Source: Bdellovibrionota bacterium (GTDB lineage Bacteria; Bdellovibrionota_C; UBA2361; JAAYZI01). From it: DNA of 64,000 bases. Within the stretch, counting starts at the first letter, position 1; each line of letters begins with the position of its first letter. Position numbers and translations under genes: made by a program. The stretch spans positions 704,001 to 768,000 of the forward strand of contig JBMNIF010000002.1 in assembly GCA_050950765.1 (NCBI GenBank), written 5' to 3'. Below are positions 1 to 64,000 of this stretch, piece after piece. The notes under the pieces are model-generated. The model did no database searches. It was not told the DNA's origin and saw only the letters and a list, made by a program, of their open reading frames with translations.

Positions 1-426
1 AATCTTTTAAACAACATTCATAGGAAAGATCAATTTTTGAAGACACGCCAGCCCCTCTAATCTCTTCTTGCTTTATCTGTTAATTATATCACATTCCTCA
101 CTTAAGCTATTACAAAGTTACTTTTTTCTTGAACTTTTTCATTGATAAAAAACAGATGGTCTGAAGATCCGTCCAATTTTCTATCCTAGCTCCCGTGTGT
201 TGTTTCCATAAATTGCTTTATGCGTAAGCGTTGAACACTTATTGCTACTTGTGTTCTTAGAAAAAAAGATAAAAATGTTTAGAGTGTTTGTGTTAAAGAT
301 AAAGAGGTGCAGATATCTGTTGAGGCTACCTTGAATGACCTTTGGATGATTTGTAACTGATTGTAATAATAGTAGTTTTGCTTTTTAGGGATTTACTGGA
401 ATATTTATTTTTTATACAGAGAAGGG

Positions 427-867
427 ATGATGAAACGGATAATTATATTAAGTGTAGCTGTGTTGGCGTTAGGGGCTTGTAACTTAACAACTCCTCGTAA
501 CGTTTCAAGACGAGAATTAAGACGTGAAGCTGCTACAAAAGAAAAAAGTTTAGCACCCGTTCCGATTGAAGCCTTAGATGTTCAAAACGGTGTGGCTGCA
601 ACTGATGTTGAGATCTTATGGATTCCGCCAACGGATCCTGTTGATGGGTTTGTTGTACGATACGGTTATTCAAAAGACGATCTAAATGAGACAGTTAAGA
701 TTCCGTTAGCAGAGGCTGAAATAATAAACGATCCTAAACACGGAAATGTAATGCACTATATTATTCGTGATGTTGCAGCTGATAAAAAACTGTATATCAC
801 CCTTTCAATCTTTATCGGAGATACAGTTTTTTTACCTGATGAGATGTTTGTAGCTAATCCCTATTGA
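427..867 (+). CDS. Putative lipoprotein with a fibronectin type III-like domain
   Basis: Signal peptide MMKRIIILSVAVLALGA-C has a lipobox. The C-terminal VEILWIPP..VDGFVVRYG...YIIRDV...LYITLS pattern is FN3-like. GAAGGG precedes the start. Confidence 0.6.
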   Translation: MMKRIIILSVAVLALGACNLTTPRNVSRRELRREAATKEKSLAPVPIEALDVQNGVAATDVEILWIPPTDPVDGFVVRYGYSKDDLNETVKIPLAEAEIINDPKHGNVMHYIIRDVAADKKLYITLSIFIGDTVFLPDEMFVANPY

Positions 868-872
868 TCTTT

Positions 873-1010
873 TATTGAGGATAAAAGTTTTTCAAACGAT
901 GCCTTCTGTTTGTACTATTGAGGTTAAAAGCGTGATTTTTTAGTTATGAATTTTATTTTAGCAACGTTTTAATTAGTCAATCTCTAAAGGGCTTTTTATT
1001 GAGGTTAAAA
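873..1010. repeat. Three dispersed copies of TATTGAGG(A/T)TAAAA between convergent genes
   Basis: Copies begin at about 873, 916 and 997. Confidence 0.55.
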
Positions 1011-1014
1011 ATTT

Positions 1015-1845
1015 TTAAACTATACCTTTTGCTTGTAGAAAATCGCGCACAGCCTCCTCTTCTCCTTCTTTAAAGAGACGTGCTTCCAAACCTTGCAAAA
1101 CGATCCTTTTAGCACGACCTATTTCACGAGCGATATCGGCTTTTTTAGGCGGCTTTACTAAAAAGCCACTAGCTCCAGCAGTGAGACACTCTAATAAACA
1201 ATCAGTGGTGCCGAAAGCAGTAAGAACAATGATCGGAATGTTTTTGATGGCTGGCTTGCTTCTGATAGAACGTATCAATTCATGACCTGTCATTCTGGGC
1301 ATCTTGATATCGGTAAAGACGCAATCAAACGGCTGGTCTTCTCCTTCCAATAATTCCAGCGCTTCTTTGCCGGAGCTGACCCCCTTTGTTTTAATGGAGA
1401 ATCCGGACTCTTCTAAGTATATGCAGATAATATCACGTGGAGATTCTAAATCATCTACAACAAGAATATTAAAGTCAGAGTCTTTTTTAGGACGTTCTTC
1501 AAGGTAGTGTGTAAGGATCGTTCTTAATCTCTCTAGAGCGTTATTCCCCTCGATAACTTCCGCTCCAGAAAGTCGCATCTCTAAAGCTTTGTCTTTTTTT
1601 GAAGTGTTAATAATGAATAAAAGGTTTTCTATGCGCTTTTTCCACAACTCTCCTGCTAAAATTTGTTGAATATTGAATGGAATATCACTGTCAATAATAA
1701 GGATATCGAACTCTCTAAGTGAAAACCATTCCAACGCTGTTTTTGCATTCTGAACGGAACGGTATCGAAATCCTATTTCAGCAAGGAGAGGCTCTAGCGC
1801 AGCGCTTAATCTGTTGTTTGAGGTATATATTAAAACATCCGGCAT
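1015..1845 (-). CDS. Response regulator with two receiver domains and no output domain
   Basis: The C-terminal REC is complete (VVDD, FTDIKMP, VLTA, VKPP). The N-terminal REC is degenerate: it keeps IIDSD but lacks the acidic pair and the conserved Lys. Confidence 0.85.
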   Translation of the reverse strand: MPDVLIYTSNNRLSAALEPLLAEIGFRYRSVQNAKTALEWFSLREFDILIIDSDIPFNIQQILAGELWKKRIENLLFIINTSKKDKALEMRLSGAEVIEGNNALERLRTILTHYLEERPKKDSDFNILVVDDLESPRDIICIYLEESGFSIKTKGVSSGKEALELLEGEDQPFDCVFTDIKMPRMTGHELIRSIRSKPAIKNIPIIVLTAFGTTDCLLECLTAGASGFLVKPPKKADIAREIGRAKRIVLQGLEARLFKEGEEEAVRDFLQAKGIV

Positions 1846-1890
1846 CGTCTTCTCCTGATCTTACTCCAACACCTCCTTAAAATTTTTGTC

Positions 1891-2229
1891 CTAAGAGGGT
1901 GAGCTCTTTAGATCCTTAATGCTAAGCTCGATCTGTTCTAAAAGAGCTTTTATTTCAAAGTTGCGTTCTATGGTTTTTATAAGTGGAGCTTCAAAAATCG
2001 TTTCTAATTGTGCAGCCAGTTCGGCGATCTGTGATAGCCCAAACATTCCAGCTGCTCCCTTTATTTTGTGAAACTCTTGGCAAAAATCGGTCTTTAACCA
2101 AGTGCTTGGCATCGTATCTGAGCAGGCAGAAAGTAGCTCTCTTACCTTGCTACACTGTTCTTCCAGCTCTGCCATTAACATTAAAAAAGCCTTTGAGTCT
2201 TTTGGCCACGTCTCTTGTATCTCTTTCAT
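1891..2229 (-). CDS. Hpt (histidine phosphotransfer) domain protein
   Basis: FHKIKGAAGMFG..IAELAAQLE matches the Hpt motif. It lies directly upstream of the receiver gene on the same strand. Confidence 0.85.
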   Translation of the reverse strand: MKEIQETWPKDSKAFLMLMAELEEQCSKVRELLSACSDTMPSTWLKTDFCQEFHKIKGAAGMFGLSQIAELAAQLETIFEAPLIKTIERNFEIKALLEQIELSIKDLKSSPS

Positions 2230-2408
2230 ATTGACACTTTCGGAAGAAAAGAGGGTAAACTTGATATGAAAATATTTTTTATCCTTCTCATTTGTCGTAG
2301 GTATGTAGTTAAAAAAGCAGGGGAATGGGTAAAAAGATCTGTATTGTTGTTTTTAGCGGCATTGGTTAGTATTGGGGCAATTTGGCATCCTATTTGTGTG
2401 TATTTATT

Positions 2409-3488
2409 ATGAAAAAAATACTTTTACCTATAATTCTTATTGCGGTTGTTGTTGCTGCTTTTTTCCTGACGAAAGATGAGAAGCGTACAGATTCTTCAAC
2501 TGAGAGCTCCTCTACAACTGTAAAACAGGAAGATGTGACTACTCCTACTGAAGACATCGCCACGACGGCAACTCCTACCGCCACTGAAGTTGAAAAAGAA
2601 GATGACGCCAAGTTTGTTGAATTGGAGCCCGTTGAAGAGATTCGTCCGGCGACTGAGTTGTATAACTCGGCTGATGAAGCTTTCAATGCAATTAAAAAAG
2701 GTTCTGAAAGTTATGACGATTCAGTACTTGAACAGTTCTCCGACCTTGAAAAAGATTGCAGATGGTGTGATGAGCTTTATAACAAAGTTCAAGAGGCGAT
2801 GCTTAATGCCTCCACTGAAGAGGAGCAGCGTAGCTATTTTGCTGAGATCTTAGCTTCCAGCGGAAAACCTGAAAATATAGCTGCTCTTATCTCTGCTATG
2901 AAGGATGCTAAGAGTGAGGATGATGCTGATACGTATTTGGAAGCGCTAGAGATTACGATGGGAGATGATAAGACAGTTGATTATCTTAGTTCTCAACTTG
3001 ATACGGATAATGAAAAGCTTAAGAGCTCTCTAATCGCCGCTATTACTAATCACGGCACTCCGTTAGCTATTGAGACGTTGTATGAACAAACTGTGCAGAG
3101 TGGTGATACTGATGGCTATTACTCATTGGGAATCGGTTTAGGAGAGGTTATTCCTGATGAGGAGAGTTTGCCGTTCCTTACAGAGCTAGTAAATAAACGG
3201 GATCAATATTCGCACCTTGCAGTGAAAGCTTTACTTAATTACGGCGTGGATGGCTTGCGGGTGGTGTTTGATACATTGGAGCTTTCCTCTGATGCAGAGA
3301 CCGATCGCAAGATGTTGAAAGATGCTATTGACCATGTCAGTTATGAAGAAGAAACAGAAGCGTATGCAAAAGAGATCTTGAATAAATCAAAGAATCCCGT
3401 AGTGCAGGATTTCGCTCGGGAGATAATTAAAGAGTTTGATGTAGAAGATCTTGAAGATGAAGAAGATGAAGATGCGGATGAAGAGTAG
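2409..3488 (+). CDS. Membrane-anchored acidic protein with HEAT-like helical repeats
   Basis: ATG at 2409 gives MKKILLPIILIAVVVAAFFL (signal or anchor), then a Thr/Glu-rich linker, a helical body and a poly-acidic tail. Confidence 0.6.
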   Translation: MKKILLPIILIAVVVAAFFLTKDEKRTDSSTESSSTTVKQEDVTTPTEDIATTATPTATEVEKEDDAKFVELEPVEEIRPATELYNSADEAFNAIKKGSESYDDSVLEQFSDLEKDCRWCDELYNKVQEAMLNASTEEEQRSYFAEILASSGKPENIAALISAMKDAKSEDDADTYLEALEITMGDDKTVDYLSSQLDTDNEKLKSSLIAAITNHGTPLAIETLYEQTVQSGDTDGYYSLGIGLGEVIPDEESLPFLTELVNKRDQYSHLAVKALLNYGVDGLRVVFDTLELSSDAETDRKMLKDAIDHVSYEEETEAYAKEILNKSKNPVVQDFAREIIKEFDVEDLEDEEDEDADEE

Positions 3489-3531
3489 CTTCTAAAACGT
3501 AATACCGTAAAAGGTTTCAATAATAAGGTCT

Positions 3532-3569
3532 AAAAAAAAGGGGGAGATATAGTTCTCTCCTTTTTTTTG
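3532..3569 (+). terminator. Intrinsic terminator, probably bidirectional
   Basis: A-tract, GGGGAGA..TCTCTCC stem and T-tract, located between convergent genes. Confidence 0.75.
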
Positions 3570-3614
3570 TAGCTAATCAAGTGGGAGCAGGTGAGAGCTT
3601 AACTTCTTAGCTCT

Positions 3615-3825
3615 AAAAAGCTTCTGAACTAGAGAGTTAAGATCAAACAGATAAAAGTGCTATTTTTTTTTGGGGTCTCAAGTGCGAAGTTGGGAAAAAA
3701 GCTTCTTAACTAGAAAGTTAAGATCAAGCAGATAAAATTGCTATTTTTTTTTGGGGGCTCAAGTGCGAAGTTAGGAAAAAAGCTTCTTAACTAGAGAGTT
3801 AAGATCAAGCAGGTAAAAATTACTA
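3615..3825. repeat. 81-bp tandem repeat (~2.6 copies) with an internal palindrome TCTTAACT-N4-AGTTAAGA
   Basis: GCTTCT(G/T)AACTAG recurs at 3620, 3701 and 3782, an exact period of 81. Units differ by only a few substitutions. Confidence 0.9.
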
Positions 3826-3851
3826 CTAATATCTTAACTTTTTACCTTACT

Positions 3852-6074
3852 CTACTTAATACGGATAAAGTGATTTTCTCCGATAAATAGCGGTAATTTC
3901 TCTTTCTCTTTAAAAACGATACGTAGCGGGCGCACGGAGTCTTCTGTTTTTGGAATTGGGATCTCAAAGGTGTGCCATGATCCGTTAGCAGGGAAAGTAA
4001 GAGTATAAAAGGGAGAATCTTCTATCCGTTTTTTTGCAAAGAGTTCAACACTACATATTTTGTTATCATTTTTTAGAGTTCTTAAAGATATCTGAAGTTT
4101 ACCTTGCGGGTATGAAGGAACTTGAAGAAAGTAGTCGTCAGTAACAGGGATGTTAGGAATTAACTCAAAGAGCTTCCAGCCGAAGCTATCTTGTCCGTGA
4201 TCGATAAGTTGCGTTTGAAACTCTTTTAAACGTGCTGCAAAAGCGTTTTCTTCAAAGGTAGATTCTGAAGTTGTATCAAAAAGGATAAAGCGTAGCCCTG
4301 AAATGGTGGTGAGAGCGATTAAAGAGCGGTTATCTGGAAAGTTTGCCATCTTACGGGGATAGTCGCGCATCAGTTTTGTTATCATGCCGCTATAGCCGTT
4401 AAAGATCTTTAATTCGAGAGGAGCAGCCATATTCATATAGGCGGTGTTTTGCACGGCGTAATCTTGCCAACTCTTTACAGTCCCGTCTCTATTTAAGGTT
4501 GTAGTAAGGGGGAGAACCATAGTGACGTCTTGTGGTCTAGCCATAGTGGCAACTTTTTTAAAGATGGGAGGAGTTTGTGTTAAAGGTTCAACGGGGAAGA
4601 TAGGGTAATAATTTTCAAAAATAATTAGGGAACAGAGGATAGTAGTTAATAAAAGTCGACTCCGCTTTTTAGTTGTAAGATTCATAATAGCAAACGGGAT
4701 TAGAAGCGCTACGCAGAAGGTAACAACAACACAGAAGCGACTGATGTCGCGAACGCTATTCATACCTGGGATAAGATAGAACGCTGAACTAAAAACTCCG
4801 AAGGCTAACTCTTTATGTTTTGGTCCCGTATTACCGAGAGGGCCTAAGGAGAAGATAAAAAAGATATAAGCACAAAAGGCGAAAATTATAATAATGTCGC
4901 GGTTAGTCAGGTATGAACAATTTGCAGAACGTTCAAATTTACCGAATTTGTAGATAAAAACAGTTAAGATAATTATAGAAAACCAACTAGAAAAAGCTGT
5001 TATAAATCTGAGCAGGTCTCTACTTTGTGTTGCGTCTTTAAAGTTAAAAGCAGATGAGATAACGGTAAGTAAGACTAAAGCGCTACAAACGGCTAACAAC
5101 TTTTTATGAGGAGAAATTTTTAAACGTAAAATAGCATAAAACGCTAATACCGTTACGGTTACACCGGAAGAGAGAAAACGTGCCATCTCACTAGAAAATA
5201 AAAATGTGCCTGTAAGGTTTCTCCAAAAATTGGAGCCTAAGTAAGAGAGTGTAGTAGCGGCAAAGGCGTACGGCTCGGAGAGGTCTCTAACACCGAAAGT
5301 TTCTTTAACGGCTAAGTACGGTAACAAAAACGGGATGATCGGAAGTGTTCCGAGTAGGCAACTAATAGCGAGTGTGGTAAAGTCTTTAAGTGTAAATTGA
5401 GAAGGACGTAGTAGAAAAACGGTGCCGCAGATAATAAAGAGGAGAGGCGGAATAAAAACGGCATAATAAACGGTAGATAAAAAAGCAGCTACCTCTGTCA
5501 GTCCGAGAAGGATTCCGAAATAGAACTTTTTACCTGAAAAAAAAGAGATCAAAAAATAGACGCTTAGTGGGATAAAAAAAGCGAATTGAAGTTGAGGGTG
5601 TCCGATATTTGCGCAAAAGAAGCCGTAAGCCATAAAGGCTACTCCAGCTGCTAACGCTGGAAGAGACCTTCCGGAAAGTTTTGCTGCAACAAGAAAGGTG
5701 CAAAATCCGTTTAAGAAGGTAGCTGCTAAAAAAACGAGGTTGTATGAAATAATTTGAGAGATGCCGAGTTTCGTTAAGATTAGGCCGATAAAGGAGGGGA
5801 GTAAGAAATTATCACTCCACGCTAATGTTTTGGTGTATGGATAAAAAGCGGCGGTGTTAAACCAACCTTCTGAGAGCATCTGCTTTATATTAGAGTTAAA
5901 AAGCCAGACGTATAATCCAGCATCGCCACTTGCGCCACCTAAGTATTGTGAAGAGAGGGTGCTAAGACCGTGATATCTTATAATGACCGTTACAAGTGCG
6001 TAAATTATAACGGAAAGTAAGATCTCTTTTGTCGTTAATCTTTTGTCTTGAATAAATGGTATCTGAATATTCAT
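3852..6074 (-). CDS. Polytopic membrane protein, YfhO-like / GT-C glycosyltransferase-like
   Basis: About 12 or more hydrophobic segments, a first-loop GDAGLYVW motif, FYPYTKTLAWSD, HPQL and NGYSG motifs, and a soluble C-terminal domain. Confidence 0.55.
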   Translation of the reverse strand: MNIQIPFIQDKRLTTKEILLSVIIYALVTVIIRYHGLSTLSSQYLGGASGDAGLYVWLFNSNIKQMLSEGWFNTAAFYPYTKTLAWSDNFLLPSFIGLILTKLGISQIISYNLVFLAATFLNGFCTFLVAAKLSGRSLPALAAGVAFMAYGFFCANIGHPQLQFAFFIPLSVYFLISFFSGKKFYFGILLGLTEVAAFLSTVYYAVFIPPLLFIICGTVFLLRPSQFTLKDFTTLAISCLLGTLPIIPFLLPYLAVKETFGVRDLSEPYAFAATTLSYLGSNFWRNLTGTFLFSSEMARFLSSGVTVTVLAFYAILRLKISPHKKLLAVCSALVLLTVISSAFNFKDATQSRDLLRFITAFSSWFSIIILTVFIYKFGKFERSANCSYLTNRDIIIIFAFCAYIFFIFSLGPLGNTGPKHKELAFGVFSSAFYLIPGMNSVRDISRFCVVVTFCVALLIPFAIMNLTTKKRSRLLLTTILCSLIIFENYYPIFPVEPLTQTPPIFKKVATMARPQDVTMVLPLTTTLNRDGTVKSWQDYAVQNTAYMNMAAPLELKIFNGYSGMITKLMRDYPRKMANFPDNRSLIALTTISGLRFILFDTTSESTFEENAFAARLKEFQTQLIDHGQDSFGWKLFELIPNIPVTDDYFLQVPSYPQGKLQISLRTLKNDNKICSVELFAKKRIEDSPFYTLTFPANGSWHTFEIPIPKTEDSVRPLRIVFKEKEKLPLFIGENHFIRIK

Positions 6075-6434
6075 ATAACTGAAGAAGTTTATAAGCTATC
6101 ACTATTTTTTATAATAACGACTAATAAAGGTTCCGCCAATAGTAACACTTACTACTAGGAAGGTGTATTTGAAAAAGCGCTCTGTTTTTGTTGCGCTCTC
6201 TGTTTATTATCTTGAGGGGCTTAGCTTAATATTTTATATCTTATGACGGTTTCTCTTGGATGATTGCAAGGTGTTTTTTATGGCTAGCACCGTAATTACA
6301 ATGCAATATTTAGGAGGTGTTTAGTGTCTCTTTCTTTAGTTTTATAAATAAGTATCGTTTTGGTAGCAGGATAGCGAGAGCACTAAGAGATCGGAGGTTT
6401 TAACTGATTTAATTAAAAACAATCGGAAATAAAG

Positions 6435-7343
6435 ATGAAGGTGCAAAATATACTTGAGACGATCGGAGATACTCCACATGTTAAGATCAATAAACTCTTC
6501 GGAGATGAGATTAACGTTTGGATGAAGATTGAAAAACTTAACCCTGGGGGAAGTGTTAAAGATCGGGTGGCGCAAGGTATGATTGAAGACGCTGAAGCGC
6601 GGGGGCTCTTACAACGTGGTGGAACTATTGTAGAGCCTACTTCAGGTAACACCGGCATCGGGTTGGCAGTGGTGGCTGCTGTTAAAGGATATAACCTTAT
6701 CCTTGTTATGCCGGAATCAATGTCACTTGAAAGGCGGTGTTGTTTGGAGGCGTTGGGAGCTAAGATTGTATTAACTCCGGCAGAAGAGGGGATGGCAGGC
6801 TCAATTAAAAAAGCAGATGAGATAGCGGCGGAGGAAAGCGCTTGGATGCCGCAGCAGTTTAACAATCCTGTTAATTCTAAAGTGCATTATGAAACAACGG
6901 CGCAGGAGATCTTAGCTGATTTTAGTTGTGGCGTAGACTTTTTTTTCAGTGCCGTTGGTACGGGTGGACAGATCTCTGGTATCGGAAAAGCGTTAAAAGA
7001 GAGAAATAAACGAACAAAGGTTATCGCTATCGAACCGGACACTTCAGCTGTTTTAAGTGGTGGGCAGGCAGGATCGCACGCCATACAAGGGATCGGTGCT
7101 GGTTTTATTCCGAAGGTGTTGGATACTACGATTATCGATGAGGTTGTTTGTATTTCAAAAGAAGAAGCGTATGAGTATACGCACCGTTCTGCTAAAGAAG
7201 AGGGGATCCTTGTTGGTATTAGTAGCGGTGCCACCCTCGCTGCTATCGCTAAGAAAAGGAGCTCTATTCCAGATGGCAGTACAGTTATTCTTATCGCCTA
7301 TGATACAGGGGATAGGTACCTCTCTGTGGATGGTTTATTTTAA
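6435..7343 (+). CDS. cysK: Cysteine synthase A (O-acetylserine sulfhydrylase)
   Basis: NPGGSVKDR (PLP Lys), [22 protein letters not shown] and GISSGA motifs. Confidence 0.95.
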
Positions 7344-7443
7344 AAGAGATCTTCTTAACGGAGTAAGGGTTAATACTATAAATCTTTAAATAAAATACAC
7401 TTACTTAAGTAGTGGTTTGAATAATATTATCGGATTTTAAGTA

Positions 7444-7499
7444 AATAGGGAGTAAAAGAATATAGAGTATTCATCTTCTGCTTTTTGCTACTCCCTATT
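7444..7499. terminator. Inverted repeat between convergent genes, probable terminator
   Basis: AATAGGGAGTA (7444-7454) pairs with TACTCCCTATT (7489-7499) around a long loop. Confidence 0.5.
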
Positions 7500-7537
7500 A
7501 TTAGAATTATTAGGGTAAGTGTTGTGCTTTTTAGGCA

Positions 7538-7885
7538 TCAATCATCGCGCTCTTCTTTTACCTTTAGAACTGTGCCTTTTATACCGTCAATTAACACTTC
7601 AAAAACTTTCCCATCTTTTACAACTTCAACTTCAAAAGTTGGTGTGGCGGAGTCATCTTCAATAGAGGCAGAGATAGCTTTGCCTGAAGTGTGTTTTTCT
7701 GCAATTTGAATGGCATCAATTAATGTAATTTTTGCCTGTTTTAGTTGTTGCACCTCTTCTTTGTCGTCTAAATGTGAAGTTGCCCCTGCTACGGCATTAA
7801 CCTCTTGAGCAGTTACGTTAGAGCTGAAAAGAGATAATGTTAATAACGCACTTAAAAATAGAGGAAACAGTCTTCTTCGTATCAT
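7538..7885 (-). CDS. Secreted PepSY-domain protein
   Basis: Signal peptide, then KITLIDAIQIAEK..GKAISASIE...FEVEV...EVLIDGIKGTVL (PepSY pattern). AGGAGG RBS on the minus strand. Confidence 0.85.
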   Translation of the reverse strand: MIRRRLFPLFLSALLTLSLFSSNVTAQEVNAVAGATSHLDDKEEVQQLKQAKITLIDAIQIAEKHTSGKAISASIEDDSATPTFEVEVVKDGKVFEVLIDGIKGTVLKVKEERDD

Positions 7886-8195
7886 AGGAACCTCCTTAAA
7901 TAAATTTTAAGGGAGTCTGACACAACTCTAAAAAGAGCACCAGATAAGATAAGGTCAAGGTAGAGCCTGAAAATATAACAATATCTCCGGTGGTGTTGTT
8001 TGAATATTAGGAGTGTTTCCAAAAGCTAATGATGTTTTTTGAAGAGAAGCTTAAAGTTATTTCTATCCGCTAAAGTGTTGAAAAACTCTTAAAACTACTT
8101 AAACTTACTAGCTGTTTTTACTGAATACCGCTATGCTGTACCATGTAAGTACTCTTTCCTATATTTTATCTGTAAATTAACGACGGTAATTTTTA

Positions 8196-8921
8196 ATGAT
8201 AGAAGCGATCGGATTATATAAACGATTTGGTGAGGTCTTAGCTGTTCGGGATGCCACTTTTTCAGCGGCAAAAGGGGAGGTGGTAGGATTTCTTGGACCT
8301 AACGGTGCCGGAAAGACAACGACTTTACGGATGCTTACTACCTTTCTCGCTCCTACGGGGGGGACAGCTAAAATTGCAGGTTTCGATATCGCACAGAACA
8401 GCGCAGAGGTGCGTAAGCAGATCGGGTATCTGCCGGAGACACCGCCACTTTATAATGAGTTAACGGTGCAGGAGTATCTGACCTTTGCTGCTAAGGTGCG
8501 TGGAGTGCAAAAGAAGCTCCTTAAAGGTGCTGTGGAAAACGTTATTGAGAGGTGCTCTCTTACGGAGATGCGGAAACGTTTATGCGGAAGCCTTTCAAAA
8601 GGTTATCGTCAACGGGTCGGGTTGGCACAAGCTTTAGTACATAGCCCCCGTGTGGTGATCCTTGATGAGCCGACAAGTGCTTTGGATCCGCAACAGATAA
8701 TACAGGTGCGGGAGTTGATCGCTTCCTTAAAAGAAAATCATACCGTTATCTTAAGCACCCATATTTTACCGGAAGTTGTAGCGACCTGCACTAAAGTAGT
8801 TTTAATCAATGATGGTAAGGTTGTTCTCTCTGAATCTTTGGATACTCTTTTACAACGAAGTTCCTTAGAAGAGGTCTTTCTTCATTATGTAGCCGGAGAG
8901 AGCGGCGATCAGGAGGAGTAA
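8196..8921 (+). CDS. ABC transporter ATP-binding protein (GldA-like)
   Basis: GPNGAGKT, LSKGYRQR, ILDEP and STH motifs. Confidence 0.9.
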   Translation: MIEAIGLYKRFGEVLAVRDATFSAAKGEVVGFLGPNGAGKTTTLRMLTTFLAPTGGTAKIAGFDIAQNSAEVRKQIGYLPETPPLYNELTVQEYLTFAAKVRGVQKKLLKGAVENVIERCSLTEMRKRLCGSLSKGYRQRVGLAQALVHSPRVVILDEPTSALDPQQIIQVRELIASLKENHTVILSTHILPEVVATCTKVVLINDGKVVLSESLDTLLQRSSLEEVFLHYVAGESGDQEE

Positions 8922-9691
8922 TGGCAGCAACGATGACCGTATTTAAAAAAGAGTTGTGGAGTTTTTTTGTTTCCCCGATAGCTTATTGTGTTGTGACGGG
9001 GTTTTTGTTGATAAGCGGATACCTCTTTTTTGCATATCTGGGCAGTTATAATATGGCGATTGTAAAACTACTTGAGTCAAACGGCTTAAGTAATGCACCT
9101 GTGACTTTGAATGAATGGGTGATAGGGAGATATTTCCACACGTTGGTATTTGTTTTAATCTTTGTAATACCACTTTTAACGATGCGCCTTTTTGCAGAGG
9201 AGCGTCGTCGTGGTACCTTTGAGATGTTGCTAACCTCCCCTATTTCAGTGACGCAGATTGTTGTCGGAAAATATTTAGCAGTAACATCTATAACGCTCCT
9301 GATGCTTTTTTTAGCAGGAGTTTTCCCCGCTCTACTCTGTTTTAAAATGGATCCTGAAGTAGCGCCGCTAGCGGTTGGTTTTTTAGGAGTTCTTTTTTGC
9401 GGAGTTTCTTTTGTTGCGCTCTCAATGGCGGCAGCGTGCTTTTCAGAAAATCAGATCATTGCTGGCATCTTGGGTTCAACGGTACTCCTTTTATTGTATG
9501 TAATCTTTTCACCTGCACCGTCACTCGGAGCGACGGCAGAGTTGATCTTAAAATATATCTCTCCAGGTTGGCAGGTTGATGCTTTTATAAAGGGAATTCT
9601 TTCGATAAAGGGGTGTGTCTATTTTATAACGCTGACTTTATTCGGACTAATTATTACAAAACGTATCCTTGATACGGAACGGTGGCGTTAA
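8921..9691 (+). CDS. ABC-2 type permease (GldF-like)
   Basis: KKELWSFFVSPIAY and PLLTMRLFAEERRRGTFEMLLTSP motifs, about 6 TM segments, 1-bp overlap with the ATPase stop. Confidence 0.85.
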   Translation: MAATMTVFKKELWSFFVSPIAYCVVTGFLLISGYLFFAYLGSYNMAIVKLLESNGLSNAPVTLNEWVIGRYFHTLVFVLIFVIPLLTMRLFAEERRRGTFEMLLTSPISVTQIVVGKYLAVTSITLLMLFLAGVFPALLCFKMDPEVAPLAVGFLGVLFCGVSFVALSMAAACFSENQIIAGILGSTVLLLLYVIFSPAPSLGATAELILKYISPGWQVDAFIKGILSIKGCVYFITLTLFGLIITKRILDTERWR

Positions 9692-9711
9692 AGGGGGAGA
9701 TAGGAAAAGCT

Positions 9712-11304
9712 ATGTCAAAAGAGAAAAGATCAACTTTTGCTGCTGTCTTAGGATCTGTTCTGATTGGATACGGTTTATTTGTTGCGATTATAAAGGGAAG
9801 CTTTTCTGGGGCTTTCGTGTGGCTGCACGTTGGATGTGGCGTTCTTTCCCTTCTTTTGTGGTTTTTAAAGGGGGGAGCTTATGCTGTAAAAGAGAGCAAG
9901 TCTGTTACAGCTTTAAAAAGGAGAGTAAGGGGTGCTTTACACGTCTGTTTTGATGTATTGGTGGTACTACTCATCCTTGTATGTATAAATATCATAGCGA
10001 ATCGTTATGATAGACGTCTTGATACAACAGAAGCTAAAGTTAATAGCCTTGTGCCGGAAACAGTGCAGGTAATCGATCAAATTCGTCATCCCGTCCATAT
10101 CACAGCTGTAATAGGTCCGAACGATCGTGCGGAGAGAGAGAGCACAGGAAATTTGCTTGAGCTGTACAGGCGGCAAAAACGGGACTTTATTACTTATGAG
10201 ATAATAGATCCTAGAAAAAATCCGCACCGTGTGGAGAAAGAGCTTAAGCTTAAAGCAGGAGAGACTCTTGCCATAGAGTATAGAAGAGATGGACAGACAG
10301 ATATTGCGCGGGCTACGGGAGCTTCAGAGAATGTCATTACAAATGCTTTGGTGAAGCTTATTAGTGGCGAAGCAAAGAAGCTCTATTATGTAGTTGGACA
10401 CGGAGAGCCACGTCTTGATAAGAGCACGCCTGAAGGGATGAAAGGAGTTTATGAAGCTCTTACAGAGCTTGGTTATAATGTTAGCACGATAGTGTTAGCA
10501 GAACATTCTGAGATTCCGAAAGATGGTGTGGGGGTGCTATTTGTAGCTCCGCAATATCCGATCTTGCCTAATGAAACTGAGATATTAAAGCGTTATTTGG
10601 AGGATGGCGGTGGAGTAGTTGTCTTAGCAGATCCAGATGTTTCAGAGGAGTTGAGATCTTTTACTACTGAGTTCGGAATAGAGATCGGACGAGATGTTAT
10701 CTTAGATAAGATGCAAGGTCTGCAAGGTGCACCGGAAGTTGGCTGGCAGATCGTTGCTCGTGAATACGGTTATCATCCGATTACGCAGCATCTCGGTAAT
10801 GGAGATTATACCGTTTATCTTACTGCTTCTACCGTCTCTTTAATGGAGCCTGAAAAACGTAAGCCAACTTCGGAATACACTCCATTAGTTTTAACTAAAA
10901 GTATCACTGCTTGGGCGGAAACAGATTTAGCACTCCTCTTTAGTGAAAAACCGCAAGCGTTATTAGATCCGCAAAGTGATAAGTTGCCGCCACTGGCAAT
11001 AGCTGTTGCTTATGAACACAGGATCTCTGAAAAAAGAGGTTCTCGCATGGTGGTTTTCGGTGATAGTAATTGGGTGCGTAACGCTAATTTAAATATTTAC
11101 GGGAATAAAAACCTCTTTTTAAATACAGTAAATTGGGTGACGCAAGAGAAGAATACTCTTGTGATACCAACGCGTGAGATGCGTCAAAACAATCAATTAA
11201 TATCTCAAGGTGATTTTAATAAGATGGTGGTGATGGGGCTCCTTTTATCAGAGGTGATTTTAATAATGGGGCTAGCGATCTGTAGAAGACGAAAGAGATT
11301 TTAA
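9712..11304 (+). CDS. GldG-family ABC auxiliary periplasmic/membrane component
   Basis: N-terminal TMs, RLDTT, YYVVGHGE, MVVFGDS, NLFLNTVNW and a C-terminal TM. ATG 9712 follows GGGGGAG. Confidence 0.8.
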   Translation: MSKEKRSTFAAVLGSVLIGYGLFVAIIKGSFSGAFVWLHVGCGVLSLLLWFLKGGAYAVKESKSVTALKRRVRGALHVCFDVLVVLLILVCINIIANRYDRRLDTTEAKVNSLVPETVQVIDQIRHPVHITAVIGPNDRAERESTGNLLELYRRQKRDFITYEIIDPRKNPHRVEKELKLKAGETLAIEYRRDGQTDIARATGASENVITNALVKLISGEAKKLYYVVGHGEPRLDKSTPEGMKGVYEALTELGYNVSTIVLAEHSEIPKDGVGVLFVAPQYPILPNETEILKRYLEDGGGVVVLADPDVSEELRSFTTEFGIEIGRDVILDKMQGLQGAPEVGWQIVAREYGYHPITQHLGNGDYTVYLTASTVSLMEPEKRKPTSEYTPLVLTKSITAWAETDLALLFSEKPQALLDPQSDKLPPLAIAVAYEHRISEKRGSRMVVFGDSNWVRNANLNIYGNKNLFLNTVNWVTQEKNTLVIPTREMRQNNQLISQGDFNKMVVMGLLLSEVILIMGLAICRRRKRF

Positions 11305-11306
11305 CG

Positions 11307-12710
11307 ATGAATACGGCTACAAAAAAAAGTTTTCTTTTAGGGGTGTGCGCTGCTGCGCTGCTGGGGTATGTAGCATTTTTTGTCTTAAGTCCTGAACCGA
11401 TGTCAGATGAAGGATTTATATTTGCAGGAGTGGATCGGGAGGAGATTGAGAAGATCTCTATTGAAAGTGAGTTCGGTGCATATACATTTGTTAATCCATA
11501 TCCGAAAGAATTACCTGATCGTGGGACGCAAGATATGGAGCTTGATCCAGAAATCTTATTAACGTGGCAATTAGAAGATGTACCAACTGCGCGTTTAAAT
11601 ACCACCGAGTTAAACTCTCTTATTATAAATGTTTTACAAACGCGTGTACTAAATCCACTTACTCCGCAGGAAGACCTTTCGATGTATGGTTTAGATATAC
11701 CTGGTGTAAGAATAGCTGTAAAATATCTGGGAGGTAGCCACGTTATTGAGATCGGCGATAGGTCGGAATTTGTTGGGACGTATTTTGCATTACTGGACGG
11801 TAAGGCTCTCTTTATGGTGGAAGATAGGTTGATTAAGGCAGCTCTTAAACCTGTTACTGAATTTAGAGACCTTGAAATCTTACAGAAAAGAGAGGGCGAG
11901 GTACGTGAAATAAAGATCGTTAGAGATTTAACGCATCAGATCGTATTAAGACGTGATGCCGATGGTTGGAATATCTACGAGCCTGATTTTTATCCTTGTG
12001 ATCAAGGTGCTGTTCAAACGCTTTTAAAATCCCTGTTTTTATTAACAACGAAGAGTTTTTTTGAGATAGAACACAACCCACTGGATAGTGCTGGATTGGA
12101 AAACCCTGCGATTAAGTTTGTAGTGAATGATGGTCTAGGACGACGTATCTTAATGCTTTCTGATGTGCCTTCAGATACCCTTAGATACAATCTTTTTGCT
12201 TATATTGAGGGAGAGCCTTCTCTCTCTCTAGTAGATAAAGGTAGTATCGGAACATTTCCTCTTTCACTTTTTGCTTTAAGAAAAAAACGGTTTGTTTCTT
12301 TTAATCCAGAAGATATCTCTACTGTCTCCCTTGAAATGGTGGGACGAATGCCGCTTAGTCTTGAAAGATCTACTGAAGGGTGGAAGGTTAACGGCTTTGA
12401 AGGGGATACGCCCTTTATTGAAAAGTTTTTAAAAGACCTTAGTCAGATGGAAGCTGCAGAGTTCCCTGATTATGGTGAGATGGTTAGCTTTGAGCATCCC
12501 CGTTTACGCTTAGTGCTTAAGAAAAAAGACGGCAGGGAGTTGATTGTGCTTGTTGCTAAACAATTGAAAGTTCTTTCTCCGCAAGAAACGCAATATTTTG
12601 TGATGGGTGCAGATGTAAGTGAGCCTTATTTAATAGATGCGCGAACTTTTCGTGCTATTAGCCCTTCTGCTGAAATGCTTTCTGTAGTTATTCCGATTCA
12701 AGAGGAGTAG
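11307..12710 (+). CDS. DUF4340-like membrane-anchored protein
   Basis: N-terminal TM and three repeated beta-rich units (YGLDIP, AGLENP, SFEHP). This is the usual partner position after GldG-like genes. Confidence 0.7.
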   Translation: MNTATKKSFLLGVCAAALLGYVAFFVLSPEPMSDEGFIFAGVDREEIEKISIESEFGAYTFVNPYPKELPDRGTQDMELDPEILLTWQLEDVPTARLNTTELNSLIINVLQTRVLNPLTPQEDLSMYGLDIPGVRIAVKYLGGSHVIEIGDRSEFVGTYFALLDGKALFMVEDRLIKAALKPVTEFRDLEILQKREGEVREIKIVRDLTHQIVLRRDADGWNIYEPDFYPCDQGAVQTLLKSLFLLTTKSFFEIEHNPLDSAGLENPAIKFVVNDGLGRRILMLSDVPSDTLRYNLFAYIEGEPSLSLVDKGSIGTFPLSLFALRKKRFVSFNPEDISTVSLEMVGRMPLSLERSTEGWKVNGFEGDTPFIEKFLKDLSQMEAAEFPDYGEMVSFEHPRLRLVLKKKDGRELIVLVAKQLKVLSPQETQYFVMGADVSEPYLIDARTFRAISPSAEMLSVVIPIQEE

Positions 12711-12715
12711 TTCTT

Positions 12716-15172
12716 ATGTTGAAAAAGATCTTTGTAGTGTTAGTTATCCTCGGAGTGTTGGGAAGTGTTGTGCTCGGAATCGGTCTTGTTTGGGGGTATC
12801 ACTATTTTACGAGAGACCTGCCGAAGTTTACCAGTATGGAAGATTATAAACCTGCTGCTGCTTCCTTAATGTATTCGAATGACGGCACCTTAGTTGGTGA
12901 GTTTTATCTACCATCTGAAAGACGGTATCCTGTACCGCTTTCTGAAATCCCATTATTTGTTAGACAAGCTTTTCTTGGAGCTGAAGACGCTTCTTTCTAT
13001 AAACATCCAGGCATTGATCCCGTTAGTATTTTACGTGCTTTTATTAAAAACGTTAAAACAGGTTCTTCAAAGCAGGGGGGAAGTACAATTACACAACAGG
13101 TCGTGAAAAACCTTCTTTTAACTCGTGAGAAAAGTTTAGAAAGAAAGATTAAGGAGGCGATTTTAGCTTATAGAATTGAACACCGCTTAAGCAAAGATCA
13201 GATCTTGGAGATCTACTTAAATCAGATCACCTTTGGACATAACACCTTTGGTGTAAAAGCTGCTGCGAAAGTTTACTTTCGAAAAGAGTTAAATGAATTA
13301 ACTTTAGCAGAAGCTGCTATCTTAGCCGGATTGCCAAAGGCTCCTTCAAAATACTCTCCACTTAGAAATTTTGCTGCTGCTAAGAGAAGGCAGAAGTATG
13401 TTTTAGGTCAGATGCTTAAAGCCGGATTTGTTACTGATCCGAAAGAGATAGAAGATGCTTATAAGCAGGAGTTGAAGGTTTATTCAGATTCGAAGAGTCG
13501 CTTAATGCGGGCGCCGTATTACATTGATGCTATTCAAAAAGTTTTTGCAGAAGAGTGGAAGGAGCTTGATCTGGAGCGGGATGGGTTAAAGGTTTATACG
13601 GCATTAGATCTAGATGCGTATGATTCCTCTGTGCGCGCTATGCAGAGAGGGCTTAAAGAAGTTGATAAGAGGCGTGGCTGGCGTGGTCCTCTAGAATATC
13701 TTTCTGAAGATGCAGAAGCTACCTTTGCTAAAAAATATGCGAGTCGCATTCCTACTGTATTAAAGCAGGATACGGTTTATCCCGCTTTAGTTGTCTCTGC
13801 TGCAAATAAAAACGGCAGATTACACCTTAAGCTTGGTACAGTTAATGGTGTTGTTGATATTAAGAAAGCCACTTGGGCGAGGGTTATGATCGATAAAAAC
13901 GATCGCACAAAGGGTATTAGACCTGAAAACTCTTTACGTGCTGGAGATGTGATAGAGGTTTCATTTCTAGCAGATGACTTAAAAAAATATTACGATAATA
14001 AAAATCCGACGGCGTTATTAGAAGCAGCTCTTGATCAAACGCCTGATATTGAAGGCGCTTTGGTGGCTTTAGATCCGCATAGTGGCAAGGTTGTAACGGT
14101 AGTTGGTGGGTATGATTATGATTATCAACGTAGCGTTTTTAATCGAGCCATTCAGGCACATCGGCAACCTGGTTCTGTTTTTAAACCGATCGTATATTTT
14201 ACTGCGATTGATCGTCACGGCTATACTCCTGCTACAATAGTTTATGATACTCCTAAAACTTTTCAGATTGGGGATCAGGTTTGGACACCTGGAAATTATG
14301 AAAAGAACTTCCTCGGACCCATTACATTACGAACTGCTTTGCAAAAATCGAGGAACCTTGTCTCTGCTGATATCGTTTACAAAATTGGGGTTGATGATGT
14401 GATTAGAACGGCTAAACAGTTGGGGATTACCAGTCCGATCGGTCGTAATTTATCAATCTCTTTAGGGAGTAGTGAAGTTTCTGTTCTTGAACTAACACGT
14501 GCCTACGGTGTTTTTGCTGCTGGTGGAGTGCTTTTCCCAAGTGTGTTTGTAACGCGTATTGAAGATAGAAACGGCAAAGTTATCTTTGATTATAATGCCG
14601 AGCGCTTAAAGTTGGCAAAACGTGTTATCGATGAAAATAGCGCTTTTATTATGGCGCATATGATGAAGGGTGTCGTTGAAAACGGTACGGGTTACCGTGT
14701 TAAAGCTTTGGGGCGTCCGACAGCGGGAAAGACAGGAACTACTAACCATTTTATGGATGCTTGGTTTGTCGGGTATACTCCTGATTGGGCTTGTGGAGTT
14801 TGGGCAGGATTTGATGAAAAGAAAACGATTAAAGCAGGGGAGACGGGTGGACGTGTTTCAGCACCGATCTGGTTGTACTTTATGACGGACTTTTTGGCAA
14901 AACAGGATGCTTTGGCTTATGAAAAGTTAGTGGAGGAGTCAAAACAGGAAGCTGCTCGTTTAGGAGTGGAGTATGATAAGCCGGAGCCTTTAAAGCCGCG
15001 TGATTTTGATGTACCGGACGGAGTAGATCCGTATTGGGTTACAAAGGATGGCGAATTAACAACTCCTTCTACTCCAGGGGCTATCCTTGAGTATTTTAGA
15101 AAAGATGCACCACCACAGCGACGTGAACAGAAGCAGCAAGAGGCTGATTATTGGAACTCTCCGGAATTGTAA
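12716..15172 (+). CDS. mrcA: Penicillin-binding protein 1A (class A PBP)
   Basis: Transglycosylase motifs AEDASFYKH, GGSTITQQ and RKIKE. Transpeptidase motifs SVFK, SRN and KTG. Confidence 0.92.
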   Translation: MLKKIFVVLVILGVLGSVVLGIGLVWGYHYFTRDLPKFTSMEDYKPAAASLMYSNDGTLVGEFYLPSERRYPVPLSEIPLFVRQAFLGAEDASFYKHPGIDPVSILRAFIKNVKTGSSKQGGSTITQQVVKNLLLTREKSLERKIKEAILAYRIEHRLSKDQILEIYLNQITFGHNTFGVKAAAKVYFRKELNELTLAEAAILAGLPKAPSKYSPLRNFAAAKRRQKYVLGQMLKAGFVTDPKEIEDAYKQELKVYSDSKSRLMRAPYYIDAIQKVFAEEWKELDLERDGLKVYTALDLDAYDSSVRAMQRGLKEVDKRRGWRGPLEYLSEDAEATFAKKYASRIPTVLKQDTVYPALVVSAANKNGRLHLKLGTVNGVVDIKKATWARVMIDKNDRTKGIRPENSLRAGDVIEVSFLADDLKKYYDNKNPTALLEAALDQTPDIEGALVALDPHSGKVVTVVGGYDYDYQRSVFNRAIQAHRQPGSVFKPIVYFTAIDRHGYTPATIVYDTPKTFQIGDQVWTPGNYEKNFLGPITLRTALQKSRNLVSADIVYKIGVDDVIRTAKQLGITSPIGRNLSISLGSSEVSVLELTRAYGVFAAGGVLFPSVFVTRIEDRNGKVIFDYNAERLKLAKRVIDENSAFIMAHMMKGVVENGTGYRVKALGRPTAGKTGTTNHFMDAWFVGYTPDWACGVWAGFDEKKTIKAGETGGRVSAPIWLYFMTDFLAKQDALAYEKLVEESKQEAARLGVEYDKPEPLKPRDFDVPDGVDPYWVTKDGELTTPSTPGAILEYFRKDAPPQRREQKQQEADYWNSPEL

Positions 15173-15196
15173 GAGCCTCTTCTTTTATAAAGGGTT

Positions 15197-15320
15197 GAGG
15201 TAGTGATTTTAAGTAGTGATCTAAAAAAAGGGTAAAGGCTTGAAATACTGACTTTAAGTAGTATTTTGAGAAAGGGTAAAGGTTTGAGGTAATGACTTTA
15301 AGTAGTGATCTGGAAAAAAG
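15197..15320 (+). repeat. Degenerate 44-45 bp tandem triplication overlapping the gatC RBS and start
   Basis: GAGGTA(A/G)TGA(C/T)TTTAAGTAGTGATCT..AAAAAAG-like units start at 15197, 15242 and 15286. Confidence 0.8.
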
Positions 15321-15582
15321 CGCACGTTCGGCACGACTAGGTGTTAATGAAGCGGAACTGAAGGCATTGAAAGAGGATGTTGCTAAGATCCTTGAATACG
15401 TTAAAGAGCTTGAAGAGTACGACCTCTCTGAAGTAGAGCCGCTTTATTATGTGCATGAACAGTGTAATGTTTTACGTGAAGATGTTGCCGCTACTCCGCT
15501 CTCGAGAGAGGATGTTTTAAAAAATGCCCCTGATACAGACACCGTTTATTTTCGTGTGCCATTAATTATGGAACAGAAGTAA
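15292..15582 (+). CDS. gatC: Asp-tRNA(Asn)/Glu-tRNA(Gln) amidotransferase subunit C
   Basis: ARL...ILEYV..L....VEP, NVLRED, NAP and FRVP motifs. First gene of gatCAB. Confidence 0.9.
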   Translation: MTLSSDLEKSARSARLGVNEAELKALKEDVAKILEYVKELEEYDLSEVEPLYYVHEQCNVLREDVAATPLSREDVLKNAPDTDTVYFRVPLIMEQK

Positions 15583-15587
15583 GTGCT

Positions 15588-17042
15588 ATGCTGAAACTTA
15601 CGCAGTTAACATTAAAACAGTTACGTAACGGCTTAGATAAAAGAGAGTTTTCTGCAAAAGATCTTATTCAAGTAACGCTAGCTGCGATCTCTGAGAAGAG
15701 TGATTTAAATGCGTTTATTACCGTTTGTGATGATGAGGCTTTAGCTGCAGCAGCAGAGGCTGATAGAAAAATTAAAAGGGGAGAGTCTACTCCGTTACTT
15801 GGAATTCCTGTGGGGGTAGAAGATCGGATTATGACTAAAGGTATCAGAACTACCTGCGGTAGTAAGTTACTACGATCTTTTATCCCTCCTTATGATGCTA
15901 CGGTGGTGCGGAGGCTTTTGGAGGCGGGTGCCATAATAATAGGTAAGAGTAATTTAGATGAATTCTCAATGGGGTCTTCTGGAGAAAACAGTGCTTTCGG
16001 TGTTGTAAAAAATCCGTGGAATAAAAGTTGTGTAGCGGGAGGAAGTAGTGGTGGCGCTGCAGTAGCAGCACAACTTGTGCCTGCGGTAGTAGCTACTGAT
16101 ACGGGAGGGGGGCTTAGGCAAGCGGCGGCGTTTTGTGGAGTGTACGGTTTGAGACCGACTTACGGTAGAATTAGTCGTTATGGTGTTGCAGCTTTTGCCT
16201 CGTCATTAGATCAGGTCGGTGTTTTATCAAAAAGAGTAGAAGATTTAGGAATAATAACTACCTTAATAGCGGGTTATGATAGCCGTGATGCTACATCTAT
16301 GGATGTAAAAGTTCCTGAGTTCTCACCTCCCTTTGATTGTGGTTTAGACGGCGTTACTATCGGTGTGCCGCAGGAATATTTTTCTTCTCTTGTGGAGAGT
16401 GAAGTTTTAGAAAAAGTTAAAGTTGCGATCAATCGTTTTGAAGAGTTGGGCGCAAAGGTTGTTTATTTAAAATTAGAACATACTACATCTGCTCTTTCTG
16501 CATATTACGTGATCTCTTCCGCAGAAGGTGCTTCAAACCTAAGTCGTTTTGATGGAGTGCGTTATGGGGAGCGTGTAGCGGGATCTGATTTAGAAGAGAT
16601 GTATTTGAAAACTCGTTCTGAAGGTTTTGGATCGGAAGTTAAACGGAGGATCTTATTTGGGACTTATGTTTTATCTAAAGAGTGTCGCTCGCGTTATTAT
16701 TTACAAGCGCAGAAGATGCGACGTTTAGTGTTAGATGATTTTAAAAAAGCTTTTACTCAGTGTGATCTCCTTATTACGCCTGTTACTCCGAGTGGTGTTT
16801 TTAAAATAGGTCAAAAAACATCAGATCCTTTAAGTATGTATCTGAATGATGCTTTTACTGCGCCTGTAAGTTTGGCAGGTTTACCGGCTTTAGGTATTCC
16901 GTGTGGAGTTGATAGTGCAAAGCTACCTATTGGGATGCAGTTGATCGCAGATTATTGGTGTGAAGAGTTGTTGCTTAAGGTAGCAGCTACTTATCAGAAG
17001 GTAATGGATGTGTGGGGAGGTGGAGGTAAAGGTACTAAATAA
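15588..17042 (+). CDS. gatA: Amidotransferase subunit A with a substituted catalytic triad
   Basis: Amidase signature GGSSGG, SNLSRFDGVRYG and EGFGSEVKRRI. It has GVEDR in place of the canonical KDN and DTGGG in place of DTGGS. Confidence 0.92.
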   Translation: MLKLTQLTLKQLRNGLDKREFSAKDLIQVTLAAISEKSDLNAFITVCDDEALAAAAEADRKIKRGESTPLLGIPVGVEDRIMTKGIRTTCGSKLLRSFIPPYDATVVRRLLEAGAIIIGKSNLDEFSMGSSGENSAFGVVKNPWNKSCVAGGSSGGAAVAAQLVPAVVATDTGGGLRQAAAFCGVYGLRPTYGRISRYGVAAFASSLDQVGVLSKRVEDLGIITTLIAGYDSRDATSMDVKVPEFSPPFDCGLDGVTIGVPQEYFSSLVESEVLEKVKVAINRFEELGAKVVYLKLEHTTSALSAYYVISSAEGASNLSRFDGVRYGERVAGSDLEEMYLKTRSEGFGSEVKRRILFGTYVLSKECRSRYYLQAQKMRRLVLDDFKKAFTQCDLLITPVTPSGVFKIGQKTSDPLSMYLNDAFTAPVSLAGLPALGIPCGVDSAKLPIGMQLIADYWCEELLLKVAATYQKVMDVWGGGGKGTK

Positions 17043-17125
17043 AAAAGTATTGTTATTATGGCGGCTACTTTATTAGAAGATAGTGTGGTGCTAAAGGAGG
17101 CAAAAAATTTGGGTAGTGACTGTAA

Positions 17126-18553
17126 ATGGAATATGAAACAGTTATAGGTTTAGAGGTTCATATACAACTTTTAACGCAAAGTAAGGCTTTTAGTGCAGCT
17201 GCAGCGAGTTTTTGTATAAAACCGAATACGGAGGTTGATGAAGCTTCGTTAGGGTTAGCGGGGGCGCTCCCTGTTATAAACTCTAAGGTGTTACGTTATG
17301 CTATTATGTTGGGACTTGCTACGAAGTGTAGTATTAGAGAGGTGAGTCGTTTTGCTAGGAAACACTACTTTTATCCGGACCTCCCGAAGGGTTATCAGAT
17401 CTCGCAATTTGAGGAGCCTATCTGTGAAAATGGAGATCTTGTAATTAGATATAATGGAGAGGAGCGGGCGATCGGCATTCGTCGTATTCATATAGAGGAG
17501 GATGCTGGTAAGAATATTCATGATAAGGAGGGGGGAGTTTCACTCCTTGATTTTAATCGTGTTGGAGTACCACTCTTGGAGGTTGTTTCAGAACCTGACC
17601 TCTCAACCCCTGCAGAAGCTGCTGAATATTTAAGAACGCTTAGGCAGCTAGTGCGTTATCTTGCTATCAGTGACGGCAATATGGAGGAGGGGAGTTTACG
17701 GTGTGATGCCAATATCTCTCTTCGTCCTAAAGGTGAAAAAAAATTCGGAGTAAGAACCGAGATAAAAAACGTTAATTCATTCCGTTTTGTTGAAAAGGCT
17801 TTGGAGTATGAAGTTTTAAGGCAGAGAGGTATCCTTGAAAAGGGTGGTGTTGTAAAGCAGGAGACACGTTGGTTTGATAGTGTCACCTCTAAAACTTATC
17901 CGTTACGGAGTAAGGAGGAGGCTGCTGATTATCGTTATATGATAGACCCTGATCTACCACCATTAAAGGTTTCAGAAGAGTTTATTTCTCAAGTCCTTGC
18001 TGAATTACCACAACTGCCGCAGGAGTATCTGGAGTTATTAACTAAAGAGCACGGCTTAAGTGAGTATGATGCCGCTTTACTTACGAGTGAGAAGGGGATC
18101 GTTCGTTATTATCAAGATGTTGTGGCAAGTTGTCATAATCCGAAAGTAGCTTGTAACTGGATTACGGGAGAGCTTTTTGCGTTACTTAAGAAAAACGGTT
18201 TGGAGATAGAGGGTTCTCCTATCTCTGCAGCGCACTTAGGAGAGTTAATCTTATTAGTGGAGAGGGGGGAGATTAGTGGAAAAACGGCTAAGTTTGTTTT
18301 TGAAGAGATGGCGCAAAGTGGAGAATCTCCAGAAAGTATCGTTACAAAAAAAGGTTTGCGGCAGATCACTAACACACTTGAACTGCAAGAGATCGTGCAG
18401 GGAGTTTTAGAGGAGAATCCTCGTCAATGGGCAGAGTATAGAGCAGGTAGTGAGAAGCTTCTTACGTTTTTTATTGGACTTGTTTTGCGTGCCTGTAAAG
18501 GGCGTGCCAATCCAGAGGTGGTGAAAAAAATGTTGCAAGATTTGGCTAAATAA
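17126..18553 (+). CDS. gatB: Amidotransferase subunit B
   Basis: IGLEVH, RKHYFYPDLPKGYQISQ, HIEEDAGK, EGSLRCDANIS and RSKEEAADYRY motifs. Confidence 0.96.
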   Translation: MEYETVIGLEVHIQLLTQSKAFSAAAASFCIKPNTEVDEASLGLAGALPVINSKVLRYAIMLGLATKCSIREVSRFARKHYFYPDLPKGYQISQFEEPICENGDLVIRYNGEERAIGIRRIHIEEDAGKNIHDKEGGVSLLDFNRVGVPLLEVVSEPDLSTPAEAAEYLRTLRQLVRYLAISDGNMEEGSLRCDANISLRPKGEKKFGVRTEIKNVNSFRFVEKALEYEVLRQRGILEKGGVVKQETRWFDSVTSKTYPLRSKEEAADYRYMIDPDLPPLKVSEEFISQVLAELPQLPQEYLELLTKEHGLSEYDAALLTSEKGIVRYYQDVVASCHNPKVACNWITGELFALLKKNGLEIEGSPISAAHLGELILLVERGEISGKTAKFVFEEMAQSGESPESIVTKKGLRQITNTLELQEIVQGVLEENPRQWAEYRAGSEKLLTFFIGLVLRACKGRANPEVVKKMLQDLAK

Positions 18554-18790
18554 ACACGTATCTTCTATTATTTCACGTTGAGAAAAACGCTTCCAGACTT
18601 GTTTTTAGTAGATTAAATAGGTAGATACGTCTTAGGAAAAGAGAGTTTTTACTCAAACTTACGAGCTTTTTGGAGTTTTTAGCTAAAAGCTTTTAAAAAC
18701 TGCCTTAACTTGGAAGTAGGAAAAAGGAGTTTTACTCCTCTTATTATTCTTTAAGAAAGCCTGTCTCTATGGGGGAGGTGGGTAGATAGC

Positions 18791-19108
18791 TTGGAAGAGC
18801 CTTACACGATGCCGCTTGATGTTGTGGAAATAACCGCTGTTGATGATGAAACTTCTGTTATATGTTTAGAGTTACCACCGTCTAAGGTGGTTATCTTACA
18901 AGGGGCTTTTGAGCTATTGGAGGGGATCGGCATATTAAGGACTCTCGATACTGAGAGAGCTTTAATCTGTGTGATTACCACACCGAGTCTTGTGCGGGAG
19001 TGCGTGGATGTGCTTAATGCGTTACAAGAGGCGGTGTTATGGCGCGTTGCAGAGGTGCCGCCAGATGTAACATTTCTAGGTGATTTTGAGAAGGATTGTT
19101 ATGATTAA
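18791..19108 (+). CDS. DUF4911-like small protein
   Basis: FELLEGIGILRTLD motif. TTG start after GGAGGT; an alternative ATG lies at 18809. Confidence 0.55.
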   Translation: MEEPYTMPLDVVEITAVDDETSVICLELPPSKVVILQGAFELLEGIGILRTLDTERALICVITTPSLVRECVDVLNALQEAVLWRVAEVPPDVTFLGDFEKDCYD

Positions 19109-21005
19109 GCTTATTCGTAAGCATATGAAGTCTGTTGCTTTTACTACTATTTCATTAGTGATCGCTTTTTCTATGACGGGGTTCGGTGTTGGTCTTTATA
19201 GGGGTGCCAACCGTGATTATGTTGCTCGTATTGATGGTCATGACATCTCCAGAGAAGACCTGCGGAAGTTGAGAAATGATCTGGAAGAGCGGTATCGCGC
19301 AGCTTGGGGTAACTATTACGATCAGTTAGCTGAATTAACCAAGTTAGATCTTGAAAAAGAGGCACGAGAAAATATTGTGCCGATCTATCTTGTAAATCGA
19401 GCTGCTACTGATATGGGGCTAGCCATCGGAAGGTACGGTCTAAACAAAAAAATCAATGAGATGTTCGGTGGAAAACTTAATAGTGAACTTTATAGGAGCT
19501 TCTTACAGCAAAGACGACAGACCGCACCGATGTTTGAGGCAGAGGTGCGACAGAAGGCAGTTTCAGAGCAGTTGCGTGATATCATTGCAGAGCTCAGTTT
19601 TGCTTCAAAGGCGGAAGCGTTGGCGTTACTTGCGCAGGAAGAAACAACTTTTCAAGTTAAATATCTTGAATTTGATCCAGAAGCTTTTGTCTCAAAGGTG
19701 ACTGAACCTTCAGAGGAAGAGCTTAAGGAGTATTATGATAATAATGCCGCCGAATATGAGAAAGAGGAGCAAAGCGCTTATAAATTTATACCTTTTGAAC
19801 CTAACAAGATGCTCGATCTTGTTGAAATTGCACCTGAAGATGTTGAGATGTATTACACTGATAATGAAGGTGAATTTACCATTCAAGATAGCGCTAAGAT
19901 TCACCTGATAAAGTTGGAATCTTCTAAGGATGATGATCCTGAAAAAGCTGCTGCCAATAAAGATGAAACAAGGCTGAAAGCAGAAAAAATTTATGGTGCT
20001 GCAACAGGTGGAGAAGATTTTGCGAAGTTAGTTAAGTTATACTCCACTGATGAAGCGACTAAAGAAAAAGGCGGAGAGGTTGGTTTAGTTACGCAAGGCG
20101 ATCAAAGTTTGCCGAAGCAGTTAATGAAAGTAATATTTAATTTTGCTGCTGATGGTATCGCAGATGTGGTTGAAGTTGGAGATGCTTTTTATATTGTAAA
20201 AATTTCAGAGTTTAAAAAAGGTGGTTTAACGCCTTTAGAAGAGGTTCAAGAGCAGATCGTTACATTCTTAAAGAAAAGGGAAGCTCCAGCTTGGATTAAT
20301 GAACACGCTTATGCTCTCTTTGATGCTTGGAGAGCGAGTAAAAAAACATTAGAAGAGTTTGCTACTGAAAAATCTTTAGTTGTAAAAGATAGTGGTGGAT
20401 TGTTAATTAAAGATAAAGATCCTGAAGGAGCATTTTCGGGGCTAACAGCAGCAGTGCTAAAACTAAAAGATCAAGAGAAAGTTGCTGTGGTTGAAGTTGG
20501 TAACAACCTTGCTTTAGTTGAGGTCTCTGAGTTTAAAGATGCCTACATTCAAGATTATGCTGAGGTGGCGGAGGTTGTTAAAGGTGGTGTTATAAAACAG
20601 AAGAGCATTAAACTTGCAGAGGAAGCGGCAAAGGGGGTTATCTCCTCTTTTGCTGAAGAAAAGGTTACTGATTTAGCACAAGCAGCTACTCCGTATGGGG
20701 TAAAGGTTAAAGAGGAAAAAGATTTAAAGCGGGGATCTTTAAAAGCTCCGTTTACAGATACTGCTATGCAGGAAGCTCTTTTAAACACCTATCAAGCGCT
20801 TAAAGCACCGCAGACCTTTTATGTAGCTTCTGGGAAGTATTATATTTTTCAAGTAAGCGCAATTCAGAAGCCTGATCTATCTACTGTAACTCCTGAAAAA
20901 CTTGCAGAGTATCGTGAGAAAGCTACCGAGAGAAACGGTGAAGAGGTGATGAATGTTATGGTAAAAAAATTGAAACTCTCTTCTGAAATAGATGAGAGGA
21001 TGTAG
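19101..21005 (+). CDS. ppiD: PpiD-type periplasmic chaperone / parvulin peptidyl-prolyl isomerase
   Basis: N-terminal TM, SurA-N-like region, and parvulin GEDFAKLVKLYSTD..TKEKGGEVG. About 635 aa. Confidence 0.8.
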   Translation: MIKLIRKHMKSVAFTTISLVIAFSMTGFGVGLYRGANRDYVARIDGHDISREDLRKLRNDLEERYRAAWGNYYDQLAELTKLDLEKEARENIVPIYLVNRAATDMGLAIGRYGLNKKINEMFGGKLNSELYRSFLQQRRQTAPMFEAEVRQKAVSEQLRDIIAELSFASKAEALALLAQEETTFQVKYLEFDPEAFVSKVTEPSEEELKEYYDNNAAEYEKEEQSAYKFIPFEPNKMLDLVEIAPEDVEMYYTDNEGEFTIQDSAKIHLIKLESSKDDDPEKAAANKDETRLKAEKIYGAATGGEDFAKLVKLYSTDEATKEKGGEVGLVTQGDQSLPKQLMKVIFNFAADGIADVVEVGDAFYIVKISEFKKGGLTPLEEVQEQIVTFLKKREAPAWINEHAYALFDAWRASKKTLEEFATEKSLVVKDSGGLLIKDKDPEGAFSGLTAAVLKLKDQEKVAVVEVGNNLALVEVSEFKDAYIQDYAEVAEVVKGGVIKQKSIKLAEEAAKGVISSFAEEKVTDLAQAATPYGVKVKEEKDLKRGSLKAPFTDTAMQEALLNTYQALKAPQTFYVASGKYYIFQVSAIQKPDLSTVTPEKLAEYREKATERNGEEVMNVMVKKLKLSSEIDERM

Positions 21006-21031
21006 TCTATTTACCCTTTTAAAATAAGGAA

Positions 21032-22693
21032 ATGATGAGAAGCGATCGTATTACAAAGGGAGTTGAAGCAGCTCCGCACAGAAGTCTTTTAAGAGCTGTT
21101 GGATTAAAAGATGAAGATTTTGGGAAGCCACTAATAGGGGTTTGTAATTCCTTTAATCAAGTGATTCCAGGTCATGTGCACCTTAATAAAGTTGGAGAGT
21201 ATATACGTTCGTGCATCATTAAAGCAGGTGGTGTGCCGTTTGAGTTTAACACAATCGGGATCTGTGATGGTGTGGCGATGGGGCATATCGGTATGAAATA
21301 TTCCCTGCCCAGTCGAGAGATTATAGCTGATAGTGTTGAGGCCGTAGTGGAAGCACACTGTTTTGATGGTTTAATCTGTATTCCCAACTGTGACAAGATC
21401 GTGCCAGGTATGTTGATGGGAGCTTTGAGGGTTAATATCCCGACCATCTTTGTCAGTGGTGGTCCGATGGAAGCTGGTAAAAAACGTGATGGGAGCGCCG
21501 CAGATCTGATCACGATGTTTGAAGGGGTGGCAGCTTGTACGAGAGGTCAGATCTCGGAAGCTGAATTAGAAGAGTTGGAAAAATGTGCCTGTCCAGGAGC
21601 GGGATCGTGTTCAGGTCTTTTTACTGCTAACTCCATGAACAGTTTGTGTGAAGCGATCGGGATTGCACTTCCAGGAAACGGCACTGTGCTTGCTACGACA
21701 TCTCAGAGAAGGAAACTGTATAGACAAGCGGCGCAGATTATCGTGAAGATGGCACAAGAGGGCGCTCCGTTACCGAAAGATCTTGTAACGCAAGATTCTT
21801 TGGATAACGCTTTTGTGCTTGATATGGCGATGGGAGGAAGTAGTAATACGGTTTTGCATGCTCTTGCTATCGCTAGAGAAGCAGGGGTTGAGTATGATAT
21901 CGACAGGATTGATGCTATCTCAAAAAAGACCCCAAATATCGCAAAAATCTCCCCTTCTTCTAAGTTTCATATGCAAGATGTAGAGGCAGCAGGTGGTATC
22001 AGTGCTATCTTAAAAGAGGTCGGAAAACTTCTACATAAAGATTGTATTACCGTTACTGGCAAGACGCTTTGGGAGAATGTAAGGCGTGCTAAAAATAAAA
22101 ATCAGGAAGTGATTCGTCCTTTAAGTAATCCGTATTCTCCTGACGGTGGATTAACTATCTTACGTGGTAACTTGGCTGAAGAGGGGGCTTGCGTAAAGAA
22201 AGCCGGAGTTTCCGAAGTTATGTTAAAGTTTGAAGGGAAGGCGATTATCTTCAATTCTCAAGAAGAGGCGTGCGAAGGGATCTTAAAAGGACGTGTACAG
22301 GCAGGTCACGTTGTGGTCATCCGTTATGAAGGTCCAAAAGGTGGGCCAGGTATGCAAGAGATGTTGGCTCCAACCTCTTATATTATGGGGCAGGGGCTGG
22401 GAGATAGTGTGGCGTTAATTACAGATGGACGTTTTTCAGGTGGCACGCACGGTGCCTGTATCGGACACGTTTCACCAGAAGCTGCAGAAGGCGGTTTGAT
22501 TGGATTGTTGCAAGACGGTGATGTGATTAGGATCGATATTCCTAACAGACGGCTTGAAGCGGTATTAAGCCCTGAAGAGATTGCGGCACGTAGATCTGCT
22601 GCAAAACCGTTTACCCCTAAAATTCTTTCCGGATATCTAAAGAGGTATTCTGAAAGTGTACAGAACGCTTCAGCTGGTGCTGTTCTTAAATGA
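21032..22693 (+). CDS. ilvD: Dihydroxy-acid dehydratase
   Basis: [39 protein letters not shown] and TDGRFSG motifs. Confidence 0.97.
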
Positions 22694-23238
22694 TGTATCT
22701 CGTAACAATCTTTGGAATTGCATTTGCACTAGCTTGTGATGCTTTTTCTGTCGGATTAGCTATCGGTACAAAATCACCGACGGCGCGGGGTATTTTTAGG
22801 TTGTGGTTTCACTTCGGATTATTTCAATTTTTAATGCCGTTATTAGGTTGGTATCTCGGGAGTGCGCTAGCTGATACTATCGGAGCGGCGGGGCAGTGGG
22901 TAGCAAGCGTGCTACTCTTTTTTATCGCTTTTAAAATGTGGTGTGAAAGTAGAGAGTGTTGTGATGCTACGGAAGAGAGAGATCAGACACGGGGTTTATC
23001 TTTACTTATTCTCTCTTTTGCTACCAGTATTGATGCTTTAGGTGTCGGTGTCGGGATGGGTATTGCTGGAGAAAGTATCTTGTATCCGGCTTTTATTATC
23101 GGTGTAGTTGCTGCTGTAATGACTTACGCTGGGGTGCGTTTAGGGTATAAATTATCAACTGTTTTCGGAAAGCGGGTGGAGGTGTTGGGTGCTACGGTGT
23201 TGTTTATAATTGCACTTAAGCTACTACCTATTTGGTAA
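22690..23238 (+). CDS. mntP: Manganese efflux pump MntP family
   Basis: [18 protein letters not shown] and ATSIDAL motifs, about 6 TMs. ATGA overlap with ilvD. Confidence 0.88.
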
Positions 23239-23301
23239 GAAATAAGGGCTTTTCCCCTGAAATAGAAAATACACAAAATTTGTTACACCCTCTAATTAAA
23301 G

Positions 23302-26300
23302 TCAATCTCTTATCAACCTTCGTAGTAGAGCTTCAATCTGTATATAGAGCATATCAAAAGGAGGAGGTGCTTGTTCTTCTCCTACTATTGAGAGGGTTAA
23401 GTTTTTACCGAACTTGTAAGTTTTCGGTGCATTTTTTTCTAAGAGTAACAGTTTTTGAATATCAACTTTAGCATTTGGACTAAACGAGAGGTATAGTTTG
23501 CCTCTACTCCATTCCGCTTTTGTTACGCCGAACACCCTTAATAAACTACGTAGTCGCATCATCTCAACGAGATTGCGTACTTCAGGTGTCAGGGGACCGA
23601 AGCGATCTTCCAACTCTAAAGTTAATTCCTGTGCCTCTTCCGATGATCTGATAGATGCTAAACGTTGATACAACACTAACCTTTCAGAGATGTCTGGCAC
23701 GTAATATTCAGGGATAAAGGCGTTTACAGGTAGTTTAACTTCAGGATCAATTAAACTCTCCAACTCCAACTCTTCTCCTTTGATATGACTGATAGCTTCG
23801 TGCAAGATCTTTGTATAAAGCTCATACCCGACCGAGACAACGTTTCCAGATTGCTCTTTCCCTAGTAAATTACCAGCACCACGAATTTCAAGATCTCGAA
23901 CTGCTAGATTGAAGCCGAGACCTAAGTCATCCAGAGATTGTAAAACTTTTAATCGTTGCTGTGCTTCTGCACCGAGACGCTTTGTATTAGGGATTAGAAA
24001 ATATGCGTAAGCCTGTTTTGTGCTACGTCCGACTCTGCCCCGTAATTGATAGAGTTGTGCTAAGCCGAACATATCGGCTCTATCTATGATTATGGTATTA
24101 GCATTAGGGATATCTAAGCCAGATTCAATAATGGTGGTACTGACTAAAACATCTATCTCATGATTGACAAAGCGTCGCATAATATTTTCAATCTGAATTT
24201 CCGACATCTGACCATGTGCGCATTCAACCCGCATTTCAGGCACGAGCTCACTTAAAGCGGCGCTAACTCCTAAGATACTCTGTACCCGATTGTGTACAAA
24301 GAAAGCCTGTCCTCCACGTTGATGTTCTCTAATAAGGGCATCTCTAATAAGGATTTCGTTCCGTGTGGCGATATAAGTTTTTATCACTCTACGATCTACG
24401 GGAGGTGTGGTGATAACAGTGATATCCCTGATATTTAAAAGAGACATCTGTAAAGTTCGTGGAATCGGTGTGGCTGTTAAGGTTAAAACATCGACCTGTT
24501 TTTTTAACTGCTTCAGTCGCTCTTTCTGTTGCACTCCGAAGCGGTGCTCTTCATCAATAATAAGTAGACCCAGATCTTTAAAGGCAATATCTCTCTGTAA
24601 GAGCTTATGTGTGCCGATAACGATATCGATCTTGTGGTTAGCTAAGCCTTCGATAGTTTTTTTATTATCTGCTGTTGAGTAGAAGCGGCTAAGTGCTGCA
24701 ACCGTAACGGGATAGTCTGCAAAGCGACGTATAAAACTCTGCTTATGTTGCTCGACCAGTACCGTTGTTGGAACGAGGATACAAACTTGAAGTCCTGCTT
24801 GAATACATTTAAAAGCAGCGCGTAGGGCGACCTCTGTTTTACCAAAACCGACATCTCCGCAAATTAACCTATCCATCGGCTTTTCTGAAGCCATATCATT
24901 TAAAACGGCTTTGATAGCTTGTAATTGGTCAGGTGTTTCATCGAACTCAAAATAGTCGGCAAAGACCTCGTCGTCTGGACCGTGCGGTTCAAAACAGAAT
25001 CCTTTAGAGATGCTGCGTGCAGCATAAAGACGGATTAAATCTCCTGCTAAAGCGAGAACGGCTTCTCTGACTTTTAATTTTGTTTTCGCCCAACGTTGAG
25101 AGCTTAGTTTATCAAGCTTGGGAGATTGCCCTTCAATTCCAACATATTTTTGAACTCTTGAGATGTTTTGAATCGGTATGTAGAGCTTACTATCGGCATA
25201 TTCAAGGTGTAAAAAATCACCTTGAATATTTTCAACTGTTAAATGTACTAAACCGTGATAGAGACCGACTCCATAATCTTCATGTACTACAAAGTCATTA
25301 TCTTTCAGTTGTGCTAGAGAGTTTAGTAGCCGCTTTATAGTACGTTCACTGGCTATCTTCCTTGTGCGTTGAGAGCGTCGTGAAAAGATCTCATTTTCAG
25401 AGATAAAGACAAGTTTTTTATCAGGCAGCTGGAAACCATTTGATAAGTTGCCTATTAGTACTGCTAGCGGATAACGATCTTTTAAACGAAACCAGTTTTT
25501 GAGAGAGCCGTTAAAAAATTTTAGTTCGCTGCCAAGATCCAGTAATAGTTTTTGTAGCCGTTCTACACGAGTTTCAGAACCGACCACGAATATGATCTTA
25601 TTACCGTGTTTTCTCCATGTTTTTAGTGCAGTTGAGAGAGGTTTCCAAGCCTCTTCTTGTCCTACTTTTGCTTGTAGCTGTGTAGATAATTGTGTGTTGG
25701 GAATGGAGCGGATATTGATATAATCTCTCTCTTCTGTAAGAGAGGTTGCAATATGAAGAGAGTCTATTTCTAGCTGCTTTTTAGTCGAGAGTATAGCGAA
25801 GAGCTCTTCTTCTAACAGGTATTGCTCACTCTGTTTTGGGATTAGGTAGTGATCTTCTGCTAAACGGGTGTGCCGTTCCGATATTAAAGTAGAAGCTGCT
25901 TCAAGCTCTGAGAGAAGTACCTGCTTGTCTATGTTAACGAAGAGAGTATCTTTAGCGGCATAATCGAAGATGGTTGCTAACGAGCCAAGCGCAGATATGT
26001 TTGCCAGTTCGATACTGGGGAATCTGCTACCATCACGTAAAGCGCTAAGCACTTTGGCAGTTTCTCGAAGAGGAGTTTCTAGCTCTCTACTCCGTTGTTT
26101 TATGTTTGTGATAGCAGATGAAAGTTTTTCTCCAAAGTAATCATTAGAATGAAAAGGGATAATTTCGCGTAACGGTAAAACTTGTAAGGTTTTTATCTGT
26201 GTTATTGAACGCTGCGTTGCTACGGAAAATAACTTAATCTTTTCAATAGTGTCTCCAAAAAACTCCAAGCGAACTGCCGTATCACTTCCGAAAGGAAAAA

Positions 26301-26766
26301 GATCAATTACTCCGCCACGCACGGCGCAATCTCCGATCTTTTCCACTAAAGAGACGCGTTGATATCCGGCGTTATCAATTTTAGTGAGTAATTCTTGACG
26401 TGCAATGGTATCGCCGAGAGAGAGTTGAAAGCTCAACTGCTTTAAAAACTCTTTCGGTAAGACACGTTGTAGAGCTCCTTCAGGTGGCACCACGCAGATA
26501 TAACTTTTTTCAGTCATTAAGGTGTGTAGTGTATGTAAGCGTTGTGCAGTGACCTCGATCTGCGGAGAAACGTTTTCAAAAGGGAGGGTGTCCCACGGCG
26601 GTAGTTGTACGATCGGAGAGTCTGGGATAAAAAAATGGAGATCCTGAAAAAGCTCTTCTGCTGCTTTCCGTTTAGCAGAGAATATTATAATTTTTCGGTG
26701 TTTTTCATGAAGTTGCGAGATTAGCCAAGCTCCTGCTGCACCGTATACTCCGATATATCGTTTCAT
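23302..26766 (-). CDS. mfd: Transcription-repair coupling factor
   Basis: UvrB-like N-terminus, CarD-like VVHEDYGVG, GDVGFGKT, DEEH, TATPIPRT, QLRGRVGR and a TRCF C-terminal domain. Confidence 0.97.
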   Translation of the reverse strand: MKRYIGVYGAAGAWLISQLHEKHRKIIIFSAKRKAAEELFQDLHFFIPDSPIVQLPPWDTLPFENVSPQIEVTAQRLHTLHTLMTEKSYICVVPPEGALQRVLPKEFLKQLSFQLSLGDTIARQELLTKIDNAGYQRVSLVEKIGDCAVRGGVIDLFPFGSDTAVRLEFFGDTIEKIKLFSVATQRSITQIKTLQVLPLREIIPFHSNDYFGEKLSSAITNIKQRSRELETPLRETAKVLSALRDGSRFPSIELANISALGSLATIFDYAAKDTLFVNIDKQVLLSELEAASTLISERHTRLAEDHYLIPKQSEQYLLEEELFAILSTKKQLEIDSLHIATSLTEERDYINIRSIPNTQLSTQLQAKVGQEEAWKPLSTALKTWRKHGNKIIFVVGSETRVERLQKLLLDLGSELKFFNGSLKNWFRLKDRYPLAVLIGNLSNGFQLPDKKLVFISENEIFSRRSQRTRKIASERTIKRLLNSLAQLKDNDFVVHEDYGVGLYHGLVHLTVENIQGDFLHLEYADSKLYIPIQNISRVQKYVGIEGQSPKLDKLSSQRWAKTKLKVREAVLALAGDLIRLYAARSISKGFCFEPHGPDDEVFADYFEFDETPDQLQAIKAVLNDMASEKPMDRLICGDVGFGKTEVALRAAFKCIQAGLQVCILVPTTVLVEQHKQSFIRRFADYPVTVAALSRFYSTADNKKTIEGLANHKIDIVIGTHKLLQRDIAFKDLGLLIIDEEHRFGVQQKERLKQLKKQVDVLTLTATPIPRTLQMSLLNIRDITVITTPPVDRRVIKTYIATRNEILIRDALIREHQRGGQAFFVHNRVQSILGVSAALSELVPEMRVECAHGQMSEIQIENIMRRFVNHEIDVLVSTTIIESGLDIPNANTIIIDRADMFGLAQLYQLRGRVGRSTKQAYAYFLIPNTKRLGAEAQQRLKVLQSLDDLGLGFNLAVRDLEIRGAGNLLGKEQSGNVVSVGYELYTKILHEAISHIKGEELELESLIDPEVKLPVNAFIPEYYVPDISERLVLYQRLASIRSSEEAQELTLELEDRFGPLTPEVRNLVEMMRLRSLLRVFGVTKAEWSRGKLYLSFSPNAKVDIQKLLLLEKNAPKTYKFGKNLTLSIVGEEQAPPPFDMLYIQIEALLRRLIRD

Positions 26767-27044
26767 TATAGTTGTAGTCTTTAAGATTAAATCTTTAGTT
26801 AGTTATTTTAAGTAAAATAGAGCGATTTTTAAAGCGCCTCCTTTTTAATACCTTAGGGCGGGTAATGAAACAGTAAAATATAATTCAATAAATTAAAAAA
26901 GTTAGTCGAATTTAAAAGCACTCTTTATATATTTTAAGCTTTTGTCGATAGAAGTTAGAGGGAGCTTTTCTTACTTAATGATGAAAGGGGTCTGAACGTT
27001 ATAAGGCTTTTAAGGGGTAGTACTATTTTAAAGGGAAGTGGGGC

Positions 27045-28106
27045 ATGGATATTACGCAACTTTTAAAATTTGCTTATCAACAAGATGCATCAGATCTGCA
27101 CATCAGTGCGGGAGAGTCTCCTATGGTGCGTCTTAACGGTGATATGAAAAAATTGAAAGTTCCCGAGCTTACTCCAGAAGTGACACACGCCATGATTTAC
27201 GACATTCTTGGTGATTCGCAAAGAAAAACTTTTGAAGAGTTTAATGATGTTGATTTCGCCATGCAGATCGGAGATATCGCACGTTTTCGTGTTAATGTTT
27301 TTAGGCAACAACGTGGTGTAGCAGCGGTATTTAGAAGGATTCCGACTAAAATTTTAACATTGCAGGAACTTGGTATGCCGGAGATCCTTTCTGAAATTAC
27401 GAGACGCGAGAAAGGCTTAATCTTAGTAACAGGTCCAACAGGGAGTGGTAAATCTACAACTTTGGCAGCTATGCTCGATCAGGTGAATAATGAGAGAGAA
27501 GGGCATATTTTAACGGTAGAAGACCCGATTGAGTTCGTTCATCATTCAAAGAAGTGTCTTGTAAATCAACGTGAAGTTGGTGCTCATGCCAACGGTTTTG
27601 CGCGAGCTTTGCGCGCAGCATTGCGTGAAGACCCTGATTATATCCTCGTTGGAGAGTTAAGAGACTTGGAAACGATTCAGTTGGCGTTAACTGCAGCTGA
27701 AACAGGACACTTGGTTTTTGGTACGTTACACACTTCGAGTGCTCCGAAAACAGTTGATCGTGTTATTGATGTTTTTCCGCCGGAGCAACAAGCACAAGTT
27801 AGGGCGATGTTTGCAGAATCAATTCAAGGTGTAATTACACAAACTTTGTGTAAAAAAATTGGAGGCGGGCGTGTGGCGGCTTTAGAGATATTACTTGGTA
27901 CAACAGCTATTAGAAACTTGATCAGAGAGGCAAAGATTCATCAGATCCCTAGTATGATGCAAACCTCACAAGGGATCGGGATGCAGACTTTGGAGATGCA
28001 CCTTCTAGATCTGGTAAGTGAGGGAATTATCAGTAAGGAAACTGCTATTGAAAAGACAGGTAATGCGCAGATGTTTAAAGAGTTTGAAGATAACGGGATG
28101 TTGTAA
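27045..28106 (+). CDS. pilT: Type IV pilus retraction ATPase PilT
   Basis: ASDLH, GPTGSGKS, EDPIE, LREDPD, AETGH, TLH, AIRNLIRE and GMQT motifs. Confidence 0.95.
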   Translation: MDITQLLKFAYQQDASDLHISAGESPMVRLNGDMKKLKVPELTPEVTHAMIYDILGDSQRKTFEEFNDVDFAMQIGDIARFRVNVFRQQRGVAAVFRRIPTKILTLQELGMPEILSEITRREKGLILVTGPTGSGKSTTLAAMLDQVNNEREGHILTVEDPIEFVHHSKKCLVNQREVGAHANGFARALRAALREDPDYILVGELRDLETIQLALTAAETGHLVFGTLHTSSAPKTVDRVIDVFPPEQQAQVRAMFAESIQGVITQTLCKKIGGGRVAALEILLGTTAIRNLIREAKIHQIPSMMQTSQGIGMQTLEMHLLDLVSEGIISKETAIEKTGNAQMFKEFEDNGML

Positions 28107-28182
28107 AAGTAAATTTGTTAAAAATATAAGATAGGAAAATTATTTTTAATTCAAGACGCCGTTTTTTGTAGGAGTTGATCTT

Positions 28183-29346
28183 ATGTTGGATGCAACAAAG
28201 TTATTAAGTGTAATGGTTGAGCACGATGCTTCGGATCTCTATCTGACCGTTGATAGTGCGCCGATGTATCGGATCAATGGGGTGGTGCGTCCCGCAGGTA
28301 GTCAGAAGCTTACTGCGTTGGATACAGAAGCGATCGCTAATAGTATTATGAACGATAAACAACAGGCGCAGTTTGAAGGGGAAAATGAACAGAATCTCGC
28401 ACTATATTATTCAACACTTGGACGTTTTAGGGTGAATATCTTTAAGCAGCGTGGGGTGGTTGGTATAGTTTTTAGGCAGATTAGATCAAACATCCTTTCA
28501 ATTGATGACTTGGCGTTACCGCAAGTTTTAAAAGATGTGGCGTTAAGTAAACGTGGCTTAGTTTTGGTAGTTGGAGCAACGGGAAGTGGTAAATCAACGA
28601 CATTAGCTGCAATTATCGATTATAGGAATGCCAATACCTCAGGGCATATCGTAACGATTGAAGATCCGATTGAGTTTGTGCATGAACATAAAAAATGTAT
28701 CGTTACGCAACGTGAGATCGGGATGGACACCGAAAGTTATTCCGTAGCTTTAAAGAATGCCTTACGGCAAGCACCAGATGTGATTCTGATAGGTGAGATT
28801 CGAGATCTGGAAACTATGGAAGCAGCGATCGCCTTTGCGGAGACGGGGCACCTCTGTTTAGCGACGTTGCACAGTAATAACGCTAATCAGGCTATGGAGA
28901 GGATTATGAATTTCTTTCCGGCAGAACGGCATAAACAGATCTATTTACAATTAAGTTTAAACTTACGTGGTATCGTCAGCCAGAGACTCATTCCGACGGT
29001 AAATGAAGGACGTGTGGCAGCAGTAGAGATCTTACTGGATAGCCCCCGCGTAAAAGATCTAATTCACAAAGAGAAGATTGATGAGATTAAAGATGCTATG
29101 GAAAAATCAACTAATCTCGGGATGCAGACCTTTGATCAACACCTTTTTGAATTATATAGTGCAGGGCAGATTACACACGAGGCAGCTCTTAGAAATGCAG
29201 ATTCTGCTAACAACTTACGTTTAAAAATCAAACTTGCTGAAAAGGGTGGCTTCGAAAAAGAGGAGCCGCAAGCATTTAACACCTCTGAAAAGATGACCAC
29301 TCCTCTTAGTGACGATGAGGAAGAGCCGTTACAGATAGAATTTTAA
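28183..29346 (+). CDS. pilU: Type IV pilus ATPase PilU
   Basis: ASDLY, GATGSGKS, LRQAPD, TLHSNNANQA and ADSANNLRL motifs. Directly follows pilT. Confidence 0.9.
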   Translation: MLDATKLLSVMVEHDASDLYLTVDSAPMYRINGVVRPAGSQKLTALDTEAIANSIMNDKQQAQFEGENEQNLALYYSTLGRFRVNIFKQRGVVGIVFRQIRSNILSIDDLALPQVLKDVALSKRGLVLVVGATGSGKSTTLAAIIDYRNANTSGHIVTIEDPIEFVHEHKKCIVTQREIGMDTESYSVALKNALRQAPDVILIGEIRDLETMEAAIAFAETGHLCLATLHSNNANQAMERIMNFFPAERHKQIYLQLSLNLRGIVSQRLIPTVNEGRVAAVEILLDSPRVKDLIHKEKIDEIKDAMEKSTNLGMQTFDQHLFELYSAGQITHEAALRNADSANNLRLKIKLAEKGGFEKEEPQAFNTSEKMTTPLSDDEEEPLQIEF

Positions 29347-29564
29347 TGTAGAAAGGCGAGCCGGATCTTATAACCAACAAAAGCTATACTCTTAGAGTGA
29401 GTGGTTCGCCAGAAGATGGCGGAGGTGAAAAAACCTTTTCAAGATATATTTAACGCCTCTTAAAATATCTCAATGTAATTAAAATCTAGTGTAAATAAAT
29501 TCAGTATGTTAAAGGAAGGTATCCTTTTCTTTTTTGTTTTGAATCTGTTTTTTATTGAGCAAAG

Positions 29565-30371
29565 ATGAACGGTGTTGAACACGCTACTGCCGGTATTTTA
29601 ATATTGATGGTTCTGTTTGTTGCACCCCTTCTGGTTTATATCAGAAAAGCGCGACAAGGAAAAAAGTTCTATGTGCGCAGGGTGGCAGGCATTGATGCTG
29701 TTGATGAGGCTGTGGGGCGTGCCGCAGAATTGGGCAGACCCATCTCTTTTTGTTCCGGTATAACTACAGTTAGCCCCGTGCTTTATGCCTGTTTAGGTGT
29801 GCTATTTCATATCGGGCGTAAGGCAGCACAATATAAGTCAAAGTTACTCCTTCCGCAGATATATCCTGATGTAATGGCTATCGCTGAAGATACCGTTAGA
29901 GATGCTTATCGTGAAGAAGGTAGGTTAAGCATCTTTGATCCGTCAAATATACAATTCCTTTCGGATGAACAGTTTGCTTTTGCCGCTGGTTATAGCGGTA
30001 TCGTACAGAGAGAAAAAGTTGCAGCAGCTTTTTTGTTTGGAGAGTTTGCTGCTGAATCTCTTGTCTTAGCGGAAGCGGGGCAGGCTGTTGGTGCTATGCA
30101 GGTAGCAGCTAGTGTCAGCCCTGAACAGGTGCCGTTTTTTATCTGTACCTGTGACTATACCTTGATAGGTGAAGAGCTTTATGCAGCATCTGCTTATTTA
30201 ACACGTGAGCCGGTGCAGGTCGGTAGTCTACTTGGGCAAGATAAAGCCAAGTTGCTCTTTTTTATTTTAATTATTATCGGTGTTGTGTTGGCAACACTCT
30301 CTTCTATCTATCCGCACCTTCAGATTAAAAATATTGATCACTATATCTTGTTAAATTGGGGTGAGTTGTAA
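29565..30371 (+). CDS. Uncharacterised membrane protein, DUF6754-like
   Basis: RRVAGIDAVDEAVGRAAELGRP, QFAFA, AESLVLAEAG, QVPFF..CDYTLIGEELYAASAYL motifs, with TMs at both ends. Confidence 0.7.
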   Translation: MNGVEHATAGILILMVLFVAPLLVYIRKARQGKKFYVRRVAGIDAVDEAVGRAAELGRPISFCSGITTVSPVLYACLGVLFHIGRKAAQYKSKLLLPQIYPDVMAIAEDTVRDAYREEGRLSIFDPSNIQFLSDEQFAFAAGYSGIVQREKVAAAFLFGEFAAESLVLAEAGQAVGAMQVAASVSPEQVPFFICTCDYTLIGEELYAASAYLTREPVQVGSLLGQDKAKLLFFILIIIGVVLATLSSIYPHLQIKNIDHYILLNWGEL

Positions 30372-31407
30372 CGTGAATTACCGTAAGACACTGATAAAAA
30401 TCGTAACATTTTTAGGTGGAATTTATTTCTTTTTAGAGTTCGTTCTGCCTGAAAAGATAGGGGGTGTTTCAATAAACGTTTATCACGATCAGATTTCATT
30501 AGGATTCGTGGCTGTGGGGGTGATGGCACTGGGACTGGGCTTGATTAACCTTCTAGCAGTGCACGGTTCAAAGCTACTCTTTAAAAAGAAAGGGTGGCTT
30601 TATAGCGCCGCTTTATTAGGCGGACTCTTTTCAATGACAATTATTATGATTTTTGATTGGGCAAGAAGTGCTGAAAACGCTAGCTATACAGAGAAGGTGC
30701 TTAATCTACGTGATTTTACCAATGTTATCGTAAGTGATGCAGCTTCAAATAAAGAAGGTGTGCCGCCAAAAGAAGTTCGGACTGAGGCTTTAGTTGGCGC
30801 TGTAAAAGAGGTGCTGCTAGAAGTAGAGGCTTCACTGCTGCAAGTAGAGGACTTAAAACTTCACTCTGCTGAAGTTTATAAGAAGTCTCGTCCAACTGTT
30901 AAATCTACACGGGAAACGATCGTTGCAATTCATCATCTTTTGGAAGGTGCGCAAGATCGTAGCGATGTTTGGTATACGACTATGGCAACAACTCTTGGAG
31001 AATTGGCAGCGAGTTGGGGTGATCTCCTTAATATGGAGTATGAAGTTTCTGCACCTAAACAATGGTACAACCTGTTATATGAAGGACTCTTCTTTCCACT
31101 CGGTGCCGCCATGTTTTCTTTACTCGGTTTCTATATTGCAGCTGCTGCTTATCGAGCTTTTAGGGTGCGTTCTGCCGAATCTGCTTTAATGATGTTAGCT
31201 GCTGTAATCGTGATGCTCGGGCAGATCCCGTTCGGGATCTGGATTTGGGAAGAGTTGCCGGAGGTGCGCTCTTGGTTGCTAAGTGTTCCTAGTACGGCAG
31301 CATTTAGAGCTATTGAGATAGGAGCTTCTGTTGGTGGCTTAGTGATGGCATTTAGAATGTGGCTTTCTATTGAGTCTGAATCCTTTAGTAAGGGAAAGGA
31401 GAGGTAG
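30361..31407 (+). CDS. Uncharacterised polytopic membrane protein
   Basis: Three N-terminal TMs, a helical soluble insert, then MFSLLGFYIAAAAYRAFRVRSAES and GQIPFG. GTG start overlaps the upstream gene. Confidence 0.7.
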   Translation: MSCNVNYRKTLIKIVTFLGGIYFFLEFVLPEKIGGVSINVYHDQISLGFVAVGVMALGLGLINLLAVHGSKLLFKKKGWLYSAALLGGLFSMTIIMIFDWARSAENASYTEKVLNLRDFTNVIVSDAASNKEGVPPKEVRTEALVGAVKEVLLEVEASLLQVEDLKLHSAEVYKKSRPTVKSTRETIVAIHHLLEGAQDRSDVWYTTMATTLGELAASWGDLLNMEYEVSAPKQWYNLLYEGLFFPLGAAMFSLLGFYIAAAAYRAFRVRSAESALMMLAAVIVMLGQIPFGIWIWEELPEVRSWLLSVPSTAAFRAIEIGASVGGLVMAFRMWLSIESESFSKGKER

Positions 31408-31413
31408 AAGATC

Positions 31414-32274
31414 ATGTTACTGCAACGACGTCTCATATATATCTTTGTTTTGCTTGCACTCTCTCTACCTTTAATTTTTGAATACAGTAGTCCGCCTGCA
31501 CGTATGCCTGCGGCAGAGGCTGCTTTTAAAAGTGTGGAGGATTTAAAAGTTGCAACGGGAGAGATCGCTTTTGTAGCTCTTGATTTTGGACCATCAACAA
31601 AAGCTGAAAACGAATCACAGGCGTTAGTTTTAATTGAGCATTTAATGCGTAAAAGGATCCCGTTCGCCCTTTTTTCTTATTACTTTCAGGCAGAACCGTT
31701 TTTAACTTCTATCCCTGAACAGGTCGTAAATAAACTTGAAAAAGAGTATCCCGATCAGGTTTGGCGTTATGGTCATGATTGGGTCAATCTCGGATATCGA
31801 CCAGGTGCGGGAATGTTAATTCAAGCCATTCCGAAAAGTGAAAACTTGGTTCAGCTTTTTAAAAAGGATGCGCGTGGTAATAGCTTAGAACATATCCCTG
31901 CTTTTTCAAAAGTGCGCACAATTAAAGATATTAAGTTACTACTGGAGATCACAAGTTTAACCGGTGTTTTTGATGTTTATATACAGTATTTTCAAGCAGG
32001 AAAATATAAGCCTCCCTTTATTCATGGTGCTACCTCTATCAGTGTTCCAGGGGTTTTTATTTACCTAGATTCCGGTCAACTTAATGGACTTTTAGAGGGC
32101 ATCTCCGGAGCTGCTTGGTATTCGGAGCTACTTTCAAAAAAATATAAGGATAGAGCTGTTGATTCAGCGCAGGTGCTTAATACCTCCTTAGGAATTGCAC
32201 ATCTGGTGATAATCTTTTTAATTCTACTCGGCAACGTTGTTGCATTCGTTGAATTGTATAGGAGGCGTCAATGA
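31414..32274 (+). CDS. Uncharacterised membrane-anchored protein with an extracytoplasmic alpha/beta domain
   Basis: RRLIY + TM, DFGPSTKAE, YGHDWVNLGYRPG, SGQLNGLLEG..GAA.Y and a C-terminal TM (HLVIIFLILLGN). Confidence 0.7.
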   Translation: MLLQRRLIYIFVLLALSLPLIFEYSSPPARMPAAEAAFKSVEDLKVATGEIAFVALDFGPSTKAENESQALVLIEHLMRKRIPFALFSYYFQAEPFLTSIPEQVVNKLEKEYPDQVWRYGHDWVNLGYRPGAGMLIQAIPKSENLVQLFKKDARGNSLEHIPAFSKVRTIKDIKLLLEITSLTGVFDVYIQYFQAGKYKPPFIHGATSISVPGVFIYLDSGQLNGLLEGISGAAWYSELLSKKYKDRAVDSAQVLNTSLGIAHLVIIFLILLGNVVAFVELYRRRQ

Positions 32275-32987
32275 TTGCTGTCGATTATTGGAATGTGTTG
32301 GTGGTGATAGTGGCAGGTTTTGCCACCTTAGCTATCTTTAGCTTGCTGATTAAAGAAAATCCCGTTTATAGGTTTGTTGAACACCTTTATATCGGTATCG
32401 CTGCGGGGTTGGGGATTATTTTAAGTATTAAAACTTTTTTGTGGCGGCAACTATTACAGCCGATGCTGGGGCTTGATATTGTGCAGTATCCTGACGGAAC
32501 TTTTTCAAAAGAATATAATTCGTTGTTGCTGTTATATATATTACCGATGCTCTTTGGGCTTCTGTATTACTTTATCTATTCAAAAAAATATTCATGGTTA
32601 GCTAAAATAGTAATCGGTTTTTCTCTCGGTATGAGTGGTGGATTGGCGTTCAAAGGCTTTTTTAATAAAATTATGCCGCAAATCAGTAGTAGTTTTAAGC
32701 CGCTCGTGGTGCTAAAAGATGGCGCTTTAGATTATTGGCAGAGTTTAGAAAACTGCATCTTCGTTTTTACCCTTTTGATAGTGATGTATTATTTCTTTTT
32801 CTCTTTTAAACATCGTAAGTTGGGAAGGGGAGTTTCAATCTCAGGACGGTGGCTTTTAATGATCTGTTTTGGAGCTTTCTTCGGTTCTACGGTAATGGCA
32901 CGTTTATCGTTGTTAGTTGAACGTTTGCAATTTTTATTAGGACCGTGGGCTAGTGTTTTAAAAGATGCAGTCGGGGTGTGGTTCTAA
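32271..32987 (+). CDS. Uncharacterised polytopic membrane protein
   Basis: TLAIFS...ENPVYRFVEHLYIG and GRWLLMICFGAFFGSTVMARLSLL motifs, about 6 TMs. ATGA overlap with the upstream gene. Confidence 0.7.
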   Translation: MIAVDYWNVLVVIVAGFATLAIFSLLIKENPVYRFVEHLYIGIAAGLGIILSIKTFLWRQLLQPMLGLDIVQYPDGTFSKEYNSLLLLYILPMLFGLLYYFIYSKKYSWLAKIVIGFSLGMSGGLAFKGFFNKIMPQISSSFKPLVVLKDGALDYWQSLENCIFVFTLLIVMYYFFFSFKHRKLGRGVSISGRWLLMICFGAFFGSTVMARLSLLVERLQFLLGPWASVLKDAVGVWF

Positions 32988-33004
32988 AAAATTATTATTA
33001 AAAT

Positions 33005-34861
33005 ATGAAGACTAAAGCCGATGAAATAAAGGTAGTGTTAGTAACTGATTGTGGTTCTACCACTACAAAAGCACTTCTCTTTGAGGATATTGACGGAGTT
33101 TGGCAACAAACTTTTCGTGGTGAAGCTCCTACAACAGTAGAAGACCCCGTAGCGGATGTAACAGTTGGTGCAAGAAATGCTTTTAAGGAGATCGAAGAAT
33201 TAAGTGGTAGAAAAATTTTATCTGAGACTTCTTCTGATTCTCCTTTCCTTGAAAATAACGGTTATGGTGATGGCATAGACCTCTATCTTTCGACTAGCTC
33301 TGCTGGTGGGGGCTTGCAAATGATAGTGGCAGGTGTCGTGCAATACATGACGACAGAATCTGCAGAGAGGGCGGCTTTAGGTGCAGGCGCTATCGTGATG
33401 GATACTATATCGGCAGATGACGGACGTGAAGATCATGAAAAGATAGAGAAGATTCGTCATTTACGTCCTGATATTGTGCTTCTAACAGGTGGAGTTGATT
33501 CAGGATCAAAGGTACACGTTATTGAAACTGCTGAAATATTGAGAGCGGCACAGCCGCGCCCCCGTTTTGGAAAAACTTTAAAACTTCCCGTTATTTTTGC
33601 AGGTAATAAAGATGCAGCAGTAGAGGTTAAAGAGATCTTAGCTCAGATTGCCGATGTTTCATGCGTAGAAAATGTGCGTCCGACTTTGGAAATGGAGAAC
33701 TTAGCTCCTGCTCGCGCTGCTATTCATGAATATTTTTTATCGCATGTAATGAGTCATTCTCCAGGCTATGACAAATTATTGCGCTGGACTCCCGTTCCGA
33801 TTATGCCGACCCCTGCTGCAGTCGGAAATATGATTCAGAGCTACGCAGAAAGTGAAGACTTACAGGTGCTGTGCGTTGATATCGGTGGTGCTACAACTGA
33901 TGTTTTTAGCGTTTTTAAAGATCTAAGTGGTGTGCCTGTTTTTAATCGTACCGTTTCTGCCAATTTAGGGATGAGTTATTCGATAGCAAATGTTTTGATC
34001 GAGGCTGGCGGAAAAAATATCGGGCGGTGGTTGTGTTCTGAGGTGAGTGAAACAGAGATTCACGATCGTCTAAGAAATAAGATGATTCGTCCGACCACTA
34101 TTCCTCAAACGTTGGAGGATCTGTGGTTGGAGCAGGCAGTTTGTAGGGAAGCGTTACGACTTTCTTTGCGACATCATAGGTCTCTAGCAGTGGGGTTAAG
34201 TGGTTTAAAAAAACAGAAGGGGATCGCAGATATCTTTTTGCAACATGAAAACCGTTATGAATTAGTGAATATGATGAAGCTGGATCTGATAATAGGTTCA
34301 GGCGGAGTCTTAAGCCATGCTCCGAATCGGATGGAAGCTGCTCTGATGTTGCTGGATGGCTTTAAGCCGGAAGGGCTGACGGAGATAGCGGTTGATTCCA
34401 TCTTTATGATGCCGCATCTGGGAGTGTTTGCTACGTTACATCCGCAAGCAGCGCGAGAGATCTTTGTAAATAATTGTTTAGTGCGGATCTGTCATGCGGT
34501 TGTGCCGGTTTATTCAGGCAAGAGAGTAAAGGGTAGTTCTTTAGCACGAATTTTTTGGAACTCCGAGCCGGTAGCTGAAGTAAAAGTTGGAGAGGTGACG
34601 TGCCTTACTATGAATCAAGAAAAAGGGGTATTGCGGATTGAGCCTTTTGATAGGCGTGTTGATGTAGGAAGTGGTACGGGAAAAATTTTAGAAAGAGAGA
34701 TTACACTTAATCCTCATGGATTACTTCTTGATGGTAGAAATCGTCCGTTAATAATGCCTGAAGATCCTGCGGAAGCGTTAAGATTTGAGCAAGATATCTA
34801 CCGAAATCTCGGACTTCTTAAAGGGGATCTTCCTGAAGAATTAGTAACAGAGGAGGTTTGA
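33005..34861 (+). CDS. Glutamate mutase L (GlmL/MutL)-like ASKHA-fold ATPase
   Basis: Phosphate-1 TDCGSTTTK, SSAGGGL, AGN, phosphate-2 VDIGGATTDVFS, RTVSANLGM and GSGGVL motifs. Confidence 0.8.
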   Translation: MKTKADEIKVVLVTDCGSTTTKALLFEDIDGVWQQTFRGEAPTTVEDPVADVTVGARNAFKEIEELSGRKILSETSSDSPFLENNGYGDGIDLYLSTSSAGGGLQMIVAGVVQYMTTESAERAALGAGAIVMDTISADDGREDHEKIEKIRHLRPDIVLLTGGVDSGSKVHVIETAEILRAAQPRPRFGKTLKLPVIFAGNKDAAVEVKEILAQIADVSCVENVRPTLEMENLAPARAAIHEYFLSHVMSHSPGYDKLLRWTPVPIMPTPAAVGNMIQSYAESEDLQVLCVDIGGATTDVFSVFKDLSGVPVFNRTVSANLGMSYSIANVLIEAGGKNIGRWLCSEVSETEIHDRLRNKMIRPTTIPQTLEDLWLEQAVCREALRLSLRHHRSLAVGLSGLKKQKGIADIFLQHENRYELVNMMKLDLIIGSGGVLSHAPNRMEAALMLLDGFKPEGLTEIAVDSIFMMPHLGVFATLHPQAAREIFVNNCLVRICHAVVPVYSGKRVKGSSLARIFWNSEPVAEVKVGEVTCLTMNQEKGVLRIEPFDRRVDVGSGTGKILEREITLNPHGLLLDGRNRPLIMPEDPAEALRFEQDIYRNLGLLKGDLPEELVTEEV

Positions 34862-34862
34862 A

Positions 34863-35987
34863 ATGACACGAGCGTTTGCTCCTGGTTTGCAGATAAAGAG
34901 AAAAACAGTTGTCAGACGGTTGCGTGAATTGCCTGTAACGGGCGAGGTCTTGGTTGAAGTAGGACAATATGTAGAAGCAGATCAAGTTGTGGCACGTGCT
35001 TCTTTAGAAGGTGAGCTTTTTATTTTTAGAATTGCTGAACAACTTGGCATTGAAACGTTTGAAGTTGTTAATGGTCTTAAGGTTGCAGAAGGTGAAAAGA
35101 TTAAGAAGGGACAACTTATCTGTGAACATCGAGGACTTTTCGGATTGTTTAACAGTAGATACTTTGCACCAGAAGATGGTGTTGTAGAGTTTATCTCTAA
35201 GCGGACTGGACATCTCGGTGTGCGTGCGCCTAGCGAGATGTTGGATATTGAGGCGTATATTTCAGGGAGTGTGGTGGAGGTAGATGTAGGAAAATCTGTT
35301 TTGATAGAAACAGAAGCCTCCTTTATTCAAGGTATTTTCGGAGTTGGTGGAGAAAGACGGGGTGTTCTGAAATGTTTGTCCGTTCCGTTAGATCATGAAT
35401 TAACAGATCTTGATATTCCTGATGATTGCGCAGGAAGTGTGCTTGTTGGTGGCACCAAACCGCAGATCTCAGCCATTACTAAAGCAGCAGAACTTGGAGC
35501 TTGTGGTATCGTTACAGGCTCTATCGATGATCAAACTTTAAAAGCTTATTTAGGATACGATCTCGGCATTGCATTAACGGGAGATGAGCAGGTTCCTTTA
35601 ACGTTAATAGTAACGGAAGGTTTTGGTTTTATTCCGTTAGCTAAGCGCATTATGGAGATGTGCCGAGAGTTAGAAGGTAGTGCTGTTTCAATAAACGGAG
35701 CAACACAGGTTCGGGCGGGTGCTATGCGACCGGAGATAATTATACCGCGTGCAGGTAATGTTTGTAATTTTGAAGATCTTGATAGTCAGGATCTGGAGAA
35801 GGGGCTTACAGAGGGGGCGCGGGTGCGTTTGTTGCGAGTACCGTATTTTGGAAAACTTGCCACAGTTTTGGAGTTGCCGCAACAGAAGGAGAGGATTGAA
35901 ACGGGTGCTTATGCCCGTGTTTTAAGGGTAAAGATCGACCACGCTAGTGTGGTGACGATACCGCGAGCTAATGTAGAGTTGCTTTAG
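34863..35987 (+). CDS. Conserved hypothetical protein with barrel-sandwich-hybrid-like motifs and a KOW-like C-terminus
   Basis: GEVLVEVGQYV, VAEGEKIKKGQ, APEDGVV, IQGIFGVGGE, TEGFG, NGATQVRAG..RPE and GARVRLLRVPYFG motifs. Starts 2 bp after the GlmL-like stop. Confidence 0.7.
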   Translation: MTRAFAPGLQIKRKTVVRRLRELPVTGEVLVEVGQYVEADQVVARASLEGELFIFRIAEQLGIETFEVVNGLKVAEGEKIKKGQLICEHRGLFGLFNSRYFAPEDGVVEFISKRTGHLGVRAPSEMLDIEAYISGSVVEVDVGKSVLIETEASFIQGIFGVGGERRGVLKCLSVPLDHELTDLDIPDDCAGSVLVGGTKPQISAITKAAELGACGIVTGSIDDQTLKAYLGYDLGIALTGDEQVPLTLIVTEGFGFIPLAKRIMEMCRELEGSAVSINGATQVRAGAMRPEIIIPRAGNVCNFEDLDSQDLEKGLTEGARVRLLRVPYFGKLATVLELPQQKERIETGAYARVLRVKIDHASVVTIPRANVELL

Positions 35988-36127
35988 TTTTTTAGTGTGC
36001 ACCTGCATATTTTTCTGAATGAATGGTGAATTGTGCAAGTAGTCGTTCTCAAGGCGATCGACTATTAACAAATATCTTTTTTCATGGTAGAGATACTTTA
36101 AAATATTACTTATTTTATGAGGGAATA

Positions 36128-37153
36128 ATGAATTTAACGGACTCAAAATACAATCAGTTTAATTTAGTCAAAGAGATGTTGGAAGTTTGTGATATTATTG
36201 CAAACTTTAATTTTGAACAAACTGCACAAGTTGCGGCTGAAATAGCAAGTGTTGGTAAACTTATCTTGACAGGGGAGGGGTCGAGTCGCATTTTTCCTGC
36301 AAAAAGTGCGATTTATAAAGCATTAAAAAAAGCTCTTGATGTTACCATCATAACGGACGGCAGCTATCAAGCTATGGAGTATGATTTAAGTAAGTACGTT
36401 GTCTTTGGTGCTAGTAATAGTGGTCAAACAAAAGAATTGATCACCCTCTTTTCTGCTTTAGTGGAGAAAGGGCACAACAGACGTTATGGTTTGACTTCAC
36501 ATCACGATTCAAAGTTGGAAACTGTTTCAAATAAGTGCTTTGTGCTCTCTTGCGGATCTGAAAATGCGGTTGCTGCAACAAAGAGTGTCTTTGAACAAGC
36601 TCTTTTCTATCACAGTTTGCTTTTTAGTGGCTCTCATTGTGATGCAAAGTGTAATAATATGCTTAAAAATAGAGAAGCAGCAGTGGCTGCTGCTAGAGCT
36701 GTTTTGACGATGCAGATAGATCCTGAAATTATTTCTGCTTTGGCTGAAGCTCCGATGGTATATTTTGCAGGTAGGAATGATGGTGTTGCTGAAGAGCTCA
36801 CCCTTAAAAATAATGAAATAACCCGTAAAAAGAGTGATTTTCTTGAAGGAACCTATGCGCTGCACGGCGTAGAAGAGGTTATGCGTAAGGGAGAGGCTGT
36901 AATCTTTGTTAATCCGTTTCCGACAGAGTATCAGAAGATGAAAGAGATCTTTGAAGATGCAGTGGGGGCTAAGGTTATTGTAATCTCTACTGAAGATACG
37001 CCATTTGCAACAATTAAAATTCCTCAAGTGGAAGGGTATCAACACTTCTTACAACTTTTAGCTGGATGGAATATCTTGGTTGATGTTGGTGTAGCAACAG
37101 ATATCAACTTGGATAAACCACAACGTGCCAGAAAGGTTGGTAATGCTATGTAA
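36128..37153 (+). CDS. SIS-domain amino-sugar-phosphate isomerase/deaminase (GlmS isomerase domain only)
   Basis: GEGSS, SNSGQTKE, VAATKS, ELTLKNNE, HG and the C-terminal NLDKPQRARKV parallel the GlmS C-domain. No glutaminase domain. ATG 36128 follows GAGGG. Confidence 0.75.
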   Translation: MNLTDSKYNQFNLVKEMLEVCDIIANFNFEQTAQVAAEIASVGKLILTGEGSSRIFPAKSAIYKALKKALDVTIITDGSYQAMEYDLSKYVVFGASNSGQTKELITLFSALVEKGHNRRYGLTSHHDSKLETVSNKCFVLSCGSENAVAATKSVFEQALFYHSLLFSGSHCDAKCNNMLKNREAAVAAARAVLTMQIDPEIISALAEAPMVYFAGRNDGVAEELTLKNNEITRKKSDFLEGTYALHGVEEVMRKGEAVIFVNPFPTEYQKMKEIFEDAVGAKVIVISTEDTPFATIKIPQVEGYQHFLQLLAGWNILVDVGVATDINLDKPQRARKVGNAM

Positions 37154-37186
37154 ATGTTGTGCAATTACCGTTTAGTGGTTGTTTTT

Positions 37187-37218
37187 AGCGGTGTTTTTTC
37201 AGCACCGCTCTTGTTTTA
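37187..37218 (+). terminator. Intrinsic terminator
   Basis: AGCGGTG/CACCGCT stem followed by CTTGTTTT. Confidence 0.6.
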
Positions 37219-37485
37219 AGTAAAAGTTATTAAAATTTGCTAGGGATCGTTTTTAGGTTTAAAATACCTCTGTTCTCGTAATAGCTTCATTTTAGTCCGT
37301 TCTTTTTTAGTAGAGGTGGTTGGTAGTCAAGAAAAAAAGTTTGTTTCTTCTTAAAAGTAAAGTTATCTCTTTTTAGTAGAGATTGAAAAACTTTTGAGAA
37401 GGAACAGCTGTGTAACGGTTGTTTCTTGTTTTAACGGTTTCTTTACAGAGAGAATAAAACATACAAAACGAAAGAGAGGCTTATT

Positions 37486-38301
37486 ATGGCGATCTATCGT
37501 AAGAGATCTTCCGACGGTACTGTTCTTCGAACGTCGCAGATCTCAAAATTTTTCCCTAACTGGCAAGGGGAAGAAGAGGCTTGGCTTTTCATTGCTCCAC
37601 ATGACGATGATATCGTTCTTGGAGCAGGAAAAACTTTGTTGGCGGCTCTTGAAGAAGGAGTCGATGTTCACTGCGCTATTACAACTGATGGCGCAATGGG
37701 GTATTGCTCTCTGGAGGTGCGGGATACCATTTCCGAAGTTCGTGAAAAAGAGTGCTTTAACTCTTTTAGGGAGCTGGGGGTGGAAGATAAAAATATCTAT
37801 TTCCTGCACTTCCCAGATTGCAACTTGGTTCCGTTTCAAGGACGTTTCCGTGACGTAACAGGACACCCTTCCGAGATTGCGGGAGCAGGAGGTTTGCAGA
37901 ACGCTTATACGCATCTTCTGCGAAAAGTGCGACCGACCCGTGTTTTTATCCCGACGAGTACGGATTTACACCCTGATCATAGGATCGTAAACAGTGAGGT
38001 GCAGATCTCTCTCTTCCATGCAGAAGGTGGTATCTGGCCGGAGCTTGGAGCTGCTACAAACGTTCCGTCTCTTTATGAATACGCTACCTATTGCGACTTT
38101 CCAGAGGCTCCGCAATTGTGTATCGAGATTCCCGCCGAGATTTTGGAGAAGAAGTGGCGTGCTTTACGGTGTTATGAGAGTCAAACTCAGATTGAAAGTC
38201 TGATTGAATCTCAGAAGCAAAGTGGCTCTCTTGAATATATTCGAGAGGTGCCTTTTAACCTCTATTCGCCGCAACAATACGCTCCCCTGTTTAAGTCATA
38301 A
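37486..38301 (+). CDS. PIG-L/LmbE family N-acetyl-sugar deacetylase
   Basis: APHDDD, TDG, R..E, HPDH and K..AL.CYESQ motifs. GAGAGG RBS. Confidence 0.85.
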   Translation: MAIYRKRSSDGTVLRTSQISKFFPNWQGEEEAWLFIAPHDDDIVLGAGKTLLAALEEGVDVHCAITTDGAMGYCSLEVRDTISEVREKECFNSFRELGVEDKNIYFLHFPDCNLVPFQGRFRDVTGHPSEIAGAGGLQNAYTHLLRKVRPTRVFIPTSTDLHPDHRIVNSEVQISLFHAEGGIWPELGAATNVPSLYEYATYCDFPEAPQLCIEIPAEILEKKWRALRCYESQTQIESLIESQKQSGSLEYIREVPFNLYSPQQYAPLFKS

Positions 38302-38337
38302 CGTTACAGCTATGGCAAATACTGTTTTTTTAAAAGT

Positions 38338-38369
38338 AGGGGCTTATAGTTTTTTAATTATAAGCCCCT
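38338..38369. terminator. 11-bp stem hairpin (terminator or mRNA-stabilising)
   Basis: AGGGGCTTATA pairs with TATAAGCCCCT. No strong U-tract follows. Confidence 0.5.
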
Positions 38370-38504
38370 GCTTAGACACGGCTTTTCCTTTTTCCATTTC
38401 GCGTTGCCTAAACTTCCTTTATTGAGGTTCATTTCCCTGTTGTGATTTTTTCCTGTTTCAGTAAGATCTGTATGTATCAAAAAATCGGGAAATAAGGATT
38501 AAAT

Positions 38505-39305
38505 ATGAATAAGGTAAATACTGTCACAGAGCATAAAAGAGGCTTTTTAATTGATATGGATGGGGTAATTTATCGTGGATCGACGATGATTCCAGGTGCA
38601 GATGTCTTTATTAATACCTTAAAGGAAAAAAATATCCCCTTTCTCTTTTTAACTAATAACAGTCGTTCGACCAGAAGAGATCTAGCAAATCGCTTAAATG
38701 AGTTGGGTATTAAGGTTTCAGAGCAACATATCTTTACTAGTGCTATGGCCACAGCGCAGTTTCTTGCAAAACAGAAGCCGAACGGAACAGCATATTTAAT
38801 CGGAGAAGGTGGTTTAATTTTAGCTCTACATGAAAACGGTTACAGCATCGTTGATAGAAATCCGGATTACGTGGTGGTAGGCGAGGGCAGAACTTTAACT
38901 TTAGAGATAGTAGAGAAGGCGATAGATTTTATTATCGACGGATCAAAGTTAATTGCTACCAATATGGATCCAGCACCACAGTCAAAGGGTTGGATGAAGC
39001 CTGGTGTCGGAGCTATTACGGCGATGCTTGAGGAAGCAACGCATAAGAAGGCGTTTTGTGTCGGAAAGCCAAGCCCGATTATGTTACGAGCGGCAAGAAA
39101 GAGGTTAGGGTTGCAGACTGCTGAAACAGTAATGATTGGTGACACCATGTCTACTGATATTTTAGGTGGTGTCCAGATGGGGTGCACAACGGTGCTGGTC
39201 TTAAGTGGTATTACTTCACGTGCTGATATGGCGAACTATGCTTATAGACCTGATATCGTCGTTGACTCCATCGCCGATCCGGAAATTATGGCTATGGTTG
39301 AGTAG
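38505..39305 (+). CDS. nagD: HAD-IIA phosphatase, NagD-like
   Basis: DMDGV, LTNNS, ATN.D, GKP and IGDTMSTDILGG motifs. Confidence 0.82.
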   Translation: MNKVNTVTEHKRGFLIDMDGVIYRGSTMIPGADVFINTLKEKNIPFLFLTNNSRSTRRDLANRLNELGIKVSEQHIFTSAMATAQFLAKQKPNGTAYLIGEGGLILALHENGYSIVDRNPDYVVVGEGRTLTLEIVEKAIDFIIDGSKLIATNMDPAPQSKGWMKPGVGAITAMLEEATHKKAFCVGKPSPIMLRAARKRLGLQTAETVMIGDTMSTDILGGVQMGCTTVLVLSGITSRADMANYAYRPDIVVDSIADPEIMAMVE

Positions 39306-39315
39306 TAATCTTGAT

Positions 39316-41400
39316 TCAGCGGAGCATCTTTGCTGCGAGAGTTCTAAAGTGAGCGACTGTTTCCTCTGTATCTTCAAATTCAGACTTTACCTTTGCTATT
39401 AAGGAAAAAGCATGAGCTAGATTTTCGCCATTACCATTAAAAGGATTTTTTTCCGTGAGCCCTGTTTTAACAAAATCAGCTTGCTTATTTTCATCGTTAG
39501 GGACTCCAAGTAGAAGAGCGATATTAAAACCGCAACAATATGCTTCGTTAAGAAGCTCCTCTTTTTGGGTAGTATCTTCTTTGTCAATCTCTTGTGTAGC
39601 TTTTGTATATAATAACTCTCCAAGGTTATATAAACATCTTCTATAATCAGTGGTTACTTTTGTATGTTTAACCATACCAGGAAGGCGCTCTGGAAATTGG
39701 TTATCTATGGTTCGTGTGGTGTCTGTTCCGAAAGTGTTGTGTAACACCGTGCGTAAAATTCCAATAGCAAGATTGTGTTGTCTTCTAGCTTCTTCTTCAG
39801 GATTTTCAAGAGGCAGTTTTTTCCCTCCTTTGCTGTTTCTGTATGTATCCAAAAGTTCCGGAGTTGTCTTTAAACAGGTAGTAGTTAGATCTAAGATCGT
39901 TTTCAGATCATTTTTATTGCAGTAATAAGCACATTCTAAATATTTTTGAGCCAGCAATTTATCCTTGGATACTAAGCCTATCCAACGAAAAGCTTTCGAG
40001 ACGAATGCTCCAAGATTTTTCGGTACCTTTTGGGCGAATTCCTCAGGTGTGCTTGTTATAAGTTGTTTGTAACTCTTAAAGCCTACACTTTCTAGGATTT
40101 TCCAAGCAGAAGCATTGGCTTGTTTAAAATATTCCCTTTTTTTTGGATCGGTCTCCTCGGCATTACGATACGCCTCTCCGAAACCGATCAGGTTTTTAAA
40201 TTCATTTTGCAACTCCTCTTCCAGTTTTTGCATTCTAAATATTTTGATCCGGTTTGCAAGGTCGTTAAAGAAAACGGCAGTTTCTTCTGTGTCTTTAAAT
40301 ACAGACCTTATTTCTGCTATTAAGGAAAGAGCGTAAGCAAGATGCTTGCTTTTACCATTAAAAGGGTTTTCTTTTCCTAGTTCTTCCGTAATGAAATCAT
40401 TTAGTTTGCTAGAGTCGTTAGGAGCTCCAAGTAGAAGAGCAGTATTAACACCGCAGCAATATGCTTCATCAAGGAGAGACCTTCTTATTTCCAAGTAGTC
40501 TTGTTGAATTTCTTTTTGTGCTTTGTTAAGTAATAATTTTCCAAGATTGTTTAAACATTGTCTACAATACGCGTTTATTTTCATATCACCAAATATGTCT
40601 GGATCTATCTTTTCTATATCTGAAAATTGTTTATCTATGGTTTGTGTGGTGTCTATTTTGAAGGTATCGTTCAATGTTGTGCGTAAAATGTTAATAGCAA
40701 GTCTATGTTGCCTCCTGATTTCCTCTCCAATATCTCTAACATTTTTAAAACGTGGGTCTGTTTTGCCACGTTTTTTATATTCATCAAATTGATTTTTTGT
40801 TGTATTTGCATAGAGATCAGTTAGATTTAAGATCGTTTTTAAGTCATTTTTATTACAATAATAAGCGCATTCTAAAAATCTTGCAGCGTCCAGATAATAG
40901 TGTTGCCCCTGTGAGTTCTTGTAGGATAAGCCTATCCGATAGAAAGCTTCTGCAGCGAACTTCTTAAAATCATCCGGTATCTTTCTAGCGATTTTTTGAG
41001 GTCTGCTTTTTTTAATCTGTTGATAGTTTTTTATATCTAAAATCCTCAAAATTTTCCAAGCACAATCACTAGCTTGTTTAAAGCTTTTCTCCTTCATGAA
41101 ACTTGCCATGCGGGCAGATTCCTTTTTTAACTTCTTCAGTATCTGCTCTCTTGATTTTTTAGTAAGTTTTTCTTGTGACTTTTGTTGTTTTAGATCGTCT
41201 AGAATTCCTCGTAGTGGAGCAGCAGGAGCAGAAGATCCTTGTGATGTAGCAGAGCCAGAAGTAAAAAATGGTGTGTCTAAGTTTGAATCTCTTTTTGCGC
41301 TTGGATCTCTGTTTGTTTTTGGGGCAGTGGAAGAGTCGTTTTGCGGTGTTGCTCCTTTTGCGCTCGGATTTGTACCTTTTTCTAAGCTTTCGTACGTCAT
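39316..41400 (-). CDS. Orphan helical protein with a disordered N-terminus and two ~312-aa internal repeats
   Basis: 694-aa ORF. LECAYYCNKNDLKTIL, RRQH.LAI.ILRT.L, EAYCCG.N.ALLLG.PND, NPFNG and DTEET each occur twice, about 936 nt apart. Confidence 0.75.
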   Translation of the reverse strand: MTYESLEKGTNPSAKGATPQNDSSTAPKTNRDPSAKRDSNLDTPFFTSGSATSQGSSAPAAPLRGILDDLKQQKSQEKLTKKSREQILKKLKKESARMASFMKEKSFKQASDCAWKILRILDIKNYQQIKKSRPQKIARKIPDDFKKFAAEAFYRIGLSYKNSQGQHYYLDAARFLECAYYCNKNDLKTILNLTDLYANTTKNQFDEYKKRGKTDPRFKNVRDIGEEIRRQHRLAINILRTTLNDTFKIDTTQTIDKQFSDIEKIDPDIFGDMKINAYCRQCLNNLGKLLLNKAQKEIQQDYLEIRRSLLDEAYCCGVNTALLLGAPNDSSKLNDFITEELGKENPFNGKSKHLAYALSLIAEIRSVFKDTEETAVFFNDLANRIKIFRMQKLEEELQNEFKNLIGFGEAYRNAEETDPKKREYFKQANASAWKILESVGFKSYKQLITSTPEEFAQKVPKNLGAFVSKAFRWIGLVSKDKLLAQKYLECAYYCNKNDLKTILDLTTTCLKTTPELLDTYRNSKGGKKLPLENPEEEARRQHNLAIGILRTVLHNTFGTDTTRTIDNQFPERLPGMVKHTKVTTDYRRCLYNLGELLYTKATQEIDKEDTTQKEELLNEAYCCGFNIALLLGVPNDENKQADFVKTGLTEKNPFNGNGENLAHAFSLIAKVKSEFEDTEETVAHFRTLAAKMLR

Positions 41401-41674
41401 GGCGCATAATTATATCTCTGCTTTAATCCTTAATCAAAACTTGTAAACATCCCTACCCTCTCCCATATAGATAGTTTCTTTAAAGAACCAATATACCTTA
41501 AAACTTCAAAAAACTGGGGGGCAGGAAAACTTCTACAAGATATCTCCGTAATGTTTTAGCGTGGTTAGATTGCCGACCGTATTTTATGGTATAAGGGCGA
41601 AGCTTTCTTGTGTGTAATTTATGTGTAGAGACGCAAGTCTAGTTATTTTTAGAGATTAGTGGTGTGTAAAAGGT

Positions 41675-42508
41675 ATGGAAATCGATTATGATCTGTTAGA
41701 TTCTGGGAACGGTTTAAAACTGGAGAGGTTCTCTGAAAAAATTTTAATCCGCCCGAGCTCCTTAGCTATCTGGGATAAAAGTGACGAAAAGCTTTGGAAA
41801 AAAGCCGACGCTGTTTATGATCTAGATAAAGGGTGGTGCTACCTCTCTCCGCGTTTTGATGAATGGTCTTTAAAGGTTGGTTCTGATTTACAACTAATTT
41901 TACGTTTGCAAGATAACGGACAGGTCGGACTTTTTCCTGAACATCATCTATATCTTGATCAGATGATTGACGCTATCTCAGATTGTAAAAAAGATAAGGT
42001 GGAGGTCTTAAATCTGTTCGCCTATACAGGTATGGCATCAATACTGTGTGCTAAGGCTGGTGCTTTCGTTACACACTTAGACCTCTCCAGAAAAGCTTTA
42101 AAGTGGGCTAGGCAGAATGTTGATAAAAACGGTTTAAAGGGGGTTCGTTTTATTGAAGATGATGCAGTTACTTTTGTGCAACGTGAAATAAAACGGGGCA
42201 AAAAATACGATCTTATTATTGTAGATCCCCCCAACTTCAGCCGCACCGATAAACGTAAAAGTTGGAATATCGAAAATATCTTGCCGCAACTGCTGGGAGA
42301 TTTAGCTACTTTATCGAATGAGCGTGTTCATATCTTTGCTACAAGTCATTATTTGACCTACGGTGCAAAAGAGATGATGTCAAATATCTTGAGACAGAAG
42401 TTACAACCAAATGAAATCTTTACCCAAGATTTAATCTTAAAAGAGCTTCATTCGGAAAATACTCTTCCTGCTGGAACGTTAGTCTATTGCAAACGAATCC
42501 CCGCTTAA
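41675..42508 (+). CDS. Class I SAM-dependent methyltransferase (RlmI/RlmK-related family)
   Basis: YDLLDSGNGLKLERF, GLFPE, VLNLFAYTG and VDPP motifs. Confidence 0.85.
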   Translation: MEIDYDLLDSGNGLKLERFSEKILIRPSSLAIWDKSDEKLWKKADAVYDLDKGWCYLSPRFDEWSLKVGSDLQLILRLQDNGQVGLFPEHHLYLDQMIDAISDCKKDKVEVLNLFAYTGMASILCAKAGAFVTHLDLSRKALKWARQNVDKNGLKGVRFIEDDAVTFVQREIKRGKKYDLIIVDPPNFSRTDKRKSWNIENILPQLLGDLATLSNERVHIFATSHYLTYGAKEMMSNILRQKLQPNEIFTQDLILKELHSENTLPAGTLVYCKRIPA

Positions 42509-42523
42509 AGGTTCGACTAGTTA

Positions 42524-43153
42524 TTATTCTACGCTAACGGCGATAATCCGTTCCCAAAGGTGTTGAACAGGTGTTTTTTCTCCGCTAGCTATAAGGTCGG
42601 AAGTCGTCAAGTTATAACACTCTGCAATCGCTTTCGGACGGGCGTGCTTCTCTTTTTGATTAAGCTTATCCATCTTCGTCAGAACGACTAAAAGATGAAC
42701 ATTAGCTGCAAAGGCGATATCTCGAATAGCTAACTCATCATCTTCTGGATCTCGTCGACAATCGTTAAGTAAACAGATCGTAGTAAGATGCGGGCGATTT
42801 CGGATGTACTCTACTGTTAATTGACTTAGCTTCTCACGTTGAGTCTTGGCAAACTTTGAATAACCGAATCCTGGTAAGTCAGCTAAAATAAGTTGCAACT
42901 CTTTCTCTTCAGCGGAGTCCTGTTCAAGTGCTAGAAGGAGGCTGAAAAGGTTAATCTCGGTGGTACGTCCTGGTGTCTGACTGGTGCGCGCTAATTTGTG
43001 CCGCCCTGTTAATCGATTCACGAGAGTAGATTTTCCGACATTAGACCTGCCGATAATGGCGACCTCTGGAATGCTACATTGCGGTAAGGCTGAAAAAGAT
43101 TGTGCCCCTCCTAAAAAGTCAATATTTTTTATCTTGATAAACATTTTTTCCAC
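42524..43153 (-). CDS. engB: GTP-binding protein EngB/YihA
   Basis: GRSNVGKS, PGRT, DLPGFG and TKMD motifs. Confidence 0.92.
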   Translation of the reverse strand: MEKMFIKIKNIDFLGGAQSFSALPQCSIPEVAIIGRSNVGKSTLVNRLTGRHKLARTSQTPGRTTEINLFSLLLALEQDSAEEKELQLILADLPGFGYSKFAKTQREKLSQLTVEYIRNRPHLTTICLLNDCRRDPEDDELAIRDIAFAANVHLLVVLTKMDKLNQKEKHARPKAIAECYNLTTSDLIASGEKTPVQHLWERIIAVSVE

Positions 43154-43248
43154 TATATTAAAACAGTCGTGCCGTATTTGCAGTGCCTAAGTTTTTCATT
43201 GCGTTAAAATAGCTTATCCGTATGTGTAATATCTAAGCTTCTACTGTG

Positions 43249-44772
43249 TTAAAATTGTTGTACAGTACTTGCAATACCTAAGGCACTTTTTACGGCGCTA
43301 ATCTTATCGATAACGTGCGCCTTATACCACGTTGGATCCCACCACTCTCTTGGATTTGCCGGAATATTATTAACCCAAAGCTCAACCGTAAAGCCGTTTG
43401 TTAAAGCAAAACCGGAATCTCCGATAGTGCCGATAGTTTGCCCCGCTTGTACTGTATCTCCTAGCTTAACGACATAGTTTCTTAAGTTGCTATAAAGTGA
43501 GAAGAGACCTAAGCCGTGATCAATTACCACAACATTTCCGTAAGTCCCAATATTCCCCGTAAAATGCACAATTCCGGAGTTAATGGTACGAACTTCACCG
43601 TTTTGAGCATCCGATAAAAAGTTAAACCCTAATTGTTTAACGGTGCCGATGTTGGATCCGTTATAGATATAATTAAGGGTGTGACCGAACTCTGTCCTTG
43701 CTGGACCTAACGGTTTAACAAAAGCACCTTGCCAAAGCTTTTCAGATCGTCCACCTGTCCTTAGTTGAGAGAGTATTTCTTCCCTATCGAGGCGGCGTAA
43801 TTCCTTATTAACCAATTCAAAGTTCTGAATTTTCTGTGTAGTGGAGTTAGAAGGATCGTTCCAAGTGTCTTCATCACGTAGAGTAGGAGAGAGGGGTTCA
43901 AGTTTGTTTAAACCTTTTTTGATTAAATCTGGAATGGTTTTTTGTAAAAACTGCTCTGGAACTTGGTTTCTTAAAGAGGCGTATCTGATGGGAGCGATTT
44001 TATTGTAGAAGTTCATGCTCTTAACGTTACCGACACGGTCTTCAGCAAAAAGTGTTGGAGTTTGTTTACTGATCTCAGTAGTCAGATCTATGGCGTAGAT
44101 ACAGACATAAAGGTTGGGAGATTGTTCAAAATCTAAATCTAAAAAACTTGCATTAAACCCATTAAAGATACGATCCCCTACCTTTACGCCGGAGAGTGCG
44201 AGGTTCTCATCTGTCGCTGTATAGAAGATTAGTTGAGAGCCGCCGTGCACGGCGTTGTGTTGTGTTGAAACAACGGCGAGTTTAGGTTTCTTATAATCAA
44301 CGATTAGGTCGTAGCTCTGCTCCGCCGAATTAAACCAGAGACTCTTATCAAAAGCTTTGATTACTAATTGAACACTTCCTTCATTAAGCTCACTTTCTTG
44401 AGCATTGAAAGTAACTTCAATATTTTTACTATGAAGTTTTTTAGAGCCTACACTTAAGGTGCCGTTAAAAATGTCACGTTTTGAACCTTTTTGTATTAAA
44501 GAGATCTTCGCTTCAAAGAGACCAGCGCCCTCATCCGAAATATTCCACCGAAAAGTAACGGGTCTTGCGCCGATTCCGTGAGGTATCTCCCCTATGACTT
44601 TAATAGTCGGAGGTGTTACCTCTAGGAAGGTAGTGTAGAGCCATTTCCATCCAAAAAAAGCAGGGACGCTGAGTAGCCCGAAGCAGATTAAAACTATAAT
44701 TAGGATGCGTAGAGGACGACGCCTACTTTTTTGAGGACGCTCGTTTGTTTGTGAATTATCAACGCTAGTCAT
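43249..44772 (-). CDS. Membrane-anchored M23-family protein with degenerate zinc ligands
   Basis: N-terminal TM and Ig-like segments. The M23 scaffold YGNVVVIDHGLGLFSLY...VKLGDTVQAGQTIG is present, but HxxxD and HxH are absent. Confidence 0.8.
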   Translation of the reverse strand: MTSVDNSQTNERPQKSRRRPLRILIIVLICFGLLSVPAFFGWKWLYTTFLEVTPPTIKVIGEIPHGIGARPVTFRWNISDEGAGLFEAKISLIQKGSKRDIFNGTLSVGSKKLHSKNIEVTFNAQESELNEGSVQLVIKAFDKSLWFNSAEQSYDLIVDYKKPKLAVVSTQHNAVHGGSQLIFYTATDENLALSGVKVGDRIFNGFNASFLDLDFEQSPNLYVCIYAIDLTTEISKQTPTLFAEDRVGNVKSMNFYNKIAPIRYASLRNQVPEQFLQKTIPDLIKKGLNKLEPLSPTLRDEDTWNDPSNSTTQKIQNFELVNKELRRLDREEILSQLRTGGRSEKLWQGAFVKPLGPARTEFGHTLNYIYNGSNIGTVKQLGFNFLSDAQNGEVRTINSGIVHFTGNIGTYGNVVVIDHGLGLFSLYSNLRNYVVKLGDTVQAGQTIGTIGDSGFALTNGFTVELWVNNIPANPREWWDPTWYKAHVIDKISAVKSALGIASTVQQF

Positions 44773-44789
44773 GGCAATTTTGCAAAAAA

Positions 44790-45791
44790 TTAAAATTCAA
44801 AAGCTTCTAGATTATCTCCGAAACGCTCTAAGATAAAAACCTTTAACTTCTCCTTAATACGATTTTCAATTTGACGTACCCTCTCACGACTTAAAGATAG
44901 CTTCTCTGAGAGATCCTGCAAAGTCGCTTTCTCTTCAGAGAGGAGTCGTTCCTGATAAATGATGGCTTCATTGGGGTTTAAAGTGTCAAGAAAATCTTTT
45001 AAAGCGAGAGAGATCTGTGCCTTTAACTGTACGTTAGAGAGGATCTCTTCAGCTGTCTCTGTTTCTGAAGGAAAGAGAGAGAGTAACGGAGTGTCTGGAT
45101 CATTTTGTAAGGGAGCATCAACGCTGAGATCTGGTGTGCTCAAACGTTGCTCCATCTCTATTACTTCACTCTCTTTGACGTTAAGTTTTTCCGCTAACAA
45201 CTTCGGCTCTGGGGAAAAACCCTCACGCTCTAGCCTCTCTTTCTCTTTTTTTAAATTAAAAAAAAGTCTACGTTGCGCTTGTGTAGTGCCGATCTTCACC
45301 ATACGCCAGTTGGCGATAATATAACGAACAAGATAAGCTCTGATCCACCAAACTGCATACGATGGAAGTCTTACGCCGCGATACGGGTCAAAATTTTTAA
45401 CAGCCTCCATTAGACCGATATTCCCTTCCTGAATCAGATCTAAGATGCTTCGTGCGGCTTTTTCATAATCACGTGTAATTTTAACAACAAGCCATAAATT
45501 ACTCGTGATAAGTTTATAGACAGCATCTAAGTCATTATGCTCTTTATATCTGACAGCAAGCTCATGTTCCTCTTCTCTACTTAGTGGCGGATAACGACGT
45601 ATTTCACGTAGGTACGCTCGTAAAGGATCGTACGGAACTACCTCCTGAAGACGTGGGGGTGGCAGCAGCTCCTTTTTTGTACAATCCAAGAGTCCTGCAA
45701 CTTTAGCAGTTTTGTCAGGTAGGAGCTCTATTGTAGCAGAATCTTCCTTAAGAGGTGGCTTATCTGTGGTTTGCGTCAAGTCTTTTGTCAT
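44790..45791 (-). CDS. rpoH: RNA polymerase sigma factor, RpoH (sigma-32) family
   Basis: YLREI, DLIQEGNIGLM, FDP..YAVWWIRA, RpoH box QRRLFFNL and region 4 SRERVRQIE. Confidence 0.88.
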   Translation of the reverse strand: MTKDLTQTTDKPPLKEDSATIELLPDKTAKVAGLLDCTKKELLPPPRLQEVVPYDPLRAYLREIRRYPPLSREEEHELAVRYKEHNDLDAVYKLITSNLWLVVKITRDYEKAARSILDLIQEGNIGLMEAVKNFDPYRGVRLPSYAVWWIRAYLVRYIIANWRMVKIGTTQAQRRLFFNLKKEKERLEREGFSPEPKLLAEKLNVKESEVIEMEQRLSTPDLSVDAPLQNDPDTPLLSLFPSETETAEEILSNVQLKAQISLALKDFLDTLNPNEAIIYQERLLSEEKATLQDLSEKLSLSRERVRQIENRIKEKLKVFILERFGDNLEAFEF

Positions 45792-45841
45792 TGTTCGGCG
45801 AATCCTAACAGAAAGAGAGGAAATGCTACAAGCGGTTACGC

Positions 45842-45866
45842 AAATAAAACAAACCTTGTTTTATTT
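45842..45866. promoter_or_regulatory. Perfect 11-bp inverted repeat in the divergent rpoH/pilB intergenic region
   Basis: AAATAAAACAA-acc-TTGTTTTATTT. The regulatory role is inferred only. Confidence 0.4.
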
Positions 45867-46137
45867 TTTTACTATACAAAATCTTCACCCCTTCGGAAAG
45901 GCGTTAAGTTGGAAAGCGCATCTGTCGATCTCTTAAGACAGTTCTTGTAGTGCCCTGAGTTTAAAGACTCAATTAGGGGATTTCTGTGTAAGAACCGAGA
46001 TAGAAGGCAAAACGGAACTTTAGGCTACGTTAAAGCATAGTTGTGCAGAGTGTCCCTGTTTTAAGTCCGTTTTTTAAGTATCTACTTTAAAGCGGGAGCA
46101 ATCTGCGGCTGTTCAGTTTTTGTTAAGGAGCGTGAAT

Positions 46138-47832
46138 ATGCAATCACGAGTTGGTGATCTGCTGGTTCGTGCGGGGTTGTTGACCGAAGATCAGTTAAAT
46201 AAAGCCAAAGAGTCACAAGCAGCTACGGGTGGGTTATTGGCTAGCGCCATCATTGCGCTTGGTGCGATCACTGAACAAGATTTCGCAGATCTTCTGAGTG
46301 AACATTATGCTGTGCCTATCGTTACCCTTGACGATTATCAGATTGAAGATAGTGCCGTAAACCTGATTCCGCAAAACCTTGCTACAAAGTACGGTTTAAT
46401 GCCAGTTTTAAAGGAACAGAGCACTTTAACCATAGCCATGATTGATCCGTCAAATGTTGTGGCATTAAACGATATAAAATTTATTACAGGCTTAGATGTT
46501 CGTGCAGTTATTGCACTTGAAAGTGATATCAAAGCAAAACAGGAAAAATATTACGAAGACCATATTTCATACAGCAGTATCATTGATGATATTGAAAGTG
46601 AAGACTTTGAAGTCGTTGCTAACAATGAAGAGCTTGATTTAAGAGAGCTTGAAAAGGCAACGGAGGATGCGCCTGTTGTAAAACTTGTTAACGCTATCTT
46701 GATGGATGCCATTAAGAAAGGTGCTTCCGATATTCATCTGGAGCCTTATGAAAAGGTATTTAGAGTTAGATTCCGTATCGATGGTGTGTTGTATGAAATT
46801 ATGAAACCTCCGATGAAGTTGAAGAATGCTATTACTTCACGCCTAAAAATTATGGCTGATCTCGACATTGCAGAACGGAGGTTACCACAAGATGGACGTA
46901 TTAAATTAAAGATCGGTTCTAATAAAGAGATGGATTTCCGTGTAAACGTTCTACCTACTTTATTTGGGGAGAAGGTAGTTTTACGTTTACTTGATAAGTC
47001 TAATTTGCAACTTGATATGACGAAGTTGGGCTTCTTTCCAGAACAGCTGGAGCATTTTAAAGATGCCATCAGTAAACCACACGGCATGGTGCTTGTAACG
47101 GGACCAACGGGTTCAGGTAAGACTACAACACTTTATTCGGCGCTAGCGGATCTAAATAAAGTAGGCACCAATATTAGTACAGCAGAAGATCCTGTTGAAT
47201 TTAATCTAACAGGTATTAATCAAGCTCAGATGCACGATGAGATCGGATTTAATTTTGCTTCAGCACTACGTGCATTTTTGCGACAAGATCCTGATGTAGT
47301 TATGGTTGGTGAGATTAGAGATTATGAAACTGCTGAAATAGGCATTAAAGCTTCCTTAACGGGTCACTTGGTGCTCTCAACGTTACATACTAATGACGCA
47401 CCATCGACTATTAGCCGTCTGTTAAATATGGGTGTGGAACCGTTTTTGGTAGCATCTTCCGTTAATCTAATTGTGGCGCAACGTTTAGCGCGACGTGTTT
47501 GTAGTCAGTGTGCACAGGAAGTGCACTTAAATCCTGAATTGTTGGTAAATATCGGTATCCCTGCGGAAGAGGCTAGGCATATTAAGGTAATGCAAGGGAG
47601 TGGTTGTGAAGCGTGTTCAGGGACGGGGTATAAAGGGCGTGTTGCTTTATACGAAGTGATGCCGATGATGGAGAGTATTAGAGAGTTAATCCTTAATGGT
47701 GCTTCTACAACAGAGCTAAAAAGGGAGTGTATCAAACAAGGTATGCTGACTTTAAGAGCTTCCGCTTTATTAAGATTAAAAGAAGGTATGACAAGTTTGG
47801 AGGAGGTTCTCCGTGTTACAGCAGCTGATTAA
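46138..47832 (+). CDS. pilB: Type IV pilus assembly ATPase PilB
   Basis: MshEN-like N-terminus, ASDIH, ERRLPQDGR, GPTGSGKT, LRQDPD and two CxxC motifs. ATG 46138 follows AAGGAG. Confidence 0.95.
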   Translation: MQSRVGDLLVRAGLLTEDQLNKAKESQAATGGLLASAIIALGAITEQDFADLLSEHYAVPIVTLDDYQIEDSAVNLIPQNLATKYGLMPVLKEQSTLTIAMIDPSNVVALNDIKFITGLDVRAVIALESDIKAKQEKYYEDHISYSSIIDDIESEDFEVVANNEELDLRELEKATEDAPVVKLVNAILMDAIKKGASDIHLEPYEKVFRVRFRIDGVLYEIMKPPMKLKNAITSRLKIMADLDIAERRLPQDGRIKLKIGSNKEMDFRVNVLPTLFGEKVVLRLLDKSNLQLDMTKLGFFPEQLEHFKDAISKPHGMVLVTGPTGSGKTTTLYSALADLNKVGTNISTAEDPVEFNLTGINQAQMHDEIGFNFASALRAFLRQDPDVVMVGEIRDYETAEIGIKASLTGHLVLSTLHTNDAPSTISRLLNMGVEPFLVASSVNLIVAQRLARRVCSQCAQEVHLNPELLVNIGIPAEEARHIKVMQGSGCEACSGTGYKGRVALYEVMPMMESIRELILNGASTTELKRECIKQGMLTLRASALLRLKEGMTSLEEVLRVTAAD

Positions 47833-47869
47833 GGCAGATTGTTTTTGTGTGAATTTGGAGAGGTAAAAA

Positions 47870-49087
47870 ATGGCACTTTATGTTTGGGAGGGAAAAAACA
47901 GCGCTGGTGTTACTGTTAAAGGTGAGATTGAAGCGAAAACACCGCAAGCTGTTTTTAATGCTTTGCGTGCGCAGCAGATTACCCCAATAGCTAGTAAGAT
48001 TAAGGAAAAGGGGAAGGGGCTTGATATGGAGATCAAGCTTCCTGGCATGGGACCGAAGGTGCGCGATAAAGATGTCGTTGTTTTTACAAGACAGTTTGCA
48101 ACCATGATTGATGCGGGACTTCCTCTGGTGCAGGCTTTGCACATATTAGGTGCAAATCATGAGAATAAAGCTTTTAAAAAAGTTTTACTGGGGGTTAAAG
48201 ATAGTGTAGAAGCTGGCGGAACTTTAGCTGAAGGACTGAGTAAATATCCGAAGGCGTTTGATGAGCTTTTTGTAAATATGGTTAAAGCTGGTGAAAGTGG
48301 TGGTATCTTGGATATCATCCTTGAAAGACTCTCAGTGCAACTTGAAAAAAGTATGAAGTTAAAGCGTGAAGTTAAGACAGCTATGATCTATCCTTCTGTT
48401 ATTGTTGCCACTGCTATTATCGTAACTGTTGTCTTGTTAGTCTTCGTTATTCCGACCTTTGCTGAGATGTTTGAAGACTTCGGATCTGCCCTACCGTTAC
48501 CAACACGAATAGTGATGATGATCTCTGATTTCTTTATAAATAACGCTCTTATTATCTTCCCTGGAGCGATAGCGCTTTTTTTCCTATTTATGTTTTTTGC
48601 AAAAACGCCACGTGGAAAGGAAGTGCTTCATCCTGTCGCCTTAAAGTCACCTGTTTTTGGTGAGTTGATTAGAAAAGTTTCTGTGGCGCGTTTTAGTAGA
48701 ACGTTAAGTACTATGCTCAGTTCAGGTGTGCCGATTTTAGATGCACTTAGTATCTGTGCCAAAACTGCAGGGAATATCGTGGTGGAGCGTGATATCAAGA
48801 CAGCTCGTGTTGCGATCTCTGAAGGAAAAACAATGGGAGAGCCGCTTTCAAAATCTGCTGTTTTTCCACCGATGGTTACTTCAATGATAATGGTTGGAGA
48901 GTCGACGGGTGCTGTCGATGCTATGTTAGCAAAGATTGCAGACTTTTATGAAGATGAAGTTGATACAGCTGTTACAGGCTTAAAACAGTTGATAGAGCCT
49001 ATAATTATCCTCGTCTTAGGTGTGATTATCGGTGGTTTGGTTGTGGCGATGTATCTACCGATCTTCAAACTGGGTAGCGTTGTGTAA
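47870..49087 (+). CDS. pilC: Type IV pilus platform protein PilC
   Basis: FTRQFATMIDAGLPL, AGESGG, AMIYP, GESTG and EP..AMYLPIF motifs. GGAGAGG RBS. Confidence 0.95.
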   Translation: MALYVWEGKNSAGVTVKGEIEAKTPQAVFNALRAQQITPIASKIKEKGKGLDMEIKLPGMGPKVRDKDVVVFTRQFATMIDAGLPLVQALHILGANHENKAFKKVLLGVKDSVEAGGTLAEGLSKYPKAFDELFVNMVKAGESGGILDIILERLSVQLEKSMKLKREVKTAMIYPSVIVATAIIVTVVLLVFVIPTFAEMFEDFGSALPLPTRIVMMISDFFINNALIIFPGAIALFFLFMFFAKTPRGKEVLHPVALKSPVFGELIRKVSVARFSRTLSTMLSSGVPILDALSICAKTAGNIVVERDIKTARVAISEGKTMGEPLSKSAVFPPMVTSMIMVGESTGAVDAMLAKIADFYEDEVDTAVTGLKQLIEPIIILVLGVIIGGLVVAMYLPIFKLGSVV

Positions 49088-49132
49088 AAGATATTATTTG
49101 AAAGATATGAGTTTATAAAAGTTGTAGTTGAG

Positions 49133-51121
49133 ATGAATGATCTGATACGGGCAGAAACCGTTAAAATAAAGGAAAAGACATTAGTCAGCGTTAGGTTATG
49201 TCTGCTGGCAGGAGCTTTGATCTCTGCTTCATTCTTTCAATTTACGGTTTATAAAAAATTTCCAGAATTGAGCGATCTCTTCTCACGTAGTGTCCTGTGT
49301 CTTGTTACCTTTATGATATTTTCGTTAATCTGGATCTCTTTAAAAAAGACAAGCACTACTTGGATCCTCCTTGCAACAGTGATCGATATTTTTATTGTGA
49401 CGGTAGCTGTTTATTTAACAGGTGCTTCTATCAGTCCGTTACTTGTTTTGTATCTTCCGCTCTTAATGGGGTGTGTAATATTAACTTCAAGAAGATGCGG
49501 TTTTATTGCCGCAGGAGTGGCACTTGGCGTATATGCTTTATTACTGATAGCGATCTCTTATAACCTTTTACCGAATGATGGAGGGTCTGAAATTGCTTTA
49601 ACAACGGGGCTGCTTTTACAGTTTTTAGGGCTTGCTTTTGCTATGGTGTTAGTTGTGTATGCAACTGATTTTTTACGCAAAGCACTTTATGCCGGAACTG
49701 AACTGGTTGCGCAGCACCAAAAAAATTTAATTGAGCTTAATGCCGCTCAAGAGATTCTGATCGAAGGAATTCCTGATAGTGTTATTGTTGTAGATAATGG
49801 TGGGCTTATCGTAAGGATAAATCAACCAGCTGCTGACCTGTTTTGTGTTGATAAAAAAGATGCACTTGGTAAAGAGTTTAAAGAATTTTTTACCAAGTGT
49901 TTTCCGGATCACGATGATTTTCAATTTGAACTTGGGCAACATGAAGTAAATCTGATTGATCTTACAGGAAGAGAGTTTCGTTTTGAGTATTCATTTCAAG
50001 CGATATCGAATACAGAGGGAGAAAAGACGGGGGCATTTTATGTTTTACAAGATATTACAAAATTAAGATCAGCAGAGGATTTGCTTTCTTTGCAGGAGCG
50101 TATGGCGGAGCTTCTTTCAGAGCAGAGAGCTTCAGTAGTAACACATCTGAAACTTAATAAGTTTGTCGGAGAAAGTAAGGCCATGCGAGATGTCTTTGAA
50201 TTGATCGCCCGTGTAGCACCGTCTGAAGCAAATGTGTTGATTAGTGGAGAGTCGGGAACAGGTAAAGAGCTTGTTGCAAAAGCTATTCATTTAAACGGCA
50301 GTCGTGCTACCAAACCGTTTGTAGCGTTAAACTGTGGCGCTGTACCGGAAACGTTACTTGAATCTGAACTGTTCGGATATAAAAAAGGTGCTTTTACCGG
50401 TGCTGATTCAGATCAGATCGGGATGTTCCAACAAGCAGATGGGGGTACACTTTTTCTCGATGAAATAGGCGAAATGCCGCTACACCTCCAAGCAAAACTA
50501 CTACGAGTAGTGCAAGAAAAGAAAGTGCGCATGCTTGGTGCTGAGCAGGAGAAGGCAGTCGATGTGCGGATCCTTTCCGCTACGAACCGTAATTTGGAAG
50601 AAGAGGTTGCAAACGGTCAATTTAGACAAGATCTTTTCTATCGTTTAAATGTGGTGGCGATAAAAATCCCGCCATTAAGGGAGCGCAAAGAAGACCTGCC
50701 GCTTCTAGTTAATTCTATCCTTTCATCTTTAGCTCGTGATGGAGTGATGCCCGTTGTTACACCTGAAGCGATGAAGTGTTTACTTCATTATGATTATCCT
50801 GGGAATGTGCGAGAGTTGGAAAATGCTCTTGAGCGTGCAGTGGTGTTTGGCGGGGAGGTGATCTTGCCTGCGCATCTGACAGAGTGCATCAGAGAGGCGG
50901 CTGCCTATAATAAAAAAAGTGAAGTAGCTGCACTTGAAGAGATCGTTAATGCTGCTGATGCGATAAAGTTACCTGTTAATCTTGAGGAAGTTTTAGGAGA
51001 TCTTGAGAAACAGTATTTAGAATCGGCTTTAAAGGCTAGTGCTGGCGTTAAAGGTAAGGCTGCTGCGTTACTCGGACTTACGCCCAGATCTTTTAGGTAC
51101 AGGTTGCAAAAATTTGAATAA
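49133..51121 (+). CDS. Membrane-bound sigma-54 enhancer-binding protein (PilS-like TM + PAS fused to PilR-like AAA+/HTH)
   Basis: About 5-6 TMs, PAS (INQPAADLF...QDIT), GESGTGKE, GAFTGA, LFLDEIG, RQDLFYRL, YPGNVRELEN and a Fis-type HTH. Confidence 0.88.
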   Translation: MNDLIRAETVKIKEKTLVSVRLCLLAGALISASFFQFTVYKKFPELSDLFSRSVLCLVTFMIFSLIWISLKKTSTTWILLATVIDIFIVTVAVYLTGASISPLLVLYLPLLMGCVILTSRRCGFIAAGVALGVYALLLIAISYNLLPNDGGSEIALTTGLLLQFLGLAFAMVLVVYATDFLRKALYAGTELVAQHQKNLIELNAAQEILIEGIPDSVIVVDNGGLIVRINQPAADLFCVDKKDALGKEFKEFFTKCFPDHDDFQFELGQHEVNLIDLTGREFRFEYSFQAISNTEGEKTGAFYVLQDITKLRSAEDLLSLQERMAELLSEQRASVVTHLKLNKFVGESKAMRDVFELIARVAPSEANVLISGESGTGKELVAKAIHLNGSRATKPFVALNCGAVPETLLESELFGYKKGAFTGADSDQIGMFQQADGGTLFLDEIGEMPLHLQAKLLRVVQEKKVRMLGAEQEKAVDVRILSATNRNLEEEVANGQFRQDLFYRLNVVAIKIPPLRERKEDLPLLVNSILSSLARDGVMPVVTPEAMKCLLHYDYPGNVRELENALERAVVFGGEVILPAHLTECIREAAAYNKKSEVAALEEIVNAADAIKLPVNLEEVLGDLEKQYLESALKASAGVKGKAAALLGLTPRSFRYRLQKFE

Positions 51122-51147
51122 CTTCAGATAGTATTTTTTAGGTAGTA

Positions 51148-51190
51148 ACGCCGCCTTTTAAAGCTTGATCGGCGTAACTCTCTTTTTTTA
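51148..51190 (+). terminator. Probable intrinsic terminator
   Basis: ACGCCG/CGGCGT stem followed by a T-tract, between convergent genes. Confidence 0.45.
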
Positions 51191-51247
51191 AAGTGAAACA
51201 CTTTCTTAGATCAAGCTCTTTTACAAAGAAAGAGAACGCTCTCGTAC

Positions 51248-52621
51248 TTATAAAAACTTCTTCTTCGGTATTGCACGTAATAACGCCAACATACTTTGTG
51301 CTTGATGTGCTTGGTTAATATCCGCTAAGGCTGCTCTTAAAACTTGTTGCGGTATCTTTTCATCTGAGGTGGAAAGGTTTGGCAGATCTACCTTTAAAGG
51401 ATCAACGTAGACACCGTTTACAGCAAGACGGAAATCCAGATGAGGTCCTGTTGACATTCCTGAAGAGCCGACATAGCCGATCACCTCTCCACGTTCAACG
51501 GTATCCCTCTTTTTCAAACCTTTCTTTATCGCTGAAAGGTGCAGATACGCTGTGGAATATTTAGCGTTATGCTGAATCTTAATCATACGTCCGGCAGCTC
51601 CAGAAAATCCTGCAAAGGTTACCCTTCCTGCTCCGATAGATCTAACAGGGGTACCGACAGGTGCTGCAAAATCAATCCCTAAATGCGGACGACGTATCTT
51701 TAAAACAGGATGTAGACGAGAATTAGAAAACACTGATGAGATACGGGTGTATTGTAACGGATAGCGTAAAAAATAATCTCCGATAGCGTTGCCGTTTTCG
51801 TCATAGTAACGTCTTTTTTTATCCTTCCCGATGTAGCTGATGGCAGCGTGTAGCTTGCCCTTGACGATAATCGAAGCAGCTTGAATAGGACCGACGCTTA
51901 TGATCTCACCATCTTCCGTTTGTTGGAGTGTGTATGAAACAGAATAGGTGTCTCCCCGTTGTAAGTCACGTCTAAAATCGATGTCATTAGCGAGTAGGTC
52001 TACGAAAGAGTCGATCACCTCATGAGGCACTCCGCGATCAAGTGCATCTTTCGCTAGAGAGCTTGAGATAGAGCCCGTCACCACTTTTTCTTCTTCTGTA
52101 TAAACAGGCTCAATGATATTAGGTTTGTACCCGTTAAAAGAATCACCGTCCAGAAGTAGGACGCGTCCTTTTTCAAGCTTTTTCCGTAACGCTGTAATAT
52201 CGCCATCAGTAGAGAGTTGTAACTCAATATCATCTCCCGCTTTTACGCAAGAGAGGGGAAGGTTAACCTCCTTTAAAGCGTTGGCAGCATGAATGGCGCC
52301 AGAGGTGTTAACGGTATAACGGGACCAGATGCTAGAGAGGGTGTCTCCTGCTTTAACAGGATGGATAATTATTTTCGGTTCTGATGGCAGTGCAGGTGTT
52401 AATTCCTCACAAGTGTCCGTTTGAAAAGGTTCAGAGGTATCGTTAAGATCTTCCGGATCTTCAGAATCGATCAATAAGTGATCTTGAATGAGATCTTGAT
52501 TAATCTCCGCGACAATTTTTAGAGGGCTGGCAGGGGCTATATCAAATAGTGACTTTACCAAAACCGTCAAAAGAACCACTGCCGCGAGTGAGTTTGTTAT
52601 AGTTGTCTTTAAATAATGCAT
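51248..52621 (-). CDS. M23 peptidoglycan DD-endopeptidase, MepM-like
   Basis: LysM-like VKAGDTLSSI, DIDFRRDLQRGD, RLHPV..RPHLGIDFAAP, YLHLS and STGPHLDF motifs. Confidence 0.88.
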   Translation of the reverse strand: MHYLKTTITNSLAAVVLLTVLVKSLFDIAPASPLKIVAEINQDLIQDHLLIDSEDPEDLNDTSEPFQTDTCEELTPALPSEPKIIIHPVKAGDTLSSIWSRYTVNTSGAIHAANALKEVNLPLSCVKAGDDIELQLSTDGDITALRKKLEKGRVLLLDGDSFNGYKPNIIEPVYTEEEKVVTGSISSSLAKDALDRGVPHEVIDSFVDLLANDIDFRRDLQRGDTYSVSYTLQQTEDGEIISVGPIQAASIIVKGKLHAAISYIGKDKKRRYYDENGNAIGDYFLRYPLQYTRISSVFSNSRLHPVLKIRRPHLGIDFAAPVGTPVRSIGAGRVTFAGFSGAAGRMIKIQHNAKYSTAYLHLSAIKKGLKKRDTVERGEVIGYVGSSGMSTGPHLDFRLAVNGVYVDPLKVDLPNLSTSDEKIPQQVLRAALADINQAHQAQSMLALLRAIPKKKFL

Positions 52622-52753
52622 AACGACGATGGACTATAACGCAGAGTGAATAAGAGGACAAGGTGCAATGCAACAAGTTAAAACATCGTTTTGTCGAGAT
52701 GCTCTAAGTATTGTTATTGTTAGTTTTTATTCTATGGCTAATAATACTTTTTC

Positions 52754-53182
52754 ATGAGTGGGCGTATAATGGGGATTGATGTTGGAAGGGTGCGGGTTGG
52801 CGTTGCTTTTTGTGATCCGTTGGGAATAAGTTGTGCTCCTTTTGATGTATTTCCAAAGGCGCAAGGGCGGGCAGAGCGATCAATATTGAAACTTATTGAT
52901 GAAAATAGCGTCAAACTTGTAGTAGTCGGAATGCCTTATAATCAGAGTGGAGAGAAGACGGTACAGTGTGAAATGGTTCAACATTTCATCTCTAGGTTAG
53001 AGCGCCGAGTTCCCTCAGATGTAAAGATTGTTTGTCAGGACGAGTACCTATCCTCAGAAGAGGCTATTCAGCGGATGGTGGAGCGGGGCATTGATGTGCA
53101 GAAACATCCAGTTGATGCTGTCGCCGCCTTAGTTATCTTAGAGGACTATCTCAAAGAGAATAAGGTGGAAACGAATTTGTAA
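52754..53182 (+). CDS. yqgF: YqgF/RuvX family nuclease (pre-16S rRNA processing)
   Basis: GIDVG..RVGVA..D, VVGMP, DEYLSS and VDAVAA..IL motifs. Confidence 0.92.
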   Translation: MSGRIMGIDVGRVRVGVAFCDPLGISCAPFDVFPKAQGRAERSILKLIDENSVKLVVVGMPYNQSGEKTVQCEMVQHFISRLERRVPSDVKIVCQDEYLSSEEAIQRMVERGIDVQKHPVDAVAALVILEDYLKENKVETNL

Positions 53183-53239
53183 ATTATCGTCCTTAATATC
53201 TTTGATGGTTAGTTTTGTGTTTTTTATGCTCTGTTAACT

Positions 53240-54253
53240 ATGAGAAAAATTGAATTTGGAATTAAAATTTCGATTGTATTACTGGTTCCCCTTATCGTAG
53301 CACTGATCGTCTTTGTGCAGATGCGGCAGATCTTTATCCTTCCTGCGAATGTAAACGATAAAGAGGTCGTTCTAGTGAAGGTGAAAAGTGGTAGAGACCT
53401 GAAAGAGGTCGGTTCAGAGCTGGTTGAAAAAGGTGTCTTAAAGTGGGCAGGAGTTTTAAATGTCCTTAAAAAATTCGCCGTTAAGGATAAGACAAAGGTG
53501 ATAATGGAGGGTGAATATGCCTTCTCCCCAAGCATGACACCGAAACAGATCTTAAACAAAATGTTAAATGGAGAAGTTACCTTAAGAAAGGTAAGTATTA
53601 AAGCGGGTCTTTCTATCTGGGAGTTGGGAGAGATCTTTGAAGAAGCGGGGATCTGTTCTAAAAGTGATTTTGAAGCAGCTTTGGGGGACGGTGCCCTTCT
53701 GAAGCAATACAATCTCCCTGTGGAATCGTTTGAGGGGTACTTCTATCCAAAAACTTATGAGTTTTCATCTTTAGATTCTCCGCAACGTATTATCGGCGTG
53801 ATGTTGGCAGAAGCAGAAAAACATTGGCCTAAAGAAAATACAGAATCTGCTGATAGGTTGGAGTTGTCACGCCATGAAGTCTTAACGTTAGCTTCTATTA
53901 TTCAAAAAGAGGCGAAAGATCCGGATGATTACGGTAATTTAGCATCAGCGCTTTACAATCGTAGTACTTACGGCATGAAGTTTGAGTCTGATGAGACTGT
54001 TATCTACGGATTGAAAGATTTTGATGGAAACTTTACTCCGGAAGATAGAGAAGAAGAGCATCCGTATAATACTTGGATCATTCCAGGTTTTCCCCCTGGA
54101 CCGATCTGTAATCCGAGTGATGTAGCGATCGATGCAGTCTTGACGTTACCGAAGACAACGAATCTATTTTGGATAAAAAACACAAACGGTAAGTTTGAGT
54201 TCGTTCCGGATAAAAAGAGTTTGGAGGATTTAAAAAGGAGCAGGGGAGAATAG
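53240..54253 (+). CDS. mltG: Endolytic transglycosylase MltG
   Basis: N-terminal TM, EGYFYPKTY, LASIIQKE, SDETVIYG and PYNT...GFPPGPICNP motifs. Confidence 0.88.
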   Translation: MRKIEFGIKISIVLLVPLIVALIVFVQMRQIFILPANVNDKEVVLVKVKSGRDLKEVGSELVEKGVLKWAGVLNVLKKFAVKDKTKVIMEGEYAFSPSMTPKQILNKMLNGEVTLRKVSIKAGLSIWELGEIFEEAGICSKSDFEAALGDGALLKQYNLPVESFEGYFYPKTYEFSSLDSPQRIIGVMLAEAEKHWPKENTESADRLELSRHEVLTLASIIQKEAKDPDDYGNLASALYNRSTYGMKFESDETVIYGLKDFDGNFTPEDREEEHPYNTWIIPGFPPGPICNPSDVAIDAVLTLPKTTNLFWIKNTNGKFEFVPDKKSLEDLKRSRGE

Positions 54254-54371
54254 TTCAGAAGATTATTAGAGGCGTATTCGTTTCTTTGCTCGATCTCGGG
54301 TTATGCGTCGTTTAAGATGTTTTAAAAGACACATAACCTAAAATTTATATAAAGATCTCAATTTTCTGCAT

Positions 54372-56306
54372 GTGAATGTTTTAGAGTTAATAACAGGTGT
54401 TGAAGATCGACTGACGCGTAACCGTTACAAGTCAGAGCTACTGGTGGTGTTCTTAATTTGTAGCTGCGCCTTGCCCATCTATGCTGCCCTCTTTAGTTTT
54501 GTAGGAGGAGTGGCTGCGCTAATTTTTGCTTTATTATTATTTGTACTCCTCTTTGTAAGATGTCTTAAAGAGAAAAAATTTAAACGGGTAGGGAATATTG
54601 AAGCAGCTCATTTTTTAGATGACCTCTTTAAAAATAAAAATAGGCTCGTAAGTTATCTCTCTGTCAACGAGAAAGAGGACGAAGAGTCAAAAGAGGTGGC
54701 TAATCTCTTGAGCTACCAAATTGAATCTTTAATCCCTGAAGACTTTACCCCCGATCAATTTAAGTTTGTGCCTTCAAGAACTCAGAAGAAACTCTGTTAT
54801 CTAGTACCGTTTTTATACGTCTTAAGTGGATTGATCTTTTATTTCTCCTATTCTGAGTTTCAACCACACAGTGCAGAAGCTAAAGAGATTATGGAAGTAA
54901 TTGAGAAAGAAGATCTTCCACCTGAAGTTGAAGAAGCGTTACAGAAGTTAGCTTCTGCTATTGAAGAGGCAGGGCTTAGTTCTGAAGAGGTTGAAGATGC
55001 TTTAAGTGCGGCTGAAGAAACTCTTAATGAAGCGATAAGTGCTGAAGAAGGTGAATCTGCTGAAAAGAGAGAGATGGAAGAGAGGTCTTCACAAAAAGAG
55101 GATCTTTCTGAAAGGGAGTTGCCGACTCCTACTCCTTCAACAAGTGATACAAAAGATCAGAAAGAAGAGGAGAGAGCTAAGCAGGAAAAAGATAAAAAGG
55201 AGGAAGAAGAGAGAAAGCAAACAGGGCAAGATAAAGCTCAAGAGGAAAGAGATAAAAACCAGCAGGGGCAAGGTGCAGAAGATAAGGGTGGAGAGAAAGA
55301 ATCTGCAAGTGGTAGGGAGGAAAATAAAGAGGGTCAACCATCAAAAGGAGAGCAAGACTCTCAAACAGGGAAGAAAGGTGATTCAGGTGGAGAGGGGAGT
55401 CAGAGTAGCGCCAATGCAAAAGATAATGGAGGTGGTTCCGCTGAAGATAAAAGTACGGCGGATAAAGAGGAGGGGGAAAAGGGTAGTTCTAAGGGAGAGA
55501 AAGGGGGTGACACAACAAAGCAGGACGGATCAGATAAGCAAGAAGGAGGTAAAGGTGCGGATCAGAAAAAGGATCAGGGCACTTCTTCTCAGAAACAAGA
55601 TTCTGCTGAAAGTGGTAAAGATGGTGAAGATGATAAAAAAGGAAGTGATGGAAAGAAGGGTGATGCGGGAGATAAAGGTACTCCTGATGGCAGTAAACAC
55701 TCTGCGGGGTCGGGCGGAAAAAAACAGGGCTTAGACAAAGCTAAAGAAACGCTTGATAATTTACGAAAAAAACAGGAGGAAAGTTCAACTGCTGCCGGTG
55801 AGGAAAAGGGGAGCTCTAAGGAGGAAGGTAAGAAAGACGCCGGTGAGGGAAAAGGGAGCTCTAAGGAGGAAGGTAAGAAAGATGCCGGTGAGAAAAAAGG
55901 GAGCTCTAAGGAGGAGGGTAAAAAAGACGCCGGTGAGGAAAAAGGGAGTTCTAAGGAGGAGGGTAAAAAAGACGCCAGTGAGAAAAAAGATGCTTCTAAG
56001 GAGAAGAAAGGATCTTCTGGTTTTGGAGCATCTCAAGTTGATTCACGTAGTGGGGAGAAGAGGCTTGGAGAGAAGGGGGCACGAGAAAGTTCAGAGAGTG
56101 AAAAAACTTTAGAAGAGGTGCATTTACCTAAAGGAAAAGAGAAGTTTGATCAAAAGTATGGAGAAGGTACGGGCAAAATTATCAAAGGAGATAAAGAAAG
56201 CGCGTATCGTACGCAGTTAAAAGATGTAAAATTAGCTAAGCCGGAGGATGTAAAAAATAGGGAAGATCAACTTATTCCTTTGGAATATCGCGATCTTTTG
56301 GATTGA
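54372..56306 (+). CDS. Membrane protein with a long charged low-complexity region, first gene of the MoxR/vWA operon
   Basis: About 3 TMs, a coiled segment, ~350 aa of E/K/G/S/D-rich sequence and a C-terminal IPLEYR motif. The GTG start is uncertain. Confidence 0.7.
   Translation: MNVLELITGVEDRLTRNRYKSELLVVFLICSCALPIYAALFSFVGGVAALIFALLLFVLLFVRCLKEKKFKRVGNIEAAHFLDDLFKNKNRLVSYLSVNEKEDEESKEVANLLSYQIESLIPEDFTPDQFKFVPSRTQKKLCYLVPFLYVLSGLIFYFSYSEFQPHSAEAKEIMEVIEKEDLPPEVEEALQKLASAIEEAGLSSEEVEDALSAAEETLNEAISAEEGESAEKREMEERSSQKEDLSERELPTPTPSTSDTKDQKEEERAKQEKDKKEEEERKQTGQDKAQEERDKNQQGQGAEDKGGEKESASGREENKEGQPSKGEQDSQTGKKGDSGGEGSQSSANAKDNGGGSAEDKSTADKEEGEKGSSKGEKGGDTTKQDGSDKQEGGKGADQKKDQGTSSQKQDSAESGKDGEDDKKGSDGKKGDAGDKGTPDGSKHSAGSGGKKQGLDKAKETLDNLRKKQEESSTAAGEEKGSSKEEGKKDAGEGKGSSKEEGKKDAGEKKGSSKEEGKKDAGEEKGSSKEEGKKDASEKKDASKEKKGSSGFGASQVDSRSGEKRLGEKGARESSESEKTLEEVHLPKGKEKFDQKYGEGTGKIIKGDKESAYRTQLKDVKLAKPEDVKNREDQLIPLEYRDLLD
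55794..55995 (+). repeat. 45-bp in-frame tandem repeat (4 full copies plus a partial)
   Basis: GCCGGTGAG recurs every 45 nt and encodes (D)AGEEKGSSKEEGKK. Confidence 0.92.
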
Positions 56307-56325
56307 TGTTTTAGAGATATAGAAT

Positions 56326-57348
56326 ATGGACTTTATGAAAACTTCAAAGCCGACACTTAGTAATGAGTTGGCTGCTGCAATTCGTCGATTTAACGATATT
56401 TTTACCGCACTTGAAAATGAGATCTCAAGGGTGATTGTTGGTAATGAAGATATCGTGAGAGGCACCCTTGCCACAATCTTTGCGGGTGGTCACGCCTTGC
56501 TTGAAGGTGTGCCAGGTTTGGGAAAAACGTTACTTGTAAAATCCATCTCGCGTTCAATGGGGCTTCTTTTTAAACGCATTCAATTTACACCCGACCTGAT
56601 GCCAATGGATGTGACGGGAACGCAGGTTTTGACAGAGGGTGAGAACGGTAAGAAAGAGTTCGTTTTTAAAGCAGGGCCTCTTTTTGCTAATATTGTTTTA
56701 GCGGATGAAATAAATCGTGCCACTCCGAAGACACAATCTGCACTCTTGGAAGCGATGGAAGAGAGGCAGATCTCTATTATGGGGGAAACTTATAAGATTA
56801 AACCTCCTTTCTTTGTTTTGGCGACACAGAATCCAGTTGAGTTGGAAGGGACTTATCCGTTACCGGAGGCGCAATTAGACCGTTTTCTTGTTAAGTTATT
56901 ATTAAAGCCACCTACTTCCGCAAACTTAAAAGCGATTGTGGAGCGTACGACCGGTACAAAAATTCCAGAAGCGCAACCTGTTTTAGGCAATGCTGAAATG
57001 CTTGTTACGATAGAGAATATGAAGAAGCTTGTGCGGCAAGTTGTTGTTGCAGATCCGATGCAGGATATCCTTGTTAGGATCTTGGCAAAGTTAACTCCAA
57101 ATAATGAATATGCTGGTGCGACAGTCAAGCAGTATGTTCGTTTCGGTCCTGGCCCGCGTGGTGCGCAAGCTGTCATCCTTTTAGCTAAAGTGATGGCGTT
57201 ACTTGATGGACGCATCAATCTTTCGTTCGATGATATTCAAGCGGTTCTTACGCCGTGTTTACGGCACAGACTTTTGCTTAACTTTCAAGCAGAAGCAGAC
57301 GGTGTTTCCTCTGATGAAATTATTGAAGAGGTTAAGGGCGGAAAGTAA
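56326..57348 (+). CDS. MoxR-family AAA+ ATPase
   Basis: GVPGLGKT, RIQFTPDLMP, LADEINRATPKTQSALLEAM, ATQNP and LPEAQLDRF motifs. Confidence 0.93.
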   Translation: MDFMKTSKPTLSNELAAAIRRFNDIFTALENEISRVIVGNEDIVRGTLATIFAGGHALLEGVPGLGKTLLVKSISRSMGLLFKRIQFTPDLMPMDVTGTQVLTEGENGKKEFVFKAGPLFANIVLADEINRATPKTQSALLEAMEERQISIMGETYKIKPPFFVLATQNPVELEGTYPLPEAQLDRFLVKLLLKPPTSANLKAIVERTTGTKIPEAQPVLGNAEMLVTIENMKKLVRQVVVADPMQDILVRILAKLTPNNEYAGATVKQYVRFGPGPRGAQAVILLAKVMALLDGRINLSFDDIQAVLTPCLRHRLLLNFQAEADGVSSDEIIEEVKGGK

Positions 57349-57385
57349 CTCACGCTAAAAGTTAAGATAAGACGAGATTGTTGTT

Positions 57386-58267
57386 ATGTTACCGACGGTA
57401 TTTACAAATGATTTTTTACGTCAACTTGAGCTTTTAAGATTAAGATCAAGACGTGCCTATTTAGGAACGAGGCAAGGGAATCATAAATCTTTAAAGCGCG
57501 GTTATGGTATGGAGTTTTCAGATTATCGTCGCTATGAATTGGGAGATGATCCGCGCCATATTGACTGGGCTGCTTATGCGCGTAATGAAAAACTTTTTGT
57601 TAAAGTTTTTGAAGAGGAGCAAGATCTAAGTGTGCTGCTACTTATTGATGCTAGCGCTTCAATGTTAAACCCAAAAGAAGATAAAAAATGGGAGACAGCT
57701 AGAGATATCGCCATTGCACTTTCGTATATAGCTTTGTTGCAACAAGATCGTGTTACGCTAACGATTCCAGGAATTTTTCAAAGCCCGTATTATGTCGGTG
57801 CTACTGCAATTCATCGCATCGGGAGTGATATCGGGAAATTAACTTTAAAAAACGGCAATGATATTTTACACGGTGTGCGGCAAGCTGCAGCAAGGTTGTG
57901 TTTTCCAGGTGTGGCAGTTGTTATCTCTGATTTTTTAATGCCTTTTAAGGAGATAGAGGGTATCTTTAATATTCTAAAAGCTAAAAACCTTGATATCACT
58001 GCAATTCAAGTTCTTGGAGAGAACGATCTAAAACCGTTTCCGCAAGAGAAAAATGTAAGGGTAGTTGATAGTGAAAATGGTGAAGAGGTCGAATTAGTTT
58101 TAGATGATAAGGCGAGAATAGAATATGAAGAGCATTTATCTGATCACAATAACAGAATAAGAACTTTTTTTAGTGAATCTCGGATTAGTTATGCTTTGGC
58201 GGAAGTTGCGCAAGGTGTGCAGGAGTTTGTCGTTAAAAATCTGACTAATACCACGTTGCTACAATGA
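57386..58267 (+). CDS. DUF58 domain protein
   Basis: G.EFSDYRRYELGDDPRHIDW, IDASASM and ISDF motifs. Follows the MoxR gene. Confidence 0.9.
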   Translation: MLPTVFTNDFLRQLELLRLRSRRAYLGTRQGNHKSLKRGYGMEFSDYRRYELGDDPRHIDWAAYARNEKLFVKVFEEEQDLSVLLLIDASASMLNPKEDKKWETARDIAIALSYIALLQQDRVTLTIPGIFQSPYYVGATAIHRIGSDIGKLTLKNGNDILHGVRQAAARLCFPGVAVVISDFLMPFKEIEGIFNILKAKNLDITAIQVLGENDLKPFPQEKNVRVVDSENGEEVELVLDDKARIEYEEHLSDHNNRIRTFFSESRISYALAEVAQGVQEFVVKNLTNTTLLQ

Positions 58268-60162
58268 TAACATTATTCGGCTCATCATACGGAGCGCTTG
58301 TTCCTTGGCTTTTAACAGCCTTTCCATTTCTATTGGCAGCTCTGATCTATCTTTATAAACGTAAAGGATACGGAAAAGAGATAGTGGCATCGAGTGTTTT
58401 GATCTTAAAAAAGATACAACGCAAGACGGAATCACGGCGCAAGTTTTTTCCACCGCCACGTTTTTTCTTTGAGCTATTACTTCTGATATTGTTGTCATTA
58501 GCTATGGTCGGGGCCTATCAGGTATCTCCTACGCAAAACGTTGCTTTTTTGATAGATAATTCTTTTAGTATGAGCGCATTAAGAAGTGGAAGCACTAAAG
58601 ATGCGCTGACCCTTGCCAAAGAAAAAGGTCTGCAAATCTTAGCTGAATTGCCCTCTGATGTTTCGGTTGAGGTCTTTGAAACGTCACCTAAATTAAGAAG
58701 TTTGACTACTAAAGGTGTAAAAAAAGCTCAGGCGAAAGCGGCCATTAACTCGATTACACTTGCTTACGCTGAGGATCGTTTACAGAGCGCCAGTAGCCGC
58801 CTCAATAGATCAGACTCGTACGGCAAGATCTTTATTTTTACTGATAACGCTAAAAATAATACTCCCTCAAAAGCTACAGATCATATTAGTGTTATTCAGA
58901 TAACAGGTGATTACGGTAGAGTATCTGAAAATAATGTAGCTATCTCTAATATTTCACTATCTGAAGAGGGGGATGGTGCTAAGAAGAAGGTGCGGGTTTT
59001 AGTAACGTCTTATGCAGATACACCTACCTCTTGTGTGGTAAAAAGTTTTTATTGGAAAAAGATTGACGGAGTTCTCAGATCTGAAGAGGCGGAGCAAAAA
59101 CAGTTAGCTCTGGCACCACTTAGTAAGGAGACGCTCTCTTTTGAAGTACCGCCTACTGCGTTAGCTTTTTCTGCAACTCTATCGATGCGAGGAAGTTCAA
59201 AGAGCTCTGATGTTATACTCGATGATAATCAAGCTTGGATAAGCTTAGAACAAGATCGGACGAAAGTTGCTTTGATAGGTGAGTTAACTCCAAAAGATCT
59301 AGGGCTGGATCAGATTAAATCCTTACGCTTTGTGCAGATCGACCCGCAAGACTATGCAAAGGGAGGTGCAGATCTTGAAGCGGCTAAGTTTTTGATCTTT
59401 CACAGAGCAACTCCTCCTACTTTACCGTCACACTCTGCTTTACTTGTTTTGCCTAAAGGTGAGGGGGTTTTTCAGGTCGAAGAAAAAAAAGATAAGGCTG
59501 AAATTAGTGGTTGGAGTGAAGGGCATCCACTCTTAAAATATCTAAATCTCTCAACGTTAAAGGGAATTGCTCTTTATCCAGTAAAGATGGTTGCAGGCTT
59601 ACGTGATGTGATAAGGACGGATTCTGGTATTGCTTTAGCGGCAGCTGAGATGGGGAAGTTGCGTATCGCTGTTTTAGGTTTTGAGATCTTTCCTTATGAA
59701 GGGAAGCGTGCGCCACTTCTATCGATATTAACATTAAATATCTTTGATTGGTTATCATCGAGGAGTTTAAATAACGCTTATCTGCCTGTAAGAGCACAAC
59801 TTGAAGCCTCTGCTCCTGATACTACTGTGCGTTACTTAGATCATGGAAACACCTTCGGGAAGCCTTTTAAAGGAGTTGAATCGGAACAACAACAATTATC
59901 CGCTACTAATAAAGTTACGTTACCTTTTCCAGGTTTAGTGAGGGTATTGCAAGGTGGTAAAGAACACTTTGTTGCAGTGAATTATTTTAATGATCGTGAA
60001 TCTAATCTGCATGAAATTACAACGTTGCAATTACCGCAAAAAAAGATGCGGGAGATGGAAGATAAAAATGCGCGTCGTTCTTTTGTGCAGAACTTAGCTA
60101 TGATCTGTTTTGTTTTATTAGTTATCGATTTTTTTGTAATGCTTATGAGGCGTAAAAAATGA
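58264..60162 (+). CDS. BatA-like / vWA domain membrane protein
   Basis: BatA-like N-terminal double TM, MIDAS IDNSFSM, FTD, DDNQA and a C-terminal TM. Confidence 0.8.
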   Translation: MITLFGSSYGALVPWLLTAFPFLLAALIYLYKRKGYGKEIVASSVLILKKIQRKTESRRKFFPPPRFFFELLLLILLSLAMVGAYQVSPTQNVAFLIDNSFSMSALRSGSTKDALTLAKEKGLQILAELPSDVSVEVFETSPKLRSLTTKGVKKAQAKAAINSITLAYAEDRLQSASSRLNRSDSYGKIFIFTDNAKNNTPSKATDHISVIQITGDYGRVSENNVAISNISLSEEGDGAKKKVRVLVTSYADTPTSCVVKSFYWKKIDGVLRSEEAEQKQLALAPLSKETLSFEVPPTALAFSATLSMRGSSKSSDVILDDNQAWISLEQDRTKVALIGELTPKDLGLDQIKSLRFVQIDPQDYAKGGADLEAAKFLIFHRATPPTLPSHSALLVLPKGEGVFQVEEKKDKAEISGWSEGHPLLKYLNLSTLKGIALYPVKMVAGLRDVIRTDSGIALAAAEMGKLRIAVLGFEIFPYEGKRAPLLSILTLNIFDWLSSRSLNNAYLPVRAQLEASAPDTTVRYLDHGNTFGKPFKGVESEQQQLSATNKVTLPFPGLVRVLQGGKEHFVAVNYFNDRESNLHEITTLQLPQKKMREMEDKNARRSFVQNLAMICFVLLVIDFFVMLMRRKK

Positions 60163-62789
60163 AGACAACGTATGCATTACAATTTGCTAATCTTAATTCA
60201 TTCTACATTATAACTTTAATTTTAGCGCTAGTACTTGGCACCTACCTATTTTTTAAGTTTAAAGGTGCTTCTTTCTCTTGGAGAGTATTTGTCTTTAGGT
60301 TTCTTGCGTTACTAATGTTGGCATTAGCTTTACTAGAGCCGAAGGTGATGAAAAAAACTTTACGCACTGATGGGTTATTATTGCTAGATATCTCGGATAG
60401 TATGGAACCTGAGGTAGCGCAGAACCTCCTTAATAAGGCAGCTGAATATAAGAAAGAGGGCTTTGAATATCGGGTGATTCCATTTTCTGGGCAGAGTTGT
60501 CCGTACTCTCTTCCTTCAGAAAAGGCTTTAAACTTTGATAAATTAAGAGACTCTTGGAATAGATTAAATATCGGAGTAACTGATCTAGAGGAGGCGCTCC
60601 GTAGTCAATTGATTGATCCTAATACAGGAGTGCTACTTATCTCTGACGGTTATGAAACGGTCGGGGATCTCTCCAATACCTTTCCTGACTTGCAAGGAGA
60701 AGGGGTAAAGGTTTTTCCGTTAATGCCGAATACGGGTGGTGCGCTTGATGGAAAGTTCAGGATCTCTCATATTCATGCGCCGTTAATGGCACCTCTTAAA
60801 AAGAGTGTGCCTATTAGGGTGAGTGTTGAAAATAGTACGACGCAAGATAGAGTAGGACAACTTTCAATATTTCATGATGAAAAGGAGGTTTATAATAAAG
60901 AGATCGTAGTACCGAAAGGGCAAGAAGCGGTTTTTGTGGCGTATAGCGATCCTTTACCTGAAGGAATAAAAGGAGTTAAAGCAATTTTAAAACCCTTGTC
61001 CGTGAGAGAACGAGAGACTACGACAATTTTAAAACCTTTGTCCGTATCTGAGGACGACTCTTTTGATCCTACTTCTGCACAACTTTTTATTGCAGCGGAA
61101 GAAAAGGAAAAGGTCTTACTTGTTAGTAGTAGTGCTGCTGAAGCAAGGTTATTGGAGAGGATCCTTAAAGAGCAGAGTTATCACCTACAAAGTGTGGTTA
61201 CTGCTGGAAACCGTTTAAAGGATCGTTTAGAACTTTCAAAATATTCAGTAGTTATTTTTAACAATGTGCCGTTAGCAGAGTTGCCGCGAGGAGTTGCTAC
61301 TGAAGTTGAGTATTATGTAGCCAATGGCGGCGGCTTTATCATGATAGGGGGCAATAAAAGTTTTGGATTGGGTGGATATAAAGATACTGCCATAGCGGAT
61401 CTCTTACCTGTTGAAGTTTTAACCCCACGTAAAGAGCAGAAGCGTTTAAATGTAGCGGTAGAACTGGTGCTGGATAAGTCTGCTAGTATGCGTCAAAATA
61501 ATAAGATAGAGTTTGTAAAAAGTGCAGCGGCGGAGGTTTTAAAAGTTTTAAAACCTCAAGATTATGCCGGAATAGTTGGTTTTGATGATTACCCTTTTCA
61601 TTTGGTACCGATCGGGAGAATCCAAGATATCAGAGCAAAAGCTTTAGCTCGCTTATCTCAACTCTATCCTGCTAAGACAACGCGTCTTTTAGCTGCGATG
61701 GTGCTTGCTAAAAAAGATTTGGAGAGTGTTCCTGCTGGTAGGAAACATATGATTATCCTAACTGATGGGAAGCTACCGGATCAACAGAACTACCCTTATT
61801 ATATGGAGATAGTAGATGAATTGCGTCTTCTGGGGGTGACAGTTTCTACATTCTTAATCGGAAATGAGTATGTTCCTATTTTAGTTGAGATAGCAGAGCG
61901 TGGTGGCGGAGCTTTTTACAGGACGGATAATCCAACTAATTTACCCCGTCTTTTCTTGCATGATGTTAAGGTTAATGCAGGAGAGAAAACACAACGTGAA
62001 AATCAACGTTATGATGTTGATGTTTTAATGAGAAACAGAAGCACCACCCTTAATTCATTTCCGTATCTACTCGGTTATGTTGAGACTAAGATTAAGCCTA
62101 GTGCAGATCTGGAGTTAGCTACCGCAACGAAAGAGAGAGATCCACTCCTTGCTTCATGGCGTTATAAACAGGGACGTGCTGTTGCCTTTACTTCAGATGC
62201 TAGTGGACGTTGGTCAAAACAGTGGGCAGAGTGGGGTAAGTTTCGGACGTTTTGGATTGAGTTAATAGATTCCGTACGTCCACAAAGTGGTAAAGCACTG
62301 GAAAATATTAAGTACGATCTCAGGTATTTTATGAGTAAAGGTAAACTTGTGCTCGATCTTACCGTTTATTCGGAGGGGGTGGTCGGAGACCTTACTGCAG
62401 ATCTGATAGCAAGTGACGGTGCGCGCAAAAACGTAACATTTACCCCCTTAGCACGTGGACACTATCAGGCGCAACTTGATGGCGTTACGGCAGGACGGTA
62501 TGAATTGCAAGCAAAGCTTGGTGGTATTAAGTTAACGGCGGTAGCTTTTCAATTATCTGGAGAGGTGTTCGGTGAGAAGAAGGGGCAGGGCTTTTTTAGG
62601 CAGAATCTAGAAGCGCTTGCTGCTGCAACTAAGGGCAAAGTTAATCCAGCAGTGGCTGATCTGATGGATAGCCGTTCTGAAACAGTTGAAGATCTTCCGC
62701 TTAGTCATTGGCTTTGTGCCCTCGCTCTTTTTATGCTCTGCTTTGAAATAGCACTTCGCGAACTTTTTAGCCGTCGATTCTATTTTTAG
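60159..62789 (+). CDS. vWA domain membrane protein with a GATase-like domain
   Basis: MIDAS motifs LDISDSM and LDKSASM, ISDG and LTDG, GGGFIMIGG..SFGLGGY...LLPV, WRYKQGRAVAFTSD, with TMs at both ends. Confidence 0.82.
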   Translation: MKTTYALQFANLNSFYIITLILALVLGTYLFFKFKGASFSWRVFVFRFLALLMLALALLEPKVMKKTLRTDGLLLLDISDSMEPEVAQNLLNKAAEYKKEGFEYRVIPFSGQSCPYSLPSEKALNFDKLRDSWNRLNIGVTDLEEALRSQLIDPNTGVLLISDGYETVGDLSNTFPDLQGEGVKVFPLMPNTGGALDGKFRISHIHAPLMAPLKKSVPIRVSVENSTTQDRVGQLSIFHDEKEVYNKEIVVPKGQEAVFVAYSDPLPEGIKGVKAILKPLSVRERETTTILKPLSVSEDDSFDPTSAQLFIAAEEKEKVLLVSSSAAEARLLERILKEQSYHLQSVVTAGNRLKDRLELSKYSVVIFNNVPLAELPRGVATEVEYYVANGGGFIMIGGNKSFGLGGYKDTAIADLLPVEVLTPRKEQKRLNVAVELVLDKSASMRQNNKIEFVKSAAAEVLKVLKPQDYAGIVGFDDYPFHLVPIGRIQDIRAKALARLSQLYPAKTTRLLAAMVLAKKDLESVPAGRKHMIILTDGKLPDQQNYPYYMEIVDELRLLGVTVSTFLIGNEYVPILVEIAERGGGAFYRTDNPTNLPRLFLHDVKVNAGEKTQRENQRYDVDVLMRNRSTTLNSFPYLLGYVETKIKPSADLELATATKERDPLLASWRYKQGRAVAFTSDASGRWSKQWAEWGKFRTFWIELIDSVRPQSGKALENIKYDLRYFMSKGKLVLDLTVYSEGVVGDLTADLIASDGARKNVTFTPLARGHYQAQLDGVTAGRYELQAKLGGIKLTAVAFQLSGEVFGEKKGQGFFRQNLEALAAATKGKVNPAVADLMDSRSETVEDLPLSHWLCALALFMLCFEIALRELFSRRFYF

Positions 62790-62914
62790 GAGGAATAATA
62801 TAATACTGATAAACAGTAGGTGTTTTTAGGGCGTAAAGATATTTTTTTGAAAAAAGCGTTAAAAGGTGTAATGTAACTTTGTGGGGATCTTTTAATGTAT
62901 TAAGGAGAGATGTC

Positions 62915-64000
62915 ATGACTGAATTAGGTACTGCACTTACTACTTCTGCTGTGAAAGTTTTAATGTTGGGCGCAGGAGAACTGGGCAAAGAGGTGGTTAT
63001 TGAGTTGATGCGCTTAGGCGTTGAAGTAGTAGCTGTTGATCGTTATGAAAACGCTCCTGCGATGCAGGTGGCGCATCGCAGCTATGTTATTAATATGTTG
63101 GATGGTGCAGAGTTACGACGTGTTATCGAAAAAGAAAAGCCTGATTATGTTGTGCCGGAGGTAGAAGCGATAGCGACACCGACCTTACTTGAATTAGAAA
63201 AAGAAGGGTTTTGCATTATTCCCACTGCTAAGGCGACTTTTTTAACGATGAATAGAGAAGGGATTAGACGCCTTGCCGCTGAAGAGTTGGGATTGCCAAC
63301 TTCGCAATATAGATTTGCTGCTGATTATGAGGAGTTTAAAGAGGCTGTTAAGGAGATCGGCATTCCGTGTGTAGTTAAACCGATTATGAGTTCATCCGGA
63401 CACGGACAGAGTGTTATAAAATCTGTGGATGATATTGAGAGATCGTGGCAACTTTCTCAAGAAGGTGGACGTGCTGGATCGGGCAAAGTTATCGTAGAAG
63501 GGTTTGTTGATTTTGATTATGAGATAACGCTTTTAACTGTGCGTCACGTTGGAGGCACTTCATTTTTAGAGCCGATAGGACACCATCAAGTAGATGGCGA
63601 CTATCAAGAATCTTGGCAGCCGCAAGCGATGTCTGAAAAAGCTCGGAAGCGCGCTGAAGAGATCGCAAAAAAGATTACAGACGCACTTGGGGGACGAGGC
63701 ATCTTTGGAGTTGAGATGTTTATTAAGGGAGATGATGTAATCTTTAGTGAAGTCTCTCCACGTCCACATGATACGGGGATGGTGACGTTAATCTCTCAAG
63801 ACCTTTCTGAGTTTGCTCTGCATGCGCGTGCTATTCTAGGTTTGCCTATTCCTAATATTGCATTTCACGGTGCCTCTGCTTCTAAGGCCGTAGTGGCGTG
63901 GGGCAATAGCAAACAGGTAGCATTCGGTAATCTCGAAGAGGTTTTGGCAGAAAAAGATACGACGTTGCGTATCTTCGGAAAAGGTGAAGTACGTGGACAC
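62915..64000 (+). CDS. purT: Formate-dependent phosphoribosylglycinamide formyltransferase (3' end beyond the window; absent from the ORF track)
   Basis: AAGGAG RBS, then [68 protein letters not shown] and [10 protein letters not shown]. The frame is open to the window end. Confidence 0.95.

Follow-up and report, generated by a model that had tools for sequence, protein, structure and literature searches.

The GatA protein of this bacterium has lost two of the three residues of the Ser-cisSer-Lys triad. Since the triad Lys and the Ser nucleophile are both replaced, the enzyme is predicted from its alignments to be unable to hydrolyze glutamine, and glutamine-dependent activity is not expected. 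The indirect route that GatCAB serves is redundant in this genome, GatA and GatB have evolved approximately two to four times faster than in related organisms, and yet the reading frames remain open. The explanation that we consider best, and to which we give an even chance, is that GatCAB has been demoted under weakened selection and that the pathway is midway through its retirement.

Active site of GatA

In the window, i.e., the whole 64,000-nucleotide stretch of DNA that was analyzed, gatA sits between gatC and gatB in the operon order gatC-gatA-gatB (Table 1). This order is that of the canonical complexes of Pseudomonas aeruginosa (P. aeruginosa, 4WJ3), A. aeolicus (3H0L), and S. aureus (2DF4/3IP4). 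As in those systems, the families score above the NCBIfam cut-offs, and alignment to solved GatCAB is full-length, with E-values of 8e-142 for GatA and 1e-159 for GatB. The gatA frame is open throughout, as the earlier note had read it. A genome search for the second copy that the same note had raised identified gatA as the sole amidase-family gene, in a genome of 94% completeness, at which absences elsewhere are not proven.

Table 1. Features of the gatCAB locus (positions in the window)
Feature	Position	Strand	Basis or remark
Tandem repeat, 3 copies of a 44–45 nt unit	15188..15318	+	repeat search, family D1
gatC, 96 aa	15292..15582	+	TIGR00135 77.6 bits (cut-off 47.1); PF02686 75.1 bits
gatA, 484 aa, full-length amidase-signature protein	15588..17042	+	TIGR00132 557.8 bits (cut-off 481.1); PF01425 447 bits
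gatA codon 78, GAA (Glu)	15819..15821	+	replaces catalytic Lys
gatA codons 151–156, GGSSGG cis-Ser motif	16038..16055	+	retained
gatA codon 175, GGG (Gly)	16110..16112	+	replaces nucleophilic Ser
gatA codon 179, Ala	16122..16124	+	replaces Pro of RQP motif
gatB, 475 aa	17126..18553	+	NF004014 643 bits (cut-off 414); PF02934 and PF02637

HMMER alignments to the solved GatA chains (4wj3, 3h0l, and 2df4) place Glu78 at the Lys of "hKD / vKD / iKD" and Gly175 at the Ser of "dtggSirq"; in S. aureus GatA, the nucleophilic Ser is S178 (PMC2330236). A two-residue gap falls directly after GGSSGG, where the S-A pair present in all relatives is missing beyond position 16055. Compared with the canonical enzymes, GatA therefore differs in E78, G175, a loop shortened by 2 residues after GGSSGG, and the change of RQP to RQA, whereas it shares with them the cis-Ser motif as well as VKRRI and MYLND, which are motifs of the substrate- or Gln-binding type; the GatB 3-10 turn and tail motif are likewise shared. 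In an alignment with the 34 other GatA proteins of the same order (29 of 29 checked by eye), each of the columns affected by K78E, the deletion S156-, S175G, and P179A is invariant in 34/34. The earlier note, made from the letters alone, had claimed a Glu in place of the Lys, a Gly in place of the Ser, a segment two residues short after GGSSGG, and retention of VKRRI and MYLND; all of these claims were borne out, Lys and Ser being present in 34/34 relatives.

The changes are not confined to the triad. At 25 columns with a conservation of at least 90%, GatA departs from its relatives, for which the median is 3. Within residues 148–182, 7 of 22 conserved columns show such a departure, compared with 18 of the 157 conserved columns outside this segment (p = 0.018). 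In three other stretches, none of the 48 conserved columns is changed. As a side observation, this uneven pattern, clustered at 148–182, is unlike simple relaxation and speaks against a demoted enzyme; it also fits a selected scaffold.

All five GatA protein variants (P0001, P0002, P0121, P0122, and P0123; 97.7–100% identical), which were drawn from NCBI, JGI, ENA, and Logan assemblies, carry the changes. Among the Logan contigs, that of run X15 (15795–16162) spans codons 78 and 175 with 0 differences, that of X18 (15909–16389) spans codon 175 and the deletion with 0 differences, and that of X9 (15683–16712) has 2 differences (16610 and 16656) and leaves codons 78 and 175 unchanged; the contig of run X17 (15553–16296) has one difference, the place of which is not listed. 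The changes recur across five protein variants, which come from four sources, and across contigs of further public sequencing runs; they are therefore not an assembly error, and the earlier claim that several clustered changes argue against a sequencing error holds. The chance that they nevertheless arose in sequencing or assembly, or are private to one strain, is negligible: the G-run at 16103–16112 could in principle invite errors, but nothing was found in favor of this reading, the same codons appear in three further runs from three studies, and the changes consist of substitutions and an in-frame 6-nt loss with no frameshifts. A metagenome scan for strain-variant DNA gave 20 loci, none of which exceeded 51% identity.

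Redundancy of the indirect pathway

GlnRS (753 bits, cut-off 426), AsnRS (609 bits, cut-off 343), and AsnA (384 bits, cut-off 293) are all encoded in the genome without stops. The asparagine synthetase is thus of the ammonia-dependent AsnA type rather than AsnB, and AsnA was found in only 1 of 41 genomes, namely that of this organism. The earlier note had held that GlnRS plus AsnRS would make the operon a decaying redundant copy. Both enzymes are indeed present, with AsnA in addition, so the redundancy stands; plain decay does not, because neutral drift would close the frames, and all three are open in every variant. In the related family f8, GlnRS is found in 3/3 genomes, and no GatA or GatB match is found in 3/3. 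A general shift away from glutamine was considered and rejected, as the genome encodes glutamine synthetase together with three class-I glutamine amidotransferase proteins.

In AspRS, the residue that corresponds to H31 of P. aeruginosa is Leu39, within the motif RKRDLGG. Within the order, Leu occupies this position in 5 of 34 members (this genome, G002, G008, G011, and G026) and His in the other 29. Both gatCAB-less genomes with data (G008 and G026) have Leu, and the five other genomes that combine GlnRS with gatCAB (G001, G005, G016, G030, and G039) all have His together with a canonical GatA. Among AspRS structures in the PDB, Leu is found in the Asp-only T. thermophilus enzyme and His in the mycobacterial Asp/Asn enzymes. 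We take His at this position to mark a non-discriminating AspRS that mischarges tRNA(Asn), and Leu a discriminating one. The AspRS of this organism would then be in the state of enzymes no longer mischarging tRNA(Asn). This His/Leu rule for AspRS is reportedly that of Bernard et al. 2006, J Bacteriol. The corresponding marker in GluRS is not informative, since Arg is present at the T. thermophilus R358 position, as in the Borrelia enzyme. The single tRNA-Asn and the two tRNA-Gln all have U1-A72, and tRNA-Asp and tRNA-Glu have G1-C72.

A mechanism can be proposed on this basis. Direct charging of tRNA(Gln) by GlnRS and of tRNA(Asn) by AsnRS would leave GatCAB without its main jobs, AsnA would supply free asparagine from ammonia, and the Leu-state AspRS would make little Asp-tRNA(Asn) for GatCAB to use. 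Selection on the whole complex would therefore have weakened, and the glutaminase pocket, by then useless, may have decayed first. Selection would not be wholly gone, because the three frames remain open; the complex is probably retained for a low-flux back-up or clean-up function, amidating residual Asp-tRNA(Asn) or Glu-tRNA(Gln), and such amidation could run only on free ammonia reaching GatB. The data show the residue loss, the redundancy, the acceleration, and the open frames; weakened selection as the cause of the changes and a residual ammonia-driven activity are inferred.

Acceleration of GatA and GatB

The end branch of GatA is 0.78 (median 0.27; rank 1 of 35), and that of GatB is 0.71 (median 0.19; rank 1 of 34), whereas the branches of GlnRS, AsnRS, and AspRS, the only three control proteins, are ordinary; AsnRS has an end branch of 0.28 (median 0.18; rank 9 of 34), and AspRS ranks 15 of 30. 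Counted over columns with a conservation of at least 90%, departures number 5 in AsnRS (median 5) and 10 in AspRS (median 4.5). In GatB, there are 19 such departures (median 6.5), the highest number among 34 genomes, and some of them alter motifs of wide conservation (PG to AG and FP to MI). The recognizable GatB motifs are retained in alignments to 3h0l_B, 3al0_B, and 4wj3_B: the 3-10 turn, "gnmeegslrcd", is aligned gap-free, and the Lys/Arg-rich tail motif is present as "ckgranp", both as defined in PMC2811023. The earlier statement that the GatB motifs are intact is thus correct as far as the motifs are visible, but it overlooks the departures at conserved columns. The catalytic-looking GatB motifs are kept, as is U1-A72 in tRNA(Asn) as well as in tRNA(Gln), an observation that runs against a demoted enzyme.

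Strain polymorphism differs along the same DNA. Among the 40 of 70 differences that are listed, synonymous and non-synonymous changes number 22 and 1 in pbp1A, which adjoins the locus, 4 and 4 in gatA, and 0 and 2 in gatB; with these small counts, the contrast between pbp1A and gatA plus gatB gives a Fisher p of 0.0012. There are 16 polymorphic residues among the five GatA variants and 9 among the seven full-length GatC variants in the protein collection, and the two GatB variants differ at K239E. Full-length frames are found in the window and in all of these variants, with no frameshift, premature stop, or truncation.

The gatC 5' end overlaps a tandem repeat whose copies have 100, 74, and 88% identity at spacings of 45 and 44. 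The third copy contains the ribosome-binding site of gatC along with its start codon and opening codons. Contigs of runs X9 and X15 contain joints that go back at this repeat, indicating that its copy number varies among strains. Between positions 14900 and 18900, Rfam gave zero matches at E-values up to 0.1, and promoter- and terminator-like sites at the locus were no more frequent than in shuffled sequence.

Alternative readings and related systems

The strongest rival holds that GatCAB is an adaptive, fully working ammonia-dependent enzyme, in which GatA is selected as a scaffold and as a tunnel or entry port for GatB and GatC. The pocket would have been remodeled to admit ammonia, through removal of the Lys and Ser side chains, the shorter loop, and the change of Pro to Ala, and the route would still matter for the supply of Asn- and Gln-tRNA. 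We regard this as unlikely, although a number of observations agree with it. The frames are open in all variants over a long branch, the changes gather at the pocket while other GatA segments are untouched, and VKRRI, MYLND, the GatB motifs, and U1-A72 of the tRNAs are all kept. The genome encodes an ammonia-dependent AsnA rather than AsnB. The 12 runs of 8 studies that are not marked as possible sources all come from a digester, bioreactor, landfill, or wastewater, which bears out the ammonium-rich habitat suggested by the earlier note; no RNA library is listed among the sequencing runs that contain the locus. Furthermore, work on yeast GatFAB (PMC4027206) documents that NH4Cl can stand in for the glutaminase step and drive transamidation in vitro. 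Yet the route is unnecessary given GlnRS, AsnRS, and AsnA, the AspRS Leu would mark the discriminating state, and glutamine is in normal use. GatB is the fastest-evolving of 34 with its conserved-column departures, and amino-acid changes make up much of the polymorphism in gatA and gatB, in contrast to that in pbp1A. The earlier proposal that GatA is only a scaffold or channel survives in part: with these residues lost, any remaining transamidation must use ammonia, but the acceleration of GatB matches or exceeds that of GatA, which is not predicted if GatA simply turned into a scaffold serving an essential GatB.

A similar loss occurs elsewhere, and it is also in keeping with adaptation. The metagenome locus L119 contains a complete gatC-gatA-gatB in which Lys is replaced by Gln, Ser by Gly, and RQP by RQA, and the same loop as here is shortened by 2–3 residues. 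The Desulfotomaculia-like relatives of L119, P0125 and P0139, also have a triad-less GatA. On the tree, the GatA studied here lies inside its own order (SH-aLRT 96) beside G005, and L119 lies elsewhere; the triad was therefore lost at least two times. A broader proposition, that GatCAB has repeatedly dropped its glutaminase in ammonium-rich anaerobic habitats, with GatA as a remodeled scaffold and ammonia port and the complex here still amidating mischarged tRNA with ammonia, is unlikely and can be advanced only tentatively; it draws on the loop shortening and the Lys, Ser, and Pro replacements that this lineage has in common with Desulfotomaculia-like bacteria. A back-translated QAAAFCGV pattern matched 101 stretches in the genome collection, of which 80 were fetched and 35 had the motif in a frame of at least 150 aa; as a source of triad-less GatA, these were rejected, because only 1 of the 35 was amidase-like (L173, 28% identical) and the rest were taken as chance. 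In a full-text literature search, largely outside subscription journals, no printed description of a natural triad-less GatA was found.

It is improbable that the operon is a functionless relic awaiting the deletion that family f8 would already have undergone, with frames open only because little time has passed since the loss. The full redundancy with GlnRS, AsnRS, and AsnA and the lack of a gatCAB match in the three f8 genomes with GlnRS would suit such a relic, as would the number of polymorphic residues in GatA and GatC and the strain-variable tandem duplication at the gatC 5' end. In addition, 6 of the 10 listed differences in gatA and gatB alter the protein, a share that is not distinguishable from neutrality (p = 0.48). 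However, GatA and GatB each show an excess divergence of approximately 10 identity points, and when approximately 10% extra amino-acid difference was accumulated in a neutral simulation that left indels uncounted, gatCAB stayed stop-free in only 0.25% of 2000 trials. The complete lack of truncated or frameshifted copies among the strain variants and the three unchanged GatA stretches also weigh against a relic.

A new non-catalytic role, in which the dead GatA, with GatB and GatC, would serve as a binding protein rather than an enzyme, for example as a Gln/Asn sensor or as a transamidosome-like holder of tRNA or AspRS, is very unlikely. Binding-type motifs are kept while catalytic ones are lost, acceleration in both subunits could be adaptation, and triad-less GatA recurs in other lineages. 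Still, nothing positive speaks for such a role; the gatCAB locus was found to have neither a new domain nor a partner gene nor a regulatory RNA, and redundancy is the simpler account.

If GatCAB is indeed a demoted enzyme, this genome would be a natural intermediate in the retirement of the indirect pathway. In the sister genus G001, a canonical GatA goes with a His-type AspRS; here, AsnA and a Leu-type AspRS accompany a GatA that appears dead; and in family f8, no gatCAB match is found. With this series, the order of retirement events becomes testable. Were the complex still active with free ammonia, it would represent an amidotransferase that gave up its glutaminase half in nature, and it would be a handy scaffold for studying the ammonia tunnel. 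For annotators, a GatA family score alone does not imply glutaminase activity.

Why many bacteria retain GatCAB beside AsnRS and GlnRS, and whether it is functional or vestigial there, is a question raised in Alperstein et al. 2014 (PMC4206432). According to that paper, all three enzymes occur in 67 of 547 genera, AsnA alone is found in only 2 of the 67, and GatCAB kept beside asparagine synthetases is "maybe vestigial". Bdellovibrio bacteriovorus and Legionella pneumophila, as described there, have the same set of AsnRS, GlnRS, GatCAB, and one AspRS, but their GatCAB is intact, their AspRS was shown to be non-discriminating, and their asparagine synthesis is tRNA-dependent; the present organism differs from them in AsnA, the Leu-type AspRS, and a GatA that is catalytically dead by prediction. 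The yeast enzyme of PMC4027206 shows that a GatB-type transamidase can take free ammonia when its glutaminase is impaired, which is the chemistry that any residual activity here would need. That case is a laboratory condition with an intact triad, whereas the loss here is natural and fixed in the species. U1-A72 of tRNA(Asn) is common to this organism and the systems covered in PMC4206432.

The gatCAB operon and the active site of GatA

The genes gatC, gatA and gatB form a compact operon within the window. The expected Pfam domains are present in all three products, and GatA aligns end to end with the solved chains 4wj3_A (E 8e-142), 3h0l_A and 2df4_A.

Coordinates and scores of the features discussed
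Feature	Sequence	Position	Strand	Score (NCBIfam cut-off), bits
gatC	window	15292-15582	+	77.6 (47.1)
gatA	window	15588-17042	+	557.8 (481.1)
gatB	window	17126-18553	+	643 (414)
44–45-nt tandem unit, three copies	window	15188-15318
74-nt stretch	window	17032-17105
AsnA gene	G000:C3	22438-23379		384 (293)
gatC-gatA-gatB	L119	2453-5623
GatA-like gene	L133	7905-9536		458
GatA-like gene	L136	1346-2794		355

According to excerpts from PMC2330236, GatA has a Ser-cisSer-Lys triad, in which the nucleophile is Ser178 (S. aureus numbering). In alignments to solved GatA, Glu78 (GAA) aligns with the KD-motif Lys, Gly175 (GGG) aligns with the Ser of DTGGS, and a gap of two residues directly follows GGSSGG (the loop). 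Each of the columns concerned by K78E, the loop deletion, S175G and P179A is uniform in 34/34 GatA sequences of the same order, and only that of the window's own genome (G000) differs (alignment of 34 genomes; 29/29 inspected by eye). The solved structures and the relatives thus agree with the earlier note that GatA has lost its Lys and nucleophilic Ser and that its loop is two residues short. As also noted there, the substrate-binding motifs VKRRI and MYLND are present; the cis-Ser motif GGSSGG is likewise retained.

These changes are real rather than sequencing errors, since five variants from several assemblies and contigs from public runs concur. The Glu, the short loop, the Gly and the Ala are shared by all five GatA variants in the protein collection, which are 97.7–100% identical and come from NCBI, JGI, ENA and Logan assemblies. 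Among the Logan contigs of public sequencing runs, those of X9 and X15 span codons 78 and 175, both unchanged, that of X18 spans codon 175 and the loop deletion, and that of X17 has one difference, of unlisted position. At least 62% of the sampled words of the locus occur in each of twelve runs from eight studies (runs not marked as a possible source), and the habitats of the runs with the locus are anaerobic digesters, bioreactors, landfills and wastewater.

At the 5' end of gatC, the ribosome-binding site, ATG and first codons of the gene sit in the third copy of a tandem unit, and copies 1 and 2 are degenerate duplicates, the former giving a 10-codon frame from GTG. The X9 and X15 contigs have joints going back 130 and 44 nt there; the copy number therefore varies between strains. 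The same contigs carry a tandem duplication of the 74-nt stretch that takes in the final gatA codons together with the spacer before gatB, inside a patch that is ~3.8% divergent (16 differences in ~400 nt) and looks like a recombination mosaic; the adjoining gatB differs at 0–5 places.

Redundancy of GatCAB in the genome

A paralogue search in G000 (2.64 Mb, 5 contigs, 94% complete) returned a single amidase-family gene and a single GatB. GlnRS (753 bits, cut-off 426) and AsnRS (609 bits, cut-off 343), the pair that the earlier note had named as evidence against its reading, are both encoded, full and stop-free. AsnA is stop-free and lies outside the window, and no AsnB was found over cut-off in this 94% complete genome. 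Since GlnRS, AsnRS and AsnA are all encoded, GatCAB is largely dispensable to G000. Excerpts from Alperstein et al. 2014 (PMC4206432) report AsnRS, GlnRS and GatCAB together in 67/547 genera, only 2 of the 67 with AsnA alone, and regard the GatCAB kept in such genera as possibly vestigial.

Of the 41 genomes searched (G000 and 40 relatives), 38 have a GatA match and the same number a GatB match, 37 have AsnRS and 9 have GlnRS. AsnA occurs in G000 only, which suggests horizontal acquisition. Neither GatA nor GatB was matched in three genomes (G008, G026 and G037), which together make up one related family. These are small (1.5–1.9 Mb), have GlnRS in 3/3 and gave no AsnA or AsnB match; they are probably asparagine auxotrophs in which loss of the indirect pathway has been completed.

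The anticodon-binding domain of the G000 AspRS reads RKRDLGG, with Leu at a site that is His in 29/34 and Leu in 5/34 of the order members having the region. At this site, which we take to be H31 of P. aeruginosa, His reportedly marks a non-discriminating and Leu a discriminating AspRS. PDB alignments are consistent with this rule, with Leu in the Asp-only T. thermophilus enzyme and His in mycobacterial Asp/Asn enzymes. Besides G000, the Leu type is found in G008 and G026, which have no gatCAB match, and in G002 and G011, which have no GlnRS match, so that GatCAB is still usable there for glutamine. The other genomes with both GlnRS and gatCAB (G001, G005, G016, G030 and G039) have a His-type AspRS and a canonical GatA in 5/5 cases. 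Therefore, G000 is the only one of the six predicted, from sequence, to be without Asp-tRNA(Asn) supply.

Probable weakening of selection on the complex

Fast evolution is a feature of the whole GatCAB complex, not of GatA alone. The G000 end branch ranks 1 of 35 for GatA (0.78, median 0.27) and 1 of 34 for GatB (0.71, median 0.19); for the controls, it ranks 9 of 34 in AsnRS (0.28, median 0.18) and 15 of 30 in AspRS (median 0.35). Where 90% or more of the other sequences share a residue, G000 departs at 25 columns in GatA (median 3) and 19 in GatB (median 6.5), and, for the controls, at 5 in AsnRS (median 5) and 10 in AspRS (median 4.5). GlnRS is mid-range in identity (n = 6 sequences). Among the 40 of 70 strain differences listed, synonymous/non-synonymous counts are 22/1 in the adjacent pbp1A, 4/4 in gatA and 0/2 in gatB (pbp1A vs gatA/gatB, Fisher p = 0.0012, on small counts). 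An adaptive reading, with an ammonia-dependent GatCAB as in the earlier note, is less probable, though viable: GatB is accelerated too, AspRS is of the Leu type, and three class-I amidotransferase proteins are encoded in G000 alongside glutamine synthetase.

No truncation was found among 5 GatA, 2 GatB and 7 GatC variants. In a neutral simulation tuned to ~10% extra amino-acid difference, the excess measured in the alignment, the gatCAB frames remained stop-free in 0.25% of 2000 trials (indels ignored). The changes in GatA are uneven, affecting 7/22 conserved columns in residues 148–182 vs 18/157 elsewhere (p = 0.018) and 0/48 in residues 81–120, 321–360 and 401–440. The GatB motifs, previously described as intact, are indeed kept as far as alignments with 3h0l_B, 3al0_B and 4wj3_B show them, including the 3-10 turn and the basic tail motif linked to tRNA recognition (PMC2811023). 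U1-A72 is present in tRNA(Asn) and both tRNA(Gln) of G000. From the open frames, the uneven GatA changes, the kept GatB motifs and U1-A72, it follows that gatCAB is not dead and that selection has weakened but not ceased. A pure relic fits poorly with these open frames and is an unlikely reading.

The genome context would explain the dead GatA. We give an even chance to a demoted GatCAB, in which redundancy would have relaxed selection, the glutaminase pocket of GatA would have been the first part to decay, and the complex would be retained for a minor role that could use only free ammonia, which the habitat supplies. According to excerpts from PMC4027206, yeast GatFAB accepts free ammonia in vitro.

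At GatB residue 45, Ala replaces the Pro of PG.LP, and residues 272–273 read Met-Ile where DYRYFP has Phe-Pro. The relatives and each of the three solved GatB aligned retain both motifs.

Other GatA sequences without the triad

A metagenome scan recovered a complete operon (L119) whose GatA (527 bits) has Gln for Lys, Gly for Ser, RQA, and GGCGC for GGSSGG with the same loop shortened. Its relatives P0125, P0128, P0139 and P0142, proteins with the source names Desulfotomaculum, Desulforamulus and Pelotomaculum, have lost the triad in part or in full, in graded states: a single replacement (Ser to Ala, or Lys to Glu); Lys to Thr with Ser to Ala; and Lys to Gln with Ser to Gly and a loop 3 residues shorter. 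In the tree, the G000 GatA falls within its own order (SH-aLRT 96), beside G005 and apart from the metagenome loci L119, L133 and L136; triad loss therefore arose at least twice. Searches of full-text literature, largely outside the subscription journals, returned no published account of a GatA that naturally lacks the triad.

The metagenome loci L133, L136 and L137 hold GatA-like genes with Ala or Asp for Lys, a short loop and RQA, those of L133 and L136 scoring under the GatA cut-off. A weak gatC-like gene precedes that of L136, and L133 has no adjacent gatC or gatB. An amidase-family gene from an Enterobacterales-labelled MAG (L173, genome-collection scan) is 28% identical to the G000 GatA, and its triad region is degenerate too (PIALSDE, GGRGG and DLAGELRQAAAFCGV).

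Follow-up and report, generated by a model that had tools for sequence, protein, structure and literature searches.

What does a GlmL/MutL-type ASKHA protein do when it is encoded directly behind four membrane protein genes? A passage of PMC4682846 describes GlmL/MutL as an ATP-dependent chaperone that reactivates glutamate mutase. The question is raised by six genes (g1–g6), all on the + strand at positions 29565–35987 of a 64,000-nucleotide stretch of a Bdellovibrionota bacterium contig (hereafter the window). An earlier note, made from the letters of this DNA, had proposed that they encode an ATP-driven membrane machine such as a transporter.

Gene order and surroundings of the cluster

The coordinates bear out the tight coupling of the six genes, all of which overlap or are separated by at most 17 bp. 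Specifically, g1 (29565–30371, +) encodes a DUF6754 protein of 268 aa and is overlapped for 11 bp by g2 (30361–31407, +), which encodes a polytopic membrane protein of 348 aa. After a 6-bp gap comes g3 (31414–32274, +; membrane protein, 286 aa), which shares 4 bp with g4 (32271–32987, +; polytopic membrane protein, 238 aa). The ASKHA protein of 618 aa is encoded by g5 (33005–34861, +), 17 bp further on, and g6 (34863–35987, +), beginning after a 1-bp gap, encodes a soluble hybrid-barrel/KOW protein of 374 aa. The joint recurrence of these genes in 80 loci, which span many phyla, puts the arrangement far beyond chance.

Several annotations of the window were also checked. A promoter and terminator scan gave counts not above those of shuffles, and the sole good terminator-like hairpin (37187–37209) lies after the SIS gene downstream of the cluster, not after g6. 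An Rfam search of the window and seven related loci found nothing, and thus no riboswitch pointing to a ligand. No mutase or B12-binding gene is present among the 42 window ORFs scanned for domains, as the earlier note had stated. The cluster does not resemble a known anti-phage defence system in PADLOC-DB 2.0: five of the six proteins have no component match at E up to 0.01, and g4 has a single match at chance level (E 0.0085). Nor does it resemble an ABC or other P-loop-driven transporter, as searches with the six proteins gave no match to P-loop or permease families.

The membrane proteins and the cytoplasmic pair

The DUF6754 assignment of g1, first made by resemblance, is now firm, as the protein scores far over the Pfam gathering cut-off (PF20539, 301.5 bits against 27, E 5e-90; profile positions 11–249 of 257). 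Hydropathy gives an N-out TM at residues 8–26 with a K/R-rich stretch after it, a cytoplasmic Rossmann-like domain of about 200 aa, and a C-terminal TM at 230–248. The N-out topology is fixed by orthologues from other phyla, in which TM1 is preceded by a signal peptide and an FN3-like domain. The AF2 model (pLDDT 77) contains four parallel strands, and its Foldseek matches in the PDB are weak, generic Rossmann folds only (best E 0.012). Homologues of g1 form at least 6586 clusters at 90% identity, with 44–71% identity between phyla; a full-text search found no paper on DUF6754/PF20539.

The three further membrane proteins have several TM segments each by hydropathy, in line with their initial description, and none of them belongs to any Pfam or NCBIfam family. 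In g2, about five TMs are accompanied by a hydrophilic insert of 144 aa (99–242) that is missing from orthologues of about 207 aa, and R265 and E338 are invariant in an alignment of 40 orthologues. In g3, TMs at 7–25 and 261–279 flank a hydrophilic domain of 235 aa (hydropathy) that is probably extracytoplasmic, an outward orientation suggested by the K/R-rich termini; the alignment shows an invariant N274 within the last TM. The Atlas model of g3 (pTM 0.89) has structural neighbours that are all "hypothetical" and fall in unnamed clusters. The TMs of g4 hold conserved polar residues (N30, E37, H38, and R211), and an Atlas search with this protein likewise returned unnamed clusters and no named neighbour. 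An hhalign comparison of g2 with g4 found no relationship (probability 0.8%). Profile searches against PDB sequences gave no significant match for any of the six families, including g2 (best E 0.22), g3, and g4, and fold and sequence searches identified no membrane subunit as a transporter. We find no characterised complex that g2–g4 match, and neither a solved structure nor a Pfam or NCBIfam family nor a paper accounts for them.

By its motifs, g5 is an ASKHA nucleotide-binding protein. It matches PF13941 (MutL) with 414.1 bits (cut-off 27) over profile positions 1–449 of 450, and the nucleotide motifs that had been called intact (DCGSTTTK 15–22, DIGGATTD 292–299, and GSGG 431–434) are all present, the phosphate-1, phosphate-2, and adenosine motifs being invariant across 28 orthologues. 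Identity between phyla is 50–68%, and the profile search against PDB sequences found no relative of this protein. It thus shares its Pfam family and its nucleotide motifs with GlmL/MutL (NF040745; PF13941), and may also share the action of an ATP-dependent remodeller of a partner protein that is described in the passage of PMC4682846. Unlike GlmL, however, g5 scores less than half of the equivalog cut-off (222.5 bits against 475), and is 618 aa long compared with a profile of 459 positions, ending in a conserved extension of about 128 aa in which C491, P547, D576, R578, R580, and P581 are invariant. It also has an obligatory g6 partner or fusion, and its neighbours are membrane genes, not mutase genes. 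Similarity to Or-4 is distant (NF040744, 220.2 bits, far under the cut-off of 600) and the score for the glmL_fam subfamily TIGR01319 is 180 bits (cut-off 204.05), so that g5 stays under all three NCBIfam cut-offs (GlmL, Or-4, and glmL_fam). Relatives of g5 include Pfam sub-matches to Hydantoinase_A (hydantoinase A/oxoprolinase branch, PF01968), but in contrast to Or-4 and HyuB-type systems, no aminomutase or HyuB-type partner is found in the window or the loci. Other relatives, among them P0340 and P0402, are fused to HTH domains (GntR with g5; XRE-type HTH_3 with g5 and g6). Full-text searches found no paper on PF13941/TIGR01319/glmL_fam and nothing relevant on GlmL in combination with membrane and ASKHA.

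The soluble nature of g6 and its hybrid-motif-like segments, noted at the outset, are both upheld, as hydropathy finds no TM and the AF2 model (pLDDT 85.5) contains a barrel-sandwich-hybrid/beta region (1–171), followed by a small alpha/beta domain (about 190–295) and a KOW/SH3-like barrel (about 320–373). The Foldseek matches of this model in the PDB are at the domain level only (NusG DII, RraA/PA-like, and Spt5 KOW; TM-score to query at most 0.24), and the profile search against PDB sequences gave a weak lipoyl-domain match (E 0.22) and nothing significant. Pfam matches are sub-threshold for Biotin_lipoyl (21.2 bits, cut-off 22.1), RnfC_N (19.4, cut-off 25.6), and NQRA_N (12.6, cut-off 25), and the homologue P0227 exceeds the cut-offs for RnfC_N (33.4) and NQRA_N (25.5). 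The family comprises more than about 6,500 clusters at 90% identity and has invariant polar motifs of its own (QGIFGVGGE, TEGFG, and GATQ.RAG..RPE).

Two known roles do not fit g6. A lipoyl or biotin carrier would need a lysine, and no invariant or near-invariant Lys exists in 30 sequences; aligned to E2p lipoyl domains, g6 has PGE at the GDK position. Like NqrA and RnfC, which are peripheral proteins of ion-translocating complexes, g6 has an N-terminal barrel-sandwich-hybrid that matches RnfC_N/NQRA_N, and, as with NqrA, it is soluble and its gene accompanies those of membrane subunits. However, only about 60 residues match, at sub-threshold scores, the alpha/beta domain, the KOW-like barrel, and all the membrane subunits have no similarity to Nqr/Rnf, flavin and Fe-S motifs are absent, and no other Nqr/Rnf family occurs among the six proteins. 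The KOW-like C-terminal barrel and NusG-DII-like hybrid barrels recall NusG, but Pfam scans find no NGN-domain family in g6 or its homologues, KOW is sub-threshold, and the global TM-score to T. maritima NusG is 0.15. The NusG label that one source gives to some g6 homologues is probably a mis-annotation.

Conservation and modularity across phyla

The DUF6754 core was confirmed in at least 638 of at least 641 pattern-matched stretches from a species-level genome set. All of g1–g4 are present in every one of the 67 related loci whose sequence extends 3 kb or more downstream of g1, and are contiguous and in the same order in 56 of these. The cytoplasmic pair is as strictly kept together: g5 and g6 both occur in 33 loci, are adjacent (<200 bp) in 28, and g5 is never found without g6. 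Fusion of the two is also common, with 52 of the best 150 g5 representatives (50% identity) carrying a g6 region, and 42 of 45 longer g6 relatives being g5–g6 fusions of at least 950 aa.

Genetic linkage of the ASKHA pair to the membrane core is seen across several phyla and gene orders. Among the 44 loci flanked by 9 kb or more on each side, g5–g6 adjoins the core in 25, while in 19 (Poribacteria, WOR-3, Planctomycetota, and others) it is not found within about 10 kb. Lineages with a linked pair include Binatia, Bdellovibrionota, Dadabacteria, Fermentibacteria, Eisenbacteria, Zixibacteria, Coatesbacteria, and Rifleibacterium. The pair follows the core in 19 loci and precedes it in 14, with at least three gene orders across phyla, and in different phyla it is also found divergent from the core or between two core copies. 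Some loci have two membrane modules for a single g5–g6 pair.

A small seventh protein, C7, is encoded in 34 of the 80 loci, directly 5' of g1 in 19 and of g5 in 15, and is fused to g5 once (P0323). In the window, tblastn and HMM searches for C7 found nothing credible, with one marginal 44-aa HMM match lying elsewhere in this stretch. The 219-bp gap 5' of g1 (29347..29564), which is the C7 position in relatives with the same gene order, contains no ORF and has stops in all three forward frames. The conserved unit is therefore modular, consisting of a four-gene membrane core, the g5–g6 pair, and C7. Of the conserved six-gene synteny that the earlier note had anticipated, what stands is that the genes form a conserved system; a fixed six-gene block does not, given the loci where the pair is away from the core.

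The genes around the cluster were compared in the same 80 loci. Representatives of the 40 commonest ORF clusters contain no mutase or B12 domains, which together with the window supports the view that the system is not tied to glutamate mutase. Amino sugars, suggested as a substrate by the SIS, PIG-L, and HAD-IIA genes 3' of the cluster in the window, are rejected because these neighbours recur in none of the 80 loci. A type IV pilus link through the adjacent pilT pair is also rejected, with recurrence in only 2 of 80. The cluster lies 3' of gcvT-H-P1-P2, on the same strand, in 11 loci, followed by lplA in four.

Candidate functions

The explanation that fits best, and to which we give about an even chance, is a conserved two-module envelope system in which an ASKHA nucleotide switch acts on a novel inner-membrane translocation complex. 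The first module (g1–g4) would be a four-subunit inner-membrane complex, with the Rossmann-like DUF6754 domain of g1 as its sole sizeable cytoplasmic part, and g3, the g2 insert, and, in other phyla, the FN3-like domain of g1 forming its periplasmic face. The second module would be a single cytoplasmic nucleotide-dependent unit, with the ASKHA protein g5 and its family-specific C-terminal domain bound to the hybrid-barrel/KOW partner g6, and with C7 alongside in most relatives. By analogy with GlmL/MutL, g5–g6 may bind and hydrolyse ATP and thereby act on the membrane complex, by remodelling, gating, or energising it, and not on a B12 mutase; the membrane complex would move or handle a substrate at the inner membrane or periplasm. 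Gene content, topology signals, co-occurrence, fusions, and the lack of mutase genes nearby are observed, while physical contact between the modules, hydrolysis of ATP, and transport of any kind are inferred. Of the ATP-driven machine first proposed, the conserved system with an ASKHA pair linked to the core is retained; transport is a conjecture, and the GntR and XRE-type HTH fusions fit sensing or switching roughly as well as they fit a motor. The joint occurrence and fusions of the genes, the two placements of C7, the invariant ASKHA motifs, the g1 topology, and the conserved charged or polar residues within the TMs of g3 and g4 speak for the two-module explanation. Observations that run against the two-module explanation are the absence of the pair near the core in 19 of 44 loci, the loci with two membrane modules per pair, the absence of C7 from the window, and the failure of any membrane subunit to match a transporter.

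A smaller but appreciable chance goes to g5–g6 being a cytoplasmic enzyme, with a hydantoinase/oxoprolinase-like ATP-dependent activity, or a metabolite sensor or ligand-binding switch, and g1–g4 a secondary transporter or channel for whichever compound that unit converts, traps, or senses, the link between them being metabolic or regulatory only. The Hydantoinase_A sub-matches in g5 relatives, the invariant polar motifs of g6, the gcv and lplA context, and the cores without a nearby pair are consistent with this, as are the HTH fusions, which resemble enzyme-repressor or sensor proteins; P0340 and P0402 further suggest that the unit can act, as a ligand sensor or an enzyme, independently of a membrane complex. 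However, neither g5 nor g6 scores above the cut-off of any small-molecule enzyme family, the gcv context is limited to 11 of 80 loci and is not seen in the window, neither the window nor the seven loci yielded a riboswitch, and the strict pairing and bridging C7 are at least equally compatible with a protein–protein machine. An envelope scaffold or morphogenetic complex, in which the ASKHA protein docks or polymerises at membrane partners and organises periplasmic activities in place of transport, appears improbable. PilM-PilN-PilO, MreB-MreC-MreD-RodZ, and FtsA are ASKHA proteins docking on membrane complexes, and their architecture is similar, with a cytoplasmic ASKHA protein, small bitopic or polytopic partners, and periplasmic domains such as the FN3-like one of g1 orthologues. 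The HTH of RodZ binds MreB, and the XRE-type HTH on g5–g6 recalls it. Yet g5 belongs to the GlmL/hydantoinase branch and not to the actin/FtsA branch, g1–g4 show no sequence or fold similarity to MreC/D, RodZ, or PilN/O, and the neighbouring pilT genes rarely recur.

The pair and the core could also be functionally unrelated neighbours in an inherited gene order, as the loci with no pair in the flank would allow. We consider this very improbable given that their adjacency survives rearrangement, that C7 is encoded beside g1 in some loci and beside g5 in others, with one fusion to g5, and that P0279 is a g6-to-g1 fusion or read-through, though this one sequence could be an artefact. Least credible of all is that g5 is simply a GlmL of the ordinary kind, reactivating a glutamate (or ornithine) mutase encoded elsewhere in the genome, with an incidental membrane-gene neighbourhood. 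The PF13941 match is strong, some database records call fused relatives "glutamate mutase L", and our view of this genome spans 64 kb, but g5 falls under even the glmL_fam cut-off, has a conserved extra C-terminal domain, always occurs with g6 and is often fused to it, adjoins the DUF6754 core across several phyla and gene orders, and has no mutase or B12 domain around it in the window or the commonest neighbour clusters.

Returning to the two-module explanation, a bolder form of it, which we regard as rather unlikely, would make this a new class of membrane machine, in which an ASKHA-fold ATPase (g5–g6, tethered via C7 or the DUF6754 domain), and not a P-loop, P-type, or rotary one, drives a translocation or remodelling cycle that belongs to the core envelope functions of at least 14 bacterial phyla or classes, most of them uncultured. 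Its newness would lie in the composition, which matched no known kind of system, the function being predicted from sequence. Given how widespread and conserved the complex is, its task in these hard-to-culture lineages is probably a basic one, in the envelope or in bioenergetics, and the complex reaches this breadth with none of its six proteins having a solved relative and three of them bearing no family name. It would also give the many ASKHA proteins of the large "orphan GlmL" branch a context other than B12 mutases. As for a substrate under the enzyme-or-sensor explanation, the gcv context is probably confined to related lineages, and a glycine- or one-carbon-related compound is conceivable for that group from the gene neighbourhood.

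A six-gene cluster and its conservation across phyla

The interval 29565–35987 holds six ORFs, all on the + strand and with successive junctions of −11, +6, −4, +17, and +1 bp, and its layout and family matches agree with the cluster described in the earlier note. Its membrane core is encoded by g1 (29565–30371; 268 aa), a full-length DUF6754 protein (PF20539, 301.5 bits vs a cut-off of 27), and by g2 (30361–31407; 348 aa), g3 (31414–32274; 286 aa), and g4 (32271–32987; 238 aa), each with several hydrophobic segments and with zero Pfam or NCBIfam family matches at E-values up to 10. These are followed by g5 (33005–34861; 618 aa), an ASKHA protein of the GlmL/MutL type that covers the whole Pfam MutL profile (PF13941, 414 bits), and by its soluble partner g6 (34863–35987; 374 aa), in which a TM segment is absent and the matches to Biotin_lipoyl, RnfC_N, and NQRA_N are all below threshold. 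The cluster lies between mfd (− strand) and two pilT genes upstream, and a SIS-domain gene, a PIG-L deacetylase gene, and a HAD-IIA hydrolase gene downstream. Within 35988–37209, the SIS gene (at 36023) starts just 35 bp after g6, and because the region's best terminator-like hairpin (37187–37209) comes 3' of that gene, it may be cotranscribed with the cluster here, though it is no conserved neighbor.

Homologs of g1 form at least 6586 clusters at 90% identity, and every named one is "hypothetical"; in a species-level genome set, 638 of 641 pattern-matched stretches among the matches listed are confirmed g1 relatives. Sequences labeled Bdellovibrionales/Oligoflexia are the nearest to the window among the matches listed. 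Synteny was assessed in the best 80 loci, with all ORFs translated and searched with 13 window proteins. Their MAG labels are Binatia, Bdellovibrionales/Bdellovibrionota, Dadabacteria, Planctomycetota, Fermentibacteria/Aegiribacteria, WOR-3, Poribacteria, Zixibacteria, Eisenbacteria, Cloacimonadota, Stahlbacteria, Coatesbacteria, Ignavibacteria, and Rifleibacterium.

We find g1, g2, g3, and g4 together in all 67 loci whose sequence continues for 3 kb or more downstream of g1, contiguous and in the same order in 56, while the remaining 11 mostly carry a second membrane-module copy or inserted genes. A four-subunit membrane core is firmly supported. Both g5 and g6 occur in 33 of the 80 loci and are adjacent (<200 bp) in 28; g5 without g6 is found in none of the 80, and the sole g6-only case is at a contig edge. 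The position of the pair varies: 19 loci have it downstream of the core and 14 have it on the upstream side, g5 and g6 are on the opposite strand in locus L077, and two core copies sandwich the pair in Zixibacteria-type loci. These last have two complete membrane modules per single g5–g6 pair (L071, 9593–20015; L042, 9521–16770; and L062), with the second DUF6754 gene at 17363–18511 in L071 and 13224–14576 in L042. A DUF6134 protein is encoded between g5 and g6 in L062 and L071, and elsewhere in the locus in L063.

The window's flanking genes are rarely retained, with the pilT pair recurring in 2 and mfd in 1 of the 80 loci. Homologs of the window's SIS, PIG-L, and HAD proteins are present in 0 of 80, so the proposal that the SIS/deacetylase/NagD genes point to amino sugars as a substrate is not borne out. 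The window was also said to lack a mutase or B12-binding gene, and this holds for the 42 window ORFs scanned for such domains; among representatives of the 40 ORF clusters that are most widely shared by the 80 loci, there is no such protein either. The absence of a link to glutamate mutase or amino-sugar genes is firmly supported.

The g5–g6 unit and the membrane core

Against the curated NCBIfam cut-offs, g5 fails in every case (GlmL, 222.5/475; Or-4, 220.2/600; glmL_fam, 180/204), and on these profile scores it belongs to the PF13941 superfamily but falls outside the GlmL and Or-4 equivalogs and the TIGR01319 subfamily. A search for relatives longer than g6 gave 45 proteins, of which 42 reach 950 aa or more and have g5 joined to g6 in that order; two others are truncated forms of the same fusion. 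A search with g5 returned 2519 relatives among 50%-identity representatives (E up to 0.001), and among the best 150 of these, 52 contain the g6 region, and another 63 lack the fusion yet retain the C-terminal extension. Invariant residues of this extension are C491, P547, D576, R578, R580, and P581, and the ASKHA nucleotide motifs of g5 are likewise invariant in the ortholog alignment. That g5–g6 acts as one protein is firmly supported.

In P0279 (707 aa), a single sequence, g6 precedes a signal-peptide/FN3/TM/DUF6754 protein, a topologically feasible g6–g1 arrangement that may be a real fusion, or else a read-through (lost stop codon) or gene-calling artefact. Two g5 representatives bear ~700 extra N-terminal residues, with bacterial TSP3 repeats in P0295 (1304 aa) and Peptidase_M1 in P0298 (1332 aa); these extensions may be gene-calling fusions.

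The AF2 model of g6 (pLDDT 85.5) has an all-beta N-terminal part (1–171), a small alpha/beta part (~190–295), and a C-terminal SH3/KOW-like barrel. Foldseek similarity is at the domain level only (TM to query ≤0.24), with matches to T. maritima NusG domain II, the hybrid barrels of RNA polymerase SI3, the periplasmic adaptor BesA, RraA- and PA-like domains, and Spt5 KOW. The g6 alignment has no conserved lysine, and the position aligned to the lipoyl-lysine reads PGE, which rules out a lipoyl or biotin carrier. One source names some g6 homologs "NusG", a label that no NGN-domain match supports, and NqrA and RnfC have only the barrel-sandwich-hybrid domain in common with g6.

By hydropathy, g1 has an N-terminal TM (8–26) and a C-terminal TM (230–248); a K/R-rich stretch comes after the first, and ~200 hydrophilic residues lead up to the second. 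Orthologs from other phyla carry a signal peptide and an FN3-like domain (~110 aa; Pfam fn3 21 vs 25, i.e. subthreshold) ahead of the equivalent TM, which makes the N-terminus extracytoplasmic and the conserved DUF6754 domain cytoplasmic. The AF2 model of g1 (pLDDT 77) shows a Rossmann-like alpha/beta domain with four parallel strands, in which the highly conserved loop 167–185 is of low confidence, and a PDB fold search gives weak generic Rossmann matches only (best E 0.012). In g3, a 235-aa domain is probably periplasmic, as it lies between one TM at each end and the termini are K/R-rich. By the same reasoning a 144-aa insert in g2, absent from orthologs of ~207 aa, is probably periplasmic too. 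Conserved polar residues are found within the TMs of g4 (N30, E37, H38, and R211) and g3 (N274).

Recurrent partners and possible roles

Clustering of ORFs of at least 110 aa from the 80 loci, combined with an HMM search, identified C7, a small protein (~90–120 aa; core motif PAIFFLE..KPL) present in 34 of the 80. It immediately precedes g1 in 19 loci, i.e. nearly all those sharing the gene order of the window, plus Planctomycetota (given as L001–L018, L029, and L040), and immediately precedes g5 in the other 15; in P0323 it is fused onto the N-terminus of g5. C7 is absent from the window: stops interrupt each of the three forward frames of the 219-bp gap that precedes g1 (29347–29564), and the C7 HMM gives no credible match across the 64 kb, only one marginal match of 44 aa elsewhere. 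Here C7 is lost or moved. A genetic link between the core and g5–g6 that outlasts rearrangement across phyla, with C7 as a bridge, is firmly supported.

In 11 loci (L020–L023, L031, L042, L055, L056, L069, L073, and L076), C7 is itself preceded by C10, a 2-TM protein, and the cluster, ordered C10-C7-g5-g6-g1..g4, comes directly after gcvT-H-P1-P2 on the same strand. These glycine-cleavage genes include gcvP1 and gcvP2 in 11 of 11, gcvH in 10, and gcvT in 9, and a lipoate-protein ligase gene follows the cluster in 4. The adjacency may reflect a functional tie to glycine or one-carbon metabolism, or merely an inherited gene order.

Given its invariant motifs, the ASKHA unit g5–g6 would bind and hydrolyze ATP. 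It might work on the membrane core much as GlmL/MutL, described as a chaperone that reactivates a partner enzyme (PMC4682846), works on that enzyme, and the core would handle a substrate, either across the inner membrane or at it. A role of g5–g6 as a sensor, enzyme, or regulator is a serious rival, because three observations speak against a simple "motor plus transporter". Of the 44 loci flanked by 9 kb or more on each side, the pair is present in 25 and missing from 19, the latter including Poribacteria, WOR-3, Planctomycetota, and others; some loci have two cores per pair; and relatives of g5 are fused to N-terminal DNA-binding domains in two representatives, GntR with g5 (P0340, 703 aa) and HTH_3 with g5 and g6 (P0402, 1015 aa). 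The HTH_3 domain of P0402 is of the XRE type. These two fusions suggest that the ASKHA unit can act as the sensor or effector domain of a transcription factor.

ABC, P-loop, and defense-system families are not matched by any component. A full-text literature search for DUF6754, PF20539, PF13941, TIGR01319, and glmL_fam found no paper, and a broader one for GlmL with membrane and ASKHA found nothing relevant. With g1 a DUF and g2–g4 unnamed, the system by composition fits no known kind.

Other features of the window

Type IV pilus genes surround the cluster (27045–29346 and 46120–51121) and encode two PilT/PilU ATPases, a PilB-type ATPase with an MshEN domain, PilC, and a PilS-like/sigma-54 activator fusion. 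Four large ORFs (632–740 aa), at 3852–6074 (−), 39316–41400 (−), 54372–56306 (+), and 58264–60162 (+), match no Pfam family at the thresholds used, and the 694-aa one is also without an NCBIfam family. A Bat/MoxR-type operon at 56326–62789 has a MoxR AAA+ ATPase, a DUF58 protein, an unnamed 632-aa ORF, and a VWA/GATase1-like protein in a row. The interval 8196–12710 encodes in a row an ABC ATPase, an ABC-2 permease, an ABC_transp_aux/DUF4350 protein, and a DUF4340 protein, an arrangement which we take to be like that of the GldA/F/G-type gliding-associated transporter.
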